NCBI GenBank assembly: GCA_000434055.1
Contig: HF999647.1
Span: forward strand, 48,251 to 112,250
Length of the DNA: 64,000 nt
Reading direction: 5' to 3'
Origin: Ruminococcus sp. CAG:488
Lineage (GTDB): Bacteria > Bacillota > Clostridia > Oscillospirales > Acutalibacteraceae
Notes under the pieces: generated by a model
Database searches by the model: none
Seen by the model: the letters and a program-made list of their open reading frames with translations, nothing else
What the model was told of the DNA's origin: nothing
Translations under genes and position numbers: made by a program
In this document: positions 1-64,000 of the stretch, piece after piece
Layout of the letters: every line of letters begins with the position of its first letter
How positions within the stretch are numbered: the stretch's first letter is position 1

Positions 1-797
1 ACAAGCTTCACGGAGAATCTTGCGATATGGAAAGACTTTGTGCAGAGCTTATCAATCATTACAGAAATCTGATGATGATTAAGACGGTAAAGGAACCGCA
101 AAAACTGATTGTATGTACGGATCACGATCTTGAGCTTTATAAAAAACAAGCTGACAAAACGAATCTTTATAAAATACTTAACTGCATTTCTTTGCTTGAA
201 GAAGCTTCAACTGTGTTAAAAACCAGTTCAAGCAAGCGCACTGAAATGGAACTTACGGCAGTTAAAATGACTGTGCCGAATATTTCAAGTGACAATACTG
301 CCGTTATGAGCAGAATTGATAACCTTGAAAGAATTATTAAAAGCGGAAAATTTTCTGCCGAAAAACCGACAGAGAGTTTTAAAGAAGAAGTTAAAACTTC
401 TCAGCCCATTATACAGGAAAAAGATTCTGAGTCTTCCGACACTCCGCCTGAAATTCACAGCGATCTTCCGACAAACGAAACTCCCAATGATACCGAAGAG
501 GATACGCTTTTTAACCAATGGGGTGAGGTGCTTTCGCTCCTTGATGTTTCAGATAAGCCTCTTACAGGGATTCTCGGAGCTTCAACGGCATATGTCAGAG
601 GAGATTTTATTCTCATTAAATGTGACAATCCGGTATTTTCACAGTTCATTCGTCAGAGCAATCATTCAATGGCAATTCGTAAAGCGGTTTTTGACGTAAC
701 AGGCAGAAAATACAGACTCGGAATTTACAAATCAAATGATAATCAACCAACTAACAAGGATCCGCTTGCCGACCTGATAAAAAAGATCAACAGGTGA
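1..797 (+). CDS. dnaX: DNA polymerase III subunit gamma/tau, C-terminal part (5' end lies outside the window; reading frame is open from base 3)
   Basis: The frame is open from the window edge. The tail has a C-terminal-domain-like helical pattern followed by an acidic, S/T-rich linker, and the gene is immediately followed by the conserved ybaB-recR pair (with an inserted GT2 gene between them). Confidence 0.6.
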   Translation, partial: KLHGESCDMERLCAELINHYRNLMMIKTVKEPQKLIVCTDHDLELYKKQADKTNLYKILNCISLLEEASTVLKTSSSKRTEMELTAVKMTVPNISSDNTAVMSRIDNLERIIKSGKFSAEKPTESFKEEVKTSQPIIQEKDSESSDTPPEIHSDLPTNETPNDTEEDTLFNQWGEVLSLLDVSDKPLTGILGASTAYVRGDFILIKCDNPVFSQFIRQSNHSMAIRKAVFDVTGRKYRLGIYKSNDNQPTNKDPLADLIKKINR

Positions 798-1777
798 TTA
801 TTATGTCTCCTAAAATCAGCATAATTATTCCTTCATATAACGAAGAAAAAAATATTTCCCGTTGTCTTGACTCTGTTATGAATCAGACGTTTTCCGATTT
901 TGAAGTTCTTTGCGTTGACGACGGAAGTAACGATAAAACATTTGATATTATAAAAAAATATTCTGAAAAAGACAGCAGAATTATTCCGATGAAGAATCCT
1001 AATAAAGGCGTTTCATCGGCAAGAAATTTCGGCATTGAAAACGCAAAAGGCGATTATATCGGATTTGTTGATTCCGATGATTTTATTCAGCCGCAGATGT
1101 ATGAATTTCTTTACAAAGCCGTTACGGAGAATAACTGCGATTTTTCTGTTTGTCGATATAAAAAAACATCTGAATTTATTCAGAAAAAATTTGAATATAA
1201 AACAGATACTTTTAAACCTGAAAATTTTATAAGCTTTTACGATTCTGAATTTACAAACAATAATGAACTTGTGTTTTCCTCGGCATGTACAAAATTGATT
1301 TCAAAAAAATTTTTAAATGATATTAAATTTAAAAATTACAAAATCGGTGAAGATACGGTTTTTAATTCTGAGATTTATTCAAAAGCAGAAAAGTTTATTT
1401 TTATTGATGCCGAGTTGTATATTTATTTTAATAATACAAAAAGTGTCAGTTTCACAGAGCTTTGGAATGAAAAATGGTTTGACCTTCTTGAAACAAGATT
1501 TATTTCATACGACCTTTTAAAAGAAAAAAATAAAATTCTTTCGGCATTTTATCTTGAGCGAGGAATGAAATTTTTGCTTTCTTATCGCTTTAATTTAAAA
1601 GGCTCGCCAAATGAAAATAAATTTAAAAAACCGATAAAAAAATATTTTAAAAAATATTATATGGCCTTTATGAAATGTGAAAACATTTCTTTAAAAAATA
1701 AAATTTCTGTTCCTATTTTTTTTCTGTTTCCATTTTTATATAACAAGTTCAGAAAAATGACGGACAAAACACTTTAA
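794..1777 (+). CDS. Family 2 glycosyltransferase (GT-A fold)
   Basis: N-terminus IIIPSYNEEKNISRCLDSVMNQT...VLCVDDGSND...GFVDSDD matches the GT2 signature (DxD motif, DDGS). The gene is very AT-rich and Lys-rich and overlaps the dnaX stop. Confidence 0.8.
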   Translation: MIIMSPKISIIIPSYNEEKNISRCLDSVMNQTFSDFEVLCVDDGSNDKTFDIIKKYSEKDSRIIPMKNPNKGVSSARNFGIENAKGDYIGFVDSDDFIQPQMYEFLYKAVTENNCDFSVCRYKKTSEFIQKKFEYKTDTFKPENFISFYDSEFTNNNELVFSSACTKLISKKFLNDIKFKNYKIGEDTVFNSEIYSKAEKFIFIDAELYIYFNNTKSVSFTELWNEKWFDLLETRFISYDLLKEKNKILSAFYLERGMKFLLSYRFNLKGSPNENKFKKPIKKYFKKYYMAFMKCENISLKNKISVPIFFLFPFLYNKFRKMTDKTL

Positions 1778-1795
1778 TTTGAAAGGATAATTACA

Positions 1796-2128
1796 ATGAA
1801 AGCAAGAATACCGGGTGCTCAGAATCAGGGCAACATGATGAAAAAAATCCAGCAGATGCAGGAAGATATGACAAGAATTCAGGAGGAGATTGAAGCAACT
1901 GAATATACTTCTTCCGTAGGCGGCGGAGCTGTTGAAGTTACAGTAAACGGCTCTCATGAAGTTCTTTCAATAAAGATGCAGCCCGACGTTGTTGATCCGG
2001 AGGATATTGAAATGCTTGAGGATCTTCTTATTTCAGCACTTAACGAGAGCATTAAGAAAGCAAACGATGCCATGGATCAGGGCATGGAAAAGGCAAAGGG
2101 CGGACTTTCAATTCCGGGACTGTTTTAA
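1796..2128 (+). CDS. ybaB: YbaB/EbfC-family nucleoid-associated protein
   Basis: About 110 aa with the typical [10 protein letters not shown]...[16 protein letters not shown] pattern, in the canonical position between dnaX and recR. Confidence 0.85.
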
Positions 2129-2130
2129 AA

Positions 2131-2730
2131 ATGGCACGTAATGTTATTCCTCTCACAAATCTAATTGAGCAGTTTGAACGTATGCCCGGAATCGGTCATA
2201 AGAGCGCACAAAAACTTGCTTTTTATATTCTCGGAATGTCTGATGATGAGGTAAAACGCTTTGCTGAAAATATTATCCTTGCAAAGCAAAAAATTCATCA
2301 TTGCAAGGTCTGCTGTGATTTGACCGACAGCGATATTTGCTCAATCTGCAGTGACGAACGCAGAGACCGTTCGGTTATTTGCGTTGTCGAATCTTCAAAG
2401 GATGTTATCGCAATTGAGCGCACCCGTGAATATAACGGGCTTTATCATGTTCTTCACGGTTCAATTTCTCCGATGAACGGCATCGGACCCGATGAAATTA
2501 CAATCAAGGAGCTTCTCTCCCGTCTTTCCGATGAAAACATAAAGGAAATTATTATGGCAACAAATCCGACTGTTGAGGGCGAAGCGACAGCAATGTATAT
2601 TTCACGTCTTATTAAGCCGATGGGTATTAAAGTCTCTCGCCTTGCATACGGTGTGCCGGTCGGTGCCGACCTTGAATATGCTGACGAAATAACGTTAACA
2701 AGAGCGCTTGAAGGCAGACAAATATTGTAA
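2131..2730 (+). CDS. recR: Recombination protein RecR
   Basis: Has a helix-hairpin-helix region ([12 protein letters not shown]), a C4 zinc finger ([17 protein letters not shown]) and a Toprim domain. Length is 199 aa. Confidence 0.9.
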
Positions 2731-2733
2731 CAG

Positions 2734-2888
2734 TTTTCCACACTTTCTTTAACATTCTTTCAACAGCTTTCAACTTTTCAACACTGTTATTTAATTAACA
2801 AAATTTTCAACAAAAAAATAAACACATTTTCAACAAGAAATATTATCCTTAATCGACGTTGTTTCAACAAATTTTCTTGTTTTCCACA
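2734..2888 (+). promoter_or_regulatory. Cluster of at least 8 same-orientation DnaA-box-like 9-mers (TTTTCCACA, TTTTCAACA, TTATCCTTA variants)
   Basis: Motifs start at 2734, 2757, 2775, 2805, 2827, 2843, 2861 and 2880, each 0 to 2 mismatches from TTATCCACA. The first and last are the best match, TTTTCCACA. Confidence 0.55.
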
Positions 2889-2896
2889 CTTTTAAC

Positions 2897-2945
2897 AGGC
2901 CCTACTACTAATACTATAATATTTATATTATTTATTTATCTCAAA
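2897..2945 (+). promoter_or_regulatory. GC clamp (GGCC) plus DnaA-trio-like CTA repeats (CTACTACTAATACTA) plus an AT-rich unwinding stretch, immediately upstream of dnaN
   Basis: The order box, GC-rich spacer, repeated trinucleotides, AT-rich run reproduces the basal unwinding architecture described for Bacillus oriC. Confidence 0.45.
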
Positions 2946-2965
2946 ACCCGACAGGAGGAATTTTA

Positions 2966-4087
2966 ATGAAATTCGTATGCGAAACGTCAAGTCTTTCGGT
3001 AGCATGCCAAAATGTACAAAGAGCGGTATCAACAAAGTCATCTATTCCCGGAGCGGAGGGTATTATGATCAAGACTACCGTTAACGGACTTTCGCTGACA
3101 GGCTACGATCTTGAAATCGGAATCAACACAAATATTTATGCAAAGGTTGAGGAAGAGGGAGCAATTATTATTAACGCAAAGATTCTTTGCGAGATACTCC
3201 GTAAAATTCCCAATCAAACCGTAATATTTGAATCTGATGAAAGAAATCTTGCCGTTATCAGAAGCGGTGACATTAAATATGAAATAATGGGAATTTCTGC
3301 CGAAGAATATCCCGAGCTTCCTACGGTTCAGGGCGGATTTACAATAAATCTTAATAAGAAGCAGCTTGAAGAAATGGTTAAACAAACTATTTTTGCCGTT
3401 GCCGTTACAGACACAAAAGTTGTTTATACAGGTATTAAGTTTGAAATTTCAGATAATGAGCTGAAGCTTATCGCTGTTGACGGCTTCAGAATGGCAATCA
3501 GAAAGGAATTTATTGATTATAAGGGTGAGGATATAACCTTTATTGTTCCTGCAAAAACCATGAATGAGATAATCAAAATTTCAGTTGAGGAAGAAAACGA
3601 AGAAGAGACGGAAATTTCAATCGGAGTAGGCAAGCGTCACATTGTTTTTGAAGTAAACGGCTACAGCGTTATTTCAAGACTTCTTGAAGGAGAATTTCTC
3701 AATTATAAACAGACGATACCGACAACGGCAATGACAACGGTTGAGGTTGATACAAGAAGTCTTATAGAAAGCATTGAGCGTACTTCTCTTATTATCACGG
3801 ACAGAACAAAGAGTCTTATAAACTGCGTATTTGACACAGATTTTATCAGAATATCAAGTATAACGTCATTAGGAACAGCCAGCGACAAGGTAAGCGCAGA
3901 TGTTGAGGGCAGCAGAGTTGAGATAGGTTTTAACAATCGTTACTTTATAGAGGCTCTCAGAGCCTGTAACACAGACAGGGTTAAAATTATACTTAACGGA
4001 GCGGTTTCTCCGATACTTATTCTGCCGACAGAGGGCGACAGCTTTACATTCCTTGTACTTCCCGTGAGGTTGAAGAAAAATGCTTAA
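2966..4087 (+). CDS. dnaN: DNA polymerase III beta sliding clamp
   Basis: 373 aa with three-domain clamp homology (MKFVCETSSL...LNGAVSPILILP) and a strong RBS (GGAGGA). Confidence 0.92.
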   Translation: MKFVCETSSLSVACQNVQRAVSTKSSIPGAEGIMIKTTVNGLSLTGYDLEIGINTNIYAKVEEEGAIIINAKILCEILRKIPNQTVIFESDERNLAVIRSGDIKYEIMGISAEEYPELPTVQGGFTINLNKKQLEEMVKQTIFAVAVTDTKVVYTGIKFEISDNELKLIAVDGFRMAIRKEFIDYKGEDITFIVPAKTMNEIIKISVEEENEEETEISIGVGKRHIVFEVNGYSVISRLLEGEFLNYKQTIPTTAMTTVEVDTRSLIESIERTSLIITDRTKSLINCVFDTDFIRISSITSLGTASDKVSADVEGSRVEIGFNNRYFIEALRACNTDRVKIILNGAVSPILILPTEGDSFTFLVLPVRLKKNA

Positions 4088-4331
4088 CAACAGAAAAATA
4101 AAGCTCAAAATAAAAGAAAAAGAAGTAATTGAAAAACATATAACAACAGAGTTTATAAGACTTGATGCTTTTTTGAAGCTTTGTGATGCGGTTCAGTCCG
4201 GCGGCCATGCAAAAATCGTTATTCAGGACGGTGAAATAAAGGTCAACGGCGAAATCTGCGAGCAGAGAGGAAAAAAACTTCGGGTAGGAGATAAGGTTGA
4301 ATTTGAACACAAAATTTATGAGATAATATGA
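4080..4331 (+). CDS. yaaA: S4-domain RNA-binding protein YaaA
   Basis: 83 aa small S4-like protein overlapping the dnaN stop, in the canonical position between dnaN and recF. Confidence 0.7.
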   Translation: MLNNRKIKLKIKEKEVIEKHITTEFIRLDAFLKLCDAVQSGGHAKIVIQDGEIKVNGEICEQRGKKLRVGDKVEFEHKIYEII

Positions 4332-4341
4332 GAAGCCGACT

Positions 4342-5433
4342 ATGAATATTGAAAGAGCTGTTATAAAAAATTTTCGTAACATTGAAAATATGGAGTTTGA
4401 GCCGAGTAACGGAATAAATGTTATTTACGGTGAAAACGGACACGGAAAAACAAATATTATCGAAAGCATCTGGCTTTTTACCGGATGTAACAGCTTCAGA
4501 ACAAGGAAAAATACGGAGCTTATAAATAAAAAATCAGAAAGCTCAGAGCTTTTTACCGAGTTTAATTCAAACGGCAGACATCAGGAAGCAAAGCTCATAA
4601 TTAAAGAAAAAAAAGAGGCATATTTAAACGGTATAAAACAAATTTCACCGAGAAAATTTCTCGGCGAATTTCAGGCTGTTGTTTTTTCTCCGTCTGTTCT
4701 TTCCGTAATAAGAGATGGTCCGTCGGAAAAAAGAAAATTTCTTGACATTGCAATAAGTCTTATAAGACCTAATTATGCCGCATTGCTTTCAAAATATAAC
4801 AAAACGGTTATACAAAGAAATTCGTTATTAAAGCAGATCGGCACCGAAAAAAAAGGCGAAGATTTGCTTTTTGTTTTTGACGAAGAACTGGCGAGGTGCG
4901 GCGGCAGAATAATTGATTACAGACTGAAATATCTTGATGATTTGAGCAATGCCGCTCCTAAAATTTATTCAGAGATTTCAAACGGCAGAGAAATTATGAA
5001 TATTTCTTACATAAATTCGCTTAAAGAAACGGGATCAAATAATGTCGAATGGTCTGAAATTCTTTATAAATATCTTTCTGAAAACCATGAAAAGGACATT
5101 ATAAGACAAGCTACATCCTTCGGACCTCATAAGGACGATCTTGAAATTTTTCTTGACGAAATGAATGTAAGAAATTACGGTTCACAAGGTCAACAACGCT
5201 CATGTGCACTTTCTTTGAAAATCGGCGAAGCAACAATATTAAATAACATTTCCGGTGAACAGCCTGTTGCGCTGATGGATGATGTAATGAGTGAGCTTGA
5301 CGAAAACAGACAAAAATTTTTAATGAAATTTTTTGACGGATGGCAGGTTTTTGTTACCTGCTGCGATCCGTCTCACAGAAAAAAAATAAAATCCGATAAA
5401 ATATTTGAAATTTGTGACGGAAGGATAGTATAA
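4342..5433 (+). CDS. recF: DNA replication and repair protein RecF
   Basis: Has a Walker A motif (GENGHGKTN) and the SMC-like signature region. Length 363 aa, located downstream of dnaN. Confidence 0.9.
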   Translation: MNIERAVIKNFRNIENMEFEPSNGINVIYGENGHGKTNIIESIWLFTGCNSFRTRKNTELINKKSESSELFTEFNSNGRHQEAKLIIKEKKEAYLNGIKQISPRKFLGEFQAVVFSPSVLSVIRDGPSEKRKFLDIAISLIRPNYAALLSKYNKTVIQRNSLLKQIGTEKKGEDLLFVFDEELARCGGRIIDYRLKYLDDLSNAAPKIYSEISNGREIMNISYINSLKETGSNNVEWSEILYKYLSENHEKDIIRQATSFGPHKDDLEIFLDEMNVRNYGSQGQQRSCALSLKIGEATILNNISGEQPVALMDDVMSELDENRQKFLMKFFDGWQVFVTCCDPSHRKKIKSDKIFEICDGRIV

Positions 5434-5434
5434 A

Positions 5435-5713
5435 ATGTTTCTTCATCTCGGTCAGGATACGGTTATTATAGAGGACGACATAATAGGTATATTTGATCTT
5501 GACACAACGACGGTTTCAAAGCCGACAAGAGATTATCTTAAAACGATGCAAAAGGGCGGAAATGTTGTAAATGTCAGCTATGATTTGCCGAAATCATTTA
5601 TTATTACCTGCAAAAAAAAATCAAAGAAAAAAACAATGTTTATATCACCTATTTCCACAGCAACGTTATTAAAACGATCTGAAAATGTTAATTACCTTAA
5701 AGATATAAAATAA
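5435..5713 (+). CDS. DUF370 family protein (YaaB/RemB-like)
   Basis: N-terminus MFLHLGQDTVIIEDDIIGIFDLD matches the B. subtilis YaaB/RemB family, which conventionally follows recF. Confidence 0.65.
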   Translation: MFLHLGQDTVIIEDDIIGIFDLDTTTVSKPTRDYLKTMQKGGNVVNVSYDLPKSFIITCKKKSKKKTMFISPISTATLLKRSENVNYLKDIK

Positions 5714-5731
5714 CAGAAAGGATAAGCTAAA

Positions 5732-6571
5732 ATGAAAACAGGAATCATTGACTGCGGCGGCGGGCTTAGAGATATATACGGCGCAGGTGTTTTTGACTTT
5801 TGTCTTGATAATAATATTCCGTTTGATGTTGTAATCGGAATTTCTGCCGGCAGCGCAAATATTGCTTCATTCATTTCAGGTCAGCGCGGAAGAAATTACC
5901 GTTTTTATTATGAATATCCTTTCAGAAAAGAATACATGAGTTTTGAAAATTTTATAAATAAAAAATACTATCTTGATCTTGATTATGTCTATGGAGAATT
6001 GAGTAACAGCGGCGGAGAAAATCCTTTTGATTTTGAAAAATTCAGTGAAAATAAATGTGAAAAATATATTATTGCAACAGATGCAAAAACAGGTAAGGCA
6101 CAATATTTTAATGCCAATGAAATGGATAAAAACAATTATTGGATGTTGAAAGCATCTTCGTGTATTCCGGTAGTTTGCTCCCCTGCTGTTGAAAATGATG
6201 TAAGATATTTTGACGGGGGTTTGAGTGATCCGATACCGATCAATTTTGCGATTGAAAAAGGCTGCGAAAAAATTGTTGTTATTTGGACAAAGCCTATTAA
6301 CGATATGGGAAATTTTAAACTTGATGAAATGGCAGGGCATGCTTTAAAAAAGAATTATCCAAATATTTCTAAGGACCTTTTAAACAGAAAGAAAAAGGTT
6401 GAAAAAGCCTTGGAATATGCAAAAAAATTGAGAGATGAAGGAAAGGTTTTGATTGTAAGTCCCGAGAGTATAGGAAAAATGAGTACACTTACTAAAGATA
6501 AAGAAGCACTTGACAGGCTCTATAAAATCGGATATTCCGACGCTGAGAAAATAATTGATTTTATAAAATAA
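5732..6571 (+). CDS. Patatin-like phospholipase
   Basis: Has a glycine-rich oxyanion motif (DCGGGLRDIYGAG), a GxSxG nucleophile motif (GISAGSA) and a DGG catalytic Asp motif. Confidence 0.8.
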   Translation: MKTGIIDCGGGLRDIYGAGVFDFCLDNNIPFDVVIGISAGSANIASFISGQRGRNYRFYYEYPFRKEYMSFENFINKKYYLDLDYVYGELSNSGGENPFDFEKFSENKCEKYIIATDAKTGKAQYFNANEMDKNNYWMLKASSCIPVVCSPAVENDVRYFDGGLSDPIPINFAIEKGCEKIVVIWTKPINDMGNFKLDEMAGHALKKNYPNISKDLLNRKKKVEKALEYAKKLRDEGKVLIVSPESIGKMSTLTKDKEALDRLYKIGYSDAEKIIDFIK

Positions 6572-6576
6572 AAATA

Positions 6577-6614
6577 AGGCTGTGACGAAACTTTAAAATT
6601 TCGCCGCAGCCTTT
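6577..6614. terminator. Bidirectional intrinsic terminator between the patatin gene (+) and PHP paralog 1 (-)
   Basis: Inverted repeat AAGGCTGTGACGAAA...TTTCGCCGCAGCCTT (one wobble pair, one mismatch) flanked by T/A runs. Confidence 0.5.
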
Positions 6615-6628
6615 CTTATTATATTCTA

Positions 6629-9262
6629 TTATCCCATATTTGCAACTGCATTTGTCAGCAATGAATATGCAGAAGAAATATCATTTGATGTTGCAGACGG
6701 ATTACCGAGAACCGTTCCTGCATTCATGAGCGCAGTTGAATAAGCGTTGAAAGCAGTGGTGCTGTAATCTGCCGAATTATAGGCAGCCAAAATCGCAGCA
6801 TTATAAGCAGTTCGGAGTTCAGTCTTATTTACATAATTTGCATTGATCGTTATGTTATAGTAATTGTTATTTTGTCTTTTTCCTCTGAGCGTGATTGTGT
6901 AAGCGGAAATTGTAAGTTTCTTTGTGCCTTCCGTGCCAAGCTTATTCTGATAATTGAGACTGTTATTATATGCACAACCAACCTTAGCTGAAAGATTTGT
7001 TATTGTTGTTGTCGAACCGTCAACAGTCTGCTTGATATATCCGGAAGCAACGTCGTCGCCCTCAATATCGCACTGCCAATAACCGATTTTAAGATTCGGA
7101 ATTTGATTAAGATTTGTTACACGGCTTGAGTCAACATAGATTGTACCTGTTCCGCCGTTAACGGTGTGAGAATCTTTTGCATTTGATTTATGGCTCCAGC
7201 TTCCGTATTCAACGCCGCCGTTAGTCGTCTTTGTAAACCAATCGCCTATACCTGTATTTGATGAAGGAGCTGAATTCGTAAAGAAATTCTTTTTACAAAT
7301 ATATGAACCGCCTGTTACATTGCTAAAGCCAATTGCATAAAGAATACCCTGATTGAAAACGTCTTTGCTATATGTATGAGCCTGTCTTATTCCTGCGCCG
7401 ATTTCATTTGTATTCGGTGAGTAAACATATGAATAAGCCGTTGCTGTTCTCTTTTCACCGTTTTTAAGGGTATATGTTGCAGTCCAAGTTATTGTTTTTC
7501 CCGAACCTGCGGCAGGTGAAGAATAAAGCTTACCGGATGAAACAGATGTTGAAAGAGTTCCGTTTGATGAGCTGTTTCCGTTTGTATAGCTGACTGTTGC
7601 GTCGCTTACAGAAATGCTGACATCTGTTGCTTTATCGCAATTGAAGAAAATGTTACCTGTTGTTTTAGTTGCACTGTTTGAAAGTGAACCGTCAACCTTA
7701 TTCTCTCTGTCAACATAATATTGGAATGACTTTGTTGAAGAATTTGTGTAAATGGTTTCGGGAACATAGAATGTTGTTGTTACAACACCTATATCTGCTT
7801 TGAGTTCAACATTGATTTTAATCTGAAGTCCCGCATTTACAGAAGCCTGAGAAATGCTGAAGCTTCCTGTTTTTGTCTCAAAACCTGTTCTTGAAGCTGT
7901 GTAAGTATAGTTGCCTGCACCGAGCTTATAATAATTATCCGAGTTGCAAGCTTTGATAACATTGCCGTTTGAGTCCTTAACGGTTACAGATGTGTCTGTT
8001 GAAGGAAGAATAAACTGTACAGTGCTTATTTTTGTATCGGACTTTGTTACAAGGAACGGTTGAGCATAGCAGATACCGCCGTCGCCGAGAACATAAAATC
8101 TGACATATGAACCGATTTCGTTTTCAAACTCATTAAGATCAAATGTTATTGTTTCGTTGTCACGGTTAACCTTCTTTTCGGCAACAACCTTGCCGTCGGC
8201 AACCATTTTTACAACATTTGCATTGTACGGGTTAATGCTGATCTGATTTGTCTCTTTATCAACATTAACTCTGCTGATCATCGGAAATTCACCTTGTGCC
8301 TCAAATCCGTCACCAAGCTCTTGCTCGGTTTTCGCAGTTTTTGAGCATGCAAAGAAGGTTCCGTTTTCCATGCTTGTGCGAATATTTGCCTGAGTATTCT
8401 CGGGCATAACAAAATACTGAGCATTATTTGCAACATCGCCGAAATCATGTGCATCATCTTCGCAGAAGCCCCAAATGTTTCTTCCGAGAGGTGCGGTACG
8501 CTTGAGAGTTTCGTCATAAAGATAGCGGTCATTGTGAGTTCTGTTATCCTTTGTATTGACAAGCTCCATACCGATACATGCCGAGTAATTTAAGAAAAGC
8601 TTTGAAAACTTTGTTACAAACTCAGTATTATAAGTATTTATATCATGTCTGCCCTCTGTCCATTCGCCGACATGGTTGATGTGACAGATACCGCCGGCAG
8701 CCTGACTTTTTTTAATTGCACCCTCGGGCCATTTTGCATCAAGCTCAAGGTCACCGTGACCGCAATCCGCATAATAGCTGTTAACATGGCATTTTGTGGT
8801 TGATGCACCGTTAAGCTCAATACCGAGAGGAATCTCGGTCATACCGTCGCCGCCTCTGTCTGAGCCTGTTGTAATCTGCTGATATCTTTCTTCGGAAAGC
8901 TCATCAATATTTCCGTGTGAAAGATACTGATATCCGAAAATTGAAAGACGTGTCTGATCCTTTGTCCAGGAATAGTTAACTGTACCGTGGTCTGTAAGTG
9001 CAAGAGCCTGGTAGCCGAGTGAATAATATTTCTCAATCATATCGTCAAGTTCAATATCGCCGTCGCTTCTGACGGTATGAACATGAGTTGCGCCCTTATA
9101 TGCCTTCCAGGTGTCCCAATTTACTGTTTCATACGGATTGGTGATATCAAAATCATATTTGCCTATTATGTCGTATGAGGAAGCAAAGGCTGTTGCCGGG
9201 ATATAAGCAATCATGGCAACAGCCATCATTACACTGAGAATTACAGATAATATTTTACGCAT
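6629..9262 (-). CDS. Secreted PHP-domain metal-dependent phosphoesterase, paralog 1, with a roughly 470-aa S/T-rich beta-rich C-terminal extension
   Basis: Signal peptide MRKILSVILSVMMAVAMIAYIPATAFA (start at 9262 chosen because of the GGAGGA RBS; the track ORF extends to 9304). PHP motifs HVHTVRSDGD and ALTDHG are present along with many conserved His. Strongly similar to the ORFs at 10026..12089 and 61428..62894. Confidence 0.75.
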   Translation of the reverse strand: MRKILSVILSVMMAVAMIAYIPATAFASSYDIIGKYDFDITNPYETVNWDTWKAYKGATHVHTVRSDGDIELDDMIEKYYSLGYQALALTDHGTVNYSWTKDQTRLSIFGYQYLSHGNIDELSEERYQQITTGSDRGGDGMTEIPLGIELNGASTTKCHVNSYYADCGHGDLELDAKWPEGAIKKSQAAGGICHINHVGEWTEGRHDINTYNTEFVTKFSKLFLNYSACIGMELVNTKDNRTHNDRYLYDETLKRTAPLGRNIWGFCEDDAHDFGDVANNAQYFVMPENTQANIRTSMENGTFFACSKTAKTEQELGDGFEAQGEFPMISRVNVDKETNQISINPYNANVVKMVADGKVVAEKKVNRDNETITFDLNEFENEIGSYVRFYVLGDGGICYAQPFLVTKSDTKISTVQFILPSTDTSVTVKDSNGNVIKACNSDNYYKLGAGNYTYTASRTGFETKTGSFSISQASVNAGLQIKINVELKADIGVVTTTFYVPETIYTNSSTKSFQYYVDRENKVDGSLSNSATKTTGNIFFNCDKATDVSISVSDATVSYTNGNSSSNGTLSTSVSSGKLYSSPAAGSGKTITWTATYTLKNGEKRTATAYSYVYSPNTNEIGAGIRQAHTYSKDVFNQGILYAIGFSNVTGGSYICKKNFFTNSAPSSNTGIGDWFTKTTNGGVEYGSWSHKSNAKDSHTVNGGTGTIYVDSSRVTNLNQIPNLKIGYWQCDIEGDDVASGYIKQTVDGSTTTITNLSAKVGCAYNNSLNYQNKLGTEGTKKLTISAYTITLRGKRQNNNYYNITINANYVNKTELRTAYNAAILAAYNSADYSTTAFNAYSTALMNAGTVLGNPSATSNDISSAYSLLTNAVANMG

Positions 9263-9467
9263 TGAAATTCCTCCAATTTTTTTCCTTATCAAATAGAATA
9301 TCACTATTAAACAAAATAGTCAATAATCTTTAATAATAATTCTCAAAATTATATTTTATGCACAAATAGTTACTTTTACTATCAATATGTGATGATAAAA
9401 TTATGACCTGATGTTGAAAATTTTATAATTATATGATAATATTCTAATCTGTAAAAGGAGCATTGAA

Positions 9468-9998
9468 ATGGATAAATTTATAATTGCACAGGTTTTCGGT
9501 TTTGCAGGTCTCGCCTGTTCCGTTTCCGCTTATCAATGTAAAAAGCATAAAAGCGTTATGCTTTTGAAAACTTCGAATGAGATGCTTTTTGCTTTTCAAT
9601 ATTTTTTTCTCGGCACTTATACCGGAATGGCGATGAATATAATCAGCTCAGTCAGAAATTTAACTTTTTCCTATCTTGTAAAGAAAGAAAAGAATACTCT
9701 CCCCTTCCAGATTTTATTTTGTATGGCATTTATTGTTTCCGGAATTTTTACATGGAAGAATTATCTTAGCCTGATTGTAATTTTTGCAAAGCTTTTGACA
9801 ACGGTTGTTTATGGAATGAAGAATACAAAATATCTTCGTTTTGCGACGGTTCCGACAAGCATTTTTTGGTTGATTTATAATTTCAGTTGCAAAGCTACAG
9901 CCGGAGTTATCTCTGAAATTTTTTCGCTGATTTCATTGATAAGCGCAATAATAAGAATTGATATTATAGGAGAAAAAAATAAAGCAGGTCAGCAATAA
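9468..9998 (+). CDS. Small polytopic inner-membrane protein (YgjV-like)
   Basis: 176 aa with 4 to 5 hydrophobic segments, a GGAG RBS and a terminator hairpin downstream. Confidence 0.45.
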   Translation: MDKFIIAQVFGFAGLACSVSAYQCKKHKSVMLLKTSNEMLFAFQYFFLGTYTGMAMNIISSVRNLTFSYLVKKEKNTLPFQILFCMAFIVSGIFTWKNYLSLIVIFAKLLTTVVYGMKNTKYLRFATVPTSIFWLIYNFSCKATAGVISEIFSLISLISAIIRIDIIGEKNKAGQQ

Positions 9999-10012
9999 CT
10001 GATCTGCTTTAT
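9969..10012. terminator. Bidirectional terminator hairpin
   Basis: Stem AAGCAGGTCAG, loop, CTGATCTGCTT, then a T-run. It lies between convergent genes. Confidence 0.45.
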
Positions 10013-10025
10013 TCATTTGTGATTT

Positions 10026-12089
10026 TTATAAGATTCCGAATAAGTATCTGAAAAACGAAATTATATTTTCATAAAAATTTCTGAAACCTGAAGTTGTTTT
10101 TTCGTCTTTTTTATCTTCAGTTTTTTCCTCTTGATTAGGTTCTTTTTCATCCGGAATGTCCTGTGATATTATACTGCTGTATTCACAGTAAACTGACGAA
10201 GTCTTAATACTCTCGTCTTGAGAAACGTTTGAAAGAAGCAATCCTGCCTGTTCTATAATTGCAAGGTCGTCTGTATTTATTACGCTGTCATGGTTACAGT
10301 CAGCAGCAAGTCTCATTGCCGGAGACGGAGTAAGCATACCGTTTATAATAAAAGAAAGTATTGTTGCATCACGACCGTCGTAAATTCCGTCACCGTTGAT
10401 ATCGCCGAATACTACAACCGTATAGGTTTTAAGAACATTTCCTGTTTTATCGTCAACAATTTTTATTTCATCACCGGTTTTAGCTTTTGAAATATCTTCA
10501 ATTTCAAAATGTGTTCCGTTCTTTAAACCTATTGATTTATTAACCGGATCGGAAATATTCTCAAGTATATTAAATCCATAAACCAAATCATTCTGTTTTG
10601 TAAATGAAAGAGGACCGGAATTCTTAACCAACTCTATATCAACTTTTATTTGTAATCCTGCATCAACGGTTGCCTGAGTAACATTTATTGTTCCAACCTT
10701 TGTTTCATAACCGTCTTTGACAACGGTATATGAATATTTACCTGCGGAAACAAGGAAATAATTTTCATTATTTATTGGATCAATAATATTGCCCTGCTCA
10801 TCTTTAAGAGTGAGAGTTGTATCGGAATAAGGAATATTAAACTGGAGTGTGCATTTAGTATACTCTGTTTTTGTTACAAGGAACGGCTGAACATAGCAGA
10901 TTCCGCCTTTACCGAGAATATAGATACGAACATATGAATTGATCTGATTCTCATAATCGTTAAGGTCGAATGTTATTGTATCATTATCGTTTGCAACGCT
11001 CTTTTCACCGATAACATTGCCGTCGGCAACGATTTTTACCGTGTGAGCATTATAAGGATTGATACTGATTTGATTCGTTTCGTTATCAACATTTACTCTG
11101 CTGACCATAGGAAACGGTCCCTGAGCCTCAAAACCGTCGCCGAGTTCCCAGTCATTCTTCGAAGTTTTTGAACATGCAAAGAATGTTCCGTTTTCCATAC
11201 TTGTACGGATATTTGCCTGAGTATTCTTAGGCATTATAAAATACTGAGCATTGTTTTCAACATCGCCGAAATCATGAGCGTCGTCCTCACAGAATCCCCA
11301 AATGTTTCTTCCCTGCGGAGCCGTGATCTTGAGTGTTTCATCATAAAGATATCGGTCATTGCGAGTTCTGTTATCCTTTGTATTAACAAGCTCCATACCG
11401 ATACATGCCGAGTAATTTAAGAAAAGCTTTGAAAACTTTGTTACAAACTCAGTATTATAAGTATTTATATCATGTCTGCCCTCTGTCCATTCGCCGACAT
11501 GGTTGATGTGACAGATACCGCCGGCAGCCTGACTCTTTTTTACCGCATCCTCAGGCCATTTTGCATCAAGCTCAAGGTCACCGTGACCGCAATCCGCATA
11601 ATAGCTGTTAACATGGCATTTTGTGGTTGATGCACCGTTAAGCTCAATACCGAGAGGAACCTCGGTCATACCGTCTCCGCCTCTGTCAGAACCTGTTGTA
11701 ATCTGCTTATATCTTTCTTCGGTCAGCTCATCAACATTGCCGTGTTTTCCGTACTGATAACCAAAGATCGCAAGTCTCTTTTGATCCTTTGTCCATGAAT
11801 AGTTGACTGTACCGTGATCGGTAAGTGCAAGAGCCTGAAAACCGAGAGAATAATATTTTTCAATCATATCGTTAAGCTCAATATCTCCGTCACTTCTTAC
11901 GGTATGAACATGGGTTGCACCTTTATATGCTTTCCATGTGTCCCAATCAATTGTTTCATAAGGATTTGAAATTGTAAAGTCGTATTGTCCAATCGTATCT
12001 CCTGTTGCTGCGAAAGCCTGGATTGTAAGTGCTGCAACGCTTGAAAGAACAAGGACGATACTCAAAAGAATTGATAAAACTTTTTTCAC
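10026..12089 (-). CDS. Secreted PHP-domain phosphoesterase, paralog 2, with a C-terminal type I dockerin (cellulosomal)
   Basis: GTG start with a GGAGGT RBS and a signal peptide. The N-terminal 420 aa are about 85% identical to paralog 1. Dockerin repeats are GDINGDGIYDGRD and DCNHDSVINTDD. Confidence 0.8.
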   Translation of the reverse strand: MKKVLSILLSIVLVLSSVAALTIQAFAATGDTIGQYDFTISNPYETIDWDTWKAYKGATHVHTVRSDGDIELNDMIEKYYSLGFQALALTDHGTVNYSWTKDQKRLAIFGYQYGKHGNVDELTEERYKQITTGSDRGGDGMTEVPLGIELNGASTTKCHVNSYYADCGHGDLELDAKWPEDAVKKSQAAGGICHINHVGEWTEGRHDINTYNTEFVTKFSKLFLNYSACIGMELVNTKDNRTRNDRYLYDETLKITAPQGRNIWGFCEDDAHDFGDVENNAQYFIMPKNTQANIRTSMENGTFFACSKTSKNDWELGDGFEAQGPFPMVSRVNVDNETNQISINPYNAHTVKIVADGNVIGEKSVANDNDTITFDLNDYENQINSYVRIYILGKGGICYVQPFLVTKTEYTKCTLQFNIPYSDTTLTLKDEQGNIIDPINNENYFLVSAGKYSYTVVKDGYETKVGTINVTQATVDAGLQIKVDIELVKNSGPLSFTKQNDLVYGFNILENISDPVNKSIGLKNGTHFEIEDISKAKTGDEIKIVDDKTGNVLKTYTVVVFGDINGDGIYDGRDATILSFIINGMLTPSPAMRLAADCNHDSVINTDDLAIIEQAGLLLSNVSQDESIKTSSVYCEYSSIISQDIPDEKEPNQEEKTEDKKDEKTTSGFRNFYENIISFFRYLFGIL

Positions 12090-12347
12090 GTTTGTACCTC
12101 CGAATTACAAAATATTCCTTATATAATATAACAAAAAAATTTGAATACGTCAACAATTCATTTGTTATGAATCTAACTTTTTACGTTTTATACAAATGAA
12201 ATTTTTGTTTTTTTACTTTTTATAAAATACATTGTGCAGTTTGACTATTTAATATTATTTTATATATCTTTTTTATACAATTCTAATTATATATTATCAC
12301 TAAATCTTCCAAAAGAAATGGTAAAATAGAAAGAAAGAGGTGATTTA

Positions 12348-13883
12348 ATGTTTTTTAAAAAGAGTATTTCGCTGTTGTTGACTGTTATAACATTTTGTTT
12401 TTCGTTTGTATATAATGTTTCGGCATTTGATAATGACAACGATGATTATAATTTTACAAACCTTATTGTCTTTGCAAAATTTAATGATGAAGAGGAATTT
12501 ATTGACCGTAATTACGGTGAAACCGTTAGAAAGATTACCGACAATTCATACAATACCGCCGAATATAATGTCTCTGATTATTTTTATTCTGTTTCTTCCG
12601 GTAAAGTTAAGATGAAAAGTTTATTTCTTTTCGATAATGGCGGTTCTTTAACGCTTAGCAGAAAAAGAGCTTACTATGCATCTCAAAGCGATGAAAATCC
12701 GGACGGTTATGCAAACAGCCGAGAGCAAGCCGAACGTCTGTATCAATTAAAAGAAGATTGGTCACAAGCAATAAATAATTTGGTAAAAAAAGAAATTACT
12801 GATTACGACGGAAAAGAAAAATATAATTTAGATGAGCTTGATAAAAATAACGATGGATACATTGATTTAATTACGATAATTTATAAGCCAACCGAACAAA
12901 CCAACATTTCCGTTGAATGGGCATCTCCTTTATGGAATTATCGTGATCAAACAAATCTTGTTGAAATTCAAACCGACAAGAAAACTATTCAAAGCCGTGC
13001 GTATGTTCAAATGACAAAGGATTATAAATATCTTTATACCGATACAAAGGGAAATAAAATAACTGCTATCGGTGTTAACTGTCACGAGACGGCTCATGCA
13101 TTCGGTCTTTACGATCTTTATCAGTCGTCGTATCAACCGGTCGGGTATATGTCAGCAATGGGTAAGCATACAACCGAGGTTGCGCAATTTATTTCAGTAA
13201 AAGAACGTGAAGCACTTGGTTGGATAAATAATAAGAATATTTATCACATTTTAAATGAAGGTGATTACACTTTAAAACCTGTAATTGACGGGCTCACCGA
13301 TAATGTAATCGGGTATAAAATGGATATCCCTGAAATAAATAAAACCTTGTATCTTGAATACAGAAGATTTGACGGAAAGGGGAGCAAATACGATTCACAA
13401 AAGAAAGAATTATTCCTTGCAAACGGGTCAAAAATCAAAGGGCTTTCTTTAAAAAGCGGATTGGTTTGCTATTTATTAAAAACCGGTATAAAATTTCCGA
13501 ATAATATGCAGTCAAGTGTTAATAATTGGAATTACAGTGTCGCGGGCGGTCAATATAATAATAAGCCCGATGCCGCAGTATCTCTCGGAGAAGAAATTGA
13601 AATAACAGACGGACTTTATATAAATGTTACAGAAATGACCGAGAATGAATTGACGTTTCATATAGAAGGAAATTTCTTCAATTCATCAAGCCTACCTTCT
13701 GTAAACGGAGTTGAAATTACAACTTTTCCGGATAAAATCTGTGTGGGAGAGAGCTATAATTTTAATGCAAATGTTTTAGGAAAAAATAATCCGCCTCAGA
13801 CGATTATTTGGAGCGTTGAAAACAATACCGATGATAAAACTACGATAGATGAAAAAGGAAAACTTTTTATCGGCGAAAATTAA
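12348..13883 (+). CDS. Secreted zinc metalloprotease (HExxH, M6/InhA-like) with a Big_2-like Ig domain, truncated by an in-frame TAA
   Basis: Signal peptide; HETAHAFGLYDLY zinc-binding motif. The ORF ends at TAA 13881..13883 in the middle of a Big_2-like domain. Confidence 0.6.
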   Translation: MFFKKSISLLLTVITFCFSFVYNVSAFDNDNDDYNFTNLIVFAKFNDEEEFIDRNYGETVRKITDNSYNTAEYNVSDYFYSVSSGKVKMKSLFLFDNGGSLTLSRKRAYYASQSDENPDGYANSREQAERLYQLKEDWSQAINNLVKKEITDYDGKEKYNLDELDKNNDGYIDLITIIYKPTEQTNISVEWASPLWNYRDQTNLVEIQTDKKTIQSRAYVQMTKDYKYLYTDTKGNKITAIGVNCHETAHAFGLYDLYQSSYQPVGYMSAMGKHTTEVAQFISVKEREALGWINNKNIYHILNEGDYTLKPVIDGLTDNVIGYKMDIPEINKTLYLEYRRFDGKGSKYDSQKKELFLANGSKIKGLSLKSGLVCYLLKTGIKFPNNMQSSVNNWNYSVAGGQYNNKPDAAVSLGEEIEITDGLYINVTEMTENELTFHIEGNFFNSSSLPSVNGVEITTFPDKICVGESYNFNANVLGKNNPPQTIIWSVENNTDDKTTIDEKGKLFIGEN

Positions 13884-14339
13884 AAATCAAATGAAATAAC
13901 AGTAATTGCATCATATGAAAATAAATTTTCAGACAAGAAAATTATTTCAGTTGAAAGAAAATCGCATGATTTTGAATATCATAAAGCCGTAAAAGCAACG
14001 TGTGAAACCGACGGCAATTTTGAATATTATCATTGCCGTGAATGCGGAAAGTATTTTGTTGATATGGGCGAAACATTTGAAGAAACCACAATTGAAAATA
14101 TGATTATAAAAAAGACAGGACATATTCCCGGAGAATGGAAAGTTGTTAAACCGGCAACCTCAGAAGAAAACGGAATTATGGAGCAAAGATGTGTAGGTTG
14201 CAATAAACTGATGGCTTCAAAAGAATACGGTTTTTATCCTGAAAACCCGAAAGAAAATGTAAAGTCTTTTCTTAGTAATTTTAAAAATCTTATAAAAAAG
14301 TTTTTTGAAATTATAAAAAATATTATAATTGGAAGATAA
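13884..14339 (+). pseudogene. In-frame continuation of the metalloprotease ORF (Big_2 remainder plus a Cys-rich C-terminal module with two CxxC pairs)
   Basis: Same reading frame as 12348..13883 with no further stop until 14339. Contains the CxxC pairs CRECGKYF and CVGCNKL. Confidence 0.5.
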
Positions 14340-14342
14340 AAA

Positions 14343-14372
14343 AATCGACACGACTTTTTGCCGTGTCGATTT
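14343..14372. terminator. Bidirectional intrinsic terminator between the metalloprotease (+) and fba (-)
   Basis: Perfect palindrome ATCGACACG, loop, CGTGTCGAT, flanked by A and T runs. Confidence 0.6.
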
Positions 14373-14387
14373 AAATTTATTATCTGA

Positions 14388-15332
14388 TTATGCCTTGCCT
14401 GCGCAGCCGAGAACTGTGTTGATCTTGTGCTCAACCATTCCCTCAATTGCGTCACGGGCCGGTCTGAGATACTGACGAGGATCAAAATCGCTCGGATGCT
14501 CAACAAAGTGCTTTCTGATAGCTGCGGTCATTGCAAGACGAAGGTCTGAGTCGATGTTGATCTTGCAAACTGCCATTGTTGCTGCCTGACGGAGCATATC
14601 CTCGGGGATACCGATAGCGTCCGGCATGTTTCCGCCGTACTTGTTGATTTCCTCAACAAACTCGGGGATAACAGAAGATGCACCGTGGAGAACGATTGGG
14701 AAACCGGGAAGTCTCTTTGATACTTCTTCAAGAATGTCAAAACGAAGCTGCGGCTTCTGACCGGGCTTAAACTTGTATGCACCGTGGCTTGTGCCGATAG
14801 CAATAGCAAGCGAATCAACACCTGTGCGCTTTACAAAATCCTCAACCTGATCGGGATTTGTATATGAAGCGTCTTCAGCGTTAACGTTGACTTCATCTTC
14901 AACTCCTGCGAGTTGGCCGAGCTCACCCTCAACAACAACACCGTGAGCGTGTGCATAGTCAACAACCTTCTTTGTAAGAGCAACGTTTTCCTCATAGGGA
15001 AGAGAAGAGCCGTCGATCATAACAGATGTAAATCCGCCGTCGATGCAAGCCTTGCAGGTCTCAAAATCCGGACCGTGGTCAAGGTGAAGGGCAATCGGAA
15101 GACCCGATTCCTCAACAGCAGCCTCAACGAGCTTTACAAGATAGAGGTGATTTGCATAAGCACGGGCACCCTTGGAAACCTGGAGAATAAGGGGAGCGTT
15201 GAGCTTCTTTCCTGCTGCAACGATGCCTTGAATGATTTCCATGTTGTTTACGTTGAAAGCGCCGACGGCATAGCCGCCTTCATAAGCGTCTTTGAACATT
15301 TTTGTGGTTGTTACAAGTGGCATAAAAAACAC
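14388..15332 (-). CDS. fba: Class II fructose-1,6-bisphosphate aldolase
   Basis: 314 aa; FbaA family, with conserved zinc-binding His (LHLDHG) and an N-terminus typical of the family. Confidence 0.9.
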   Translation of the reverse strand: MFFMPLVTTTKMFKDAYEGGYAVGAFNVNNMEIIQGIVAAGKKLNAPLILQVSKGARAYANHLYLVKLVEAAVEESGLPIALHLDHGPDFETCKACIDGGFTSVMIDGSSLPYEENVALTKKVVDYAHAHGVVVEGELGQLAGVEDEVNVNAEDASYTNPDQVEDFVKRTGVDSLAIAIGTSHGAYKFKPGQKPQLRFDILEEVSKRLPGFPIVLHGASSVIPEFVEEINKYGGNMPDAIGIPEDMLRQAATMAVCKINIDSDLRLAMTAAIRKHFVEHPSDFDPRQYLRPARDAIEGMVEHKINTVLGCAGKA

Positions 15333-15354
15333 TCCTTTGTTTTATTACAGGATA

Positions 15355-15382
15355 ATTATATCATTTTTATCCTTTTTGTCAA
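15355..15382 (-). promoter_or_regulatory. Sigma-A type promoter for fba (TTGACA, 16-bp spacer, TATAAT)
   Basis: On the minus strand the sequence reads TTGACAAAAAGGATAAAAATGATATAAT. Confidence 0.4.
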
Positions 15383-15445
15383 TGTGAAATTGATATAAAA
15401 TTAACGTTCTTCAAAAGGATTTAGAAACTGTTTATAAGACGTTAA

Positions 15446-16714
15446 TTATTTGATAATATCTGTACCCATATACGGAACAAGAACCTCGGGAATCGTAACT
15501 GTTCCGTCCTCATTCTGGTAGTTTTCGAGGATTGCTGCGGTGGTTCTTCCGATAGCTACACCCGAGCCGTTGAGAGTATGAACAAGCTGCGCCTTGCTCT
15601 TGGGGTCTTTTTTAAATCTAATAGCAGCACGTCGAGCCTGGAAGTCCTCAAAGTTGGAGCATGAGGAAATCTCAACATATCTGTTGTAGGACGGCATCCA
15701 AACTTCGATATCATATGTCTTTGCCGATGAGAAACCGATATCACCCGTTGAAAGACAAACAACACGATAAGGAAGACCGAGAAGCTGAAGAACTCTTTCT
15801 GCATCGTTCGTAAGCTTTTCAAGCTCATCATAAGAAGTTTCGGGGTCGACGAATTTAACAAGCTCAACCTTGTTGAACTGGTGCTGACGTATAAGACCTC
15901 TTGTATCACGGCCTGCAGAGCCCGCCTCCGCACGGAAGCAAGCCGAATAAGCACAATATTTAATCGGAAGCTTGCTGCCGTCGAGAATTTCATCTCTGTG
16001 CATATTCGTTACGGGAACCTCGGCTGTCGGAATAAGAAATAGATCGTCGGTTGTTTTGAAAGCATCGTCCTCAAATTTCGGAAGCTGACCGGTACCTGTC
16101 ATTGAAGCTCTGTTTACAAGGAACGGAGGAAGAATTTCCGTATAACCGTGCTCTGTATGGGTATTGAGGAAAAAGTTGATAATTGCTCTTTCAAGTTTTG
16201 CACCGAGGCCTTTATAGAAGTGAAAACGTGCGCCTGTAACTTTTGCGGCTGTTTCGGGATCAAGAATACCGAGATCAGCGCCGATATCCCAGTGTGCCTT
16301 GTATTCAAAATCGAACTTTCTCGGCTCGCCCCAACGACGAATTTCAACGTTTTCGCTGTCGTCCTTGCCAATCGGAACGCTCTTGTTAGGAATATTCGGA
16401 AATTCATAGATAAGCGATTTCTGCTTCGCATCAAGTTCGGCAATCTTAGCGTCGTCAGCTTTTATCTTTGATTTTATTTCGTTCATTCTCGCCATGATTT
16501 CAGAGATATCGCCGCCATCCTTCTTAATCTGAGGGATTTTCTTGCTTGCGGCGTTCTGCTCTTGCTTGAGAGCGTCGGTCGCCTTCATAAGCTCACGTCG
16601 CTTTGCATCAATATCGAGAATATCATCAACAACAGCGTCCATATCCTTATTTCTTGTTTTCATTGCCGCTTTGACCATTTCAGGGTTTTCACGAATAAGT
16701 TTGATGTCTAACAT
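15446..16714 (-). CDS. serS: Seryl-tRNA synthetase
   Basis: 422 aa with an N-terminal coiled coil ([14 protein letters not shown]) and a class II catalytic core. Confidence 0.92.
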
Positions 16715-16732
16715 TTATATCACTCCAATTTA

Positions 16733-17593
16733 TTATTTACCGTAATTTTCGAGTTTCATTGCGAGACCTTCAAGATCGTCCTTGTCAAAAAATTCTATTT
16801 CAAGTACGCCTGCGTCCTGCTTTGCCTCTTTTATTTTAACCTTTCTGCCGAGGTTTTCAACCAAAGCAAGCTCAACCTCGCTGAAAAATTTATCTCTGAT
16901 CTGTTTTTTTGAAGCCTTCGGAACCTTTTTTGATTTTTTAACAAGAGTCTCAACGTCACGAACCGAAAGATCTTCTTTAATAATCATCTTTGCAGTTTGA
17001 AGAATCATATCGTCACTGTCAAATCCGAGCAAAGCCCTTGCATGACCGGGTGAGATAAGATTATTCTTTACCATTTCTTGCACTTCATTCGGAAGTTTGA
17101 GAAGTCGCAACGCGTTTGCAACTGCCGGACGGGATTTACCGACCTTTTCTGCCGCCTGCTCCTGCGTAATTTTAAGCTCGTCCATCATATACCGATAACC
17201 GAGAGCTTCTTCAAGCGGGTTGAGGTCCTCACGCTGGAGATTTTCAATCATCGCGATTTCTATTACTTCCTCATCGGTAAGATCTTTAATTACAACGGGG
17301 ACCTCTGTAAGGCCTGCGATTCTTGCCGCTCTCCAACGTCTTTCGCCTGCAACAAGCTGATAACTTCCGTTCGCAAGCGGACGAACAACAAGCGGCTGAA
17401 GAACCCCGTGCTGTTCTATGCTTTCGGCAAGTTCTGAAAGAGCTTTTTCATCAAAATCCTTACGAGGCTGATTGTGATTGGGCTCGATTTCCATAATTCT
17501 GAGCTTATTGACGGAGGAATTTATTTCTTCGACGGAGTTGTCGGCAAAAAGGGAGTCAAGTCCCCTACCCAATCCGCTTAATTTTTTTGCCAT
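16733..17593 (-). CDS. parB: Chromosome partitioning protein ParB (Spo0J)
   Basis: ParB box GERRWRAA and an HTH motif; 286 aa; immediately downstream of parA. Confidence 0.9.
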   Translation of the reverse strand: MAKKLSGLGRGLDSLFADNSVEEINSSVNKLRIMEIEPNHNQPRKDFDEKALSELAESIEQHGVLQPLVVRPLANGSYQLVAGERRWRAARIAGLTEVPVVIKDLTDEEVIEIAMIENLQREDLNPLEEALGYRYMMDELKITQEQAAEKVGKSRPAVANALRLLKLPNEVQEMVKNNLISPGHARALLGFDSDDMILQTAKMIIKEDLSVRDVETLVKKSKKVPKASKKQIRDKFFSEVELALVENLGRKVKIKEAKQDAGVLEIEFFDKDDLEGLAMKLENYGK

Positions 17594-17595
17594 AT

Positions 17596-18372
17596 TCAGG
17601 ATACCTCCTTACCGTTTTGTTTAAGAAATTCATCTGCGAGCGCATCATATGCCATTGCGCCCTTTGAATTCTTGTCATAATAATATATCGGCAGTCCATA
17701 GCTCGGAGCTTCGGAAAGCTTAACGTTTCTCGGAATTGCCGTGGCATATACTTTCTTCGGGAAAAATCGCTTTAATTCCCCTACTACCTGCTGAGTCAGA
17801 TTAAGCCGACCGTCATACATTGTTAAAAGAACGCCTTCCATATCAATATGCGGATTGTAAAGTCTTTTGACCTGACGAATGGTGGACATAAGCTGTGAAA
17901 GACCCTCAAGCGCATAATATTCGCATTGAATCGGAACTAAAACCGTATCTGCAGCACACAAAGCATTAAGCGTTATTAGTCCGAGCGACGGCGGACAGTC
18001 AAGAAAAATAAAATCAAAATCCGCTTTAATCGGTGCAACAGCATTTTTTATTTTGCTTTCACGGTGCTGCATATCAACAAGCTCAAGCTCTGCGCCTGCA
18101 AGGTTCATATTTGATGGCAAGACCCAAAGATTTTCAAACTTTGTTTTTATCATTGCTTTCTCAATCGCCAACGAATTAACTATAACATCATACGATGAGG
18201 TTTCAAGCTCTCTTTTGTTGATTCCGAGACCGCTTGAAGCGTTACCTTGAGGATCGATATCCATCAAAAGAACTTTTTGACCCTTATATGCAACGGAAGC
18301 CGCAAGATTGACGGTGGAAGTTGTTTTTCCGACTCCGCCCTTTTGGTTTACAACCGCTATTATTTTTGCCAT
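17596..18372 (-). CDS. parA: Chromosome partitioning ATPase ParA (Soj)
   Basis: Deviant Walker A motif KGGVGKTT; 258 aa. Confidence 0.9.
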   Translation of the reverse strand: MAKIIAVVNQKGGVGKTTSTVNLAASVAYKGQKVLLMDIDPQGNASSGLGINKRELETSSYDVIVNSLAIEKAMIKTKFENLWVLPSNMNLAGAELELVDMQHRESKIKNAVAPIKADFDFIFLDCPPSLGLITLNALCAADTVLVPIQCEYYALEGLSQLMSTIRQVKRLYNPHIDMEGVLLTMYDGRLNLTQQVVGELKRFFPKKVYATAIPRNVKLSEAPSYGLPIYYYDKNSKGAMAYDALADEFLKQNGKEVS

Positions 18373-18468
18373 ATATTCACTTCCTTGTATTCTCCATAAA
18401 TTAAATTATATCACAACTATATATAAAATAAAAGATTAAATTAAAATTTTCTTATGTTTTATCTTTCT

Positions 18469-18484
18469 TGTTTCACGTGAAACA
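18469..18484. promoter_or_regulatory. parS centromere site (perfect 16-bp palindrome TGTTTCACGTGAAACA)
   Basis: Exact match to the Firmicutes parS consensus, located in the noc-parA intergenic region. Confidence 0.85.
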
Positions 18485-18506
18485 AAAAAAGACGGGTCTC
18501 CCCGTC

Positions 18507-19334
18507 TCATTTGCAGTTCACATTTTCAGGTTTATTGATTTTTACAACATATTCTATATATTGGTCTGTCTCGTTCTTCGTTGCCGAAGCATTTATTCCG
18601 CTTTTTCTCATTGTACTGACTGCGTGATTAAGCGTGTTAATAAAGATACGAACATCCTTGAAAACCATTACTCTCTTGCCCTTTCGTTCTTTTTCTTCGG
18701 GCTCTTTGTTTAGCATTTCGGTAATCAACTGCTCCGAAGCGTTGACGGTCAGTCCCTGTTCGACTATTGTATCAAGGGCTTGCTCCATCATTGCTACCGT
18801 CGGCAGTCTCAATAAAGCGCGAGCATGACGCTCTGTAAGCCCGTAAAGCATAACGCTGTAACGAATTTCATCAGGCAAGCGTAGAATTCTCAGCTTGTTT
18901 GACAATGCCGATTGTGATTTTCCAAGTTTCCTTGCGATTTCTTCTTGGCTGAACCCGAAGCCTTTTATAAGACGTTCTATTGCCATTGCTTCCTCAAAAA
19001 AATGTAAATTTTCTCTTTGCAGGTTTTCAATTACTGCAAGTATCGCCGATTTTTCCTCATCAACATCTACAATAATTGACGGGATTGCGGATAGACCGGC
19101 CATTTTGCAGGCTCTGAGCCTGCGTTCACCCGAAATAAGCTCATATTTGCCGTTTTCCTTTTTTCTGACGGTGATCGGCTGTAACAATCCATTGTAATGA
19201 ATACTTTCGGCAAGGCCTTCAAGATCATCCCAATTAAAGCTCTTTCTCGGCTGATGTGGATTTGGTTGTATAAATCTTGCCGGCAACATAATTACTTCAT
19301 TGCTTTTCTTAAATTTAGTTTGGCTTTTAAGCAT
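18507..19334 (-). CDS. noc: ParB-family nucleoid occlusion protein (Noc-like); the true start is possibly at the internal Met near 19289
   Basis: ParB N-terminal domain (GERRLRAC), an HTH motif and a ParB-like C-terminus. It is the second ParB paralog, upstream of parA, as in the B. subtilis noc-soj-spo0J arrangement. Confidence 0.7.
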   Translation of the reverse strand: MLKSQTKFKKSNEVIMLPARFIQPNPHQPRKSFNWDDLEGLAESIHYNGLLQPITVRKKENGKYELISGERRLRACKMAGLSAIPSIIVDVDEEKSAILAVIENLQRENLHFFEEAMAIERLIKGFGFSQEEIARKLGKSQSALSNKLRILRLPDEIRYSVMLYGLTERHARALLRLPTVAMMEQALDTIVEQGLTVNASEQLITEMLNKEPEEKERKGKRVMVFKDVRIFINTLNHAVSTMRKSGINASATKNETDQYIEYVVKINKPENVNCK

Positions 19335-19440
19335 AGAAAAACCTCCTTATGCGTACCACAAAAATACTGTAACACGACAAAAGAAGGTTGTCCACTGTTT
19401 TTCATTGACTAAAAAGGCTGTATTTCACGCTGTTTTTCGT

Positions 19441-20154
19441 TTATGAGAGCGGTTTTTTTGATATTTGTGCCGAAGCTCGTGGATATTTTGGCGGAGTTTG
19501 CGATATTTTTTTTGTTAAAATAATGTATCTTTCGCCGCAATTATCAATATTCGGCTCTTTGATTTCTTCAATCCGACCGCCCAAAAGCTTTATTGCTCCC
19601 CTTGCAGCTAAAACTTCTTCATCGGTTTTTACTGATTTCATCGGAGAAAAATATCCTCCGAGCTTTACAAACGGTAAACAGTATTCACTGAGTATATTAA
19701 GACTTGCAACCGCTCTTGCAGTTACAATATCATATTGTTCACGAAAAGTTTTATCTTTCCCTGCAAGTTCAGCTCGCATATGGACAATATCGGCTTCAAG
19801 ACCGAGTTCATCAAGAACGTTTGCAATGAAAACAAGCCGTTTATTTGTTCCGTCAAGCAAAGTCATTTTAAGATCAGGACGTGCAATCAACAATACAACG
19901 CCCGGAAAACCCGCGCCTGTGCCGACATCAATCACTTTTGCATTATCTTTAAAATTTACACAAGATAAAAGTGCAAGCGAATCAACAAAATGCTTATATA
20001 CAATTTCATCCGGATCTGTTATTGCGGTTAGGTTGAGCGTTTTATTTGTTTCAACAAGCATTTCTGCATATAAATCAAACCTGTCAAGCGCAGTTTCATC
20101 AAGCAAAACACCGATTTTTTCTGCTTCACATTTCAAAAGTGATTTATTTATCAT
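19441..20154 (-). CDS. rsmG: 16S rRNA (guanine527-N7)-methyltransferase RsmG (GidB)
   Basis: SAM-dependent methyltransferase motifs (VIDVGTGAGFPG). The start MINKS was chosen because the longer track ORF (to 20277) would overlap mnmG by 134 nt. Confidence 0.8.
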   Translation of the reverse strand: MINKSLLKCEAEKIGVLLDETALDRFDLYAEMLVETNKTLNLTAITDPDEIVYKHFVDSLALLSCVNFKDNAKVIDVGTGAGFPGVVLLIARPDLKMTLLDGTNKRLVFIANVLDELGLEADIVHMRAELAGKDKTFREQYDIVTARAVASLNILSEYCLPFVKLGGYFSPMKSVKTDEEVLAARGAIKLLGGRIEEIKEPNIDNCGERYIILTKKISQTPPKYPRASAQISKKPLS

Positions 20155-22024
20155 TTCTGCGCTCCTTTTCAAGGTAGATAAGCAAAACAGATATATCCGA
20201 CGGGCTGACGCCTGATATTCTCGAAGCCTGACCAATGCTGTGCGGACGAATTTTTGAGAGTTTTTCTCTCGCTTCAAGTCTAAGACCGAGAATCGAGTTA
20301 TAATCTATTTCATCGGAAAGCGTCTGAATTTCAAGACGGTGCATTTCATCAACCTGAGCCTGCTGACGTTTGATATAGCCCTCATATTTTGTATCAATTT
20401 CGACCTGCTCAAAAATTTCATACGGTAAATCGGGTCTGTCAACGTCAATCGAAGTTAAACAGTCATATCCTATCTGCGGCCTTTTAAGCAAATCGCAAAG
20501 ACGAACGCCTGTGGTTGCTTTTGATGTTTCACGTGAAACAAGTATATTGTTTAATGCATCCGACGGTGAAAAAACTGTTTTTTCGGTACGCTTTTTTTCA
20601 TCGGCAATTAGCTTAAGTTTCTTCAAAAATTTTGCATACCGTTCGTCGCTGATAAGACCTATTTCGTGTCCGATTGGTGTCAAACGGCGATCGGCGTTAT
20701 CTTGTCGAAGCAAAAGACGGTATTCGGAGCGAGAAGTCATCATTCTGTAGGGATCGGAACAACCTTTTGTTACAAGATCGTCAATCAAAGTGCCGATATA
20801 TGAACCTGAACGCTCGAGAATAAGAGGGTTTTGACCCTTAACCTTTCTGGCGGCGTTAATTCCTGCAACAAGACCCTGTGCGGCAGCTTCCTCATATCCG
20901 GAGGAACCGTTAAACTGACCCGCACCGAAAAGACCGTCGTAGTCCAAAAATTCAAGACTTGCCTTAAGCGCAAGCGGATCCACGCAGTCATATTCTATTG
21001 CATAAGCTGTTCTCATAAGCTCAGCATGTTCAAGTCCGGGGATAGTTCTTATAAATTTAAGCTGAACATCTTCGGGAAGAGAAGAAGAAAGACCTTGCAA
21101 GTACATTTCCTCCGTGTTCTCTCCGCAGGGTTCAATAAAGATCTGGTGACGTTCCTTTTCGGCAAAGCGAACGATTTTATCCTCGATGCTCGGACAGTAG
21201 CGAGGACCTTTTCCGTCAATTTTGCCGCTGTAAAGAGGGGAGCGATGTAAATTTTTTAAAATTATATCTTTTGTTTCAAGATTTGTATAGGTAATATAGC
21301 AAGGAAGCTTGTTTTGTATCTTTATTTTGTTATCAAATGAAAAAGGTACAATTCTCTCGTCACCGTTCTGAAGTTCAAGCTCATCACAATTGACCGTTTT
21401 CTTGTTAACTCGTGAGGGGGTTCCGGTCTTGAAGCGCCTTGTTGGGATACCGATGCGTTTAAGCGCTTCACCAAGCTTCTTAGCAGGGAACATACCGTCG
21501 GGACCGCTCTCATAGGAAACGTCACCTACGTACACCTTGCCGCTGAGGAAGGTTCCGGTTGCCAAAATCACACAATCTGCGGTGTAAACGGCCTCAAGGT
21601 GCGTTTTCAGTTGCCATTTACCGTTATCAAGTTTTTGAATATCAACAATTTCGCCTTGACGAAGGTCAAGGTTGTCCTGCTTTTCAAGCGCATGCTTCAT
21701 ATAGTCGGAATAAAGACGACGGTCAATTTGAGCACGCAGACTGTGAACGGCAGGTCCTTTACCAAGATTAAGAATTCGGCTTTGCAGAGTGTTTGCGTCA
21801 GCCGCCTTGCCCATTTCTCCGCCGAGTGCGTCAATTTCACGGACAAGATGCCCTTTAGAGGTTCCTCCGATTGACGGATTGCACGCCATGTTGCCGACCC
21901 AGTCAAGATTTATTGTAAAAACACAGGTTTCACAGCCGAGACGTGCCGCTGCAAGACCGGCTTCAATGCCTGCATGACCTGCGCCGATAACGATAACCTG
22001 ATAATCCTTTGCAAAATATTCCAT
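20144..22024 (-). CDS. mnmG: tRNA uridine 5-carboxymethylaminomethyl modification enzyme MnmG (GidA)
   Basis: 626 aa with an FAD-binding N-terminus (VIVIGAGHAGIEA). Confidence 0.92.
   Translation of the reverse strand: MEYFAKDYQVIVIGAGHAGIEAGLAAARLGCETCVFTINLDWVGNMACNPSIGGTSKGHLVREIDALGGEMGKAADANTLQSRILNLGKGPAVHSLRAQIDRRLYSDYMKHALEKQDNLDLRQGEIVDIQKLDNGKWQLKTHLEAVYTADCVILATGTFLSGKVYVGDVSYESGPDGMFPAKKLGEALKRIGIPTRRFKTGTPSRVNKKTVNCDELELQNGDERIVPFSFDNKIKIQNKLPCYITYTNLETKDIILKNLHRSPLYSGKIDGKGPRYCPSIEDKIVRFAEKERHQIFIEPCGENTEEMYLQGLSSSLPEDVQLKFIRTIPGLEHAELMRTAYAIEYDCVDPLALKASLEFLDYDGLFGAGQFNGSSGYEEAAAQGLVAGINAARKVKGQNPLILERSGSYIGTLIDDLVTKGCSDPYRMMTSRSEYRLLLRQDNADRRLTPIGHEIGLISDERYAKFLKKLKLIADEKKRTEKTVFSPSDALNNILVSRETSKATTGVRLCDLLKRPQIGYDCLTSIDVDRPDLPYEIFEQVEIDTKYEGYIKRQQAQVDEMHRLEIQTLSDEIDYNSILGLRLEAREKLSKIRPHSIGQASRISGVSPSDISVLLIYLEKERRNDK
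20525..20540. promoter_or_regulatory. Second perfect parS site (TGTTTCACGTGAAACA) inside the mnmG coding sequence
   Basis: Exact 16-bp palindrome. Intragenic parS sites are common near oriC. Confidence 0.8.
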
Positions 22025-22040
22025 AAAACTTCTCTTTTCT

Positions 22041-23411
22041 TTATTTTCCTACGCAGAACTGTTTAAAAACCTCATCAACAACCGCTTCGCTCGCCTTTTG
22101 ACCTGTCAATTCAAGCAATGCAGCTATCGCATCATCAATGCAAACGCCGATAGCATCGGGAGTGAGGCCAATATTCAAAGCTTCAAGAGCGTCTTTTAAC
22201 GCATCGGAAGCTTTTTGACAGCAAATGCGCTGTCGTTCGTTGACAAGCATTGCCGATGTTGTATCGAAATTCTTAGTTCCCATCAATTCGGCAACTCGGT
22301 CGCAAAGTTCATTGTAGCCGTCGCCGCTTTTGGCAGAGATGAACAGTGGAGAGCCGAGCTTATTTTTAATGTAATCAACATCAAGACGAGGTTCAAGGTC
22401 TGTTTTATTTATAATAGGTATAACATTTTTGTCTTTGCACTCATCAATAAGTTCCTTATCCTCGTCGGAAAGCGGTTTTGAGAGATCAAAAACAGCGAAT
22501 ACAATAGCGGCGCGCTCAAGCTTCTTTCTGCTTCGTTCAACTCCGAGCTTTTCAACTATGTCGCCTGTCTCTCTCATTCCTGCCGTATCCGAAATTCTGA
22601 GAATGCAGCCGTTGAGGTTAACCGTTTCTTCAACAACGTCTCTTGTTGTGCCTTCAATTTCCGTAACGATAGACCGGTCATAGCCCGTCAAGAGATTCAT
22701 AAGAGTGGATTTTCCAACATTTGGTTTTCCGACAATTGCAGCTTCCACTCCGTTTGTTACTGCCATTCCGCTGTCAAAGTTGCTTAACAAGGCACATAAT
22801 TCTAAATAAGCATTATATATTGTGCTGTAAAGCTCGTTATTGCCTAATTCTTCAATCTCGTCATCGGGATAATCAACCCAAGCGGCAATATGAGCTGCAA
22901 GAGAGAGGAGAGAGGAGTTGATTTTTTCAATTTTACGGCTGAGACTGCCTTCAAGCTGGTTGAAGGCGGCGTTTGCACCCTGTTCGCCTTGAGCGGATAT
23001 AAGAGTCATAACGCTTTCGGCTTCGGAAAGGTCAAGCTTACCGTTAAGAAAAGCTCTTTTTGTGAATTCGCCCGGAGCAGCCGCCTGAGCCCCGTTTTGC
23101 AGAACGAGACGGAGTATTTTTTTCAAAAGAACAACACCGCCGTGGCAATTTATCTCAACGACATCCTCGCCTGTGTAGCTGTGCGGCGCACGAAAAACAA
23201 GACAAACGACCTCATCAACGGCTGTTTCACCGTCAAAAATCCTGCCAAAATAAGCTCTGTAGCCCTTGGAAGAACTGAGCTTTATGCCGTTTACGGAAAC
23301 AAAAATTCTGTCGGCAATTTCAGTTGCATTTTTTCCCGATATTCTGATAATTCCAACGCCGCCGGTACCCAACGGTGTGGATATGGCGGCGATTGCTGAT
23401 AAATCACTCAT
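22041..23411 (-). CDS. mnmE: tRNA modification GTPase MnmE (TrmE)
   Basis: 456 aa with a G domain (GKPNVGKS) and a C-terminal CxGK motif (FCVGK). Confidence 0.9.
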   Translation of the reverse strand: MSDLSAIAAISTPLGTGGVGIIRISGKNATEIADRIFVSVNGIKLSSSKGYRAYFGRIFDGETAVDEVVCLVFRAPHSYTGEDVVEINCHGGVVLLKKILRLVLQNGAQAAAPGEFTKRAFLNGKLDLSEAESVMTLISAQGEQGANAAFNQLEGSLSRKIEKINSSLLSLAAHIAAWVDYPDDEIEELGNNELYSTIYNAYLELCALLSNFDSGMAVTNGVEAAIVGKPNVGKSTLMNLLTGYDRSIVTEIEGTTRDVVEETVNLNGCILRISDTAGMRETGDIVEKLGVERSRKKLERAAIVFAVFDLSKPLSDEDKELIDECKDKNVIPIINKTDLEPRLDVDYIKNKLGSPLFISAKSGDGYNELCDRVAELMGTKNFDTTSAMLVNERQRICCQKASDALKDALEALNIGLTPDAIGVCIDDAIAALLELTGQKASEAVVDEVFKQFCVGK

Positions 23412-23420
23412 TTCGTGACC

Positions 23421-24143
23421 TCACAATTTAAGATTGATATTAAAGCCTTCCAGTCGCATGGCAATGCGTTTAAAGGCTTCCTTTGCCTTTGAGTTATCCA
23501 GCATTCTCATGCCTGTAACGGAGCAATAGGAAATTTTGCTGTCCTCGGGAACAACTCCGATAAGCTGGAGTGACGTTGCGTCAATAACCTCGTCGATATT
23601 GAGATAATGTCCCCGTGTGGTTTGTTTTTTATTAAAACGGTTAATAATAAGCTTGATTTCTCCGACACCGAGCGTTGAAAGCTTGTCGCCGGCAAAGGAA
23701 CCGACACGAACACAGACATCGTCGGCAGTTGAAACGATTATTCCTTCATCGGCGCATGCCGCAGCGAGAAGAAAACCACCGCTGACACCAGCAGGAGCGT
23801 CCATAAGAATATAATCAAAGCTGTCATCATAGTTTTCAATCATTTCCATGACACTTTTTTCATTATATTCGTCGCTAAAATAGGTCGGAGCGGTCAGGAG
23901 AGACGGTCCGACTGTTGAACGAAGAGCCTGAGCAGGCTCGCATGAGCCTGAAATCACGTCGCCCCAGTTAAAAATTCCTGTGTCATCAGAAGCAAGAATA
24001 AGGTCAAGGCACCCCATTCCGATATCAAAATCAACAACCAAAACGTTTTGACCCATGGAGCAAAGCTCAATGGCAATGCCGGCGGTCAGTGAAGATTTTC
24101 CCACTCCGCCTTTGCCCGAAGCCAAAACAATTTTTCTTGCCAT
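23421..24143 (-). CDS. MinD/ParA-family ATPase (MinD-like, 240 aa, no obvious C-terminal amphipathic helix)
   Basis: Deviant Walker A GKGGVGKS. DFDIGMGCLDLIL and LIGVVPED align to MinD. Confidence 0.6.
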   Translation of the reverse strand: MARKIVLASGKGGVGKSSLTAGIAIELCSMGQNVLVVDFDIGMGCLDLILASDDTGIFNWGDVISGSCEPAQALRSTVGPSLLTAPTYFSDEYNEKSVMEMIENYDDSFDYILMDAPAGVSGGFLLAAACADEGIIVSTADDVCVRVGSFAGDKLSTLGVGEIKLIINRFNKKQTTRGHYLNIDEVIDATSLQLIGVVPEDSKISYCSVTGMRMLDNSKAKEAFKRIAMRLEGFNINLKL

Positions 24144-24164
24144 TTGATCACTTCCTGTTCTTTT

Positions 24165-26225
24165 TTATCTTAAAAGATCGCTGTACTCTTTCTGCTGACT
24201 GTCATCGTCCTGAGTGTCGTCGTTTTCGCCTGTTGTAACTTTATTTTTGTAATAATAGTTATATACCGCAGATGCTATGGGAGAAAGACTGCCACCCGAA
24301 TAAGCGCCCTCAACGGCAACAGCAACACAGATTTCCGGATCGTCATACGGTGCCATTGTAATAAGAAATCCGTTCGTATAAATTCCGGTTTTTCCGTTAA
24401 TTGTTTTCTCAAGGGTTGAAGTTCCTGTTTTACAGGCAACCTCAACAACAGAATCGTCAAAGCTTCCGGCAAGGGTTACGGTCGCAACCCGGCGCATACC
24501 TTCCTTGATTATTTGAATATTCTTCTTTTTGAAGCCTGTTTCGCAAAGAACCTCAGGCTGCTTTTCTTCGATAATGGTTGAATTGTCTGCGGAGTAAACC
24601 GCTTTAACTATGTGCGCGGCATAGCGTGTTCCGCCGTTTGCGATAGTTGAAACATAGTTGCAAAGCTGAAGGGGAGTGAAGAGGTTGCCGGCCTGACCGA
24701 TTGCCGACTGGAGCGAGAAGCCGGTTTGCCATGTCTGACCGATTGATGCACGATAGCTGGGGGAGTCAAGGACGCCTGTGTTTTCGTCAAGCTCTATGCC
24801 GGTAGGTTGACCGAGTCCGAGCATTTCACGGTACATATTCATCTTTTCAATTCCGAGCAGTTCGCCGCCGAAATGGTAGAAATATATGTTACAAGAATCC
24901 TGAATTGCCGTTCTTATATCAATTGTGGTCGTTTCCGGGTTGTTATTACAAACAAGACCGTACTTATACGTTCCTGTACATTCAATCGTTGAGTTCTCAT
25001 CGGCAACACCCTCCTCAAGAATACCGATAGCCGTTGAAACCTTGGCGGTTGAACCCGGAGCATAAGTGCTCAGAAGCGCACGGTTATAAAGAGGGGAGTT
25101 GGAATCCTTCGCAAGCTTTGAATAGTTCTTATAGTATGTGTTGAGGTCGTAGGACGGGTAGGTGGCAATTGAAAGAATCTCTCCCGTCTTACAGTTCATG
25201 ACGACTGCTGCGCCGCCGCCCTTGTTTGCGCTGTCAAGGGAGTTGATCTTTGCCGCCAAAGCGTCCTGAGTGACCTTTTGAAGCCCTGCATCAAGGGTAA
25301 GAAAAACATTATCGCCGTTTTCCAGACCCTTAGTAACGGTCGTCTGCGTGCCGTCAAGAGCGGTGGTGACAAGCTTCGTTCCGTTTTTGCCCTTAAGCTG
25401 TTTTTCAAAGAGCTGTTCAATACCTGTTTTTCCGACAATATCATCCATTCCGTAGCCGTCTTTTTTCAGCTCGGCGTATTCCTCGGCACTGATAACGCCT
25501 GTTACGCCGATTATGTGCGGAGCAAGAGTACCGTCGGTGTATTCACGGTAGTTGCCTATCTGAATATCAACACCCTTATAATAACGGCTGTTTTCCTTGA
25601 TTACCGAAGCAACCTGATCTGTGACATCGGTTGCAAAAACATAGGGATTTGCCGAATTGAAATTGTTAATCTTCATTTGATAGCAGACCGAAGCAATTTT
25701 TCTTCTGTCTGCCTTTGAATAGCTCTCAAGCTTATATCTGTCGACAAGCTCGTTCATGCAATCGTCTGCCGTGGCATACTTATTAAGACGAAGAATATCG
25801 CGGGATTTCATGGTTTCGATATCTTTTTCCCTGTCCTCGGCAAACTGATAATTTCCGTTTGAATCGAGGACGATGGGCATATCATCGTTCCATTTAACTT
25901 TGTTCTTTTCAAAAAGATCAATGAGGGATTTAATAAGCTTGTTGCGCTCCTCCTGCTTGGAATATTCGGGAAAATCCGCAGCGTTGAAAACAACATCATT
26001 ACCCTGACGGTTGCCGACGATAACCTTACCGTTGCGGTCAAGGATCTGACCTCTTGTTGCTTTGACCTCTGTTGATTCAACCGAGGCGGTGTTCGACGCC
26101 GTGTCTTTTTTACCGTCGATTATCTGACTTTTTGCAAGGGTGAAAATGAAAACCGCCGTAAGACAGACGAAAATCGTTATCATTGCAATAAATCTTCCTT
26201 TTTTCTCTTCACGCGCAAGTCTCAT
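24165..26225 (-). CDS. Penicillin-binding protein 2 (class B transpeptidase, elongasome)
   Basis: 686 aa with an N-terminal transmembrane segment, a dimerization domain and a transpeptidase domain (SxxK-type motif region). Located adjacent to mreBCD. Confidence 0.8.
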   Translation of the reverse strand: MRLAREEKKGRFIAMITIFVCLTAVFIFTLAKSQIIDGKKDTASNTASVESTEVKATRGQILDRNGKVIVGNRQGNDVVFNAADFPEYSKQEERNKLIKSLIDLFEKNKVKWNDDMPIVLDSNGNYQFAEDREKDIETMKSRDILRLNKYATADDCMNELVDRYKLESYSKADRRKIASVCYQMKINNFNSANPYVFATDVTDQVASVIKENSRYYKGVDIQIGNYREYTDGTLAPHIIGVTGVISAEEYAELKKDGYGMDDIVGKTGIEQLFEKQLKGKNGTKLVTTALDGTQTTVTKGLENGDNVFLTLDAGLQKVTQDALAAKINSLDSANKGGGAAVVMNCKTGEILSIATYPSYDLNTYYKNYSKLAKDSNSPLYNRALLSTYAPGSTAKVSTAIGILEEGVADENSTIECTGTYKYGLVCNNNPETTTIDIRTAIQDSCNIYFYHFGGELLGIEKMNMYREMLGLGQPTGIELDENTGVLDSPSYRASIGQTWQTGFSLQSAIGQAGNLFTPLQLCNYVSTIANGGTRYAAHIVKAVYSADNSTIIEEKQPEVLCETGFKKKNIQIIKEGMRRVATVTLAGSFDDSVVEVACKTGTSTLEKTINGKTGIYTNGFLITMAPYDDPEICVAVAVEGAYSGGSLSPIASAVYNYYYKNKVTTGENDDTQDDDSQQKEYSDLLR

Positions 26226-26257
26226 TTTTTCACTCCTTTTTTGAAAATTTTTTGGTT

Positions 26258-26788
26258 TTATTTAAATTTTTTGACCGTGAGACGGACAATCAGATAGAAA
26301 ATCGGTGTAAAAAGCGTTGTGTAAACGGCAGAAAAAACATAATACTTAAGATAGAAAACAAAAGTGATTTCTATTCCGTCAAAGACATAGAAAAATAAGC
26401 AATAAAGCGAATTGAGAAGCAATGTAAACATAAATGTAAATATGAGCGCAGTTACAAGATTGTTTCTCATAAGGTAGGTTATGAGCATACCGGAGACGAA
26501 GCCTATAAGGGTAAACATAACCGAATAGAAGCACACGCTGTCGGGGCTGACGGCTTCAAGCATCATTCCTGCGGCAAGACCAAAAAACAGCCCGGAAAAT
26601 TCACGCTCAAACATGGCAATGCAAACCGTTGCCGGAACCAGCAGGCAAGCATGTATTCCGAAGGGAGAGGGGAAAAATCCGCTCGTTGTCTGAAAAATAA
26701 ACGTGACGAGAACCAATACGGCGAGAAGTATTCTTCTTTTTATACTGTCATTTTTTTTAAGCTCTTCAATATAATTCATATCAGTCAC
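26258..26788 (-). CDS. mreD: Rod shape-determining protein MreD
   Basis: 176 aa polytopic membrane protein immediately downstream of mreC. Confidence 0.7.
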   Translation of the reverse strand: MTDMNYIEELKKNDSIKRRILLAVLVLVTFIFQTTSGFFPSPFGIHACLLVPATVCIAMFEREFSGLFFGLAAGMMLEAVSPDSVCFYSVMFTLIGFVSGMLITYLMRNNLVTALIFTFMFTLLLNSLYCLFFYVFDGIEITFVFYLKYYVFSAVYTTLFTPIFYLIVRLTVKKFK

Positions 26789-27641
26789 CCGTGATGGTTA
26801 TAACGCCCTGACCTTCAAACTCGGTGATGATGAAAACCTCGGAAAGCTCCTCGATATTGACAGCCGACCTGATTGTTGCAAAGGAGGAATTATCCTCCTT
26901 GGAGTTTTCAAGTTTAACTACCGTGCCGACAATCAAATCCTTGGGATAAACACCGCCGTTTCCCGTTGTGCAGATAATTCCGCTCGGTGAAACGGATGAA
27001 TCCGATTTAAGACCCGGGAGTTTGCAGTAAACTCTGTCCTCGGTCTTGCCAAGACCCGTAACATAGCCGATTTCTCCCGTGTAGGTTTCGTAAACGCTGA
27101 CGTTCATCTTGGGGTTTGAAAGGGTATAGACCGTGCATGAAGTCGGACCGACGCTTGCAACGACGCCGACAAGATTTTTGCCGTAAATAACAGGGTCATT
27201 GATCTTAACGCCTGCCGTCGTGCCCTTGTTAAGGGTGAATGAAGAAAACGGATTTTCAAAATCGTTTGAAATTATTTTTGCGTTCTGAAATTTGAAGTCG
27301 GGATTTTCCTCTTTAACTCCGAGAAAGTCCTCATAGGTACCGAGCTTCTTTTTTATGTTGTTATAATCAATAATTTTATTCTGATATTCTTCAATCTGTT
27401 CTTTGAGCTTTGAATTTTCCTCCTGGAGAGTCTTTGACGACTTAAAGCTGTCGTTAAAGTTGGAAAATTTATAGCTTAGATATGAAGAAAAGCGCTGAAG
27501 AGGATGAAGCACCGTACTTGTGGCTGACGAAAGCGGAGTTGAGCTATTATGCGTGTACGCTGCAATAACAGCGCCCAGCGAAAGGGCGACAATAACGCAG
27601 ACAAGCGCCTTAAACGCACGGTTTCTGATAATTTTTTTCAT
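26781..27641 (-). CDS. mreC: Rod shape-determining protein MreC
   Basis: N-terminal transmembrane segment, a coiled coil and beta-rich domains. 286 aa; overlaps mreD by 8 nt. Confidence 0.8.
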   Translation of the reverse strand: MKKIIRNRAFKALVCVIVALSLGAVIAAYTHNSSTPLSSATSTVLHPLQRFSSYLSYKFSNFNDSFKSSKTLQEENSKLKEQIEEYQNKIIDYNNIKKKLGTYEDFLGVKEENPDFKFQNAKIISNDFENPFSSFTLNKGTTAGVKINDPVIYGKNLVGVVASVGPTSCTVYTLSNPKMNVSVYETYTGEIGYVTGLGKTEDRVYCKLPGLKSDSSVSPSGIICTTGNGGVYPKDLIVGTVVKLENSKEDNSSFATIRSAVNIEELSEVFIITEFEGQGVITITGD

Positions 27642-27678
27642 TCCTCTTCACCTCCTTGATTTGTAGAAAGTTTTTTCA

Positions 27679-28665
27679 TCAGCGACGTTTTTCAAGGCAA
27701 ATGCCCGTTCCCTCAACAACGCAGTCAAGCGGATTGTCCGCAACCGTAACGGGGATTTTTACCTCCTGCTCGATGAGCTTGTCAAGACCTCTGAGCTGTG
27801 CGCCGCCGCCTGTGAGGGTGATGCCGTTGTCAATAATATCTGCGGCGAGCTCGGGCGGAGTGTTCTCAAGAGTGATTTTGATTGCGTCGATGATTTGATA
27901 GACCGATTCCTTGAGAGCTTCTCTGATTTCAGCAGCTGTAACCTCAACGTCCTTCGGAAGGCCGTCAATGAGGTTTCTGCCCTTAACGTTGATTGCGCCC
28001 TCGCCCTCGTATTCATAGGCGGAGCCGATCTGAATTTTTATATCCTCGGCCGTTCTTTCGCCGATAAGAAGGTTATATTTTTTTCTGACATAATTGATAA
28101 TTGCCTCGTCATAGCTGTCGCCTGCGCCCTTGACCGAACGAGAGGTTACAATATCGCTGAGTGCAACAACGGCAACCTCTGCCGTACCGCCGCCGATATC
28201 GACTATCATTGAGCCTTCGGGCTTTTCAACGTCAATTCCGGCGCCGATTGCCGCCGCCATGGGTTCCTCAATAAGGCTGACATATCTTGCGCCTGCCGAT
28301 TTTGCGGCATCGTTAACGGCTCTGCGCTCAACCTCGGTAACGCCGGATGGAACGCAGATCATGACTCTCGTTTTGCTCAGCGGAGAAGCCGTGATAGCCT
28401 TGCGAATAAATTTTTTAAGCATTTCCGCCGTTGCGTCAAAGTCGGCAATAACGCCGTCGCGCAGGGGACGGAGGGCAACGATAGAACCGGGAGTTCTGCC
28501 GATCATATCCTTAGCCTCGGAACCGACGGCAACAACCTTGACCGGAGTAAATCTCTGGTCAACGGCAACAACCGAAGGCTCACGAATGATTATACCCTTG
28601 CCCTTAACGAAAACAAGGGTGTTTGATGTTCCGAGATCAATTCCTATATCCTGTGAAAACAACAT
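27679..28665 (-). CDS. mreB: Rod shape-determining protein MreB (actin homolog)
   Basis: 328 aa with phosphate-binding loops (DLGTSNT, DIGGGT). Confidence 0.92.
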
Positions 28666-28677
28666 AATGATTACCCC

Positions 28678-29433
28678 TTACTGATTATTTGCTGTCGTGG
28701 TTTTTTCGGACGCCTTGGTGAAAGGTGCGGTCGGAATTGTACTAACCTCGTCCGTTGGCAGCTCCTTGACGGTTGCGCACGAGTTGATAAGCTCAACCAT
28801 GCTGTCGCTGTCATAGCATTTATCGTAAACGGAAGCCGTAATTTCAATCATCGGCTCGCCGTCGTCAATACAGAAATAAAACACGTCTGTGTTTTCGGAG
28901 GCAACTCTGTAGGAAATTGCCTTTGCATTTTTGCCCATGAGGGTTACTTCGTATTCTTTAATGTCGGAAATCGAATCGCCCATCTGGCTGAGTTGAACAA
29001 TGTTGATGAGATATTCGTTGTAGGTCTCCTGCAAGGTTCTGTTCTGCCTGTAGCCAAAGTCGATCTGACATGCCGCAACGCCGGATTTTGTGCATTTTCC
29101 GGAGTGACGGAGCCTGACAAAAGACGTTTCCTTTGAAACAGCCCAGTCGCTCGGAACCTTAATGCTTACAACGGCATTTTCGATTTCCGTATTGCGCTTG
29201 TTTGTGATTTTGTCGGGGAAGTCATACGGCTGAGTAACTTTACTTCCGTCCTCATCGGTTTGTTCTATTATAAGACGACCCCATTTATCCTGCTGCTTGT
29301 TGCCGTCTTTGTCCGTAACGGGGGTATAGGTGCGTCCGTTTTTGTCAACGATAACATTTTTATTTCCGCAAGCTGTCAAAGCGGTCGCAAAAACGAGAAG
29401 CAGAGCTGAAATTATTATAAGAGATTTTTTCAA
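28678..29433 (-). CDS. Lipoprotein of unknown function
   Basis: Signal peptide with the lipobox LTAC and Cys-containing beta-rich domains. Confidence 0.55.
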   Translation of the reverse strand: MKKSLIIISALLLVFATALTACGNKNVIVDKNGRTYTPVTDKDGNKQQDKWGRLIIEQTDEDGSKVTQPYDFPDKITNKRNTEIENAVVSIKVPSDWAVSKETSFVRLRHSGKCTKSGVAACQIDFGYRQNRTLQETYNEYLINIVQLSQMGDSISDIKEYEVTLMGKNAKAISYRVASENTDVFYFCIDDGEPMIEITASVYDKCYDSDSMVELINSCATVKELPTDEVSTIPTAPFTKASEKTTTANNQ

Positions 29434-29519
29434 ATAAATCGCCTACTTTACAATTTTATTCAATATAAAAGTATATCATTTCATATGTTAAAAGTCAATC
29501 GAAATAATGTAAATTACGG

Positions 29520-29548
29520 TTGACAACGGATAGTTATTTTGATAAAAT
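29520..29548 (+). promoter_or_regulatory. Promoter for tRNA-Arg (TTGACA, 17-bp spacer, TAAAAT)
   Basis: Sequence TTGACAACGGATAGTTATTTTGATAAAAT, about 40 bp upstream of the tRNA 5' end. Confidence 0.45.
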
Positions 29549-29588
29549 ATCTGAGTAATCATCGACAGATGAAATTGACAATATACCT

Positions 29589-29665
29589 GTCTCCGTAGCT
29601 CAGCAGGATAGAGCGTTCGCCTCCTAAGCGAAAGGCCGTGGGTTCGAATCCCGCCGGGGACGCCA
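29589..29665 (+). tRNA. tRNA-Arg (anticodon CCT), with encoded CCA end
   Basis: A cloverleaf can be drawn with acceptor stem GTCTCCG/CGGGGAC and a TPsiC arm GGTTCGAATCC. The anticodon loop is CTCCTAA and the 3' end is CCA. Confidence 0.85.
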
Positions 29666-29666
29666 A

Positions 29667-29706
29667 AAAGGAAAGCCGCACATCAGTGTGGCTTTCCTTT
29701 TTGGCT
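29667..29706 (+). terminator. Intrinsic terminator after tRNA-Arg
   Basis: A 13-bp stem (AAGGAAAGCCGCA...TGTGGCTTTCCTT) followed by TTTTT. Confidence 0.7.
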
Positions 29707-29823
29707 TGTTTATTATTAACTACGTTCTTTTTTTAATCTTTTAAAAATCAGGTTTTCTATAAGAGACAAAAGAGAAAAGCGTGAAATCCCGGGCAGGAAG
29801 GCTGCCGAGAAGAATAAACCTCT

Positions 29824-31173
29824 TTAATCTCCTTTATCAATTTTAAAGCATTTATTATATCCCTCGACCCATGACAGAACACGCTTGCGGTCATATCGAA
29901 CGGGCATAGCTTTTGTTATCGCCATAACGGCGGCGATTCTTGTATTCATGCCGAGAACCTTTTTTGAAAGAACAAAATCGCTCATAACGCCCTTTACCTT
30001 GAGCTTGAGTGAGTTGAAATTCATGAGCTTTTCGATAAAGCACATGATGCTGTTGGTGTCTGCACCGATAGTCATATCGTTGGAATTGAGAATTTCGTTA
30101 TCAAAGAAATAATCAAGATCCTTCGGAGAAAAACGGGCGACCATAAGCTTAATAATTGCAATCGGAGCAAGGCCTGCGCCGAGTTTCTTATAAAAATCAC
30201 GCTGATATTTCCAAAGAGTATCCGCACTGAAAAGCTCGTCCTTATCGGCTATCACGGCATCGGCAAGAAGCCTTGCAGCCTTGAGACTGTTTGCAATTCC
30301 CGAGCCGATAATCGGAACGGTCATAAATGCGCTGTCACCGATCGCGGCATAGCCGTCGGCAACCAAAAGACCGAGCGGCTGACGAACGGGGATAGTGACA
30401 TACTGTCCGCCTCTGAGGCGTTCTGTGCCAAGGTCGTCGTTAAGTTCACGGAGTTTTCCGAGCGTGTCCTCCACCTCCGCATCGGTCAGCGGAGAGAAAC
30501 GGCCGATAAGAACGTCGGTGTATTCCTCGTCGTCGGCAACCCAGCAAATCTGCTGTTTGTTGTCAAAGAGAAGATAAACCCTGTACTTGTCGTCCTCAAC
30601 CGTAGCGGTTTTGTTATAAAAAGCACGGTAAACATAGAATGTATCGTATTTATCCGGCTCTTTCTGGATTCCGAGAGCGTCGGGAAGATTTTTACGAATG
30701 GGGGAGCTTATGCCTGCCGAGTCAATGACAAGGTCTGCGTAAATCGTCTCATCCTTTGTTTTTATTCCCGCCACTCTGCCGCCGAGCATTACGGGAGCGA
30801 GAATTTCGGTTTCATAGGAGAATTTCACGCCGCATTTTTCGGCATGGGCGATTATGTGGTTGTAAATATCCTTGCGTTCCATCTGAATCTCGAGCTGATC
30901 CTCGGGAACATGCTGCTTCAGTGTTTTGTTTCTTGACGGACTGAAAAAGGTCATATCGTTTTTTAGACGGTATTTATCTTCAGGCGGCATAGTCATTCCG
31001 CAGGCAAAAAGACCCTTGCGGTCAAAAATATCCGTCCAGTCGTATCCCATATCCTCACGCCTGTTCTTTTCATAAACAGTTACGTCGAAGCCGTGTTCAG
31101 CCAAAAGAGCGGCTGCGGCAATACCGCCGTGTCCGCCTCCGGCAACGATAATCTTTTTCCCCATTTTACACAC
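29824..31173 (-). CDS. FAD-dependent oxidoreductase (geranylgeranyl-reductase/halogenase-like fold)
   Basis: Rossmann dinucleotide-binding motif IIVAGGGHGGIAAA. Length 449 aa. Confidence 0.6.
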   Translation of the reverse strand: MCKMGKKIIVAGGGHGGIAAAALLAEHGFDVTVYEKNRREDMGYDWTDIFDRKGLFACGMTMPPEDKYRLKNDMTFFSPSRNKTLKQHVPEDQLEIQMERKDIYNHIIAHAEKCGVKFSYETEILAPVMLGGRVAGIKTKDETIYADLVIDSAGISSPIRKNLPDALGIQKEPDKYDTFYVYRAFYNKTATVEDDKYRVYLLFDNKQQICWVADDEEYTDVLIGRFSPLTDAEVEDTLGKLRELNDDLGTERLRGGQYVTIPVRQPLGLLVADGYAAIGDSAFMTVPIIGSGIANSLKAARLLADAVIADKDELFSADTLWKYQRDFYKKLGAGLAPIAIIKLMVARFSPKDLDYFFDNEILNSNDMTIGADTNSIMCFIEKLMNFNSLKLKVKGVMSDFVLSKKVLGMNTRIAAVMAITKAMPVRYDRKRVLSWVEGYNKCFKIDKGD

Positions 31174-31176
31174 TCC

Positions 31177-33390
31177 TTATTCGCAGTCTTCTATAAGACC
31201 GTAATATCTTGCATACCAGTACGGGTGAGTGAAGTTGATGCAGGTTTTGAGAACGAGACCTTTGTCATCGCCTGTTCCCGGGAACATTGTGTAAGCGGTC
31301 GGTTCATCGGATTTTTTGAATATTTCCTGTGCAACGTCCTCAGCTCCGCTGTCAACGGTGAAACGATTGCTGTCGTTGCTTGTTATTCTTCTTTCATGTG
31401 CCGGCAACGGCTCATAAAGCTGAGGAGGCATGCCAAGCTCTGCCGGAGACATATCCCACTTTAAATCCTTACGGTAGCTGTTGTAAAGAGGCCACATAAC
31501 CTGATCCATCGGCATATCCATAAGCTCGTCGATGCAATCGTCGGCATTGTACCATTCGCCGGTTACTGCGCCGTAAACAAAGTTGAAAAAAGCATTTCTC
31601 TCAACCTTTTCGTCCTCCCAGTGGTGGGTAAGACCCATGGCGAAGATTGAACGGAGGTTCGGATCGTCCGTATATTTCATCAAGAGTGAAATCATAAGGA
31701 AATCGTGGTTGTCGTCAATATGAAGGAGATGTCCGTCGGGAATCTTATACTGCATGAGATTCATTGCAAAGTGTTTTTTGCCGGCAAACTCAACGAAAAG
31801 CTTCTCATATTTTTCATCACCTGTGATGTGATAACCTATTTTGAGGAAGGTAAGCATCTGGAGCGAGTTCGTACCCTTTTCATATATCCACTTGTGGTCA
31901 TTGTTGAGAAGATCCGGATCCCAGTTTGCCCATGTTGTCGGCAGACCGTCGGAATCGACAAGGTGGAATTTGTTGTCGATAATATGGTCGAGAATTTTTT
32001 TGACCGTGTCCGCAATGAGCTTCTTTTCTTCATCATCCGCAACAAGGTCAAAATAGTTTGCATAGCAATAGAAATGACCGACAACCTCGTCCGACGAGGT
32101 CTCGCCGAGCCATTCGCATTCTCTGCCCTCAGCGTCCTTTGTAATGTGCCATTCATGGCGGGCGCCTGTACCGTAGTCAACGGCGTCGGAATATCTGATA
32201 GCACGGGCGAAGAAGCCTTCAATTCCTGTAATCTCGGTCAGCTTTATCATTGCAAGCAAGCTTCTGTGAGCGTCCTTGCGAACCTCGGGATCCTTCGTGC
32301 AGGCATATTCGAAGCAAAGAGCCGCCGTGTAGAGACCTGTCCAAAGCCCTTCATTGTCCGAAGCAAGAATATGACCCTCCTCGGTTGAGATAACTCCCTC
32401 ATGCTCGAGGTCACGGTCAATGACATAGCCATGGCGAACGTTATATTTTTCCGTTTGTGCACGAAGCTCGTTTGCCTTTTCTCTGAGTGATATCATTTTT
32501 GTCTCAAAAAGGCTTATGCCCTTATCTGTCGAAATACAAACCGAGCCGTCGGGAGAGATTGCAACGCCTGTTGCGTTCGGGCTCGGAAGCCAACGCTTAT
32601 AGCCGTAATACGAAAGTCTGCCGTTGTGCTGATGAATAAGACCCGTTGTCGTCGAGAAATATTTATCGCCGTTTTCTGCGATTGCCATACCCGTTATGTG
32701 AGCATCGGGCAGACCGTCGATTTTTGAATGATCAAGCCAATAGCTGTTGTCGTCATAGACACAAACGCCCTTGTCCGTGCCGACCCAAATGCTGCCGACG
32801 GGATCCATGTAAAGGCAGGTAATTGTGTTGCTGAGAATTCCGGTAACACCCTCCATGAGCTCCGACCAGTGCCAGCGCTTGCCGACGAGAGCATGAAGTC
32901 CGCCGCCTGCCGTGCCTACATAGACCTTGTTGTTCTTGTAGACGGCGAGGCAGCTTCCCTTGCCGGGAACACCGATTTCAATATCATAGCCGTTTTCGCC
33001 GAGCTTGTAGAGCACGCTCTCGGTCAAAATCCACGTTGCACCGTCAAGGTCAACTTTAATGTCAATGAGCTTGGAGCTGAACTTTTTCTCCGAAAGTTTC
33101 TTTTTGCCGTCAAATTCAAGCATTGAGTTGCCTACGCCGACAAACATATGATTTTCGGCATTGAAATAAATCATTGAGATGGCTGCATCTTTTGCCCCGA
33201 TTGAAACGGGTGAGAATTTTTCGCCGTCGAAACGTGCAAGACCCTTATCCGTGCCGACGAAAAGCACACCGTTATTGTCGAAACGCATCGCCGTAACGTT
33301 ATCGGATTTCAGCCCGTCTGCCGTTGTAAAAACTCGGCGTGTAAGCTGTGGAAATTTATTTGTTTTTATAACCGATCTGTATTGCCTCAT
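31177..33390 (-). CDS. 737-aa protein with an N-terminal beta-propeller-type repeat region and a C-terminal alpha/alpha-toroid-like domain, function unknown
   Basis: Repeated motifs of the form G-T-D-K-G-h-x-x-a-D (VGTDKGLARFD, VGTDKGVCVYD, ISTDKGISLFE). No signal peptide. The gene is only 3 nt from the downstream oxidoreductase. Confidence 0.45.
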   Translation of the reverse strand: MRQYRSVIKTNKFPQLTRRVFTTADGLKSDNVTAMRFDNNGVLFVGTDKGLARFDGEKFSPVSIGAKDAAISMIYFNAENHMFVGVGNSMLEFDGKKKLSEKKFSSKLIDIKVDLDGATWILTESVLYKLGENGYDIEIGVPGKGSCLAVYKNNKVYVGTAGGGLHALVGKRWHWSELMEGVTGILSNTITCLYMDPVGSIWVGTDKGVCVYDDNSYWLDHSKIDGLPDAHITGMAIAENGDKYFSTTTGLIHQHNGRLSYYGYKRWLPSPNATGVAISPDGSVCISTDKGISLFETKMISLREKANELRAQTEKYNVRHGYVIDRDLEHEGVISTEEGHILASDNEGLWTGLYTAALCFEYACTKDPEVRKDAHRSLLAMIKLTEITGIEGFFARAIRYSDAVDYGTGARHEWHITKDAEGRECEWLGETSSDEVVGHFYCYANYFDLVADDEEKKLIADTVKKILDHIIDNKFHLVDSDGLPTTWANWDPDLLNNDHKWIYEKGTNSLQMLTFLKIGYHITGDEKYEKLFVEFAGKKHFAMNLMQYKIPDGHLLHIDDNHDFLMISLLMKYTDDPNLRSIFAMGLTHHWEDEKVERNAFFNFVYGAVTGEWYNADDCIDELMDMPMDQVMWPLYNSYRKDLKWDMSPAELGMPPQLYEPLPAHERRITSNDSNRFTVDSGAEDVAQEIFKKSDEPTAYTMFPGTGDDKGLVLKTCINFTHPYWYARYYGLIEDCE

Positions 33391-33418
33391 GTAAACACTC
33401 CTATTTTTAGAAATATCC

Positions 33419-34099
33419 TTAATCGTTTATGTAGTCCTCAACATTAAAATTGTCGTCATCCGTGCCGAAGCTGTCTTTTTCACCTTCAACCTCGGGAATC
33501 TGCGCAATAACCTCAACCTTGCGACCCTGCGACCAGAGCGAGGGGGTGATTCTTATGGTATAGCCGCAGCCGCCTGGGGTCAGCCACTCATGCATAGGAG
33601 CCTGCGGCAGTCCGAAAAGGGTCAGGAGAGCCATAATAACTCCGCCGTGAGTGACGATTGCCGTGTGGGTCACTCCGGTTTCAATAAGGCCGTCAACGAT
33701 TTTGATAAATGCGTTTGCGATTCTGTTTGCAAATTCGTCATTGCTCTCGCCGAACGGAGGCTCAACGCCTTTTTTGCCTGCCAACCAGTCGGGAAAAACA
33801 GGGTGATTCTGTAATTCCTCCGCTGTCTTACCCTCAAATTCGCCGAAGTTATATTCAATCAGGCCGTTTATTACGATTGGTTCACAATTCGGATAGATAA
33901 TTTTCGCCGTTTGGGTGCAGCGTGAAAGCGGACTTGCAAAAACAGCGTCAACAGGCGGATATTTGTAGTCGGATTTCATCTGCTCAATCTGAGCTATGCC
34001 CTCGCGGCTGAGAGGCTCATCAATATGACCGACATATTTTCCGCTGACATTGCCCTCGGTCAGACCGTTGCGAATGAGTTGAATGTAGTATGATTTCAT
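33419..34099 (-). CDS. Histidine-phosphatase (phosphoglycerate-mutase-like) family protein with RNG in place of the catalytic RHG motif
   Basis: LIRNGLTEGN...GHIDEPLSREG...THGG match the family signature, but the nucleophile His is replaced by Asn. Confidence 0.6.
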   Translation of the reverse strand: MKSYYIQLIRNGLTEGNVSGKYVGHIDEPLSREGIAQIEQMKSDYKYPPVDAVFASPLSRCTQTAKIIYPNCEPIVINGLIEYNFGEFEGKTAEELQNHPVFPDWLAGKKGVEPPFGESNDEFANRIANAFIKIVDGLIETGVTHTAIVTHGGVIMALLTLFGLPQAPMHEWLTPGGCGYTIRITPSLWSQGRKVEVIAQIPEVEGEKDSFGTDDDNFNVEDYIND

Positions 34100-34167
34100 A
34101 TATTATTCCTTTTACCTACAATGCCCCGGCGCAGGACACACCGGGGACATTATTATTTTTTGATTTC

Positions 34168-35589
34168 TCAGCCTTTGAGGGTTTCCTTGTAAAGTCTGAT
34201 ATATGCATTTGCCGAGCGACCCCAACTGAAATCGCAATTGAGAGCACGAAGAACAAGCTCGTTCCAATCGCCGTTGTAGTAGAGAGTAAGCGCACGTCGA
34301 ATAGCGTCAAGCATATCGTGAGCATTGTAGCTCTTGAATGTGAAGCCGTTGCCCTTGCCGTCGCCGCAGTCGGTGATTGAGTCTCTGAGACCGCCTGTTT
34401 CACGGACGATGGGAACCGTACCGTAACGTAGCGCAACCATCTGTGAAAGACCGCAAGGCTCACTCTTGGACGGCATAAGGAACATATCTGCGCCTGCATA
34501 GATTTTTCTTGCAAGCTCGGGAACAAAGCCGATTCTTAAACCTACCTTGTCCGGATATTTTTCTGCGATCCAGCGGAAATAGCTTTCGTATTCATAGTCA
34601 CCCGAGCCGAGAACAACAAGCTGCATTTCCGAGGTGGCGAGAAGCTCGTCAAGAATTCCCTTAACGAGGTCGAGACCCTTATGGGAAACAAGCCTTGTAA
34701 CCATTCCGATTACGGGAACGCCGGGTTTGACGGGAAGACCCATTTCTTTCTGAAGAGCTTTCTTGTCAATCTTTTTGCCCGAAACATCGTCGGCGGAGAA
34801 GTTTGCCTTAATGCATTTGTCCGTTGCGGGATCATAGCCTACAGTGTCAATTCCGTTGAGAATACCTCTGAGCTTGTAGCGGCGCTCGTTGAGAATGGAA
34901 TCAAGACCGTGTGAATACCACGGGTCAAGGATTTCATCCGCATAGGACGGGCTGACGGTCGTAACCTTGTCGGCGCACTCGATGGCGCCCTTCATGAAGT
35001 TGATGCAGCCGTCATATTCAAGCAAAGAAGCCTTGTCGGCAGGGATTCCGAGAACGTCCTCAAGAAGCTCCTTGCCGTAAACGCCCTGATACTGAATGTT
35101 ATGAATCGTGAAAATCGTCTTTATATTTTCGTAGCCCGGTGAGTTTGCATACATTGCCGAATAGTAAACGGGAGTAAGAGCAGTCTGCCAGTCGTTGCAA
35201 TGAATAATATCGGGCTTGAAATCAATATAAGGGATTATCTCAAGAACGGCACGGGAAAAGAAAGCAAATCTTTCCGCATCGTCATAGTGTCCGTAGATTG
35301 TGTCACGCTTGAAATAATACTGGTTGTCAATAAGATAATAGATAACGCCGTTATATTTTGCTTCAAAAATTCCGCAATACTGACGTCGCCATGCAACGGG
35401 AACAGAAATGTGAGTGATAAACTTCATTGTGTCCTTGAGCTCTTGCTTGATCGTGTCATACATCGGAAGAACGACACGGCAGCCGATAAGCCTTTTTCTC
35501 AGCGCATGCGGCAGAGATCCTGCAACATCACCGAGTCCGCCGCTCGCAATGAACGGGAGCGCCTCTGAGGTGGCATATAAAACTTTCAT
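34168..35589 (-). CDS. glgA: Glycogen synthase
   Basis: N-terminus MKVLYATSEALPFIASGGLGDV with the KxGGL-type motif. Length 473 aa. Confidence 0.92.
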   Translation of the reverse strand: MKVLYATSEALPFIASGGLGDVAGSLPHALRKRLIGCRVVLPMYDTIKQELKDTMKFITHISVPVAWRRQYCGIFEAKYNGVIYYLIDNQYYFKRDTIYGHYDDAERFAFFSRAVLEIIPYIDFKPDIIHCNDWQTALTPVYYSAMYANSPGYENIKTIFTIHNIQYQGVYGKELLEDVLGIPADKASLLEYDGCINFMKGAIECADKVTTVSPSYADEILDPWYSHGLDSILNERRYKLRGILNGIDTVGYDPATDKCIKANFSADDVSGKKIDKKALQKEMGLPVKPGVPVIGMVTRLVSHKGLDLVKGILDELLATSEMQLVVLGSGDYEYESYFRWIAEKYPDKVGLRIGFVPELARKIYAGADMFLMPSKSEPCGLSQMVALRYGTVPIVRETGGLRDSITDCGDGKGNGFTFKSYNAHDMLDAIRRALTLYYNGDWNELVLRALNCDFSWGRSANAYIRLYKETLKG

Positions 35590-35637
35590 CTAAATCATCC
35601 TTTCTTAAAAGCAATACCGTTAGTTTTGCGGCATGTT

Positions 35638-36747
35638 TTAGATTACTATTCCCTTTCCGATAAATACAGGGAACTTGACATCGCCCGAAAGATTTTTGTT
35701 GGGCTTGATAACAACATTTTTGTCGGCGATAACGCAGTTGAGTTTAACGTCGTCGCTTATATATGTGTTCTGCATGAGCACGCAGTTTTTAACCACGGCA
35801 CCCTTGCCGATATGAACGCCTCTGAAAAGAACGCTGTTTTCGACGGTGCCCTCAATTACGCAGCCGTCCGCAATGAGCGAATTGGAAGCGTTGGAATCAA
35901 GACCGTAGATAGCCGGTACATCGTCCTTGACCTTTGTGAATACGGGCTTTTCTTTTGCAAAAAGCGCCTTGCGATTCTCTTTCTTGAGAAGATCCATGTT
36001 TGCTTCAAAATAGCTCTGAATTCCGTCAATAACCTTAACGTAGCCGTTAAACTCGCAGCCGTAAATCTTCAGCGAGTTAATGTTCTTCTGGAGAACGTCC
36101 TTGGTGAACGAATGATAGCCGAGACCGATTGCTTCCGAAATAAGTCTTTCAAGAAGCGACTTTCTCATAAAGATAACATTGAGCGAATAGTTTGCCTCGT
36201 CGTCGCTGCGGCGGCTGATCGAAGTGATTCTGCCGTCGTCCGCAAGCTCAAATTTTGTAAGCTCTCTTATTGCCGGAGCGGGAGAACTTTTGTAGGCGAT
36301 TGTGATATCTGCGCCCGATTTTTCGTGACGCTCGAACATATCCGTGAAGTCAACATTATATATAGCGTTGCAATCCGTCATAAGGACATATTCCTCCTCC
36401 GAGTTGCGAAGGAAATTCATTGCGCTGGAAATAGCTTCAATTTTGTTTGAGTAAATTCCCGTTGTGCCGATATTGAAGGGCGGGAGAAGATAAAGTCCGC
36501 CGTTTTTACGGGAAAGATCCCATGCTCTGCCGTGTCCGACGTGATCCATGAGTGACTGATAATTGCTCTTTGTAATGATGCCGACCTTGCCGATTCCGCT
36601 GTTTACCATTGCGGAAAGCTGAAAGTCGATAAGGCGGTAGCGGCAGCCGTAAGGCACGGAACCCATGGAGCGAACCGACGTTATCTCGCTGAGATAATTG
36701 TCATATGTATTTGAAAAAATAAGTCCGAGTACATTATTTGCTCTCAT
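35638..36747 (-). CDS. glgD: Glucose-1-phosphate adenylyltransferase regulatory subunit GlgD
   Basis: 369 aa GlgC paralog lacking the GGxGxRL motif (MRANNVLGLIFSN...). Confidence 0.8.
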   Translation of the reverse strand: MRANNVLGLIFSNTYDNYLSEITSVRSMGSVPYGCRYRLIDFQLSAMVNSGIGKVGIITKSNYQSLMDHVGHGRAWDLSRKNGGLYLLPPFNIGTTGIYSNKIEAISSAMNFLRNSEEEYVLMTDCNAIYNVDFTDMFERHEKSGADITIAYKSSPAPAIRELTKFELADDGRITSISRRSDDEANYSLNVIFMRKSLLERLISEAIGLGYHSFTKDVLQKNINSLKIYGCEFNGYVKVIDGIQSYFEANMDLLKKENRKALFAKEKPVFTKVKDDVPAIYGLDSNASNSLIADGCVIEGTVENSVLFRGVHIGKGAVVKNCVLMQNTYISDDVKLNCVIADKNVVIKPNKNLSGDVKFPVFIGKGIVI

Positions 36748-36750
36748 TGC

Positions 36751-37962
36751 TTACGCCTCCTTTACATCTTCGCCGATCATTGCTTTCGGCTCAACTGTTG
36801 CGCCCTTGCCGATGTTGACTCCCATTCCGACAACGGAAACGCCCCAATCGTCGAGATTTTCCATTTCCTCGGGTCGCTTGCCGACTCTTGCTTTTTCTTC
36901 AACGGTAACGTTTTCGGCAACGATTGCATACTGAACAACTGCGCCCTTTTTAATTACACTGCCGGGCATCACGATCGAATCCTTGACTACAGCACCGTCC
37001 TCGACGGTTACGTTTGCAAAGAGCACGGAGAAATCAACCTCGCCCTCAATTTCGCATCCCTCGGCAACCATTGAATTCTGCACCTTTGCGGTGTCGGAAA
37101 CATAGTGAGGGCCTGTGATCGGGTCTTTTGCGTAAATTCTCCAGCTTGTGTCCGTCAGGTCAAGGTCAACCTTCGGATTGAGCAGGTCAAGATTAGCCTC
37201 CCAAAGGCTGTCGATAGTTCCGACGTCCTTCCAGTAGCCGTCAAATTCATAGGCGAAAAGCCTCTCGTGGGCGGCGTGCATTGCAGGAATAAGATCCTTG
37301 CCGAAGTCGTTGCTTGAGTTCGGATTAGCCTCGTCGTCAAGCAGGTATTGCCTGAGTTTCTTCCATGAGAAAACGTAAACGCCCATCGAAGCCTTGTTTG
37401 AACGGGGGTTCTTTGGCTTCTCCTCAAATTCGGCAATCGAGCCGTCGTCGTTGACAAGCATAAGACCGAAGCGTGAAGCCTCCTCCCACGGAACTTCAAG
37501 CATTGCTATTGTGCAGTCTGCATTTTTCTCCTTGTGGAAAGAAAGCATCTTGGAATAGTCCATTTTGTAGATATGGTCTCCCGAAAGAACGAGAACATAT
37601 TCGGGGTCATATCTGTCTATAAAGTTGATGTTCTGATAGATTGCATTTGCCGTGCCCTTGTACCATTCGGTACCCGATATCTGCTGATAGGGGGAGAGGA
37701 TGTGAACGCCGCCGTCGGCACGGTCAAGATCCCAAGCCTGTCCGTTGCCGATGTAATCGTTCAACTCAAGCGGCTGATACTGAGTCAGAACACCGACGGT
37801 GTAGATGCCGGAATTCACGCAGTTTGAAAGAGGGAAATCGATAATTCGGTATTTTCCGCCGTAAGGAACGGCAGGTTTTGCAATGTTTTTTGTCAGAATA
37901 CCAAGGCGGCTTCCCTGTCCGCCTGCAAGAAGCATTGCGATACACTCATGTTTTCGGGACAT
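36751..37962 (-). CDS. glgC: Glucose-1-phosphate adenylyltransferase
   Basis: Motifs LAGGQGSRL and [14 protein letters not shown]. Length 403 aa. Confidence 0.92.
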
Positions 37963-37975
37963 TATTATTCCTCCT

Positions 37976-39907
37976 TTATTTGCTGACCTTATCGGTCGTG
38001 ATTTTTTTTGTTTTTTTTCTCTGTGCCGGCGGCGTCAGATAGATAACGCTCAGCCCGGCAAGGTCAAGCACTATGCTGTTTTTAAAGCCGTGCATCGGAA
38101 CTTTTTCACTTTTAACCTTAACTGCGGTTCCCTTGCCGCTTCCGCCGAAGCTCTCGTCATCCGTGTTGAGAATAACTTTATAAGTTCCTGCTCTCGGTAC
38201 GCCGATTCGGTAGCCGCTGCGCTCAACATTAGTGAAGTTGCAAACCGCAATAATTTCTTTTTTATTCTTATCGATTCTTCTGAAAGAAATAACAGAATTG
38301 TCAATGTCGTCGTTGCTTATCCAGTTGAAGCCCTCCCAGTCATAGTCGATCTGCCAGAGAGGACTCTGCTTTTTGTAGATAGTGTTAAGAGTGCGGACAT
38401 AGCTTTGCATTTGAGCGTGCTTTTCATAGTCGAGCAGAAGCCAGTCGAGACCCTGCTTATAATTCCACTCAATGAATTGGGCAAATTCCTGACCCATGAA
38501 AAGCAGTTTCTTGCCCGGGTGAGCGGTCATGTATGCATAGAAAGCTCTCAGTCCCGCAAATTTTTCATCATATTCGCCCGGCATTTTGCCTATCATGGAG
38601 CATTTTCCGTGAACGACCTCATCGTGTGAAATCGGAAGAACAAAATTCTCCGAAAAAGCGTAGAAAAATGAGAACGTCAGGCAGTTATGATTGAATTTTC
38701 TGTAAATTCCGTCCATTGAAAAATATTTCAGACAGTCATTCATCCAACCCATGTTCCATTTAAAATTAAATCCGAGACCTCCGTCGCAGACAGGCTTTGA
38801 AACCAGTGGCCATGAGGTGCTTTCCTCGGCAATCATCATGACGTCGGGATGCTCACGGAAAATAAGGACATTGAGATTCTGCAAAAACTGAACCGCTTCA
38901 AGGTTTTCTCTGCCGCCGTTTTTGTTGGCTATCCATTCGCCGTCGTTTCTGCCGTAGTCAAGATAAAGCATTGAGGCAACGGCGTCAACGCGAAGTCCGT
39001 CAACGTGATATTTTTCAAGCCAGAACATTGCCGATGAGGTAAGGAAGCTTCTGACCTCGTTACGGCCGTAGTCGAAAATTTTTGTGCCCCATTGCAAATG
39101 CTCTCCTTTGCGGATATCCTCGTATTCGTAGCAGCACTGTCCGTCAAATTCAAACAGGCCGTGTGCGTCCTTCGGGAAATGAGCGGGAACCCAGTCAAGA
39201 ATAACGCCGATTCCCTCTCTGTGGCACTTGTCAACAAAGTACATGAAGTCCTTCGGCTCGCCATATCGAGAGGTCGGGGCAAAATAGCCGGTTACCTGAT
39301 AGCCCCATGAACCGTCAAACGGATGTTCGCATATCGGAAGCAACTCTATATGAGTATAACCCATATCTTTGACATATTTTGTCAATTCGTCTGCTAACTG
39401 ACGGTAGGAAAGAAAATTTCCGTCCTCATGCTGTTTCCATGATCCCGCATGAACCTCGTAAATATTGACGGGACTTTCATAAATATTTACGGATTTTCTT
39501 TCGGCCATCCATTTTTCGTCTTTCCATTCATATCCGTCAATGTCGTAGAACTTTGATGCGGTTTCCGGCCGTGTTTCGGCATGGAATCCGTAAGGATCCG
39601 CCTTGTAGCGAAGTTCGCCCGACGGAGTGGTTATGCAGTATTTGTAGTTATCAAACTGCTTTATTCCTTTTATTTTACATTCCCAAACGGCGTTGTCCTC
39701 AAGTTTCTTCATCGGGTCGGCTTCAATATCCCATTCGTTAAAATCGCCTACCACGCTGACCGCCGCCGCATGGGGCGCCCAAACACGGAACACAACCCCG
39801 TCCCTGCCCGAACGGTGAGAACCGAGAAAATCATAGGTCTTGGCATTCTGACCCTGATGAAAAAGGTAAAGGGGAACGTCGTTTACACTTGTTTTTTTCT
39901 TTTTCAT
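37976..39907 (-). CDS. glgB: 1,4-alpha-glucan branching enzyme
   Basis: 643 aa, GH13 family, with a CBM48 N-terminus and a catalytic (beta/alpha)8 domain containing the GH13 triad Asp-Glu-Asp in GxRVDAV and EESTSW. Confidence 0.9.
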
Positions 39908-40238
39908 TGCGTCACCTCGACAAACAAAGAAATAGTTATTGGTATTATATTTTTATACATTATATATTGTATCAAAAACAAAAGTAAAATTCAAGCCGTT
40001 TTTGATTATTATATTCAAATCAAATGTAAAAAATTGTCGCATTATTTGTGTACTTTGTTACAAAAGGAACGAAAGCAGCGCCTAAAACAGTTTTTGTCTT
40101 TTCGAAAGAATAATATGTGAAAAACTGTAAAGAGAAATAACAAAAAGTTTTCGGGTTATATTATTGACGCACAGGGAAAAAGTTCAATTTTATAAAAAAG
40201 GAGCCGTTCCGAATAATTTTCAAAACAGCTCATTGAGT

Positions 40239-40565
40239 TTAATCTATCCGATGTCCCTTGACCTTGATATTACCGATAAAGGGAAGCTTTGCCGTGCCTA
40301 CGACGATATCTTTGTCAAAGGTTGCGGTGACGGGGATTTTTTTGCCCTTAAACATGTCGCTTTCCGCAACGGCACGCAAGGTGTTTCCTTCCTCAATAAC
40401 ATCCGTGACAATGAATTCGGGAACATTTTCGCCGACTATTTCAAGCTTGAAATCATATTTCCCGTTGTTGTCGCTTATTGTAACTCTGCCTGTTCCTTTG
40501 AAAAGCATTGTATTGATTGAGGCTTCCCATTTGCCGATTCCTATCATTTTTTGCGCTCCGTTCAT
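40239..40565 (-). CDS. Hypothetical small beta-rich protein (108 aa)
   Basis: A non-overlapped intergenic ORF whose codon usage resembles neighbouring genes. The RBS is weak. The competing + strand ORF 40164..40520 lacks a plausible start context. Confidence 0.35.
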   Translation of the reverse strand: MNGAQKMIGIGKWEASINTMLFKGTGRVTISDNNGKYDFKLEIVGENVPEFIVTDVIEEGNTLRAVAESDMFKGKKIPVTATFDKDIVVGTAKLPFIGNIKVKGHRID

Positions 40566-40717
40566 TTTTTCTTTAGCGTATCATATTTCAACAGGGCTGT
40601 CAACCGAAAATAAAGCTTATGTGATCATAAAAAGGAAAAAACAGATATGATTCTGTTATCTATTTACTATAAATAGATAATATTTTGCCAAATAAAACAA
40701 ATATACAGAACGTTTGC

Positions 40718-40746
40718 TTGACTTTAGTGAAATAATATATTAAAAT
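40718..40746 (+). promoter_or_regulatory. Candidate sigma-A promoter of the polysaccharide locus (TTGACT, 17-bp spacer, TAAAAT)
   Basis: Sequence TTGACTTTAGTGAAATAATATATTAAAAT, about 70 bp upstream of the GTG start of the first locus gene. Confidence 0.4.
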
Positions 40747-40816
40747 AAAACAGTGTATATTAGGGGCAGAATCGAAAGATCAAGAAAAGGATTTTTTAAT
40801 TGGGAGGTCAATTGTT

Positions 40817-42691
40817 GTGAAAAAGGTTGATTTCAAAAGCGCAGGAATCAAAAGTGCTTTGATGATGCTGTACGATGTTTTTGCGGTAAATTTCGCTTAC
40901 ATATTTGTTATGTTTATCGGCAGCGGTCAGCATAATATGGACGCGATATGGCAGAGAGCACTGCCGGTTACGGCAATTTTTATTGTGTTGTATTATGCCT
41001 TTAAGATTTACTCAAGCATGTGGGAATATGCCGGAATCAGGGAAGTCTGGAATGTTGCCTTGGCGACTATAATCGGTGGAATTTCCGGAATTGCGGTCGA
41101 TTTGATACTTTCAAGCATCGGCGGAGCGGCATCAAAGCTTAACAACGGCTGTTTTGATGCATATTTCTATGTTTTCGGAACGCTTGTAGCAATAATTCTT
41201 GTTGCCGGAATGAGAATCCTTTACCGTCTTGTCAGAAGGTACTACCGAGAGAAGAGCCTTGAAAAGGACGAAAAGCTTGATCGCGTTATGATAGTCGGCG
41301 CAGGTGACATGGGCATGATCATTATCAATGAACTTGAAGTCAACAACTATTCAAGAGGAAAGCCGATTATTGCCGTTGATGACAATCCTCTCAAGGTCGG
41401 CAAAAGAATCAGGGGAATTCCCGTTAAGGGAACATGCGACCAAATACCCGAGCTGGCAAAAAAATATGATATAAATACGATTATAATGTGTCTCCCGTCT
41501 GTCGGTAGCGAAAGACAAACGGAAATTTTGCGTATTGCGGTCAAAACCGGCTGTAAGCTGAAGACCTCACCCAGCCTTTTAGAAATGACGGACACCTCTC
41601 ATGGAGGCAGAATACGCGATGTTAACATAACCGACCTCCTTTCCCGTCCCGAAGTTGAGCTGAACCGTGACGTTTGCGGATATCTTAAGGATCAGATCGT
41701 TCTTGTAACGGGCGGCGGCGGCTCCATAGGCAGTGAGCTTTGCCGTCAGGTTTCAAAGTACCACCCGAAAAAAATTGTTGTATTTGATATATATGAAAAC
41801 AACGCTTACTTGCTTAAACAGCAGCTTGATGCTTACCACAAGGGCAATCCCGAAATCGACATAAGAATCGGTTCCGTCAGAGACCCTAAGAGACTCAGAG
41901 AGGTTTTTGACGAATTCCACCCGTCGATAGTTTTTCATGCGGCGGCTCATAAGCATGTTCCTCTTATGGAGGACAGCCCGAAGGAAGCGGTAAAAAACAA
42001 TGTTTTCGGCACATTCAATGTTGCAAGCATTGCTGTCGAATATAACGTTAAACGTTTTGTAAATATTTCTTCGGACAAGGCTGTAAATCCGGCAAACGTT
42101 ATGGGCGCAACAAAAAGAATCACGGAAATGATAGTGCAGTATTTTGAGCGCAAATGCAAAAACAGCACCATCTTTGCGGCTGTTCGTTTCGGCAATGTTC
42201 TCGGCTCAAGCGGAAGTGTAATTCCCATTTTCACCGAACAGATTAAAAACGGCGGTCCGGTCATGGTAACGCATCCGGATATAACAAGATATTTCATGAC
42301 CATTCCGGAGGCGGCTCAGCTCGTTGTTCAGGCGGGCGGCTTGGCAAAGGGAGGAGAGATATTCGTCCTTGATATGGGTGAGCCCGTCAAGATCGTAACT
42401 CTTGCCGAGAACCTTATTATGCTTTCGGGTTATAAACCCTATACGGAAATTGAAATAAAATTCTCGGGTCTTCGTCCGGGCGAAAAGCTTTATGAGGAGC
42501 TTGTTCTTGACGAAGAAAGCGATGAGAGAAAGATGACCGCAAACAATAAAATATTTGTCACCAAGCCCGTTAATATGGATGACGAACTCTTTGAAAAAGA
42601 GCTTGAAAAGCTTAAAGATGCAGATGCAAATGAAGTAAGGGGATTTATTAAGGAAATTGTTCCCAACTACCATGAAGCAAAGAACAACTGA
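40817..42691 (+). CDS. Membrane-anchored UDP-sugar 4,6-dehydratase (CapD/PglF/EpsC-like polysaccharide biosynthesis protein)
   Basis: GTG start with an RBS GGGAGG. Four N-terminal transmembrane segments, then Rossmann motifs (GAGDMG and TGGGGSIGSEL). Length 624 aa. Confidence 0.85.
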   Translation: MKKVDFKSAGIKSALMMLYDVFAVNFAYIFVMFIGSGQHNMDAIWQRALPVTAIFIVLYYAFKIYSSMWEYAGIREVWNVALATIIGGISGIAVDLILSSIGGAASKLNNGCFDAYFYVFGTLVAIILVAGMRILYRLVRRYYREKSLEKDEKLDRVMIVGAGDMGMIIINELEVNNYSRGKPIIAVDDNPLKVGKRIRGIPVKGTCDQIPELAKKYDINTIIMCLPSVGSERQTEILRIAVKTGCKLKTSPSLLEMTDTSHGGRIRDVNITDLLSRPEVELNRDVCGYLKDQIVLVTGGGGSIGSELCRQVSKYHPKKIVVFDIYENNAYLLKQQLDAYHKGNPEIDIRIGSVRDPKRLREVFDEFHPSIVFHAAAHKHVPLMEDSPKEAVKNNVFGTFNVASIAVEYNVKRFVNISSDKAVNPANVMGATKRITEMIVQYFERKCKNSTIFAAVRFGNVLGSSGSVIPIFTEQIKNGGPVMVTHPDITRYFMTIPEAAQLVVQAGGLAKGGEIFVLDMGEPVKIVTLAENLIMLSGYKPYTEIEIKFSGLRPGEKLYEELVLDEESDERKMTANNKIFVTKPVNMDDELFEKELEKLKDADANEVRGFIKEIVPNYHEAKNN

Positions 42692-42711
42692 CAAATAATT
42701 TTTGCGAGAGA

Positions 42712-43341
42712 GTGAATCCGGTGTATAAATATATAAAAAGAGCAATGGATTTTGTTGTAGCTTTTTTGCTGCTTATCATCCTCTCGCCGTTAATGCTTGC
42801 CGCTGCGGTTTGCATTGCGGCTAACCGTGACGGACCGGTGCTTTTCAGACAGGAGAGACCCGGAAAAAACGGTAAAATATTTATGCTTTATAAGTTCAGA
42901 ACCATGTCTACAAGGCTGTATGACAAAAACGGACGTGAGCTGAGTGACTTTGAGAGAATGACGAAAATCGGCAGATTTCTCAGAAAAACAAGCGTGGATG
43001 AGCTTCCGCAGCTTTTCAATATTCTGAAAGGCGACATGAGCTTTATCGGCCCCAGACCGCTGCTTACGGAATATCTTAACCTTTATTCTCCCGAGCAGAT
43101 GCGCCGCCATGAGGTCCTGCCCGGAATTTCGGGATGGGCTCAGGTCAACGGGCGCAATACGCTCACATGGAACGAAAAATTCAGTTACGACGTCTATTAT
43201 GTTGACCATTACGGCTTTGGCATGGATATGAAAATTTTCTTTAAAACGATTGAAAATGTTATCCGCCAGGACGGAATCAACAGCGGAAAAGAAAATACTA
43301 TGGAAAAATTCAAAGGGAATAAAGAGTCCGAAAAAGTTTGA
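42712..43341 (+). CDS. Small monotopic phosphoglycosyl transferase (PglC/WbaP C-terminal-domain-like sugar transferase)
   Basis: Re-entrant membrane helix, then PVLFRQERPGKNGKIFMLYKFRTM. Length 209 aa. Confidence 0.85.
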   Translation: MNPVYKYIKRAMDFVVAFLLLIILSPLMLAAAVCIAANRDGPVLFRQERPGKNGKIFMLYKFRTMSTRLYDKNGRELSDFERMTKIGRFLRKTSVDELPQLFNILKGDMSFIGPRPLLTEYLNLYSPEQMRRHEVLPGISGWAQVNGRNTLTWNEKFSYDVYYVDHYGFGMDMKIFFKTIENVIRQDGINSGKENTMEKFKGNKESEKV

Positions 43342-43406
43342 TTTGGATGCACATAAACTTTTTGGAAGGGCTTTAGTAAGTTTACCGAGTGAGAGGATGT
43401 TTCGCA

Positions 43407-44519
43407 ATGAAAAAAATTCTTTTTGTCGCAACCGTTGCGGAGCATTTTTTTTATTTCCATCTGCCTTGCTTCAAAATGTTCAAGGACAAAGGATGGCAGG
43501 TTGACGTTGCCTGCCACGGTGACAGAGAACTTCCGTACTGCGACAATAAATTTGAAATTCCCATAAAGAGATCCCCCGTCGATAAGGAAAATATCAAAGC
43601 ATATAAAGAGTTGAAGAGAATAATTAAAACGGGCGGATATGATATTATTCATTGCCACACTCCGATGGGAGGAATCCTTGCAAGACTTGCGGCAAAAGGG
43701 GAGCGAAAAAAAGGGACAAAGGTAATTTACACTGCCCACGGGTTTCATTTTTACAAGGGTGCGCCCTTGCTCAACTGGTTGATTTATTATCCCATCGAGC
43801 TTGTGATGTCGGGAATTACAGATTGCCTTATTACAATAAACAACGAAGATTATTTTTTTGCAAGAAAACACCTGAAAGCGAAGAAAACCGTTAAAATTAA
43901 CGGGGTCGGCTATAACAGCGACCTTTTCTATAAAATTTCCGATGACGAAAAACTTCGGCTTCGCAAGGAAAAAGGAGTTGCCGAGGACGAAACGGTTTTG
44001 ATTTATGTTGCCGAAATGAATGCCAACAAAAATCAGGGAATGCTGATTCACACGGTACAAAGGCTGAAACGGCGCGGAGAAAAAATCAGACTGCTCATCG
44101 TCGGTGAGGATAATTATAACGGGAAGTACATTAAGCTTGCCGAGGAACTCGGCGTGTCTGACAGAATATCTTTTCTCGGACACAGGAACGACGCGTGCGA
44201 CCTTGTTCATCTGAGTGACATTGCCGTTGCGTCAAGTCTCCGCGAGGGCTTGCCTGTCAATGTGATGGAGGCGATGGCTTGCGGTTTGCCCGTTGTGCTG
44301 GCAGATAACAGAGGTCACCGCGAGCTTTGCCGTGATGGATATAACGGATTTATTGTTGCACCGAATGACGATGAAGCGATGGCAGATAAAATTGCTTTGA
44401 TTATAAACGACAAAAATCTTTATAACCGGCTTTCGGACAATGGGATCGAGGCTGTTCGGCCTTTTTCAAAAGAAAAGGTAACGGAAGAGGCCGAAGTGGT
44501 TTATAATGAATTTTTTTGA
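43407..44519 (+). CDS. Family 4 glycosyltransferase (GT4)
   Basis: EX7E-type C-terminal motif (EGLPVNVMEAMACGLPVV). The start at MKKILF follows a GAGAGGA RBS. Confidence 0.8.
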   Translation: MKKILFVATVAEHFFYFHLPCFKMFKDKGWQVDVACHGDRELPYCDNKFEIPIKRSPVDKENIKAYKELKRIIKTGGYDIIHCHTPMGGILARLAAKGERKKGTKVIYTAHGFHFYKGAPLLNWLIYYPIELVMSGITDCLITINNEDYFFARKHLKAKKTVKINGVGYNSDLFYKISDDEKLRLRKEKGVAEDETVLIYVAEMNANKNQGMLIHTVQRLKRRGEKIRLLIVGEDNYNGKYIKLAEELGVSDRISFLGHRNDACDLVHLSDIAVASSLREGLPVNVMEAMACGLPVVLADNRGHRELCRDGYNGFIVAPNDDEAMADKIALIINDKNLYNRLSDNGIEAVRPFSKEKVTEEAEVVYNEFF

Positions 44520-44544
44520 GTCTTTTTTACAGGAAAGGAACGGA

Positions 44545-45687
44545 ATGATAAACTTTAATTTCGATTTCTATGAAATAGTTGTCTGGGTTGCCACAATTGT
44601 TATGTGCTTGATAGCGGTGGCGGCTCGTTCTCTTCCGCTCAAAGCAAGGGGAGGTCTCGGACAGCCGTTGCCGAATCCCATTGCGGTCCTTCTTCCGATA
44701 GCTTTTTTTGTATCATTTGCAGGCTTGAGAAAAACTATCGGAGACACATTTTTTTATATGTATTCTTTCGAGAATTTGCCTGATAAAAATACAGTTAACA
44801 TTCAGATGATTCTCGACGGTCAAATGTATTCTTTTATTCAAAACCTGATAAGAAATTTTACCGATGATCCGCAGGTATTGATCCTTGTATGCGCTGTAAT
44901 TGCTTTGGTTCCTCCGCTGATAATATTGTATATATATTCTGCCCCGTTTGAACTTTCGATATTTCTGTTTTTTGCTTACGGATATCTCGGAGGAATGATG
45001 GACGGCATGAGACAGTATATGGCAGCAGCGATACTGTTGTTCGGAACAAGATTTTTGTTCTCGTTAAAACGAGGCTCGTTTTTTAAATATGCAATCTTCG
45101 TCCTGTTGGCGGCATGTATGCACAACAGTGCCTTAATAATGCTGGTAGTATTCTTTGTCGTTCGACGAAAGGCATGGAAAATGAGTTCATATATTATTGT
45201 GCTCGGAAGCATTGTTGTTACTGTTGCTTTTGACGCAATTCTTCCTTCTTTCCTGAACGCGCTTAAAGAAACGTCCTATGAGGGATATGCGAATAACGGA
45301 TGGTTTACAGACGGAAAAGAAGGCGGCAGCAGTCTGTTCAGGGCAATTGTTGCAGCCGCGCCGATTGTTGTTGCCTACCTGAACAGAGGCCGTATGAACA
45401 GGCTCGGCCATATCGGGGACATTTTAATAAATATGGCTTTCCTGAACGCTGCAATATATATTGTCGCAAGCTACAACTGGATTTTTGCAAGACTGGCAAT
45501 TTATTTGAGTGTATATTATATTATACTCACCGGTTGGGTAGTAACCTACGCCGTTAAACCGCAAGACAGGGCAATTTACACAACCGGAACGGTTATTCTG
45601 TTCTTCCTGTTTTCACGATTTATGGCATATCAGATAAATATGTATCAGTCGGATTATTTCTTACCGGGAAGAAAACTTTTCAGATGA
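44545..45687 (+). CDS. EpsG/Wzy-like polysaccharide polymerase (polytopic membrane protein)
   Basis: About 10 transmembrane segments; EpsG-family-like. The alternative upstream start at 44506 overlaps the GT4 gene. Confidence 0.6.
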   Translation: MINFNFDFYEIVVWVATIVMCLIAVAARSLPLKARGGLGQPLPNPIAVLLPIAFFVSFAGLRKTIGDTFFYMYSFENLPDKNTVNIQMILDGQMYSFIQNLIRNFTDDPQVLILVCAVIALVPPLIILYIYSAPFELSIFLFFAYGYLGGMMDGMRQYMAAAILLFGTRFLFSLKRGSFFKYAIFVLLAACMHNSALIMLVVFFVVRRKAWKMSSYIIVLGSIVVTVAFDAILPSFLNALKETSYEGYANNGWFTDGKEGGSSLFRAIVAAAPIVVAYLNRGRMNRLGHIGDILINMAFLNAAIYIVASYNWIFARLAIYLSVYYIILTGWVVTYAVKPQDRAIYTTGTVILFFLFSRFMAYQINMYQSDYFLPGRKLFR

Positions 45688-45688
45688 G

Positions 45689-46846
45689 GTGTTTGCAATG
45701 AAATATTTCCTGTTTAATCATGCAGGCAGCAAAAATCACGGCTGCGAAGCACTTGTCAGGGGAACAGTGAATATAATTGAAAACAGTGATAAAAATGCAG
45801 AATTTATTCTATCCTCTAATGATTCTCAAGCTGATGAAGTGATTGATGATATTGAAATAAAACCGGCAAAAAGAAGAGAGTTGTCATTGCCCGAAAGGAT
45901 AATTGCCGCACTTGATTTGAAAATCAACAAGTCGGAAATATATGCACTCGAAAAAATGTATTCGCCGATAGTTTCAGATGCTGCCGATTGCGACATCTGT
46001 TTGTCCATAGGCGGCGACACATACTGTTATGGCGATAATCACGAGATCCAGGTTCTTACAAGAGAGCTGAAAAAAACAGGCAAAAAGACCGTTCTCTGGG
46101 GAGCGTCAATCGGCGAGACCGATCTTACCGACAAAAAGCTGGAGAGCCTCGGTGATTTTGATGCGATATTTGCAAGAGAACCGATAACCTATGAACTGCT
46201 GAAAGAAAAAAATGCAAACGAAAATATTTATTTGTTTTCCGATCCTGCCTTTTGCATGGAGCGAGAAAATGTCGAACCGATCGAAGGCTTCACAAGAGAG
46301 AACACGCTCGGCTTCAATATAAGTCCCCTTGTTGCAAAGGGTGATCCGAAAAAAAGAGAAATTGCAGAGGATTTTATTTCTTTTGTTTTGGAAAACACAA
46401 CGCTGAAAATTTTGCTTGTCCCTCATGTGGTTGAGGAGAATAACAATGATTATGATTTTATGAAACCCATTTATGAAAAGTTTGCGGAAACGGAAAGAAT
46501 TGCGATTCTTCCGCCGACGCTCAACGCGACGCAATATAAGGGCTATATAGCCAACACAAGGTTTTTTGTCGGAGCGAGGACGCATGCGACAATCGCCGCA
46601 TATTCGAGCGGTGTTCCGACAATTGTCTTGGGGTACAGTGTTAAAGCGAGAGGCATTGCAAAGGATGTTTTCGGCGAAGAAAAATTTGTTTTGAACTTTA
46701 ATTCGCTTACGGACTCAAAGGTTTTGGAAAAGGAATTTTTGAAGTTGGTTGTCAACGAAAAGGAAATCAGGAAAGAACTGATGGGAAGTATTCCGCTTAG
46801 AATGAGAAGCGCAATGGAAGCGGGAGAAATGCTTTTGAAAATCTGA
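45689..46846 (+). CDS. Polysaccharide pyruvyl transferase (CsaB/WcaK family)
   Basis: N-terminal HAGSKNHGCEAL motif typical of PS_pyruv_trans. Length 385 aa. Confidence 0.75.
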   Translation: MFAMKYFLFNHAGSKNHGCEALVRGTVNIIENSDKNAEFILSSNDSQADEVIDDIEIKPAKRRELSLPERIIAALDLKINKSEIYALEKMYSPIVSDAADCDICLSIGGDTYCYGDNHEIQVLTRELKKTGKKTVLWGASIGETDLTDKKLESLGDFDAIFAREPITYELLKEKNANENIYLFSDPAFCMERENVEPIEGFTRENTLGFNISPLVAKGDPKKREIAEDFISFVLENTTLKILLVPHVVEENNNDYDFMKPIYEKFAETERIAILPPTLNATQYKGYIANTRFFVGARTHATIAAYSSGVPTIVLGYSVKARGIAKDVFGEEKFVLNFNSLTDSKVLEKEFLKLVVNEKEIRKELMGSIPLRMRSAMEAGEMLLKI

Positions 46847-46860
46847 CAGGAGCTGGTATT

Positions 46861-48045
46861 TTGAAAAAGAAAATACTTTTTGTCATTCCTTCTATGCGAA
46901 GCGGCGGTGCAGAAAAAAGCCTTTTGACCGTATTAACGCTGTTTGATTATGAAAAATACGAGGTTGACCTTTTGTGCTTTCGACATGACGGACTTTTCTT
47001 TGAGAAAATCCCGAAAGAGGTCAACATTATCGGCGGAAGCAAGAACTATGAAATATTTGACGGCGATGCCGTCCGGGCAGTTAAGTTTTTTCTGAAAAAA
47101 GGGAAAATTCTTTCTGCTGTTGACAGGTGGAAATATTCAAGGATTTATTCTGCTGCCGACACTCACGAGGTCGAAGAAATTCAGTGGAAATATCTAAAAA
47201 AACAGCTTCCGAAAATAAAAAAAGAATATGATTGTGCGATAGGATATCTTGAAGGAAACGCAAATCGATTTGTTTGCGAAAATGTGAGAGCCGCGCACAA
47301 GATTTGTTATATACATAATGATATCGAAAAGCTTGGCTTTGACAGAGAAGTTTGCGAAAAAACTTTTTCCGCGGCAGATAAAATTGTAACTGTCTCGGCG
47401 GAGTGCGAAAAAAGCCTGTTTAAAAATTTTGAGAAATTCTCAAAAAAAATCTGCGTGATCGAAAATATCACAAGCAGAAAAATTGTTTTTGAAGAAAGCA
47501 AGAAATTTGATGCATATCCGGAAAGAAAAGAAACCGTTCTTTGCACGGTAGGAAGATTTTTTGAACAAAAAAACATTTCCCTTGCCGTCGATGCTTGCGG
47601 CGAGCTGATAAAAAGAGGAAAAAACATTAAATGGTATCACATCGGTGACGGCCCGCTGAAGGGAGAAACGGAAAAACAAATTTCTGAAAATAATTTGCAA
47701 AATATATTTATTTTGCTCGGTGAAAAATCGGAACCGTATCCTTATATGGGACAGTGTGATATTTATGTCCAGCCGTCGTTGTACGAGGGTAAGTCAATAG
47801 CAATCGACGAAGCAAAATGTCTTTGCAGACCGATAATTGTTACGAATTTTTCAACCGTGCATGATCAGATAACCGACGGATTAAACGGATTGATCTGCCG
47901 AATGGATAAAAAGGATATGGCAGATAAAATCGAGCTGCTTATTGACAGCAAAGAGGAAAGAAAAAAGCTCATCGAAAACTTAAAAAGAGAAAAAATAGGA
48001 AATGAGAACGAGATTAAGAAGCTTTATGCAATAATTGACGGGTGA
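46861..48045 (+). CDS. Glycosyltransferase (GT4-like), TTG start
   Basis: IPSMRSGGAEKSLLTVL and a C-terminal E-x7-E-like region (YEGKSIAIDEAKCLCRPII). Confidence 0.7.
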   Translation: MKKKILFVIPSMRSGGAEKSLLTVLTLFDYEKYEVDLLCFRHDGLFFEKIPKEVNIIGGSKNYEIFDGDAVRAVKFFLKKGKILSAVDRWKYSRIYSAADTHEVEEIQWKYLKKQLPKIKKEYDCAIGYLEGNANRFVCENVRAAHKICYIHNDIEKLGFDREVCEKTFSAADKIVTVSAECEKSLFKNFEKFSKKICVIENITSRKIVFEESKKFDAYPERKETVLCTVGRFFEQKNISLAVDACGELIKRGKNIKWYHIGDGPLKGETEKQISENNLQNIFILLGEKSEPYPYMGQCDIYVQPSLYEGKSIAIDEAKCLCRPIIVTNFSTVHDQITDGLNGLICRMDKKDMADKIELLIDSKEERKKLIENLKREKIGNENEIKKLYAIIDG

Positions 48046-48055
48046 GGAAACGCAA

Positions 48056-49219
48056 ATGACAGTAATCGTGATTCTTCTTTTAATAATAATTGCAATACTC
48101 GGCTACGATACGTGGGAGGATTTATTTACATGGCTCAGCCGTATAAAAATCGGACAGCTCCCCGAGAATGAGTGGCGAGAAAAAACACAGAAAATTTTAC
48201 TTAAATGGATTGTGAAGGGCGCTCCGGAGGTTCGCATAAACGATAACAGAAAAGTTAATTTTATAAAAAAAATAAACGAGTACGGTAAAATTACCTCCGT
48301 AACATATTGGCAGGATGCCGCCCTTTTGAAAGCAGCCGACGGAATAAAAAAAGACGTCGGAACAGAGGTAAAAGGCCTTGCGTCGAGATATATTTCTCAA
48401 GATGACGGCGAGTGGAAAACTCTTCCGAAAAGAATGGACAGCGCAATGTTTTGCTATGAGCTTCTTTCAAGCAAGTACATTGACAGCGAAGCAATCAAGC
48501 CTGCAATGGAAAACACGGCATATATGCTCAAGCTTTCCGCAGAGAAATACGGTTCAATACCGTATAATGAAGATTTCCCGAAATACAGACTTGTTGACAC
48601 AATAGGAATGGCGTGCCCGTTTTTGATTAAATATGCCGTTACTTACGGCGAGGACGAATATATTTCCCTCGCAATGGATCAGATAAGAGAATACAGAAAA
48701 AACGGCATTGAAGAAAAAACGAAATTACCCTTCCACGGCTTTGGTGAAGACTCACTTGAACCGCTCGGCATATGCGGCTGGGGCAGAGGCTGTGCATGGT
48801 GGGCAATAGGACTGACTGACAGCCTCAGGGCAATGCTTGAATCGGACGGTCACAACCGTGAAAAGGCCGAGCTTTTGAAGCTTTCTGTGGAATTCTTTGA
48901 TGCAATGAAAAAATACATTCACGAGGACGGAACCGTTGATCGAATTGTTTTAAGCTTTTCGATACAGGACAGCTCGGCGTGTGCGATGCTTTCTTATTGC
49001 TATGCATATATGGCGAAGCTTCTTAAAAACGAGGAATATAAGGCTATTTCCGAGAAGATGAGAGAAAAGCTGAAATCGGTAACAAGACGAAACGGCACAG
49101 TTGATTTTTCTCAGGGAGATACCCACGGAATAGGGTTTTATTCGGAAAAGCTTTGCATAGTACCCGCCGCGCAGGGATTTACAATCGCTGCCGACAATCT
49201 TTTAAATGAATTGAACTAA
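48056..49219 (+). CDS. Membrane-anchored six-hairpin glycosidase-like protein (GH88/GH105-like, tentative)
   Basis: N-terminal transmembrane segment followed by an alpha-helical repeat domain containing GWGRGCAWWAIGL. Start chosen after a GAGGAA RBS. Confidence 0.35.
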   Translation: MTVIVILLLIIIAILGYDTWEDLFTWLSRIKIGQLPENEWREKTQKILLKWIVKGAPEVRINDNRKVNFIKKINEYGKITSVTYWQDAALLKAADGIKKDVGTEVKGLASRYISQDDGEWKTLPKRMDSAMFCYELLSSKYIDSEAIKPAMENTAYMLKLSAEKYGSIPYNEDFPKYRLVDTIGMACPFLIKYAVTYGEDEYISLAMDQIREYRKNGIEEKTKLPFHGFGEDSLEPLGICGWGRGCAWWAIGLTDSLRAMLESDGHNREKAELLKLSVEFFDAMKKYIHEDGTVDRIVLSFSIQDSSACAMLSYCYAYMAKLLKNEEYKAISEKMREKLKSVTRRNGTVDFSQGDTHGIGFYSEKLCIVPAAQGFTIAADNLLNELN

Positions 49220-49239
49220 AACAAAAAGGAGGAGCAGGT

Positions 49240-49998
49240 ATGATTGATCTTCACTGTCACATTCTTCCCGGAATGGATGACGGATCGAAAAATATGGATG
49301 TGTCTGTGCAGATGTGCCGTATTGCCAGACAGAACGGAATTAAACATATCGTTTGCACTCCGCATATAACAACAGTGGGGGATATAGACAGTTTTGTAAA
49401 GATAAGGAACGAAAAGCTCCGCGATCTGCAGGGAATAATAAACAATCTCGGTCTCGGAATAACACTCTATCCCGGGGCAGAGGTCTATGTCGATGACGAT
49501 ATTTTCTTCTCGACCGATCTCAGACGCCTTGCGATAAACGGCAGCAGATATATTCTTGTGGAATTTGCATTCAGAGATGTATCAATGAAAAGAATTGTCA
49601 ACTATCTTAATGCGCTGATTGATATGGGACTTATTCCCATTGTTGCGCACCCGGAAAGATATGAGTATTTCCAGTTTGACTATGACGAGGTCAACACGCT
49701 GATAAGAAACGGCGTGCTGTTTCAGATAAATGCCTCAAGTCTTGCGAGTCTTGACGGCCCGCAGGAGTTTGAGCTTGCCTACGCAATGGCATATACGGGA
49801 GCGGCGTCATTCATTGCGACCGACGCACATTCATCCCATTACAGAATGAATGATCTGATGAATATGATAAATTTCTTCCCGCCCGATATTTCTCAGTTTA
49901 ATATGCAGATGATGGTTCACGATGCGGCAAAATGTGTGCTCACGGACAAGGAAGTGCCGCTTATTAACAGAGGAGAAATATATAAAAGAGGTTTTTGA
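49240..49998 (+). CDS. PHP-family protein-tyrosine phosphatase CpsB/YwqE (capsule regulation)
   Basis: MIDLHCHILPGMDDGS and CTPH motifs; 252 aa. Confidence 0.88.
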   Translation: MIDLHCHILPGMDDGSKNMDVSVQMCRIARQNGIKHIVCTPHITTVGDIDSFVKIRNEKLRDLQGIINNLGLGITLYPGAEVYVDDDIFFSTDLRRLAINGSRYILVEFAFRDVSMKRIVNYLNALIDMGLIPIVAHPERYEYFQFDYDEVNTLIRNGVLFQINASSLASLDGPQEFELAYAMAYTGAASFIATDAHSSHYRMNDLMNMINFFPPDISQFNMQMMVHDAAKCVLTDKEVPLINRGEIYKRGF

Positions 49999-50045
49999 GG
50001 TTGACTATTAACTAAATATAAACTATAATAAAAAATGGAGATGAT

Positions 50046-51782
50046 TTGAAAATGCAGGAACTGGATGTCGGCAAGAATATATATTATAATGAATCAGGTC
50101 CCTCGCTTGATATGGGTCGATTAGCGAAAAATCTCATATCAAAGCTTTGGATTATATTGCTTGTCGGTGCTATTTTCTCCGGTGCCGCATTTGCAATTGC
50201 CAAGGCTACTTATGTTGAATCCTACAGATCTTCCATGACATTGGGCTTTATGACGACTCAGTACGTTATTGTTAAGGATTATTCTAACAGCAAGGATTCG
50301 ACGACGCAGTACAAGCAGGAGACAAAGTTTTCCTCGGGCAATCAAATTTCATATTATCAGTATCTTATCAAAGGCGACGAAATGCTTTATAAGATTCAAA
50401 AAACTCTTGCAGAGGACGAGGTCGGAAAGGAATACTCCACCTCATTTATCGAGGGGAGCTTATCAATTGAGGAAACAGGAATAGACGGATTTTTCCAGGT
50501 TAACGTTACAAGTACGGATCAGGGCTATTGCGAAAGAGCCTTGAAGGTCGTTCTTAAAGAGTTCCCCGAATATGTTCAGAGCTATGACAACACAATTTCG
50601 ATAAAGGTTGTCAAAAATCCGACGGCACCGACAATTGCAAACTCTGACGATGCAACGACAAAGGCAATTTACGGCTTTGCTATCGGCGCAGCGATAGTTG
50701 CATTTATTATTTTCATTATAACAATCACAACAAATACGGTTCTTACGCTTGACAATTTAAGACGCGACGTCAATGTTACCGTTCTCGGTTCTGTGCCGTT
50801 GCTGGAGAAAAAATCGGGATTGTTTAATCAGAAGAAAAAATCGCCGCAGGGCTCTCTGCTGATTACGGATACGTCAAAGGTGAGCTTTGCCTTTGTGGAA
50901 AGCTTTAAGGCGATAAGAACAAAAATTGAAAATGTCAAAGCCGAAAAAGGCTACAAGGCATTTGTTGTTACGAGTACCTATGAGGATGAGGGTAAAACGA
51001 CCGTTGCAGTAAATATTGCGTGCTCACTCGCCCAGAAGGGAAAGTCGGTTCTTCTTATCGACAGTGACCTCAGAAAGCCCGCGGTTCTTCATGCCGTCGG
51101 CGTTAAGAGCGACACACGTTACGGTCTTATCCCGATAATCAAGGGAACGTCAACCTATGTTGATTCAATTAAATTTATCAAATCTCTCGGTATTTTCGTA
51201 TTGCCGACGGGAGGTATCTCGCTGAAATCCACCGAGGTTCTTGATACGGATAAGGTTAAGGCGGTTGTTGAGCAGGCTCGCAAGGAGTTTGACTATATTA
51301 TCATTGATTCGCCTCCGGCTCATGTCGTGTCGGATAGCCTTGTTATTGCACCGCTTGCAGACGGAATAATTTATAATATTCGCCGCGACTATGCAAAGGT
51401 TTCGGAAATCAACCGTACTCTTGATGAAATAAGGGGCGCGGATATTGATATCATCGGAGCCGTATTTACAATGAGTGCCGGCGAAGAAAACAGCAGATAT
51501 TATCGTCGTAAGGGTTATCTGCGTTACGGCGGATACTATGGCAGATATGGCAGGTACGGCCGCAAAAAGAAGAACAGCTCCGGCGGCGGATACGGCTACG
51601 GTTACGGCTATGGAAGCGGCTACGGCTATGGCGGATACGGCTACGGCGGCTATGGTTACGGAAACGGCTACGGTTATGGCTACGGCTACGGAAGCGGTTA
51701 CGGCTATGGCGGAGGTTACGGCTATGGAAATACCCCGCAGAACAAAGAACCGGAAAAGGGAAACAAGATAGATAATGAATAA
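50046..51782 (+). CDS. Fused Wzz-type chain-length modulator and BY-family tyrosine kinase (CpsC/CpsD-like) with a roughly 60-residue Gly-Tyr repeat C-terminal tail
   Basis: Two transmembrane segments flank a periplasmic Wzz-like region. The kinase domain has Walker A (EGKTT) and Walker B (IIIDSPP) motifs. The C-terminus is (GYG)n rich, with about 27 Tyr. Confidence 0.8.
   Translation: MKMQELDVGKNIYYNESGPSLDMGRLAKNLISKLWIILLVGAIFSGAAFAIAKATYVESYRSSMTLGFMTTQYVIVKDYSNSKDSTTQYKQETKFSSGNQISYYQYLIKGDEMLYKIQKTLAEDEVGKEYSTSFIEGSLSIEETGIDGFFQVNVTSTDQGYCERALKVVLKEFPEYVQSYDNTISIKVVKNPTAPTIANSDDATTKAIYGFAIGAAIVAFIIFIITITTNTVLTLDNLRRDVNVTVLGSVPLLEKKSGLFNQKKKSPQGSLLITDTSKVSFAFVESFKAIRTKIENVKAEKGYKAFVVTSTYEDEGKTTVAVNIACSLAQKGKSVLLIDSDLRKPAVLHAVGVKSDTRYGLIPIIKGTSTYVDSIKFIKSLGIFVLPTGGISLKSTEVLDTDKVKAVVEQARKEFDYIIIDSPPAHVVSDSLVIAPLADGIIYNIRRDYAKVSEINRTLDEIRGADIDIIGAVFTMSAGEENSRYYRRKGYLRYGGYYGRYGRYGRKKKNSSGGGYGYGYGYGSGYGYGGYGYGGYGYGNGYGYGYGYGSGYGYGGGYGYGNTPQNKEPEKGNKIDNE
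51571..51735 (+). repeat. Imperfect GGCTAY/GGN hexanucleotide tandem repeat encoding the (GYG)n tail
   Basis: About 165 bp of GGCTACGGYTAYGGN units. Confidence 0.8.
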
Positions 51783-51796
51783 ATTTCCGAAAAGAA

Positions 51797-52945
51797 GTGT
51801 ATCAAATGAACAAAAGAATTTATCTTTCCCCACCGTGCATGAACGGAACGGAGATTGAATTTATCAACGAGGCCTTTCAGACAAACTGGATTTCCCCGTT
51901 CGGACCTAATTTGACGGGATTTGAAAAAGAAATGTGTGAATATGTCGGAGCAAAGTACAGCGTTGCGCTTGCTTCAGGTACCGGCGCAATACACATGGGC
52001 TTGAAGTATCTCGGAGTTGAATGCGGCGATATTGTTTTCTGTTCGGACTTCACCTTTTCGGGAAGCTGCAATCCTGTTGCTTACCTCGGAGCCAAGCTTG
52101 TTTTCATTGATTCCGATTACGAGAGCTTCAACATGGATCCCGATGCGCTGAAAATTGCCTTTGAAAAGTATGATGCAATGGGCAAGCTGCCGAAAGCGGT
52201 TATTGTTGTTGATCTTTACGGCAACAGCGCAAACTACGAAAAAATCATTCCGCTTTGCAAAAAATACAATGTTCCTATTCTTGAAGACGCTGCCGAAGCT
52301 CTCGGCACAACCTATAAAGGAAAAAAATGCGGAACATTCGGCAAGGTAAGCGCGCTGTCCTTTAACGGAAATAAAATTGTAACTACCTCCGGCGGCGGAA
52401 TGGCTCTTTCCGATGACCCGGAAGCTATTAAAAAGATACATTTTTGGTCAAATCAGTCCAAGGAAAACGTTAATTACTATCTTCATAATGAAATCGGTTA
52501 TAACTACAGAATGTCCAATATTTGTGCAGGTATCGGCAGGGGACAGCTTAAAAATATGGACGAAAGAATTGCCGCAAGAGTTCGAAATTATGAGTTTTAT
52601 AAAAAGACATTTGCCGATCTTCCGGTGAAAATGGCTCCCGTTCTTGACGGCTGCAAGCCGAATTTTTGGCTTAGCGTTGTGACAATAAACGAGGACTGTG
52701 ATGTTACCCCGGACGAGATAATCAAGGAGCTGGAGGATAACAATATTGAATCAAGACGCGCATGGAATCCGATGCACAACCAGCCTATCTTTTCCGAAAT
52801 GGATTTCATAAGCTGCAAGCAGGGTGAAAGCGTCGGAAATGATATTTTCCGCCGCGGAGTTTGTTTGCCCTCGGGAACGGCAATGACCGAGGAGGATCTT
52901 GAAAGAGTAGCTTCGGTTTTCAGAGGAGCTTTTGAAAATAAATAA
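51797..52945 (+). CDS. DegT/DnrJ/EryC1-family PLP-dependent sugar aminotransferase (likely UDP-4-keto-6-deoxy-HexNAc 4-aminotransferase)
   Basis: 382 aa with an aspartate-aminotransferase fold pattern and a conserved Lys region (SFNGNKIVTT). Confidence 0.85.
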   Translation: MYQMNKRIYLSPPCMNGTEIEFINEAFQTNWISPFGPNLTGFEKEMCEYVGAKYSVALASGTGAIHMGLKYLGVECGDIVFCSDFTFSGSCNPVAYLGAKLVFIDSDYESFNMDPDALKIAFEKYDAMGKLPKAVIVVDLYGNSANYEKIIPLCKKYNVPILEDAAEALGTTYKGKKCGTFGKVSALSFNGNKIVTTSGGGMALSDDPEAIKKIHFWSNQSKENVNYYLHNEIGYNYRMSNICAGIGRGQLKNMDERIAARVRNYEFYKKTFADLPVKMAPVLDGCKPNFWLSVVTINEDCDVTPDEIIKELEDNNIESRRAWNPMHNQPIFSEMDFISCKQGESVGNDIFRRGVCLPSGTAMTEEDLERVASVFRGAFENK

Positions 52946-52954
52946 TAAAAACCC

Positions 52955-52990
52955 GGACAGGCTATCGGTTCAAATAGCCTGTCCTGTTTT
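52955..52990 (+). terminator. Intrinsic terminator closing the polysaccharide locus
   Basis: Stem GGACAGGCTAT, loop, ATAGCCTGTCC, then TGTTTT. Confidence 0.7.
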
Positions 52991-53024
52991 GAGTTTTATA
53001 TAAGTTTGTCACAGAGGTGATATT

Positions 53025-54836
53025 TTGGCAGTAAAAAAAGATCATATAAGAAATTTTTCGATAATAGCGCATATTGACCACGGCAAGTCCACCCTTGCCG
53101 ACCGTCTTCTTGAATTGACGCAGTCCGTTGCGGTTCGTGACATGACCGAGCAGCTCCTTGATGACATGGATCTCGAAAGAGAAAGAGGAATTACAATCAA
53201 GGCGCACGCCGTCAAACTCAACTATACGGCGAAGGACGGCGAGGAATATGAGCTTAATCTGATTGACACCCCGGGTCATGTTGACTTTAACTACGAGGTT
53301 TCACGTTCGCTTGCCGCATGTGAGGGAGCATTGCTTATTGTTGATGCATCGCAGGGAGTTGAGGCGCAGACACTTGCCAACACATATCTTGCGCTTGACC
53401 ATGATCTTGAGATAGTTCCGATAATTAACAAAATTGATCTGCCGGCCGCAGATCCCGACCGTGTCGCGGAGGAGGTTGAGGAGGTTATAGGCCTTGATTG
53501 CTCCGATGCTCCGAGGGTTTCGGCAAAGACAGGTGAAAATGTCGAAGCTGTACTTGAAAAGATAGTTTCCGACATTCCGGCTCCGTTGGCTTCCGACGAC
53601 AGCAAGCCGCTCAGAGCGCTTGTTTTCGATTCGGTTTATGATAATTACAAGGGCGTTATTGTTTATGTGCGTGTTGTTGACGGTAAAATCAAAGCCGGCG
53701 ATACAATGCGAATGATGGCGACCGGGGCGGAATTTACTGTTGTTGAAGTCGGCTACATGAGGGCAACATCAATGGAGCCGGCGCCGGAGCTTACCTCCGG
53801 CGAGGTCGGATATATAACCGCTTCAATCAAAACAGTAGGCGATGCAAGAGTCGGCGATACCGTTACGACTGCGGAATATCCTGCAGAGGAGGCGCTTCCC
53901 GGTTACAGAAAGGTCAACCCGATGGTTTTCTGCGGTGTTTATCCTGCCGACGGAGCAGACTATGAAGCCTTGCGCGATGCTTTGAGCAAGCTTCAGCTTA
54001 ATGATGCTTCACTTTCCTTTGAACCCGAGACCTCCGGCGCATTGGGATTCGGTTTCCGCTGCGGATTTCTCGGACTGCTTCACCTTGAAATTATTCAAGA
54101 ACGTCTGGAGCGTGAATATGACCTTGATCTTGTAACCACGGTTCCGAGTGTTGTTTACAAAATTCACCTGACAGACGGATCGGTTATCGAAATTGACAAC
54201 CCGACAAAATATCCCGATCCTGCGGTTATTGACTATTGCGAAGAGCCGATAACCAACGCAAATATATATGCTCCGAATGAGTTCGTCGGCGCAATTATGG
54301 ATCTTTGCCAGGAACGTCGCGGAGTTTTCAAGAACATGACCTATGTTACTCCGGACCGTGTTGACATTGCATATGACCTTCCGCTGAACGAAATTATATA
54401 CGATTTTTTTGACGTGCTGAAGTCAAGAACAAAAGGCTATGCATCGTTTGATTATGAAATCGAGGGCTATGCCCGATCAAATCTGGTTAAGCTTGATGTG
54501 CTTCTCAACGGCGACATGATTGATGCGCTTTCGTTTATCATTCACAGCGAAAAGGCATACGGCAGAGCAAGAAAAATTGCAGAAAAGCTCAAGGACAATA
54601 TCCCGAGACAGATGTTTGAAATCCCTGTTCAGATTGCCGTCGGGGGCAAGGTTATCGCCCGCGAAACGATCAAGGCAATGCGCAAGGATGTTCTTGCAAA
54701 GTGCTACGGCGGAGATATAACGAGAAAGAAAAAGCTGCTTGAAAAGCAAAAAGAAGGAAAAAAGCGCATGAGACAGTTCGGTACGGTTGAGGTGCCTCAG
54801 GAAGCGTTTATGTCAATTCTGAAACTTGACGAATAA
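53025..54836 (+). CDS. lepA: Elongation factor 4 (LepA)
   Basis: [20 protein letters not shown]-binding motifs. Length 603 aa. Confidence 0.95.
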
Positions 54837-54867
54837 TTTAATTTGACTAAAAATTTTCAAATAACTG

Positions 54868-54897
54868 TTGCATATTGAATATAATTTGTGCTATAAT
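54868..54897 (+). promoter_or_regulatory. Strong promoter with an extended -10 (TTGCAT, 18-bp spacer, TGcTATAAT)
   Basis: Sequence TTGCATATTGAATATAATTTGTGCTATAAT, about 40 bp upstream of the transporter start and followed by a GGAGG RBS. Confidence 0.5.
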
Positions 54898-54936
54898 GTA
54901 AAAGCAAATTTGTATAAATCAGTAAGGAGGTAAAGC

Positions 54937-56466
54937 ATGGCTGCTGAAACTAAAGAAGTTCAGACCTCTCAGGCAGAGCCGGAGGAGCAGAAGGCTGCCA
55001 AACGTAAGCTGCCAAAGGGCAGACGTTACGTCGGAAGTAGAGAAACTTTCACCTATGTTCTTTTCGATATTGCTCAGAGCTTCAATCTGGATCAGAACAA
55101 GACATATTACCTGACTGACGTTCTTGTCATCTCCTATTGGTGGCAGGCAATCATCAGTGTTGTTGTCAGTATCTGGGATATCGTCAATGATTTGTTTCTT
55201 GCGTCTATTGTTGACCGTACAAACACGAGATTCGGTAAATTCAAACCGTATCTTATTATTTATGCTCTCCCGGGAACAATCATGGCAATGATTTTCTGGG
55301 GTATGCCTGTTATGTTCCCCGAAACCTCGGGTACATATGTGCCGAAGATCGTAACGTATTTTGTGCTGCAAATGCTGCAAAACCTGGCGACCTCGCTTTA
55401 TGAGATTTCAAAAACAGGTATTATTGCAACGATTACACCGGATGTTTTCGACAGAACCCGTCTTATCAACCAGGCGAACCTGTTCTCAAGTCTTGTTGAA
55501 AATATTCCGAACCAGGTATGTACTGTTCTCATTGACCTTGTTAACCACAACAAGCTCAAGATCAAGATGACATCATTGTTTGTTTATATGGGTGTCGGCA
55601 CAGCGCTGTGCGCAGGTATTTTGGCTCTTTTCTTCTCCTTTAAAGTAAAAGAAAGAGTTCTTCAATCGGTCGAAAAACCAACCTTCAAGGGTGCGGTCGG
55701 TTCGCTGTTTAAGTCTCGTCCGCTTATGCTTTTGACTATTTCGGAGTTCCTTGGACAGTTTGCTGTCGGAACCAATATTTCGCTGTATTATATCAGCGTT
55801 TTGAATGCCGGATCGGCAAAGCTGATCGTTGGTATTCCCGGAATGTTTGTTACATACGCTTCATATGCTTATGTTGATAAGCTTCGTGAGAAGTTCTCAA
55901 CGAGAACCTTGTGGGCAATCGGTTCTCACTGGGGTGACTTCCTCTATCTCGGAGTTTACCTGTTCGGCAGCATAAACAAGAACTATAAGAAGACCATTCC
56001 CATGATTGCCGCGTTTATGATTAGAGAAACTCTTTGGAACTTTGTTTACGCTATGCGTAAGGTTGTTCCCGAGGAAATCAGAAACGAAGCCATTGACTAC
56101 GGCGAATGGCAGAACGGCTACCGTACCGAGGCTATGGCGGGTGTTGTTAAGGGACTTGCCAGAAAGCTGGTCGCAACCTTTACCAACGGTTTCAGTTCAG
56201 CTCTTCTCGGTATCATCGGATACAAACAGGGCCTTAAACCAAAGCAGCAGAGTGACAGAACAGAGAGACTCCTGTTCACAATGACTACTCTTCTTCCCGC
56301 GGCAACGGGTCTTATCGGTATTATTCCGAAGCTCTTCTACAACATCGACTCCGAGACAAGAGCGAGAATGTACAAAGAGCTTGCAGAGCGTCGCGCCGAA
56401 ACAGCTAAGGAGCTTAACAAAGCTCACGAGCTTGAAATGGCGGAGGCGTCTGCTGAACAGAAATAA
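54937..56466 (+). CDS. MFS transporter of the glycoside-pentoside-hexuronide (GPH) cation symporter family
   Basis: Signature D-x3-D-x3-G-x3-DRT-x-TRFGKFKPY in loop 2-3 and about 12 transmembrane segments. N- and C-terminal hydrophilic extensions are present. Confidence 0.8.
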   Translation: MAAETKEVQTSQAEPEEQKAAKRKLPKGRRYVGSRETFTYVLFDIAQSFNLDQNKTYYLTDVLVISYWWQAIISVVVSIWDIVNDLFLASIVDRTNTRFGKFKPYLIIYALPGTIMAMIFWGMPVMFPETSGTYVPKIVTYFVLQMLQNLATSLYEISKTGIIATITPDVFDRTRLINQANLFSSLVENIPNQVCTVLIDLVNHNKLKIKMTSLFVYMGVGTALCAGILALFFSFKVKERVLQSVEKPTFKGAVGSLFKSRPLMLLTISEFLGQFAVGTNISLYYISVLNAGSAKLIVGIPGMFVTYASYAYVDKLREKFSTRTLWAIGSHWGDFLYLGVYLFGSINKNYKKTIPMIAAFMIRETLWNFVYAMRKVVPEEIRNEAIDYGEWQNGYRTEAMAGVVKGLARKLVATFTNGFSSALLGIIGYKQGLKPKQQSDRTERLLFTMTTLLPAATGLIGIIPKLFYNIDSETRARMYKELAERRAETAKELNKAHELEMAEASAEQK

Positions 56467-56477
56467 TTTATTAAATC

Positions 56478-56510
56478 AACGGACTGCTCGAAAGAACAGT
56501 CCGTTTTTTT
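56478..56510 (+). terminator. Intrinsic terminator after the GPH transporter
   Basis: Stem AACGGACTG, loop, CAGTCCGTT, then TTTTTT. Confidence 0.7.
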
Positions 56511-56520
56511 CGGAGAAGCC

Positions 56521-57615
56521 ATGAATAATATTGGATTATATCTTCATATCCCTTTTTGCAAAACAAAATGCCCTTATTGTGATTTCTATTCTATGCGAGG
56601 CAACGAATCCGATAAAGATATGTATATGATTTCTCTTGTCGAAAGCATGGAAGCTTGGTCGGACAGGCTTGAAAGAAAAGCCGATACAATTTATATCGGC
56701 GGCGGCACTCCGTCGGTTCTCGGCGGGGCAAACATTGCTATGCTCATACGGCGCGCAAAAAATCTTTTCGGCGTTGACGGAGAAATTACGGTTGAATGTA
56801 ATCCCTCGGCGGTTGAGGAGGATTTTTTTGAAACAGTTGCCGATGCCGGAGTTAACCGAATTTCTCTTGGCGTTCAATCGGTAATCGAAAGCGAAAGAAA
56901 AAAGCTTGGCAGGTTTTCCGACAGAGAACTCATTGAAAAAAGAATCATTCAATGCAAATCGGCAGGAATAGAAAATATTTCACTTGATGTCATGCTCGGC
57001 GTGCAGGAACAGACGCAGAAAAGTCTTAGCGAAACTCTCGATTTTTGCATTGCGTCAGGCGCAAAACACATCAGCGCTTATATGCTGAAAATCGAAGAGG
57101 GAACAACTTATTATAAAAAAAGGGATTCGCTTAATTTGCCTGATGACGATGAGGTTGCCGACATGTATCTTGCAATGAGCGAGAGGCTTCTGTCAAACGG
57201 ATTTGAGCATTACGAGATTTCAAATTTTGCCCGTCAAGGATATGAGGGAAAGCATAATTTGAAATACTGGAATTGCGAGGAATACCTCGGGCTCGGACCG
57301 TCGGCACATTCTTTTATTGACGGAAAAAGATTTTTTTATCCGAGGGATATTAAATATTTTAAAAACGGCGGGGAACCTATTCCCGACGGAAACGGCGGAG
57401 ACGAGGAAGAATATATTATGCTTCGCCTGCGCTTGAAGGACGGAATAATTTTTGAAGATTTTGAAAAGAGATTCGGAAAAGCTTTTCCGCGTGATATAAT
57501 AAAAAAGACGGAAAAGTTTTTAAAAAACGAATTGATGAAATGCGATGAAAAATCAATGGCTCTGACCGAAAAAGGATTTCTTCTTTCAAATTCAATTATT
57601 GCCGAGCTGATATAG
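56521..57615 (+). CDS. hemW: Radical SAM heme chaperone HemW (HemN-like)
   Basis: CxxxCxxC motif (CKTKCPYCDF). 364 aa, in the canonical position after lepA. Confidence 0.9.
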   Translation: MNNIGLYLHIPFCKTKCPYCDFYSMRGNESDKDMYMISLVESMEAWSDRLERKADTIYIGGGTPSVLGGANIAMLIRRAKNLFGVDGEITVECNPSAVEEDFFETVADAGVNRISLGVQSVIESERKKLGRFSDRELIEKRIIQCKSAGIENISLDVMLGVQEQTQKSLSETLDFCIASGAKHISAYMLKIEEGTTYYKKRDSLNLPDDDEVADMYLAMSERLLSNGFEHYEISNFARQGYEGKHNLKYWNCEEYLGLGPSAHSFIDGKRFFYPRDIKYFKNGGEPIPDGNGGDEEEYIMLRLRLKDGIIFEDFEKRFGKAFPRDIIKKTEKFLKNELMKCDEKSMALTEKGFLLSNSIIAELI

Positions 57616-57627
57616 GAGTGAGATAAA

Positions 57628-58677
57628 ATGATTGATGAATTTTTAAAAAAGCTGCCGAAAAATGTTGACGGTGCATTGATAGTTTCGCCTGAAAACAGAC
57701 AGTATTTTACGGGCTTTAACGCATCGGACGGATTCCTTTTTGCAACAAAAAACGGTTCAATTTTCCTGACCGACAGCCGATATATTGAAGCGGCAAAGGA
57801 CAAAATAAATTGCTGCGAAGTCGAGGAACAAAAAAGAGGTCTGGTTGAATATGCCAAACGATTAGGCATCAAAGCCCTTGCTGTCGAGGCGGACAGACTG
57901 ACCGTTACTCAGCTTAAAAATCTGAGAAAAGCTCTTCGCGGAATAAGGATCACGACAGTCGGAACAGATAAAACCATCGACTCGTTCCGAGCGATAAAAA
58001 CCGACGAAGAAATCAAAAATATTTGCAAGGCCCAACGCATTGCAGAAGCGGCACTTGAGCATATTCTCGGCTTTATCAAAGCCGGCGTGACAGAGAAAGA
58101 AATTGCACTGGAACTGGATCATTATATGCTCAGCCACGGTGCACAGGCGCTTTCATTTGAGACAATAGCAGTCAGCGGAGCAAATACGTCAAAGCCGCAC
58201 GGCGTTCCGACCGATAAAAAAATTGAGGACGGCGATTTTGTGACAATGGATTACGGCGCTGTTATTAACGGCTATCATTCGGACATGACAAGGACGGTTG
58301 CGGTCGGCCATATCGGCGACGAGCAGAAAAAAGTCTATGATACCGTATTGAAGGCTCAGCTTGCCTCTCTGGGAGTTTTAAGAAGCAGACTAAAATGCTT
58401 CGACGGCGATAAAGCGGCGAGAGATGTTATAATCGAAGCAGGATACGGAGAATTTTTCCGCCATTCGACGGGGCACGGTGTCGGCATTGAAATCCATGAA
58501 AAGCCGAACCTTTCTCCGAAGTCGGCAGCAACGCTTCATTCGGGCAATATCGTGACGGTTGAGCCCGGTATTTATATCCCCGGGAAATTCGGCGTCAGAA
58601 TCGAGGATATGGCCCTGATTACCGAAAACGGCTGCAAAAACCTTACAAATGCACCGAAAGAGCTTGTAATTTTGTAA
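57628..58677 (+). CDS. M24-family Xaa-Pro aminopeptidase/dipeptidase
   Basis: Creatinase N-terminal domain plus a pita-bread domain with the metal ligands HGVGIEIHE. Located upstream of efp as in many Firmicutes. Confidence 0.85.
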   Translation: MIDEFLKKLPKNVDGALIVSPENRQYFTGFNASDGFLFATKNGSIFLTDSRYIEAAKDKINCCEVEEQKRGLVEYAKRLGIKALAVEADRLTVTQLKNLRKALRGIRITTVGTDKTIDSFRAIKTDEEIKNICKAQRIAEAALEHILGFIKAGVTEKEIALELDHYMLSHGAQALSFETIAVSGANTSKPHGVPTDKKIEDGDFVTMDYGAVINGYHSDMTRTVAVGHIGDEQKKVYDTVLKAQLASLGVLRSRLKCFDGDKAARDVIIEAGYGEFFRHSTGHGVGIEIHEKPNLSPKSAATLHSGNIVTVEPGIYIPGKFGVRIEDMALITENGCKNLTNAPKELVIL

Positions 58678-58814
58678 AAAAATAAGTGTGCTATAATGCT
58701 TTTTAGCTGAAAAGACTTGAAAAATACGCGATAATAGTATAAAATAATAGAGATAAAATACGAGTAGGTGTTTGACCTATTCATAACGAATAAAATAAAT
58801 CGGAGGAATAACAC

Positions 58815-59372
58815 ATGATTTCAGCAGGTGATTTCAGAAACGGTATGACATTTGAGGAGGACGGCAACGTACTTCAGGTTGTTGAATTCCAGCATGTTAA
58901 GCCGGGTAAGGGCGCAGCTTTCGTCAGAACAAAGACAAAGAATGTTCTCACCGGTTCCGTAGTTGAAAAGAGCTACAACCCGACAGCTAAATTCCCGACA
59001 GCCTTTATCGAGAGAAAGGACATGGAATATTCATACAACGACGGAGATCTTTATTACTTCATGGATCCGGAGTCATATGAGCTTGTTCCTATCAATGCTT
59101 CTGATCTTTCCGATAACTTTAAGTTTGTTAAGGACGGCATGGTTTGCAAGATTCTTTCCTACAAGGGCAAGGTTTTCGGCGTTGAACCGCCGACATTCGT
59201 TGAGCTTGAGATTGCAAAGACAGATCCGGGCTTCGCAGGCAACACGGCTACAAACGCTACAAAGCCGGCAACTCTTGAGACCGGTGCAGAGATCAAGGTT
59301 CCGCTCTTTATCAACGAGGGTGAGAAGGTTCAGATTGACACCCGTACAGGCGAGTATCTCGGCAGAGCATAA
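58815..59372 (+). CDS. efp: Elongation factor P
   Basis: 185 aa with the [16 protein letters not shown] beta-lysylation loop region. Confidence 0.95.
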
Positions 59373-59408
59373 GCAATTTATTTACCCTAAAAGAAAGGAT
59401 GATTCACA

Positions 59409-59843
59409 ATGATGACAGTTACCGAAAAAGCAGCATATCTCAAGGGTCTTGTTGAGATGGCTCATTTTGACGCAGATACAGATGAAGTTAAAATCATCAA
59501 GGCAATGGTTGACGCTATTGATGAGATGGCTCTCACAATTGCAGATCTCGAGGACGAGGTCGCAGCTCTCACAGAGGTTGTTGATGAGATCGATGAGGAT
59601 CTCGGCGACGTTGAGGAGTGCATCTACGACGATTATTGCGACGATGACGACTGCTGCTGTGACGATGATTGTTGCTGCGGCGATCATGACGACAGCGACT
59701 ATTTTGAGGTTGAGTGCCCCGCTTGCGGCGAGACAATCTGCCTTGATGAGAGTGTTCTTGATGAAGAATCAATTCAGTGCCCCGCTTGCGGCGAGACTCT
59801 TGAGTTCGATTTTGACGACGAGGACGACGGCGACGACAAATAA
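59409..59843 (+). CDS. Acidic protein with paired CPACGET zinc-ribbon motifs and a Cys/Asp-rich low-complexity segment
   Basis: Acidic residues make up more than 30% of the protein. It contains DDYCDDDDCCCDDDCCCGDHDD and two ECPACGET...CPACGET knuckles. A good RBS is present. Confidence 0.55.
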   Translation: MMTVTEKAAYLKGLVEMAHFDADTDEVKIIKAMVDAIDEMALTIADLEDEVAALTEVVDEIDEDLGDVEECIYDDYCDDDDCCCDDDCCCGDHDDSDYFEVECPACGETICLDESVLDEESIQCPACGETLEFDFDDEDDGDDK

Positions 59844-59905
59844 TCATTTTTAAAAACGGGGGTGACCTTGGGCGAAAATTCGTTTCCTCGGTTGCCCCTT
59901 TTCTT

Positions 59906-60463
59906 TTGGAGAAAATCATGAAGCTTGAAGAAAAAACAGTTAAAAAGAATTATATTTATCATGGCAGAATAATCAATGTTCGTAATGACGATGCAGAGCT
60001 TCCGAACGGAAAGCCATGCCGGCGTGAGGTTGTTGAGCATCCGGGCGGAGTTTGCATTGCCGCACTGACAGAGGATAACGAGCTGCTTTTTGTCCGCCAG
60101 TTCCGCTATCCGTACATGGAGGTTATTCCCGAACTTCCGGCAGGCAAGCTTGAAAAGGGAGAGGATCCGTTTGAAACGGGCAAGCGTGAGCTTGAGGAGG
60201 AAGCCGGTTGCGTTGCCGACGAGTATTATGATCTTGGCAAGTTTTACCCGTCACCCGGATATTGTGGCGAAATCATTCATCTCTATGCCGCAAAGGGCTT
60301 GACCTATACGCACCAGCATCTTGACGTTGACGAGTTCCTCAACGTTGAAAAAATTCCGCTTGAAACGGCGGTTGAAATGGTCATGAGCAACGAGATCAAG
60401 GACGGAAAAAGTCAGGCGGCGGTTCTTAAGGTCAAACAGCTCAGAGATAAGGGGCTGTGGTGA
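59906..60463 (+). CDS. Nudix hydrolase (ADP-ribose pyrophosphatase-like)
   Basis: Nudix box GKLEKGEDPFETGKRELEEEAG. Confidence 0.85.
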   Translation: MEKIMKLEEKTVKKNYIYHGRIINVRNDDAELPNGKPCRREVVEHPGGVCIAALTEDNELLFVRQFRYPYMEVIPELPAGKLEKGEDPFETGKRELEEEAGCVADEYYDLGKFYPSPGYCGEIIHLYAAKGLTYTHQHLDVDEFLNVEKIPLETAVEMVMSNEIKDGKSQAAVLKVKQLRDKGLW

Positions 60464-61020
60464 TGTCAAGGATAATTCTTGCTTCCGCTTCGCCGAGACG
60501 CAGAGAACTGATGGAGCTTGCAGGATATGACTTTGAGGTGATCTGCGCTGATATTGTTGAGGCCGTTCCCGAAAATGTTCAGCCGCAGGAGGTTGTTATG
60601 TCGCTCGCACTGCAAAAGGCGCAGGCGGTTGCGGCAGAGAATGAAGATGCGGTAGTTGTCGGTTCGGATACGGTAGTTGCACTGGACGGAAAAATTCTCG
60701 GCAAGCCTCATTCGGAGTCGGAGGCTTGCGAAATGCTTCGTTTGCTTTCGGGCAGGACTCATAAGGTCTTCACGGGCGTCGCGGTAGTCGGTGACGGCAA
60801 GGAGAAAAGCTTCTTTGATGAAACCGACGTGGAATTTTACCCGCTCAGCGAGGATGAAATAAAGAAATATGTTGCAACGGGCGAGCCGATGGACAAGGCA
60901 GGCGCATACGGAATTCAAGGAAAAGGCTCGGTACTTGTTAAAAAAATCAACGGCGATTTTTTTAATGTAATGGGATTACCGATTGCGAAACTATACAGGG
61001 AGATGAGTGATTTTGTTTAA
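60463..61020 (+). CDS. maf: Maf-like nucleoside triphosphate pyrophosphatase (septum formation protein)
   Basis: N-terminus IILASASPRRRELM. The start overlaps the nudix stop (TGATG). Confidence 0.88.
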   Translation: MSRIILASASPRRRELMELAGYDFEVICADIVEAVPENVQPQEVVMSLALQKAQAVAAENEDAVVVGSDTVVALDGKILGKPHSESEACEMLRLLSGRTHKVFTGVAVVGDGKEKSFFDETDVEFYPLSEDEIKKYVATGEPMDKAGAYGIQGKGSVLVKKINGDFFNVMGLPIAKLYREMSDFV

Positions 61021-61282
61021 TTATTTTTTGAACACTTTGGCTATCAGCGTCAGCGAGCTTGAGCCGGTGCAGAACAACAATGATGAGAAACAAAAGGCGA
61101 TATGGATAATCGCACTCGTTGCCGTCGTTATAATTTGCATTGTGCTCAGTCAGATAAAATTTGACATAAGCGGAAAAATAAAAGCAAAAAAAGAGGAAAA
61201 CGCAAAGAAAAAGATTGAAAGAGAACGCAATGAAGAGCTTGAACGCCTTCATGAAATAAAAAGAAAAAATCAAAGAAAATAA
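61007..61282 (+). CDS. Small single-pass membrane protein with a Lys/Glu-rich coiled-coil tail
   Basis: One transmembrane segment (IWIIALVAVVIICIVL) and a same-strand terminator directly downstream. The competing minus-strand ORF 60962..61273 has no such support. Confidence 0.4.
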   Translation: MILFNYFLNTLAISVSELEPVQNNNDEKQKAIWIIALVAVVIICIVLSQIKFDISGKIKAKKEENAKKKIERERNEELERLHEIKRKNQRK

Positions 61283-61290
61283 TAAAATTC

Positions 61291-61326
61291 AGCCGAATCC
61301 GATAAAAGATTCGGCTTGTTTTTTTA
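61291..61326 (+). terminator. Intrinsic terminator
   Basis: Stem AGCCGAATC, loop, GATTCGGCT, then TTGTTTTTTT. Confidence 0.7.
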
Positions 61327-61366
61327 ATAGGTTTGCAATTTTATTAAAAAAAAGAATATTCAATTG

Positions 61367-61395
61367 TTGACAAATCCTGCAAAGTCAGACATAAT
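61367..61395 (+). promoter_or_regulatory. Sigma-A promoter for PHP paralog 3 (TTGACA, 17-bp spacer, CATAAT)
   Basis: Sequence TTGACAAATCCTGCAAAGTCAGACATAAT. Confidence 0.45.
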
Positions 61396-61427
61396 AGAAA
61401 AAAGACCTTTTTGAGGAGGGGAACATA

Positions 61428-62894
61428 ATGGCAAAGAAAATTTTAGCAGTATTTTTGAGCATTGTTCTTTCCGCACAGCTTTTTGTAATCGGTGTATCGG
61501 CAAAAGGGAAAAAGTACATCATTGTAAATCCCTATGAGAAGGTTGATTGGGATGAGTGGGGAAGCTACAAATTTCAGCCGCACTGCCATACAAACGCCAG
61601 CGACGGATATCTCACGGTTAAAGAATCTGTTCAGATGCACTATGACCTCAACTATGATATTGTTGCGCTGACGGATCACGGAACGATAAACAAGGGCTGG
61701 AATCAGAAGCCCGATCTGGTTCCGCTTATCAGACTTGTTAAGTATGAAAGAACGCACATGGCTCCCATTATTCCGTTGACAGATGAGGAATATGAATCCT
61801 ATCAGAGCGGAACTGCGCCTTCTGCCGAGAGAACGCATAAGAACGGAATGTTGGATGTTCCGCAGGGCATAGAGCTTAACATGGCAACGCCCAAGGCAGA
61901 CTGTCACCTTACGGGATGTTTTTCGGATTACGGTCAGGGACTTGCCGGCGTTTACGGCGATTATGAGACCCCGAGCAAGGGCGTAAGAGAAGCCGGCGGA
62001 ATTTCGATGCTCTCTCATGTCGGCGAATATGTTTATCCCGATAAGGACAGTGCAGATCATGTCGGTCAGAAGGTTGACGATTATTATGCGAACAAGTTTG
62101 CACGTCTTTTTCTTGACAATGCGGGCTCAAGCTTAGGCATTGGCATCAACAGTGCAACCGATGCGCATACACGTTGCGACAGAATTCTCTATGATCAGAT
62201 TCTTCAAAAGACAATTCCGAACGGCGTCGTTCCGTGGGGATTTGCTTTCTCGGATTCTCATAATGTAAGATCTCTCAATGATGCCTACACAATGCTTATG
62301 ATGAAGGATTTCGACATGAACAATTTCCGTGCAAGCATGGAAAACGGTTGGAGCTTTGCCGTATCGCATTATTCAAACGGCGTTGAGCTTAACGGCATGG
62401 AGGAAATGCCCGGCTTTGATGAGGACAAGGTTTATGAGGAGAAGCTCTACCTTCAGGATAATACGCCGATGGTAACTCGAATCGACGTTGACCGGGAGAA
62501 CGGTTCAATCAAGATTGAGGGCACAAACTTTGATCGCATCACATGGGTTTCAAACGGTAACGTTATCAAGCGTGAGGAAAATATCACAAGCGGAACCGCA
62601 ATGCTGGATCTCTATAGCGATGACTTGCTCGACGATCCTTATCTTTATATAAGATTTTATATTACGGGCGAGAACGGTATTTGTTACGCTCAGCCGTTCG
62701 TGCTCAGCGTTGAGGGCGAGGAATTTACTCCCGTTGATGTTCCCGAAACACACGATGTTTCAACATTTCTGCGTGGACTTGCAACCGTAACGGATTGGCT
62801 TTTCTTCCGATTCAATCCGCTTATCTGGCTGTTTAAATATGTTGCACTCGGATACAATGTATTCGACAGATTTTTCCATCCGTATTCAAATTAA
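61428..62894 (+). CDS. Secreted PHP-domain phosphoesterase, paralog 3 (488 aa), with an aromatic-rich hydrophobic C-terminus
   Basis: Signal peptide; PYEKVDWDEWGSYKFQPHCHTNASDGY...ALTDHG; conserved C-terminal beta module ending ICYAQPF. RBS GGAGGGG. Confidence 0.75.
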   Translation: MAKKILAVFLSIVLSAQLFVIGVSAKGKKYIIVNPYEKVDWDEWGSYKFQPHCHTNASDGYLTVKESVQMHYDLNYDIVALTDHGTINKGWNQKPDLVPLIRLVKYERTHMAPIIPLTDEEYESYQSGTAPSAERTHKNGMLDVPQGIELNMATPKADCHLTGCFSDYGQGLAGVYGDYETPSKGVREAGGISMLSHVGEYVYPDKDSADHVGQKVDDYYANKFARLFLDNAGSSLGIGINSATDAHTRCDRILYDQILQKTIPNGVVPWGFAFSDSHNVRSLNDAYTMLMMKDFDMNNFRASMENGWSFAVSHYSNGVELNGMEEMPGFDEDKVYEEKLYLQDNTPMVTRIDVDRENGSIKIEGTNFDRITWVSNGNVIKREENITSGTAMLDLYSDDLLDDPYLYIRFYITGENGICYAQPFVLSVEGEEFTPVDVPETHDVSTFLRGLATVTDWLFFRFNPLIWLFKYVALGYNVFDRFFHPYSN

Positions 62895-62910
62895 AGGTTA
62901 TAAAAACAGC

Positions 62911-62947
62911 AAAGACTCCGGTTGAATAAATCGGAGTCTTTGTTTTA
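62911..62947. terminator. Bidirectional terminator between paralog 3 (+) and the metY-like gene (-)
   Basis: Stem AAAGACTCCG, loop, CGGAGTCTTT, then GTTTT. Confidence 0.65.
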
Positions 62948-62986
62948 TAGGGGGAGAAAAAGAGAAGGAAGATTTTAATTTATGTT

Positions 62987-64000
62987 TTATTTAACCGCAT
63001 CAAAACCCTGCTGAAGGTCTGCAATAATATCGTCGATGTGTTCCGTGCCGATTGAAAGACGAATGGTGTTCGGCTTAATTCCGCAGGAGAGAAGCTCCTC
63101 TTCGGAAAGCTGTGAATGGGTTGTTGATGCAGGATGGATAACGAGCGACTTAACGTCGGCAACATTTGCAAGAAGCGAGAAAAGCTTGAGACTCTCGGTG
63201 AACTTCTTGGCCGTTTCTGCATCGCCCTTTATTTCAAAGGTGAAGATTGAAGCTGCGCCCTTCTTGAAGTATTTGTCGTAAAGCTTCTTCTGCTTGCCTG
63301 TGGCAAGTGAGGGGTGGTTAACTCTTTCTACCTGCGGATGATTTTTGAGGAAGTCAACAACCTTGAGCGCATTCTCAACGTGACGCTCTACTCTGAGCGA
63401 AAGAGTCTCAAGTCCTTGGAGAAGAAGGAAAGAGTTAAACGGCGAAATCGTTGCGCCTTGATCTCTCATAAGAGTTGTACGAAGCTTGAGAATATAGGCA
63501 AGATTGCCGCAAGCCTCGGTGAAAACGACGCCGTGATATGACGGGTTTGGTTTTGAAAGTCCGGGGAATTTGTCATTCTGTGCCCAGTCGAATTTACCTG
63601 AATCAACAACAACGCCGCCCATTACCGTGCCGTGACCGCCGATAAATTTTGTAGCGGAATGAACAACAACATCTGCGCCGTGCTCAATCGGACGAAGAAG
63701 ATAGGGCGTTGCGAAGGTGCTGTCAACGATGAACGGAATACCGTGCTTATGAGCGATAGCTGCAATGGCTTCAAGGTCGATTACATCAGAGTTCGGGTTA
63801 CCGAGCGTTTCGGCATATAGAAGCTTGGTGTTCGGCTGAATTGCCTTTTCAAAATTTTCGGGATCGGAGGGATCGACAAAAGTTGTATCGAGTCCCTGCT
63901 CCTTAAGTGTGTTTGCGAAAAGGTTGTGTGTGCCGCCGTAAAGATTGGTCGAAGAAACGATATGGTCACCTGCAATTGCGATGTTTTGAATTGCATATGA
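62987..64000 (-). CDS. O-acetylhomoserine/O-acetylserine sulfhydrylase-like PLP enzyme (Cys/Met metabolism family), 5' end outside the window
   Basis: The frame stays open upstream of the track ORF through ...SATKFIGGHGTVMGGVVVDSG... (PLP-Lys region) to the window edge. The C-terminus is typical of the MetY/CysD family. Confidence 0.8.
   Translation of the reverse strand, partial: SYAIQNIAIAGDHIVSSTNLYGGTHNLFANTLKEQGLDTTFVDPSDPENFEKAIQPNTKLLYAETLGNPNSDVIDLEAIAAIAHKHGIPFIVDSTFATPYLLRPIEHGADVVVHSATKFIGGHGTVMGGVVVDSGKFDWAQNDKFPGLSKPNPSYHGVVFTEACGNLAYILKLRTTLMRDQGATISPFNSFLLLQGLETLSLRVERHVENALKVVDFLKNHPQVERVNHPSLATGKQKKLYDKYFKKGAASIFTFEIKGDAETAKKFTESLKLFSLLANVADVKSLVIHPASTTHSQLSEEELLSCGIKPNTIRLSIGTEHIDDIIADLQQGFDAVK

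Follow-up and report, generated by a model that had tools for sequence, protein, structure and literature searches.

The window analysed here is a 64 kb stretch of DNA from Ruminococcus sp. CAG:488 (contig HF999647.1), in which a spacer of 235 bases (2731-2965) lies between recR and dnaN. The place held by dnaA in the standard Firmicute order is filled by recR, with the following genes around it.

2131-2730, plus strand: recR (TIGR00615, E = 8e-85), the last gene of dnaX-(GT2)-ybaB-recR
2966-4087, plus strand: dnaN (TIGR00663), with its ATG at 2966
4080-4331, downstream of dnaN: yaaA (TIGR02988)
4342-5433, downstream of yaaA: recF (TIGR00611)
5435-5713, downstream of recF: remB (NF046065)
16.7-23.4 kb, minus strand: parB-parA-noc-rsmG-mnmG-mnmE (NCBIfam)

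An earlier reading of the letters had named recR, not dnaA, as the upstream gene and had recognized two origin-type blocks (dnaN-recF-remB and parAB-noc-rsmG-mnmGE); NCBIfam confirms these gene identities. It had also listed dnaA, gyrB and gyrA as missing from both blocks, and tblastn of the 64 kb gives no match to them; gyrB-gyrA, which follows remB in relatives with the standard order, does not follow it here. A scan of the recR/dnaN interval finds no terminator, and an Rfam search of the spacer finds no RNA element.

Within the spacer there are ten DnaA-box-like 9-mers, all on the plus strand, and a series of further elements that ends at the dnaN ribosome-binding site.

2734-2783, plus strand: distal DnaA-box array, five boxes in the same orientation with starts 8-12 bp apart (TTTTCCACA at 2734-2742, TCTTTAACA at 2746, CTTTCAACA at 2757, CTTTCAACT at 2767, TTTTCAACA at 2775)
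2804-2812, 2827-2835 and 2861-2869, plus strand: middle boxes (TTTTCAACA at the first two positions, GTTTCAACA at the third)
2880-2897, plus strand: proximal tandem pair, TTTTCCACA (box 1, 2880-2888) abutting CTTTTAACA (box 2, 2889-2897)
2892-2920, plus strand: sigma-70-type promoter-like site (TTAACA, 17 nt, TATAAT)
2898-2901, plus strand: GC-rich spacer GGCC; box 2 and GGCC together make 13 bp from box 1 to the first trio
2902-2916, minus strand: five DnaA-trios (top strand CTA CTA CTA ATA CTA, bottom strand 3'-GAT GAT GAT TAT GAT-5')
2909-2946: AT-rich tract, candidate DNA unwinding element, 100% A+T over 2915-2939
2954-2958, plus strand: dnaN ribosome-binding site GGAGG

This is the order given by the sequence-only reading (at least eight same-orientation 9-mers, then GGCC, trios, an AT-rich run and the dnaN ribosome-binding site), the boxes now numbering ten. 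Among the box positions that it had called clearest, 2734, 2880, 2775 and 2827 stand, and 2805 is really 2804. TCTTTAACA, CTTTCAACA, CTTTCAACT, GTTTCAACA and CTTTTAACA are weaker copies of the box. The 30-mer 2909-2938, which begins inside the trios, is the least stable duplex among the window's 63,971 30-mers (dG37 = -24.6 kcal/mol; mean of all 30-mers -38.8, s.d. 3.8). The promoter-like site, assigned by consensus match (-35/-10 hexamers 16-18 nt apart, upstream of a gene), scores 11 of 12 consensus positions, the top score in 2500-3100; it shares sequence with box 2, the GC spacer, the trios and the AT tract, and is probably the dnaN promoter.

The search rules for a basal unwinding system (BUS) ask for a box with at most two mismatches to TTATCCACA, an optional tandem second box with at most four, a spacer of 0-16 bp (mode 13) with a GC-rich end, and a run of three or more trios whose central adenine on the bound strand is conserved (Pelliciari et al. 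2021). A 3'-GAT-5' trio is preferred beside the box, and the commonest BUS pair has the better box upstream and the weaker one downstream (PMC8287927). All published sequence features of a BUS (box, second box, 13-bp spacing, trios) are found in the recR-dnaN spacer: the better box TTTTCCACA (one mismatch to TTATCCACA) lies upstream, CTTTTAACA (four mismatches) directly abuts it, the 13-bp spacing is the modal BUS value, and there are five trios where at least three are required. The trio tract would provide the single-strand binding track for a DnaA filament.

The motif TTWTCMACA has 12 matches in the 64 kb against 4.9 expected (12 are reached in 0 of 100 shuffles), five of them packed into 155 bp on one strand, and exact TTTTCCACA occurs twice in the window when both strands are counted, both times in the spacer. 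A composite of a box with at most two mismatches, 0-16 bp of spacer and four or more of five [C/T]TA trios is found once in the window, with a chance expectation of 0.01-0.025 per 64 kb. The loose box count of the spacer (at most two mismatches) gives P = 0.024 against a model with the spacer's own composition, which is not significant alone. At that threshold the 64 kb contains 348 box-like 9-mers, and an equally dense, mixed-strand chance cluster lies inside a gene at 6.3 kb; TTATCCACA at up to one mismatch is not enriched over the whole window.

The order dnaX-ybaB-recR-BUS-dnaN recurs in 48 loci, drawn from independent assemblies and different species, whose DnaN identities are 60-99%, so that it is neither an assembly artefact nor recent. 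Public assemblies include contigs of 0.49-0.64 Mb and of more than 1 Mb with this locus (for example OIZT01000001.1, UOIY01000001.1 and ERZ28660196 scaffold_3), and the assembly collection indexes RecR of the window species in 1,965 blocks. The clade consists of uncultured gut Clostridia near Ruminococcus sp. CAG:563, and carries the label Acutalibacteraceae in MAG records. In a footprint set of 52 orthologous sequences, 38 of them distinct, the 13-bp spacing does not vary (52/52), and the GC spacer position is mostly a G+C 4-mer, with one or two A/T in a few sequences. The trio number is exactly five throughout the 38 distinct sequences; of 190 trio positions, 189 keep the middle T, whereas the third base is A in most cases and the first is variable. 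Such a three-base periodicity is predicted by trios that bind DnaA as single strands, and not by a promoter spacer. The sequence-only reading had left room for a relic or secondary DnaA-binding module, which is unlikely, since spacing (13 bp), trio number (five) and AT-rich tract are all tightly constrained in about 40 species. Outside this core, the first middle box reads TTTTCCACA in most relatives and the other two middle boxes are less conserved. The abundance of TTTTCAACA, previously thought unusual, is not so for this family: most relatives read TTTTCCACA at the corresponding positions, and one standard-order relative pairs TTTTCAACA/GTTTCAACA proximally. The GAGG core of the ribosome-binding site is invariant in the alignment. 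By inspection, the -10-like hexamer recurs at the same spacing in the clade and is poorer in standard-order relatives.

In an alignment with the dnaA-dnaN spacer (oriC2) of eight standard-order relatives, which keep dnaA-dnaN-yaaA-recF-remB(-gyrB-gyrA), the boxes and trios of the recR-dnaN spacer match one to one. The recR-dnaN spacer therefore has the oriC2 half of the standard Firmicute bipartite origin, with boxes, trios and an unwinding element directly upstream of dnaN. Conservation of the distal array extends through the clade and, in the alignment, to the standard-order relative L054. Clade members have 4-8 boxes, nearly all on the same strand, as in oriC2 of the standard-order relatives. 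Extra boxes as compensation for a lost oriC1 are a weak proposition at best, the median being five boxes in the clade against four in oriC2 of those relatives.

The other half of the standard arrangement, with a box cluster on either side of dnaA and rpmH-rnpA beyond, is absent from the locus. None of dnaA, rnpA, rpmH, yidC, jag, gyrB and gyrA is found from -18 kb to +73 kb of the spacer (leftward through recR and a metagenome scan with iorA, rightward from the last window gene), and none of dnaA, rnpA, yidC, jag, gyrB and gyrA is found within 10 kb on either side in 48 of 48 clade loci. A search for dnaA by regular expression and tblastn in the window and 158 loci gives no match in any clade locus. 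A protein search was run with the DnaA of L054, the closest standard-order relative, and the best 120 matches were clustered. Eight representatives of the main DnaA groups (including L054) all have dnaN next, so none comes from the recR-dnaN clade. No DnaA cluster with the abundance of the window species occurs among the best 120 matches, which places its DnaA outside those 120, below matches 53-59% identical to the query.

These distances bear on a split bipartite origin, in which the spacer would unwind only together with a distant oriC1 cluster by dnaA, through long-range DnaA-DnaA looping or DnaA supply. Both the B. subtilis and the H. pylori origins are bipartite, and C. difficile oriC2 alone is not unwound in vitro without oriC1 (PMC7561715), which also counts against the spacer as the origin; in B. 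subtilis a distal box can act by looping from several hundred bp, and incC requires a distal and a proximal box subregion (PMC6669920). One member of the clade, L057, has a second, tightly packed cluster of boxes next to ogg, 5.3 kb leftward, and in the standard-order locus L074 ogg lies directly upstream of dnaA. (An 87-aa ORF beside the second cluster of L057 was considered as a dnaA remnant and has no similarity to DnaA.) Against a split origin, the 10 kb on either side of the spacer contain no oriC1-like second cluster in the window species, or in most clade loci, and dnaA must be more than 18 kb off on the left or more than 70 kb off on the right, where no loop is known to reach by a wide margin. 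The spacer moreover has its own distal array and proximal pair, the two subregions that incC requires. We consider a split origin unlikely.

Strand asymmetry gives a second line of evidence. Taken raw, the cumulative GC skew of the 64 kb has its minimum at about 40 kb, away from the spacer, which is a point against an origin here; the position of this minimum arises because gene orientation dominates the raw skew. The site is a 900-bp divergent spacer at 39.9-40.8 kb, where the gene strand switches. As a candidate origin it was rejected: it has no DnaA boxes or trios, and a switch placed there gives R2 0.001. A skew test corrected for orientation uses about 60 genes, and differences in expression level and in gene content confound it in part. 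To the left of the recR-dnaN spacer the 10 plus-strand genes have a coding-strand skew of 0.03; to its right the values are 0.12 for plus-strand and 0.02 for minus-strand genes (P = 0.0007 for left-plus against right-plus, and 1.0 for left-plus against right-minus). Fitting a change point sets an origin-sense switch at 0.8-3.0 kb (R2 0.47-0.48, against 0.25 with no switch), and the orientation-corrected polarity thus changes within about 2 kb of the spacer. The next 10 kb leftward behaves in the same way. The origin-sense switch in strand asymmetry that marks an oriC is therefore present, over a range of only about 80 kb. In other species with minus-strand genes in the left flank, those genes show high skew of the leading-strand type in 9 of 10 loci, and right-plus skew exceeds right-minus skew in 26 of 29 loci across species. 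Skew at four-fold sites points the same way; housekeeping genes are C-rich there on either strand, and because four-fold skew is confounded by the codon usage of highly expressed genes, we rely on the class comparison and its replication across species. The GC-skew test that the sequence-only reading had proposed is thus misleading in its raw form, and locates the switch at the spacer once gene orientation is corrected for.

Gene orientation itself does not follow the predicted forks. About 18 kb to the left of the spacer are almost all on the plus strand (including ileS), head-on to a leftward fork, and 14.4-39.9 kb on the right are all on the minus strand (including serS, fba and mreB), so that co-orientation of flanking genes with departing forks is not found in the window species. 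Such co-orientation is typical of origins and does not define them. The distant clade members L057 and L058 have minus-strand genes left of dnaX, and the plus-strand orientation of leuS and of the S10 ribosomal-protein operon, about 70 kb rightward, fits a right replichore.

The head-on genes and the promoter-like site are points in favour of a quite improbable alternative, in which the spacer is a DnaA-regulated dnaN promoter derived from a retired origin half, its boxes coupling dnaN (and recF) transcription to the DnaA level, and replication starts at or near dnaA. The 11/12 site sits exactly over box 2, the trios and the AT tract, and a near-consensus promoter in that position could explain part of the conservation. 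Having lost the dnaA promoter that drives the standard operon, dnaN needs a promoter of its own, and DnaA-box clusters outside oriC that regulate neighbouring genes are reported from B. subtilis (PMC3245932). A promoter does not, however, need a fixed 13-bp distance from box to trio or five NTA repeats with an invariant middle base, and the trio tract is conserved also in standard-order relatives despite their poor -10-like hexamer. The corrected skew switches here in the origin sense, also in species with different flanks; an origin to the left predicts leading-strand skew in the left plus-strand genes, which is absent. A chance cluster of T-rich 9-mers in AT-rich intergenic DNA, to which the 348 loose matches, the mixed-strand cluster at 6.3 kb and the lack of enrichment of TTATCCACA might point, is refuted by the conservation over about 40 species and the orthology with oriC2, as well as by the uniqueness of the composite and the single orientation of all ten boxes, and its probability is negligible.

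We conclude, with a probability of about 0.8, that the spacer is the chromosomal replication origin, or at least a DnaA-dependent unwinding module: an incC/oriC2-type BUS that stayed with dnaN when dnaA, oriC1, rpmH-rnpA-yidC-jag and gyrBA separated from it, in an ancestor of a family-level, Acutalibacteraceae-like clade. The proposal that an oriC-type basal unwinding module lies upstream of dnaN, rearranged with dnaA elsewhere, had been one option of the earlier reading, and it is now supported by the BUS features, the orthology and the skew switch. The binding sites suggest that an initiator is present. DnaA encoded elsewhere would bind the ten same-orientation boxes, the distal array (2734-2783) raising its local concentration at the proximal pair (2880-2897). 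From this pair an ATP-DnaA filament would grow over the 4-bp GC spacer onto the bottom-strand trios (3'-GAT-5' type) and open the adjoining 25-30 bp A+T tract, where the helicase would be loaded; the origin would then fire, with forks departing both ways. Because the strong dnaN promoter-like site overlaps the module, DnaA occupancy probably also controls dnaN transcription.

A further step, which we put at somewhat under even odds, is that the clade has an oriC2-only, monopartite origin, such that in a large group of gut Clostridia the incC-type module would be self-sufficient in vivo, over long evolution, with neither dnaA nor oriC1 in cis. Far less likely than this is a clade without a conventional dnaA altogether, a very improbable state against which the conserved boxes and trios argue strongly.

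The Firmicute origin is taken to be bipartite, origin finders use dnaA as their main indicator and many genome records begin at dnaA. A clade-wide case among abundant gut Clostridia, in which the unwinding half would have stayed with dnaN while dnaA, oriC1 and gyrBA lie elsewhere, means that dnaA-anchored origin calls, replichores and peak-to-trough growth estimates would be wrong here unless anchored at recR-dnaN. It would also provide a natural experiment on the need for oriC1 and for linkage to dnaA, show the speed at which strand composition re-equilibrates after an origin-proximal rearrangement, and indicate that many head-on essential genes beside an origin are tolerable. If the origin is indeed oriC2-only, the clade would offer a natural exception to the requirement for a bipartite origin (C. 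difficile in vitro; B. subtilis origin plasmids), and the position of the Firmicute origin would be tied to dnaN and not to dnaA.

The spacer closely resembles the basal unwinding system of B. subtilis incC, reportedly described by Richardson in 2016 and 2019 and by Pelliciari in 2021, in lying directly upstream of dnaN and in its distal boxes, tandem pair with the better box upstream, about 4 bp of GC, 13-bp spacer, trios of the 3'-GAT-5' type and AT tract, with all boxes facing the trios. It differs in having recR upstream, no incA/incB (oriC1) nearby and no gyrBA after remB, in its ten degenerate boxes of the TTTTCMACA type (seven, including consensus ones, in incC), and in the near-consensus promoter that overlaps the trios. 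DnaA-dependent unwinding in the dnaA-dnaN region has been shown experimentally in B. subtilis (PMC6669920) and C. difficile (PMC7561715). The position of the distal array matches the distal DnaA-box subregion of incC (PMC6669920). C. difficile oriC2 (Oliveira Paiva et al. 2020, PMC7561715), also from the Clostridia, has a trio tract, CACCTACTACTATTACTACTATGA, nearly identical to GGCCCTACTACTAATACTATAAT here. It and the predicted oriC2 regions of other clostridia resemble the spacer in having 5-9 boxes and an unwinding element that directly follows the trios, ahead of the dnaN ribosome-binding site. The rnpA-rpmH-dnaA-dnaN context has been called conserved in Firmicutes (PMC7561715). Unlike in C. 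difficile, dnaA, rpmH-rnpA and oriC1 are missing here over the whole -18 kb to +73 kb.

E. coli oriC (gidA-mioC) lies about 42 kb from dnaA, and its arrayed boxes all face the unwinding element, so that it too is an origin unlinked from its initiator gene; its neighbour genes are different, and it has IHF/Fis sites, 13-mers and a modified BUS layout. The non-oriC DnaA-box clusters of B. subtilis are, to our knowledge, without trios at fixed spacing, an adjoining unwinding element or a skew switch, and the spacer, which has all three, differs from them in this respect. It is like them in being intergenic and in that it may regulate a neighbouring gene (PMC3245932).

A dnaN-linked oriC with dnaA elsewhere is found in Synechococcus elongatus PCC 7942 and other cyanobacteria (PMC7198777), and origin-prediction tools already provide for an oriC at a distance from dnaA (PMC10225481). 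The cyanobacterial case differs in belonging to another phylum and in its unrelated origin sequence; here linkage would have been lost secondarily in a phylum in which it is deemed conserved, and the spacer is demonstrably orthologous to a dnaA-dnaN spacer. In its layout the element is an orthodox BUS, and it is most likely the active origin, an oriC2-type module uncoupled from both dnaA and oriC1.

The 235-bp spacer between recR and dnaN (2731-2965) is, with a probability that we put at about 0.8, a working replication origin: an incC-type basal unwinding system (BUS; DnaA boxes, GC spacer, trios and AT tract) that was kept with dnaN but lost its linkage to dnaA, oriC1 (the box region upstream of dnaA), rpmH-jag and gyrBA in the ancestor of a clade defined by the order recR-BUS-dnaN. 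The spacer has a G+C content of 26% and contains 10 DnaA-box-related 9-mers, every one on the + strand.

Features of the origin block and its surroundings (window positions)
Start of window, +: 3' part of dnaX
794-1777, +: family-2 glycosyltransferase gene, between dnaX and ybaB
2131-2730, +: recR, after ybaB; then the 235-bp spacer
2734, 2746, 2757, 2767, 2775, +: distal box array, starts 8-12 bp apart
2804, 2827, 2861, +: three middle boxes
2880-2888, +: proximal box 1, TTTTCCACA, abutting box 2
2889-2897, +: proximal box 2, CTTTTAACA, abutting box 1
Between proximal pair and trios: GGCC spacer
2892-2920, +: sigma-70-like site, TTAACA, 17 nt, TATAAT (11/12 consensus matches)
2902-2916: five trios, CTA CTA CTA ATA CTA (top-strand reading)
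2915-2939: pure A+T run after the trios
Downstream of the A+T run: GGAGG, then the dnaN start codon
2966-4087, +: dnaN, then yaaA, recF and remB, all +
6629-9304 and 10026-12089, -: two large paralogous CehA/McbA-like (PHP-domain) metallohydrolase genes, just right of the origin block

The box positions of the sequence-only reading are correct except for one base (2804, not 2805). The weakest 30-bp duplex in the whole window, 2909-2938 (-24.6 kcal/mol; window mean -38.8, sd 3.8), begins within the trios. The sigma-70-like site covers box 2, the trios and the beginning of the AT tract. Probably the origin module also serves as promoter of dnaN, which would place this gene under DnaA control.

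Loose box counts are unconvincing in DNA so AT-rich: 9-mer matches with two mismatches allowed number 348 in the window, TTATCCACA at ≤1 mismatch shows no overall enrichment in the window, and a mixed-strand box-like cluster within a gene at 6.3 kb is as dense as that of the spacer. Stricter measures are convincing. TTWTCMACA has 12 matches in the 64-kb window against 4.9 expected, five of the 12 within 155 bp on one strand, and exact TTTTCCACA occurs just twice in 64 kb (both strands searched), both times inside the spacer. A BUS search rule of box, gap and trios has been published (PMC8287927); our stricter composite form (box with ≤2 mismatches, 0-16 bp, at least 4/5 [C/T]TA trios) has a single match in the window, at 2880, and is expected 0.01-0.025 times per simulated 64 kb. 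The spacer of this match is 13 bp, the modal box-to-trio distance of bacterial origins (PMC8287927).

In the public assembly collection, 1,965 blocks carry a RecR identical to that of the window, and the contigs reach >1 Mb. Clade loci comprise 45 from a scan with one genome per species and two further lineages (64-65% identity) with the same recR-spacer-dnaN order; the nearest are from Ruminococcus sp. CAG:563 and MAGs labelled Acutalibacteraceae, Ruminococcaceae or Clostridia, of human and animal guts. All loci long enough to judge carry dnaX-(glycosyltransferase)-ybaB-recR-spacer-dnaN-yaaA-recF-remB, with DnaN identity falling from 99% to 60%, and none of dnaA, gyrB, gyrA, jag, yidC and rnpA lies within 10 kb in any clade locus. 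The glycosyltransferase gene is present in some members only (position compared in the related loci L017, L021-L025, L034, L036, L043 and L051) and is an insertion/deletion polymorphism within an otherwise fixed dnaX-ybaB-recR unit. In Ruminococcaceae bacterium RUG13437 (L049), a clade member, the origin module is followed immediately by two dnaN genes in tandem, at 5661-6773 and 6819-7943; the product of the second is 60% identical to the window's DnaN.

The clade spacers are clearly homologous among themselves. Relatives with the standard order dnaA-dnaN-yaaA-recF-remB-gyrB-gyrA (DnaN 54-62% identical; some with jag-yidC-yidD-rnpA-rpmH upstream of dnaA on the opposite strand) have dnaA-dnaN spacers that align with the window spacer in distal boxes, proximal pair, GC spacer, trios, AT tract and ribosome-binding site; the window element is therefore the oriC2/incC half (dnaA-dnaN spacer) of an ancestral Firmicute origin. 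Same-strand boxes number 4-8 per clade spacer, with nearly none on the other strand, and 3-7 in standard-order oriC2. The motif TTCGACA occurs within proximal box 2 of some relatives (GTTTCGACA in L049; compare AATCGACG at 2846-2853 of the window, outside the proximal pair). It is complementary to the Spo0A '0A-box', which overlaps DnaA boxes in the oriC of B. subtilis. DnaA-dependent unwinding has been demonstrated in this half of the origin in B. subtilis (PMC6669920) and C. difficile (PMC7561715). The B. subtilis incC, in which a distal and a proximal subregion are distinguished, has seven boxes, and its trios are essential (PMC6669920); the C. difficile trio tract, CACCTACTACTATTACTACTATGA, is nearly identical to that of the window (PMC7561715).

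Comparison of the proximal module in all clade loci and eight standard-order relatives (38 distinct sequences) reveals an invariant 9+9+4 layout, hence a 13-bp spacer, and exactly five trios throughout. Four trios have a middle T in every sequence, and the fifth has it in 37/38; A predominates at the third base, and the first is variable (C, then A, then T). The three-base periodicity ends after the fifth trio, with plain AT-rich DNA beyond. DnaA-trios are defined by triplet reading with a critical central adenine (PMC8287927), and triplet reading of the complementary strand would give this pattern. A promoter spacer or generic AT-rich region would not. Against the origin reading, dnaN requires a promoter at the spacer, where the sigma-70-like site overlies the module, and the conservation may in part reflect this requirement. 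The abundance of TTTTCAACA, which had been considered unusual, is not borne out as such; relatives carry TTTTCCACA at many of the same positions, so the C-to-A variant is local drift and no special feature.

The sequence-only reading had looked to GC skew to place oriC. The raw minimum is not at the spacer; it falls close to 40 kb, in a 900-bp spacer between divergent genes (39908-40816, with a 108-aa ORF on the - strand at 40239-40565) whose minus-to-plus strand switch looks origin-like in a naive skew plot. Because gene orientation dominates raw skew, orientation and position effects were separated by scoring each gene on its own, over the window and a further 8 kb upstream of it from the same species. 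Mean coding-strand skew is 0.03 for + genes left of the spacer (n=10), 0.12 for + genes right of it (n=26) and 0.02 for - genes right of it (n=24); left-plus differs from right-plus (P = 0.0007) and not from right-minus (P = 1.0), and right-plus differs from right-minus (P = 2e-6). A change-point model with an origin-sense polarity switch at 0.8-3.0 kb gives R2 = 0.47-0.48, compared with 0.25 for no switch and 0.001 for a switch at 40.8 kb, so the orientation-corrected signal does favour the spacer. The 39908-40816 spacer is rejected as an origin: DnaA boxes are absent from it, and it accounts for none of the skew seen per gene. The next 10 kb leftward (ileS, azlCD, acyl-CoA ligase) has equally low values. 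The test best free of gene-content confounding comes from other species with - genes on the left flank, where these have high, leading-strand-type skew in 9/10 loci; right-plus skew exceeds right-minus skew in 26/29 loci. Four-fold-site skew has the same direction but is visibly swayed by the codon usage of highly expressed genes. The leuS gene and the S10 ribosomal-protein operon are on the + strand, ~70 kb right of the spacer.

Gene orientation in the window species speaks against an active origin. The 18 kb left of the spacer are nearly all + strand and 14.4-39.9 kb to the right (serS, fba, parAB, mnmGE, mreBCD, glycogen genes) all - strand, so most origin-proximal genes would be head-on. 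More distant clade members have - genes left of dnaX. In R. bromii-type standard-order relatives, too, the origin is flanked by a head-on mnmE-serS block, inverted relative to B. subtilis and facing the leftward fork (mnmE-mnmG-rsmG-(noc)-parA-parB-serS, + strand, left of jag-rpmH; L066:1-6903, L067:1-6575, L069:1-7009), and origin-proximal rearrangement or inversion therefore seems, from these gene orders, a common trait of the family. The upstream side of mnmE in the window (22041-28665, -) joins minD-pbp2-mreD-mreC-mreB, not jag-yidC-rnpA-rpmH, and the mnmE/minD junction is a second point at which the ancestral gene order around the origin has been broken.

Other features of the region are as follows. 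G+C is 33-38% in 1-13000, which holds the origin block, the two PHP/CehA-like genes and an M6 protease, and 42-49% over 14000-64000. At least one CehA/McbA-like paralogue has a weak dockerin match (same-species contig), and the pair fits a cellulosome- or amylosome-type organism. The sole Rfam match in the window is one tRNA gene (29589-29662, +), amid a 25-kb run of - genes. Independent assemblies of the species end repeatedly 37-52 kb left of the spacer, where there may be a repeat, e.g. an rRNA operon; the 492-kb contig OIZT01000001.1 crosses this break.

Around the spacer, dnaA is absent between -18 kb and +73 kb. When the DnaA of the nearest standard-order relative was used as query against the protein collection and the best 120 matches were grouped, a clade DnaA was not among these 120 (53-59% identity and above), representatives of the main groups all precede dnaN, and no match cluster has the abundance expected for the window species. 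Since boxes and trios are tightly conserved, the clade presumably possesses a DnaA.

The module may be self-sufficient or may still cooperate with a distant box cluster. Also weighing against an active origin are the failure of C. difficile oriC2 alone to open in vitro (PMC7561715), the absence of an oriC1-like cluster within 10 kb of the spacer in the window species, and the fact that no dnaA was found over the range searched. The distant clade member L057 keeps a second tight cluster of good boxes at 4555-4632 (CTATCCACA ... TTATCAACA TTTTCCACA tag TTTTCCACA), 5.3 kb left of the BUS, in the intergenic stretch that precedes ogg; in the standard-order locus L074 (1504-2655) ogg and nth are directly upstream of dnaA. 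The boxes of L057 may have survived from oriC1 or from the region of the dnaA promoter. An 87-aa ORF beside it was rejected as a dnaA remnant.

As to how this probable origin came to lie here, we speculate that the block BUS-dnaN-yaaA-recF-remB was transposed to a site downstream of recR, which would explain the uniformly + genes on the left. In B. subtilis, some tens of kb separate recR from the origin, to the right of which it lies on the same strand. The locus is of practical use for calling origins and for estimating growth from coverage in a gut clade that is abundant, and it also offers a natural test of the need for oriC1 and dnaA linkage.

The E. coli oriC is ~42 kb from dnaA. In S. 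elongatus oriC is near dnaN with dnaA encoded elsewhere (PMC7198777), and origin predictors accept an oriC away from dnaA (PMC10225481). The rnpA-rpmH-dnaA-dnaN context is described as conserved in Firmicutes (PMC7561715). The element is an orthodox BUS in an unorthodox context, dnaA-unlinked origins being already known outside the Firmicutes.

Follow-up and report, generated by a model that had tools for sequence, protein, structure and literature searches.

Three PHP-domain proteins of Ruminococcus sp. CAG:488, predicted to be exported and phosphoesterase-like, one of them carrying a type I dockerin

PHP enzymes are textbook cytoplasmic proteins, exemplified by polymerase proofreading domains, histidinol phosphatase and CpsB. 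Two members found outside the cytoplasm have nevertheless been described. Sb-PDE of Sphingobium sp. TCM1 is made with a Sec signal peptide, and Edman sequencing confirmed that this is cleaved off; the mature PHP protein of ~45 kDa has nine predicted ligands, contains Zn and is more active on bis-pNPP than on pNPP (PMC5460133). McbA, a PHP-like enzyme of the periplasm, hydrolyses carbaryl and needs its His residues to do so, and the characterised CehA/McbA members hydrolyse carbamate esters (carbamate pesticides), not phosphoesters (PMC8292978). An initial sequence-only reading of the DNA studied here had argued that PHP domains are normally cytoplasmic and that an extracellular PHP family is therefore no described class; this was overstated, as Sb-PDE (PMC5460133) and McbA (PMC8292978) precede it.

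The cohesin-dockerin complex of Ruminococcus bromii is the amylosome, and 26-27 dockerin proteins are known from this bacterium; proteases and 'membrane proteins of unknown function' are frequent among them (PMC4611034, PMC12663171). About a third of the amylosome consists of dockerin proteins to which no function is assigned (PMC12663171). Papers on the amylosome, cellulosome and mucinolysome, together with R. bromii supplements, held nothing relevant on a PHP or phosphoesterase protein with a dockerin, and we could not find in the literature searched a description of such a fusion or of the protein family presented below. The DNA analysed here is a stretch of 64,000 nucleotides from Ruminococcus sp. 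CAG:488 (the window).

Three paralogs built on one unit

Three open reading frames of the window, named A, B and C, were verified at the following coordinates.

61428..62894, forward strand: A, 488 aa; signal peptide, PHP barrel, beta-sandwich and hydrophobic/amphipathic C-terminal tail
6629..9262, reverse strand: B, 877 aa; signal peptide, PHP barrel and beta-sandwich, PEGA-like module, Ig-like array and three-helix bundle
10026..12089, reverse strand: C, 687 aa; signal peptide, PHP barrel and beta-sandwich, PEGA-like module, linker module, dockerin, acidic linker and C-terminal amphipathic helix

A family HMM run against the six-frame translation of the window recovered A, B and C only (E 1e-208 to 1e-252), confirming the proposal that the three form one PHP-type family. 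A aligns with B and C over ~396 residues at 35-37% identity, and B and C share 79.5% identity over their first 440 residues. Common to all three are a signal-peptide-like N-terminus, a PHP barrel of ~310 aa and a beta-sandwich of ~80 aa that closes with GICY(A/V)QPF. This motif, HxH...SDG and TDHG had all been quoted in the sequence-only reading, and all were found in the sequences. Q422, P423 and F424 of the A beta-sandwich recur in 124-134 members of a set of 150 representatives, no two of which exceed 50% identity. A, B and C share the presumed catalytic unit and would differ in their mode of surface attachment. A promoter-like site and a GGAGG ribosome-binding site precede each of the three genes, which by sequence reading points to expression as independent units. 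An Rfam scan of the window for a leader or riboswitch returned nothing but one tRNA.

The PHP barrel and its predicted metal site

Foldseek searches with the core matched 3e38 (BVU_3505, E 4e-10) as well as 2anu, RNase AM, Cv1693 and EndoQ, and fold comparison identifies the core as the distorted (beta/alpha)7 barrel of the PHP superfamily. Profile and HMM matches of the core are likewise exclusively to PHP families. Against PF02811 (gathering score 26.4 bits) B scores 28.7, C 30.1 and A 22.0, with the N-terminal motifs alone covered. A glycoside-hydrolase or other non-PHP core is ruled out by the fold matches to PHP structures, fold comparison having found no glycoside-hydrolase fold.

Nine predicted metal ligands were located (H52, H54, D59, H84, E149, H160, H197, D276 and H278 in A numbering). 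Their order (HxH, D, H, E, H, H, DxH) and local motifs agree with the nine ligands of the Lactococcus lactis histidinol-phosphate phosphatase (alignment in the supplement of PMC5460133). All nine are present in A, B and C, are invariant or near-invariant across 42 homologs, and are each conserved in 86-98% of the 150 representatives, 97 of which keep the complete set. Further invariant residues are D83, D251, R252 and D256. The His/Asp motifs are thus conserved in orthologs and in distant relatives, and together with the fold matches they support a PHP fold with a complete predicted metal site, as the sequence-only reading had held.

A non-catalytic role, in which the PHP-like domain is a metal- or ligand-binding module reused as an adhesin head, is very improbable. 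Many relatives are giant multi-Ig, adhesin-like proteins, and in an automated alignment at least one ligand is missing in 53 of the 150 representatives, yet fragments, or alignment shifts at E149/H160, account for most of these apparent absences. The nine ligands are intact in A, B and C, and the invariant D83, D251, R252 and D256 would fit a conserved active site. By analogy with every structurally characterised PHP enzyme, the barrel would hold three divalent metal ions through its nine His/Asp/Glu ligands and pack against the family-specific beta-sandwich; a metal-bridging hydroxide would attack the phosphoester, and the third metal would stabilise the leaving group.

The best NCBIfam model for B, C and 43 of 45 diverse relatives is NF038032, the CehA/McbA family. 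A scores 27.3, B 44.0 and C 45.6 bits, all under the curated cutoff of 80, and for B and C positions 3-300 of the 315-position model are aligned; the best of the 45 representatives reaches E 1e-16, which is also sub-threshold. On this basis A, B and C might be CehA/McbA-type esterases or amidases acting on carboxyl or carbamate esters, for example acyl groups of dietary or host glycans. The dockerin of C counts in the same direction, dockerins being a common tag of accessory esterases in cohesin-dockerin complexes. So does McbA itself, an exported PHP-like hydrolase with His residues essential for carbaryl hydrolysis (PMC8292978). Nevertheless, we regard such an activity as unlikely: the scores lie well under the cutoff, all other structural neighbours are phosphoesterases or nucleases, and the fusion partners of the family are phosphatases and nucleotidases, never esterases or CAZymes.

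Export, surface attachment and the dockerin

The N-termini of A, B and C are Sec-like: Lys/Arg residues are followed by a 19-residue hydropathy maximum of 2.4-2.6 and then by a putative cleavage site, VSA before K or AFA before S or A. The signal peptides proposed by the sequence-only reading are thereby borne out at the level of sequence. By a crude rule, 113 of 139 representatives have a signal-like N-terminus, and the PHP-like domain begins at residue ~30-45 in most relatives. Partner domains across the family are surface modules (Flg_new, Big_2, SLH, CWB2, autotransporter, cohesin and dockerin). We infer that A, B and C are exported, cell-surface proteins.

The A locus contains the following features.

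61291..61326, forward strand: terminator-like hairpin and T-run, by sequence reading, closing the unit upstream of A
61367-61395, forward strand: promoter-like TTGACA-17-CATAAT, a consensus match only
61413-21, forward strand: ribosome-binding site GAGGAGGGG, by sequence reading; the promoter-to-RBS region is 61367..61421
61428..61502, forward strand: predicted Sec signal peptide, aa 1-25; hydropathy maximum 2.59, helix 2-23 in the model, putative cleavage between VSA and K
61515..62462, forward strand: PHP barrel, aa ~30-345, from ligand conservation and fold matches
62469..62711, forward strand: C-terminal beta-sandwich, aa 348-428, ending GICYAQPF; strands of a separate domain in the AF2 model
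62757..62849, forward strand: two C-terminal helices, aa 444-474, hydrophobic/amphipathic; model pLDDT ~65

Because the hairpin and T-run close the upstream unit, A is read as monocistronic. An A ortholog (locus L081) has a holin gene upstream, but the window's small ORF upstream of A is unrelated, and a holin link was rejected. The tail sequence of A is kept in orthologs. The hydropathy of its two helices, 1.08, is less than the value taken as typical of a transmembrane segment, and they are a possible surface or membrane tether; A would be held at the surface by this short tail.

B carries 440 residues beyond the common unit.

7952..9151, reverse strand: PHP barrel and beta-sandwich of B, aa ~38-437; PF02811 28.7 bits, NF038032 aligned over 55-393
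7718..7945, reverse strand: PEGA/Ig-like module, aa ~440-515, from alignment with C and strands in the model
6824..7717, reverse strand: S/T/N-rich tandem beta-sandwich (Ig-like) array, aa ~516-813; AF2 pLDDT 88.6
6632..6823, reverse strand: C-terminal three-helix bundle, aa ~814-877; helices 390-450 of the tail model, FIVAR-like by appearance

The ATG at 9262 is the likely start of B because GGAGG lies 8 nt upstream; a GTG at 9304 would add 14 residues before the signal-like segment. Orthologs of B are 860-895 aa long. The final 357 residues are 12.9% Thr, 12.3% Ser and 11.5% Asn. A Foldseek search of the tail for a carbohydrate-binding module found none; the only matches, all with TM <0.25, were to Ig arrays of a generic kind from adhesins, pilins and S-layers. 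PF07554 (FIVAR) is recorded in some related proteins and gave no significant match for B itself. B would thus be displayed on an Ig-like stalk with the helical bundle at its end.

C differs from both in its distal part.

12097..12153, reverse strand: promoter-like TTGACG-17-TATATT (12153-12125) and GGAGG ribosome-binding site before a GTG start, by sequence reading
10779..11978, reverse strand: PHP barrel and beta-sandwich of C, aa ~38-437; PF02811 30.1 bits, NF038032 aligned over 55-394 with 45.6 bits
10545..10772, reverse strand: PEGA/Ig-like module, aa ~440-515; weak PEGA match (E 0.013) and alignment with B
10236..10418, reverse strand: type I dockerin, aa ~558-618, with two Ca-loop repeats
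10029..10235, reverse strand: acidic Glu/Lys-rich linker and terminal helix ...GFRNFYENIISFFRYLFGIL, from ortholog comparison

The PEGA/Ig-like module had been noticed in C and taken as particular to it; the module is there, but B carries it as well (41.7% identity between the two). The dockerin proposed for C is well founded. Its repeats, GDINGDGIYDGRD and DCNHDSVINTDD, are two Ca2+-binding loop-helix repeats ~33 residues apart, residues 562-614 score 30.5 bits against Dockerin_1 (PF00404, gathering score 22.9), and solved dockerins in the PDB are matched with a best E of 3.7e-5. A survey of relatives, which the sequence-only reading had suggested, found PF00404 and PF02811 together in many of them, with orthologs at 38 to 98% identity; a homolog search with the dockerin of C alone gave two fragments. 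Orthologs at 50-98% identity share the linker and terminal-helix layout, which more distant ones lack. The dockerin would plug C into a cohesin-bearing scaffoldin of the host, with the terminal amphipathic helix in addition. Among the window ORFs scanned there is no cohesin partner for C.

The nearest genomes are Ruminococcus sp. CAG:563, on which no literature was found, and MAGs labelled Acutalibacteraceae, a family that in GTDB also holds the starch specialist R. bromii. Window ORFs scanned include glycogen genes, an EPS cluster and housekeeping genes, and A, B and C are located among the last. Neighbours of B and C encode a patatin-like phospholipase, without obvious signal peptide, and an M6 peptidase. 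The terms 'cellulosomal' and 'fibre degradation', applied earlier to this family, are unsupported: the relatives are of the Acutalibacteraceae type, no cellulase occurs among the window ORFs scanned, and a GH domain is absent from all of the 30 long family members.

Dockerin and relatives would instead suit glycan-phosphate phosphatases working beside a polysaccharide-degrading complex of the host, for example on starch C6/C3 phosphate monoesters or phosphodiester cross-links, letting amylases proceed. The large share of dockerin proteins of unknown function in the R. bromii amylosome (PMC12663171) and a CBM96 on one family member agree with such a role. We consider it decidedly unlikely, as A, B and C lack a starch-binding CBM, the B tail matches only generic Ig arrays, no fusion to GH13 or any other CAZyme occurs in the 30 long members, and many architectures of this widespread family have no link to starch. 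The location of the three genes amid housekeeping genes argues against it too.

Family-wide fusions, proposed function and comparison with known systems

The family comprises about 1,570 clusters at 50% identity, in many architectures. Fusions to phosphatase-type domains (purple-acid-type, alkaline-phosphatase or 5'-nucleotidase) occur in 4 of the 30 long members. In P0291 the domain order is choice_anch_I, PHP-like, Alk_phosphatase, Big_4, and Metallophos with 5_nucleotid_C; in P0271, P0275 and P0294, Pur_ac_phosph_N and Metallophos are joined to the PHP-like unit. Because the family is repeatedly fused to known phosphatases, extracellular phosphate-ester breakdown, rather than breakdown of plant fibre, is its most likely job, and the fusions appear to favour phosphate or nucleotide scavenging over glycan-specific roles. 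The substrates put forward in the sequence-only reading (phosphorylated glycans, teichoic-acid-like polymers or extracellular nucleic acids) had been guesses. Across 82 loci of 13 kb no gene linkage is conserved past close relatives, and neither pst/pho genes nor nucleoside transporters are found in these neighbourhoods. A tblastn search of the core against PLSDB plasmids gave no match.

The three different means of surface tethering, the monocistronic genes each with its own promoter-like site, the EPS cluster within the window and the patatin-like phospholipase and M6 peptidase that adjoin B and C could also be accommodated by envelope housekeeping, with A, B and C as phosphodiesterases that trim or recycle the cell's own teichoic acid, lipoteichoic acid, capsule or phospholipid head groups. 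We consider this role unlikely, since the 82 loci have no conserved linkage to wall-polymer genes, the patatin neighbour has no obvious signal peptide, and the fusions indicate phosphate- or nucleotide-scavenging enzymes.

Together the data suggest that A, B and C are probably Sec-exported, surface-displayed PHP phosphoesterases that carry out a phosphodiesterase or nuclease-type step feeding phosphate and nucleoside scavenging. Directly observed are the fold, the ligand set, the dockerin, the family's size and its fusion partners, and inferred are export, catalytic chemistry, substrate and cohesin binding. Several observations count against a phosphoesterase activity: the best NCBIfam model is that of carbamate-ester hydrolases, phosphatase fusions are confined to 4 of the 30 long members, the two closest structures (TM0559 and BVU_3505) are of no known function, and the 82 loci hold no conserved pst/pho or nucleoside-transporter neighbours. 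If the proteins are phosphodiesterases or nucleases, they would offer gut anaerobes a widespread means of drawing phosphate and nucleosides out of organophosphates, extracellular nucleic acids included, and would explain what some of the dockerin proteins in the 'unknown' third of amylosome-type complexes do.

It is doubtful that amylosome- or cellulosome-like complexes of gut Oscillospirales truly use the dockerin-tethered extracellular PHP phosphoesterase as an accessory enzyme that removes phosphate esters blocking polysaccharide breakdown (such as starch C6/C3) or clears substrate-coating phosphodiester-linked polymers and eDNA. Were this true, it would be a new catalytic class in cohesin-dockerin machines, neither glycosidase, esterase nor protease, and a first function for the ~1,570 clusters of secreted two-domain PHP proteins. 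The analysis outlines a large, almost unannotated PHP branch, predicted to be exported, with a fixed barrel and beta-sandwich unit that would be shown on surfaces via almost every known anchoring device, dockerins and cohesins included. As single-chain, predicted soluble proteins with clear ligand mutants, its members are amenable to direct testing.

Non-CAZyme dockerin proteins of Ruminococcus (the R. bromii 'Doc' proteins and the R. flavefaciens dockerin proteome) resemble C in combining a signal peptide, a dockerin and a non-glycosidase module; the literature searched mentions no PHP or phosphoesterase module for them. McbA has a different architecture from A, B and C, with catalytic His residues at ~467-504 and an N-terminal transmembrane region. 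RNase AM (YciV/TrpH), the pAp phosphatase Cv1693 and EndoQ are characterised PHP nucleases or nucleotidases at 10-20% identity; they are cytoplasmic and lack both the beta-sandwich and the NPYxxVDW N-terminal motif.

Sb-PDE is a precedent for A, B and C as an exported Zn-dependent PHP phosphodiesterase. As a sequence relative it was rejected, with generic PHP motifs alone in common: its fragment 55-307, OCR-derived and with errors that soften the result, scored -3 to +0.7 bits against three family HMMs, as unrelated HPPs do, and its N-terminal and C-terminal peptides had no match among the proteins searched. Its source is a soil-dwelling Gram-negative bacterium, and it lacks a dockerin and surface modules. 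The two closest structures are the structural-genomics 'PHP-like metal-dependent phosphoesterases' TM0559 (PDB 2anu) and BVU_3505 (PDB 3e38), at 13-19% identity; the family profile reaches them through the N-terminal HxH...DH motifs only (E 1e-4 to 6e-3). They have 224 and 343 residues against ~400 in the family, without dockerin, Ig stalk or tail. BVU_3505, a solved two-domain PHP-like protein of a gut Bacteroides, is the closest two-domain structural match.

Three paralogs, probably exported, and their surroundings

The sequence-only reading had proposed a family of three ORFs, and a search of the window with a family HMM bore this out, with matches solely at 61398-62891 (+), 6632-9319 (-) and 10029-12104 (-) (E 1e-208 to 1e-252) and no fourth member. 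We call the genes A, B and C, the last encoding the dockerin-bearing protein.

61428-62894, forward strand: A, 488 aa
6629-9262, reverse strand: B, 877 aa
10026-12089, reverse strand: C, 687 aa
61291-61326: terminator-like hairpin that parts A from upstream genes

Across ~396 residues A matches B and C at 35-37% identity. In B and C the initial 440 residues are 79.5% identical and the ~75 that follow 41.7%, beyond which their tails are unrelated. Each gene is preceded by a pair of promoter-like hexamers and by a GGAGG ribosome-binding site, which in B favours the ATG at 9262 as the start over an upstream GTG at 9304. The three N-termini resemble Sec signals, displaying basic residues, a hydrophobic core (19-residue hydropathy 2.4-2.6) and then VSA|K or AFA|S/A, suggesting that A, B and C are exported.

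Neighbours of the three include patatin-like phospholipase, YgjV-family membrane protein, M6-like metallopeptidase, NUDIX, Maf and PLP-enzyme genes; across 82 loci, this neighbourhood is conserved only among close relatives. Other features of the window are as follows.

2966-5433, forward: dnaN and a recF-like gene, at the left end
5732-6571, forward: patatin-like phospholipase with DUF6363, adjoining B
9468-9998, forward: YgjV-family inner-membrane protein, between B and C
12348-13883, forward: M6 (immune inhibitor A-like) metallopeptidase, 511 aa, with signal peptide and HETAH motif; divergent from C and missing at the equivalent position of L080, a related genome
24165-26225, reverse: penicillin-binding protein
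34168-35589, reverse: starch/glycogen synthase (glycogen metabolism)
37976-39907, reverse: GlgB-type branching enzyme with CBM48 (glycogen metabolism), separated from the synthase by two ORFs
40817-52945, forward: same-strand ORF run resembling an exopolysaccharide or capsule cluster, judged from two ORFs
40817-42691, forward: CapD-like Polysacc_synt_2 protein, opening that run
50046-51782, forward: 578-aa protein with P-loop ATPase matches (AAA_31, CbiA, ParA)
61007-61282, forward: small ORF between maf and A (at most 91 aa) with a single hydrophobic segment and a tail rich in Lys and Glu, followed by a terminator-like hairpin

The small ORF has no relationship to Holin_SPP1, a gene that precedes an A ortholog in L081. 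Synteny with L080 makes it probable that the ORFs at 16733-24143 are parA/parB, gidA/gidB and mnmE, which would place the B/C locus near the chromosomal replication origin. L080 carries one C-type gene, flanked by fba and a patatin gene, the latter directly after it; the B/C tandem with its intervening YgjV-family gene thus seems to have arisen by local rearrangement in the lineage of the window. A related genome (L008) holds a tandem pair of A-type genes (4442-5899 and 5929-7389), ~77-78% identical to the ortholog P0005, indicating that duplication of the A type is ongoing.

The PHP fold and its candidate metal site

Pfam PHP matches are weak and confined to the N-terminus, scoring 28.7 bits in B and 30.1 in C (gathering score 26.4), and in A 22.0, under that score. 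An AlphaFold2 model of A, built from an alignment of 42 sequences, is confident (pLDDT 87.6, pTM 0.87) and comprises the following parts.

N-terminal helix: signal sequence
Residues ~30-345: barrel
Residues 348-428: separate beta-sandwich with the GICYAQPF motif at its end
C-terminus: two helices of lower confidence

Nine residues of A (H52, H54, D59, H84, E149, H160, H197, D276 and H278) are candidate ligands of a trinuclear metal site, in the same order and local context as the nine ligands that the supplement of PMC5460133 gives for L. lactis histidinol-phosphate phosphatase; from this homology we assume that they converge in space. They are invariant or almost so among 42 homologs, and each is conserved in 86-98% of 150 family representatives (pairwise identity at most 50%, ligands counted from an automated alignment). 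All nine are present in 97 of the 150, and most of the others are fragments or lack a single ligand at E149/H160, where the alignment is loose. The rival view, that the unit is a non-catalytic head, is to be weighed against this conservation and beside those members one ligand short. The sequence-only reading had named unconserved His motifs in orthologs as what would speak against it; since the ligands are conserved in homologs and representatives alike, it stands on this point, as it does on the other that it named, a non-PHP fold for the core. The PHP assignment is solid. Near-invariance extends to Y36 and W41 (NPYxxVDW motif), D83, D251-R252, D256 and G307, and in the beta-sandwich to Q422-P-F424. 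The family sits within the well-known PHP superfamily.

Accessory modules, relatives and domain fusions

The dockerin reported in C is a genuine type I module, as judged from its PF00404 score (30.5 bits against 22.9), two Ca-loop repeats and matches to solved dockerins (E 3.7e-5). Downstream of it lie an acidic linker and, at the terminus, an amphipathic helix (...FFRYLFGIL; 10029-10235, reverse strand), a layout kept in C orthologs at 50-98% identity; remoter relatives stop at the dockerin. It is unusual for a dockerin to lie away from the C-terminus and ahead of a helix that may interact with the membrane. The PEGA/Ig-like module ascribed to C alone is indeed there, but is common to B as well. 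The model of the rest of the B tail is confident (pLDDT 88.6) and shows a tandem row of beta-sandwiches with a three-helix bundle at its end; the Foldseek matches were all generic Ig arrays of adhesin, pilin and S-layer type (TM-scores < 0.25), so no carbohydrate-binding module was identified. A and its orthologs conserve a tail of ~45 residues, whose hydropathy of 1.08 lies under the level we expect of a transmembrane helix.

Orthologs of A (60-93% identity) occur in about 30 species-level genomes, the closest named one being Ruminococcus sp. CAG:563 and many being MAGs labelled Acutalibacteraceae or Oscillospiraceae; R. bromii belongs to Acutalibacteraceae under GTDB. Proteins joining PHP and dockerin form dozens of 90%-identity clusters, 38 to 98% identical to C, with source names that go no further than "hypothetical protein" or "PHP domain-containing protein". 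An exhaustive profile search gave 1,570 clusters (50% identity) at E <= 1e-3, 314 of them at E <= 1e-30. Most matches either begin at residue ~30-45 or lie within surface proteins 1,000-3,400 residues long, and by a crude rule 113 of 139 representatives have signal-like N-termini.

In 30 long representatives the unit is partnered by modules for surface display (Flg_new, Big_2, SLH, CWB2, autotransporter). Three of the 30 have cohesin domains, P0271 and P0275 being noted carriers; the family is therefore seen on both sides of cohesin-dockerin systems. P0271, P0275 and P0294 join a purple-acid-phosphatase N domain and Metallophos to the PHP-like unit. P0291, a giant predicted surface protein (2260 aa), runs from choice-of-anchor-I through the PHP-like unit, alkaline phosphatase and Big_4 to Metallophos with a 5'-nucleotidase C-terminal domain, and looks like a multi-phosphatase "scavenging machine".

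Such fusions usually combine steps of one process, and by this logic the shared process would be extracellular organophosphate or nucleotide breakdown. The PHP-like unit could add a diesterase or nuclease step missing from monoesterases, a role that would fit its characterised structural neighbours RNase AM, EndoQ, the PolX exonuclease and Cv1693, together with Sb-PDE; a rival that also invokes diesterase activity would make it an envelope phosphodiesterase. A glycan-phosphate phosphatase, another rival, is to be set beside the 30 long representatives, none of which has a glycoside hydrolase domain. The terms "cellulosomal" and "fibre degradation", like any link to polysaccharide degradation, are unsupported. 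On balance we favour trinuclear-metal phosphoesterases displayed at the surface by three alternative means, among them cohesin-dockerin, and probably engaged in organophosphate or nucleic-acid scavenging.

Comparison with known exported PHP proteins

Our literature search turned up no dockerin protein with a PHP or phosphoesterase module, and the amylosome, cellulosome and mucinolysome papers within it mention none; one co-mention of both terms concerns an unrelated C. thermocellum gene. Ten R. bromii dockerin proteins are named putative membrane proteins (PMC4611034), a label that a C-like protein, with its signal peptide and hydrophobic C-terminal helix, could have received.

The claim that secreted PHP proteins are not a described class holds only in part, as there are precedents. 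Sphingobium sp. TCM1 makes Sb-PDE, a zinc-containing PHP protein with confirmed Sec signal peptide cleavage that prefers bis-pNPP (PMC5460133), McbA is a periplasmic PHP-like carbaryl hydrolase (PMC8292978), and 3e38 (BVU_3505) is a solved two-domain PHP-like protein of Bacteroides vulgatus. A CehA-like esterase is a further rival: the NCBIfam CehA/McbA metallohydrolase domain can be aligned with B and C along nearly the full length of the domain, though it scores 44-46 bits where the cutoff is 80. Of the curated models it ranks first for 43 of 45 representatives, yet is sub-threshold every time. An Sb-PDE fragment scores ~0 bits against the family HMMs, and sequence similarity to TM0559 and BVU_3505 reaches only the first two motifs. 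Judged by sequence, the A/B/C family is distinct, a large, testable and uncharacterised group of PHP proteins, predicted to be exported, with a previously unreported dockerin or cohesin association.
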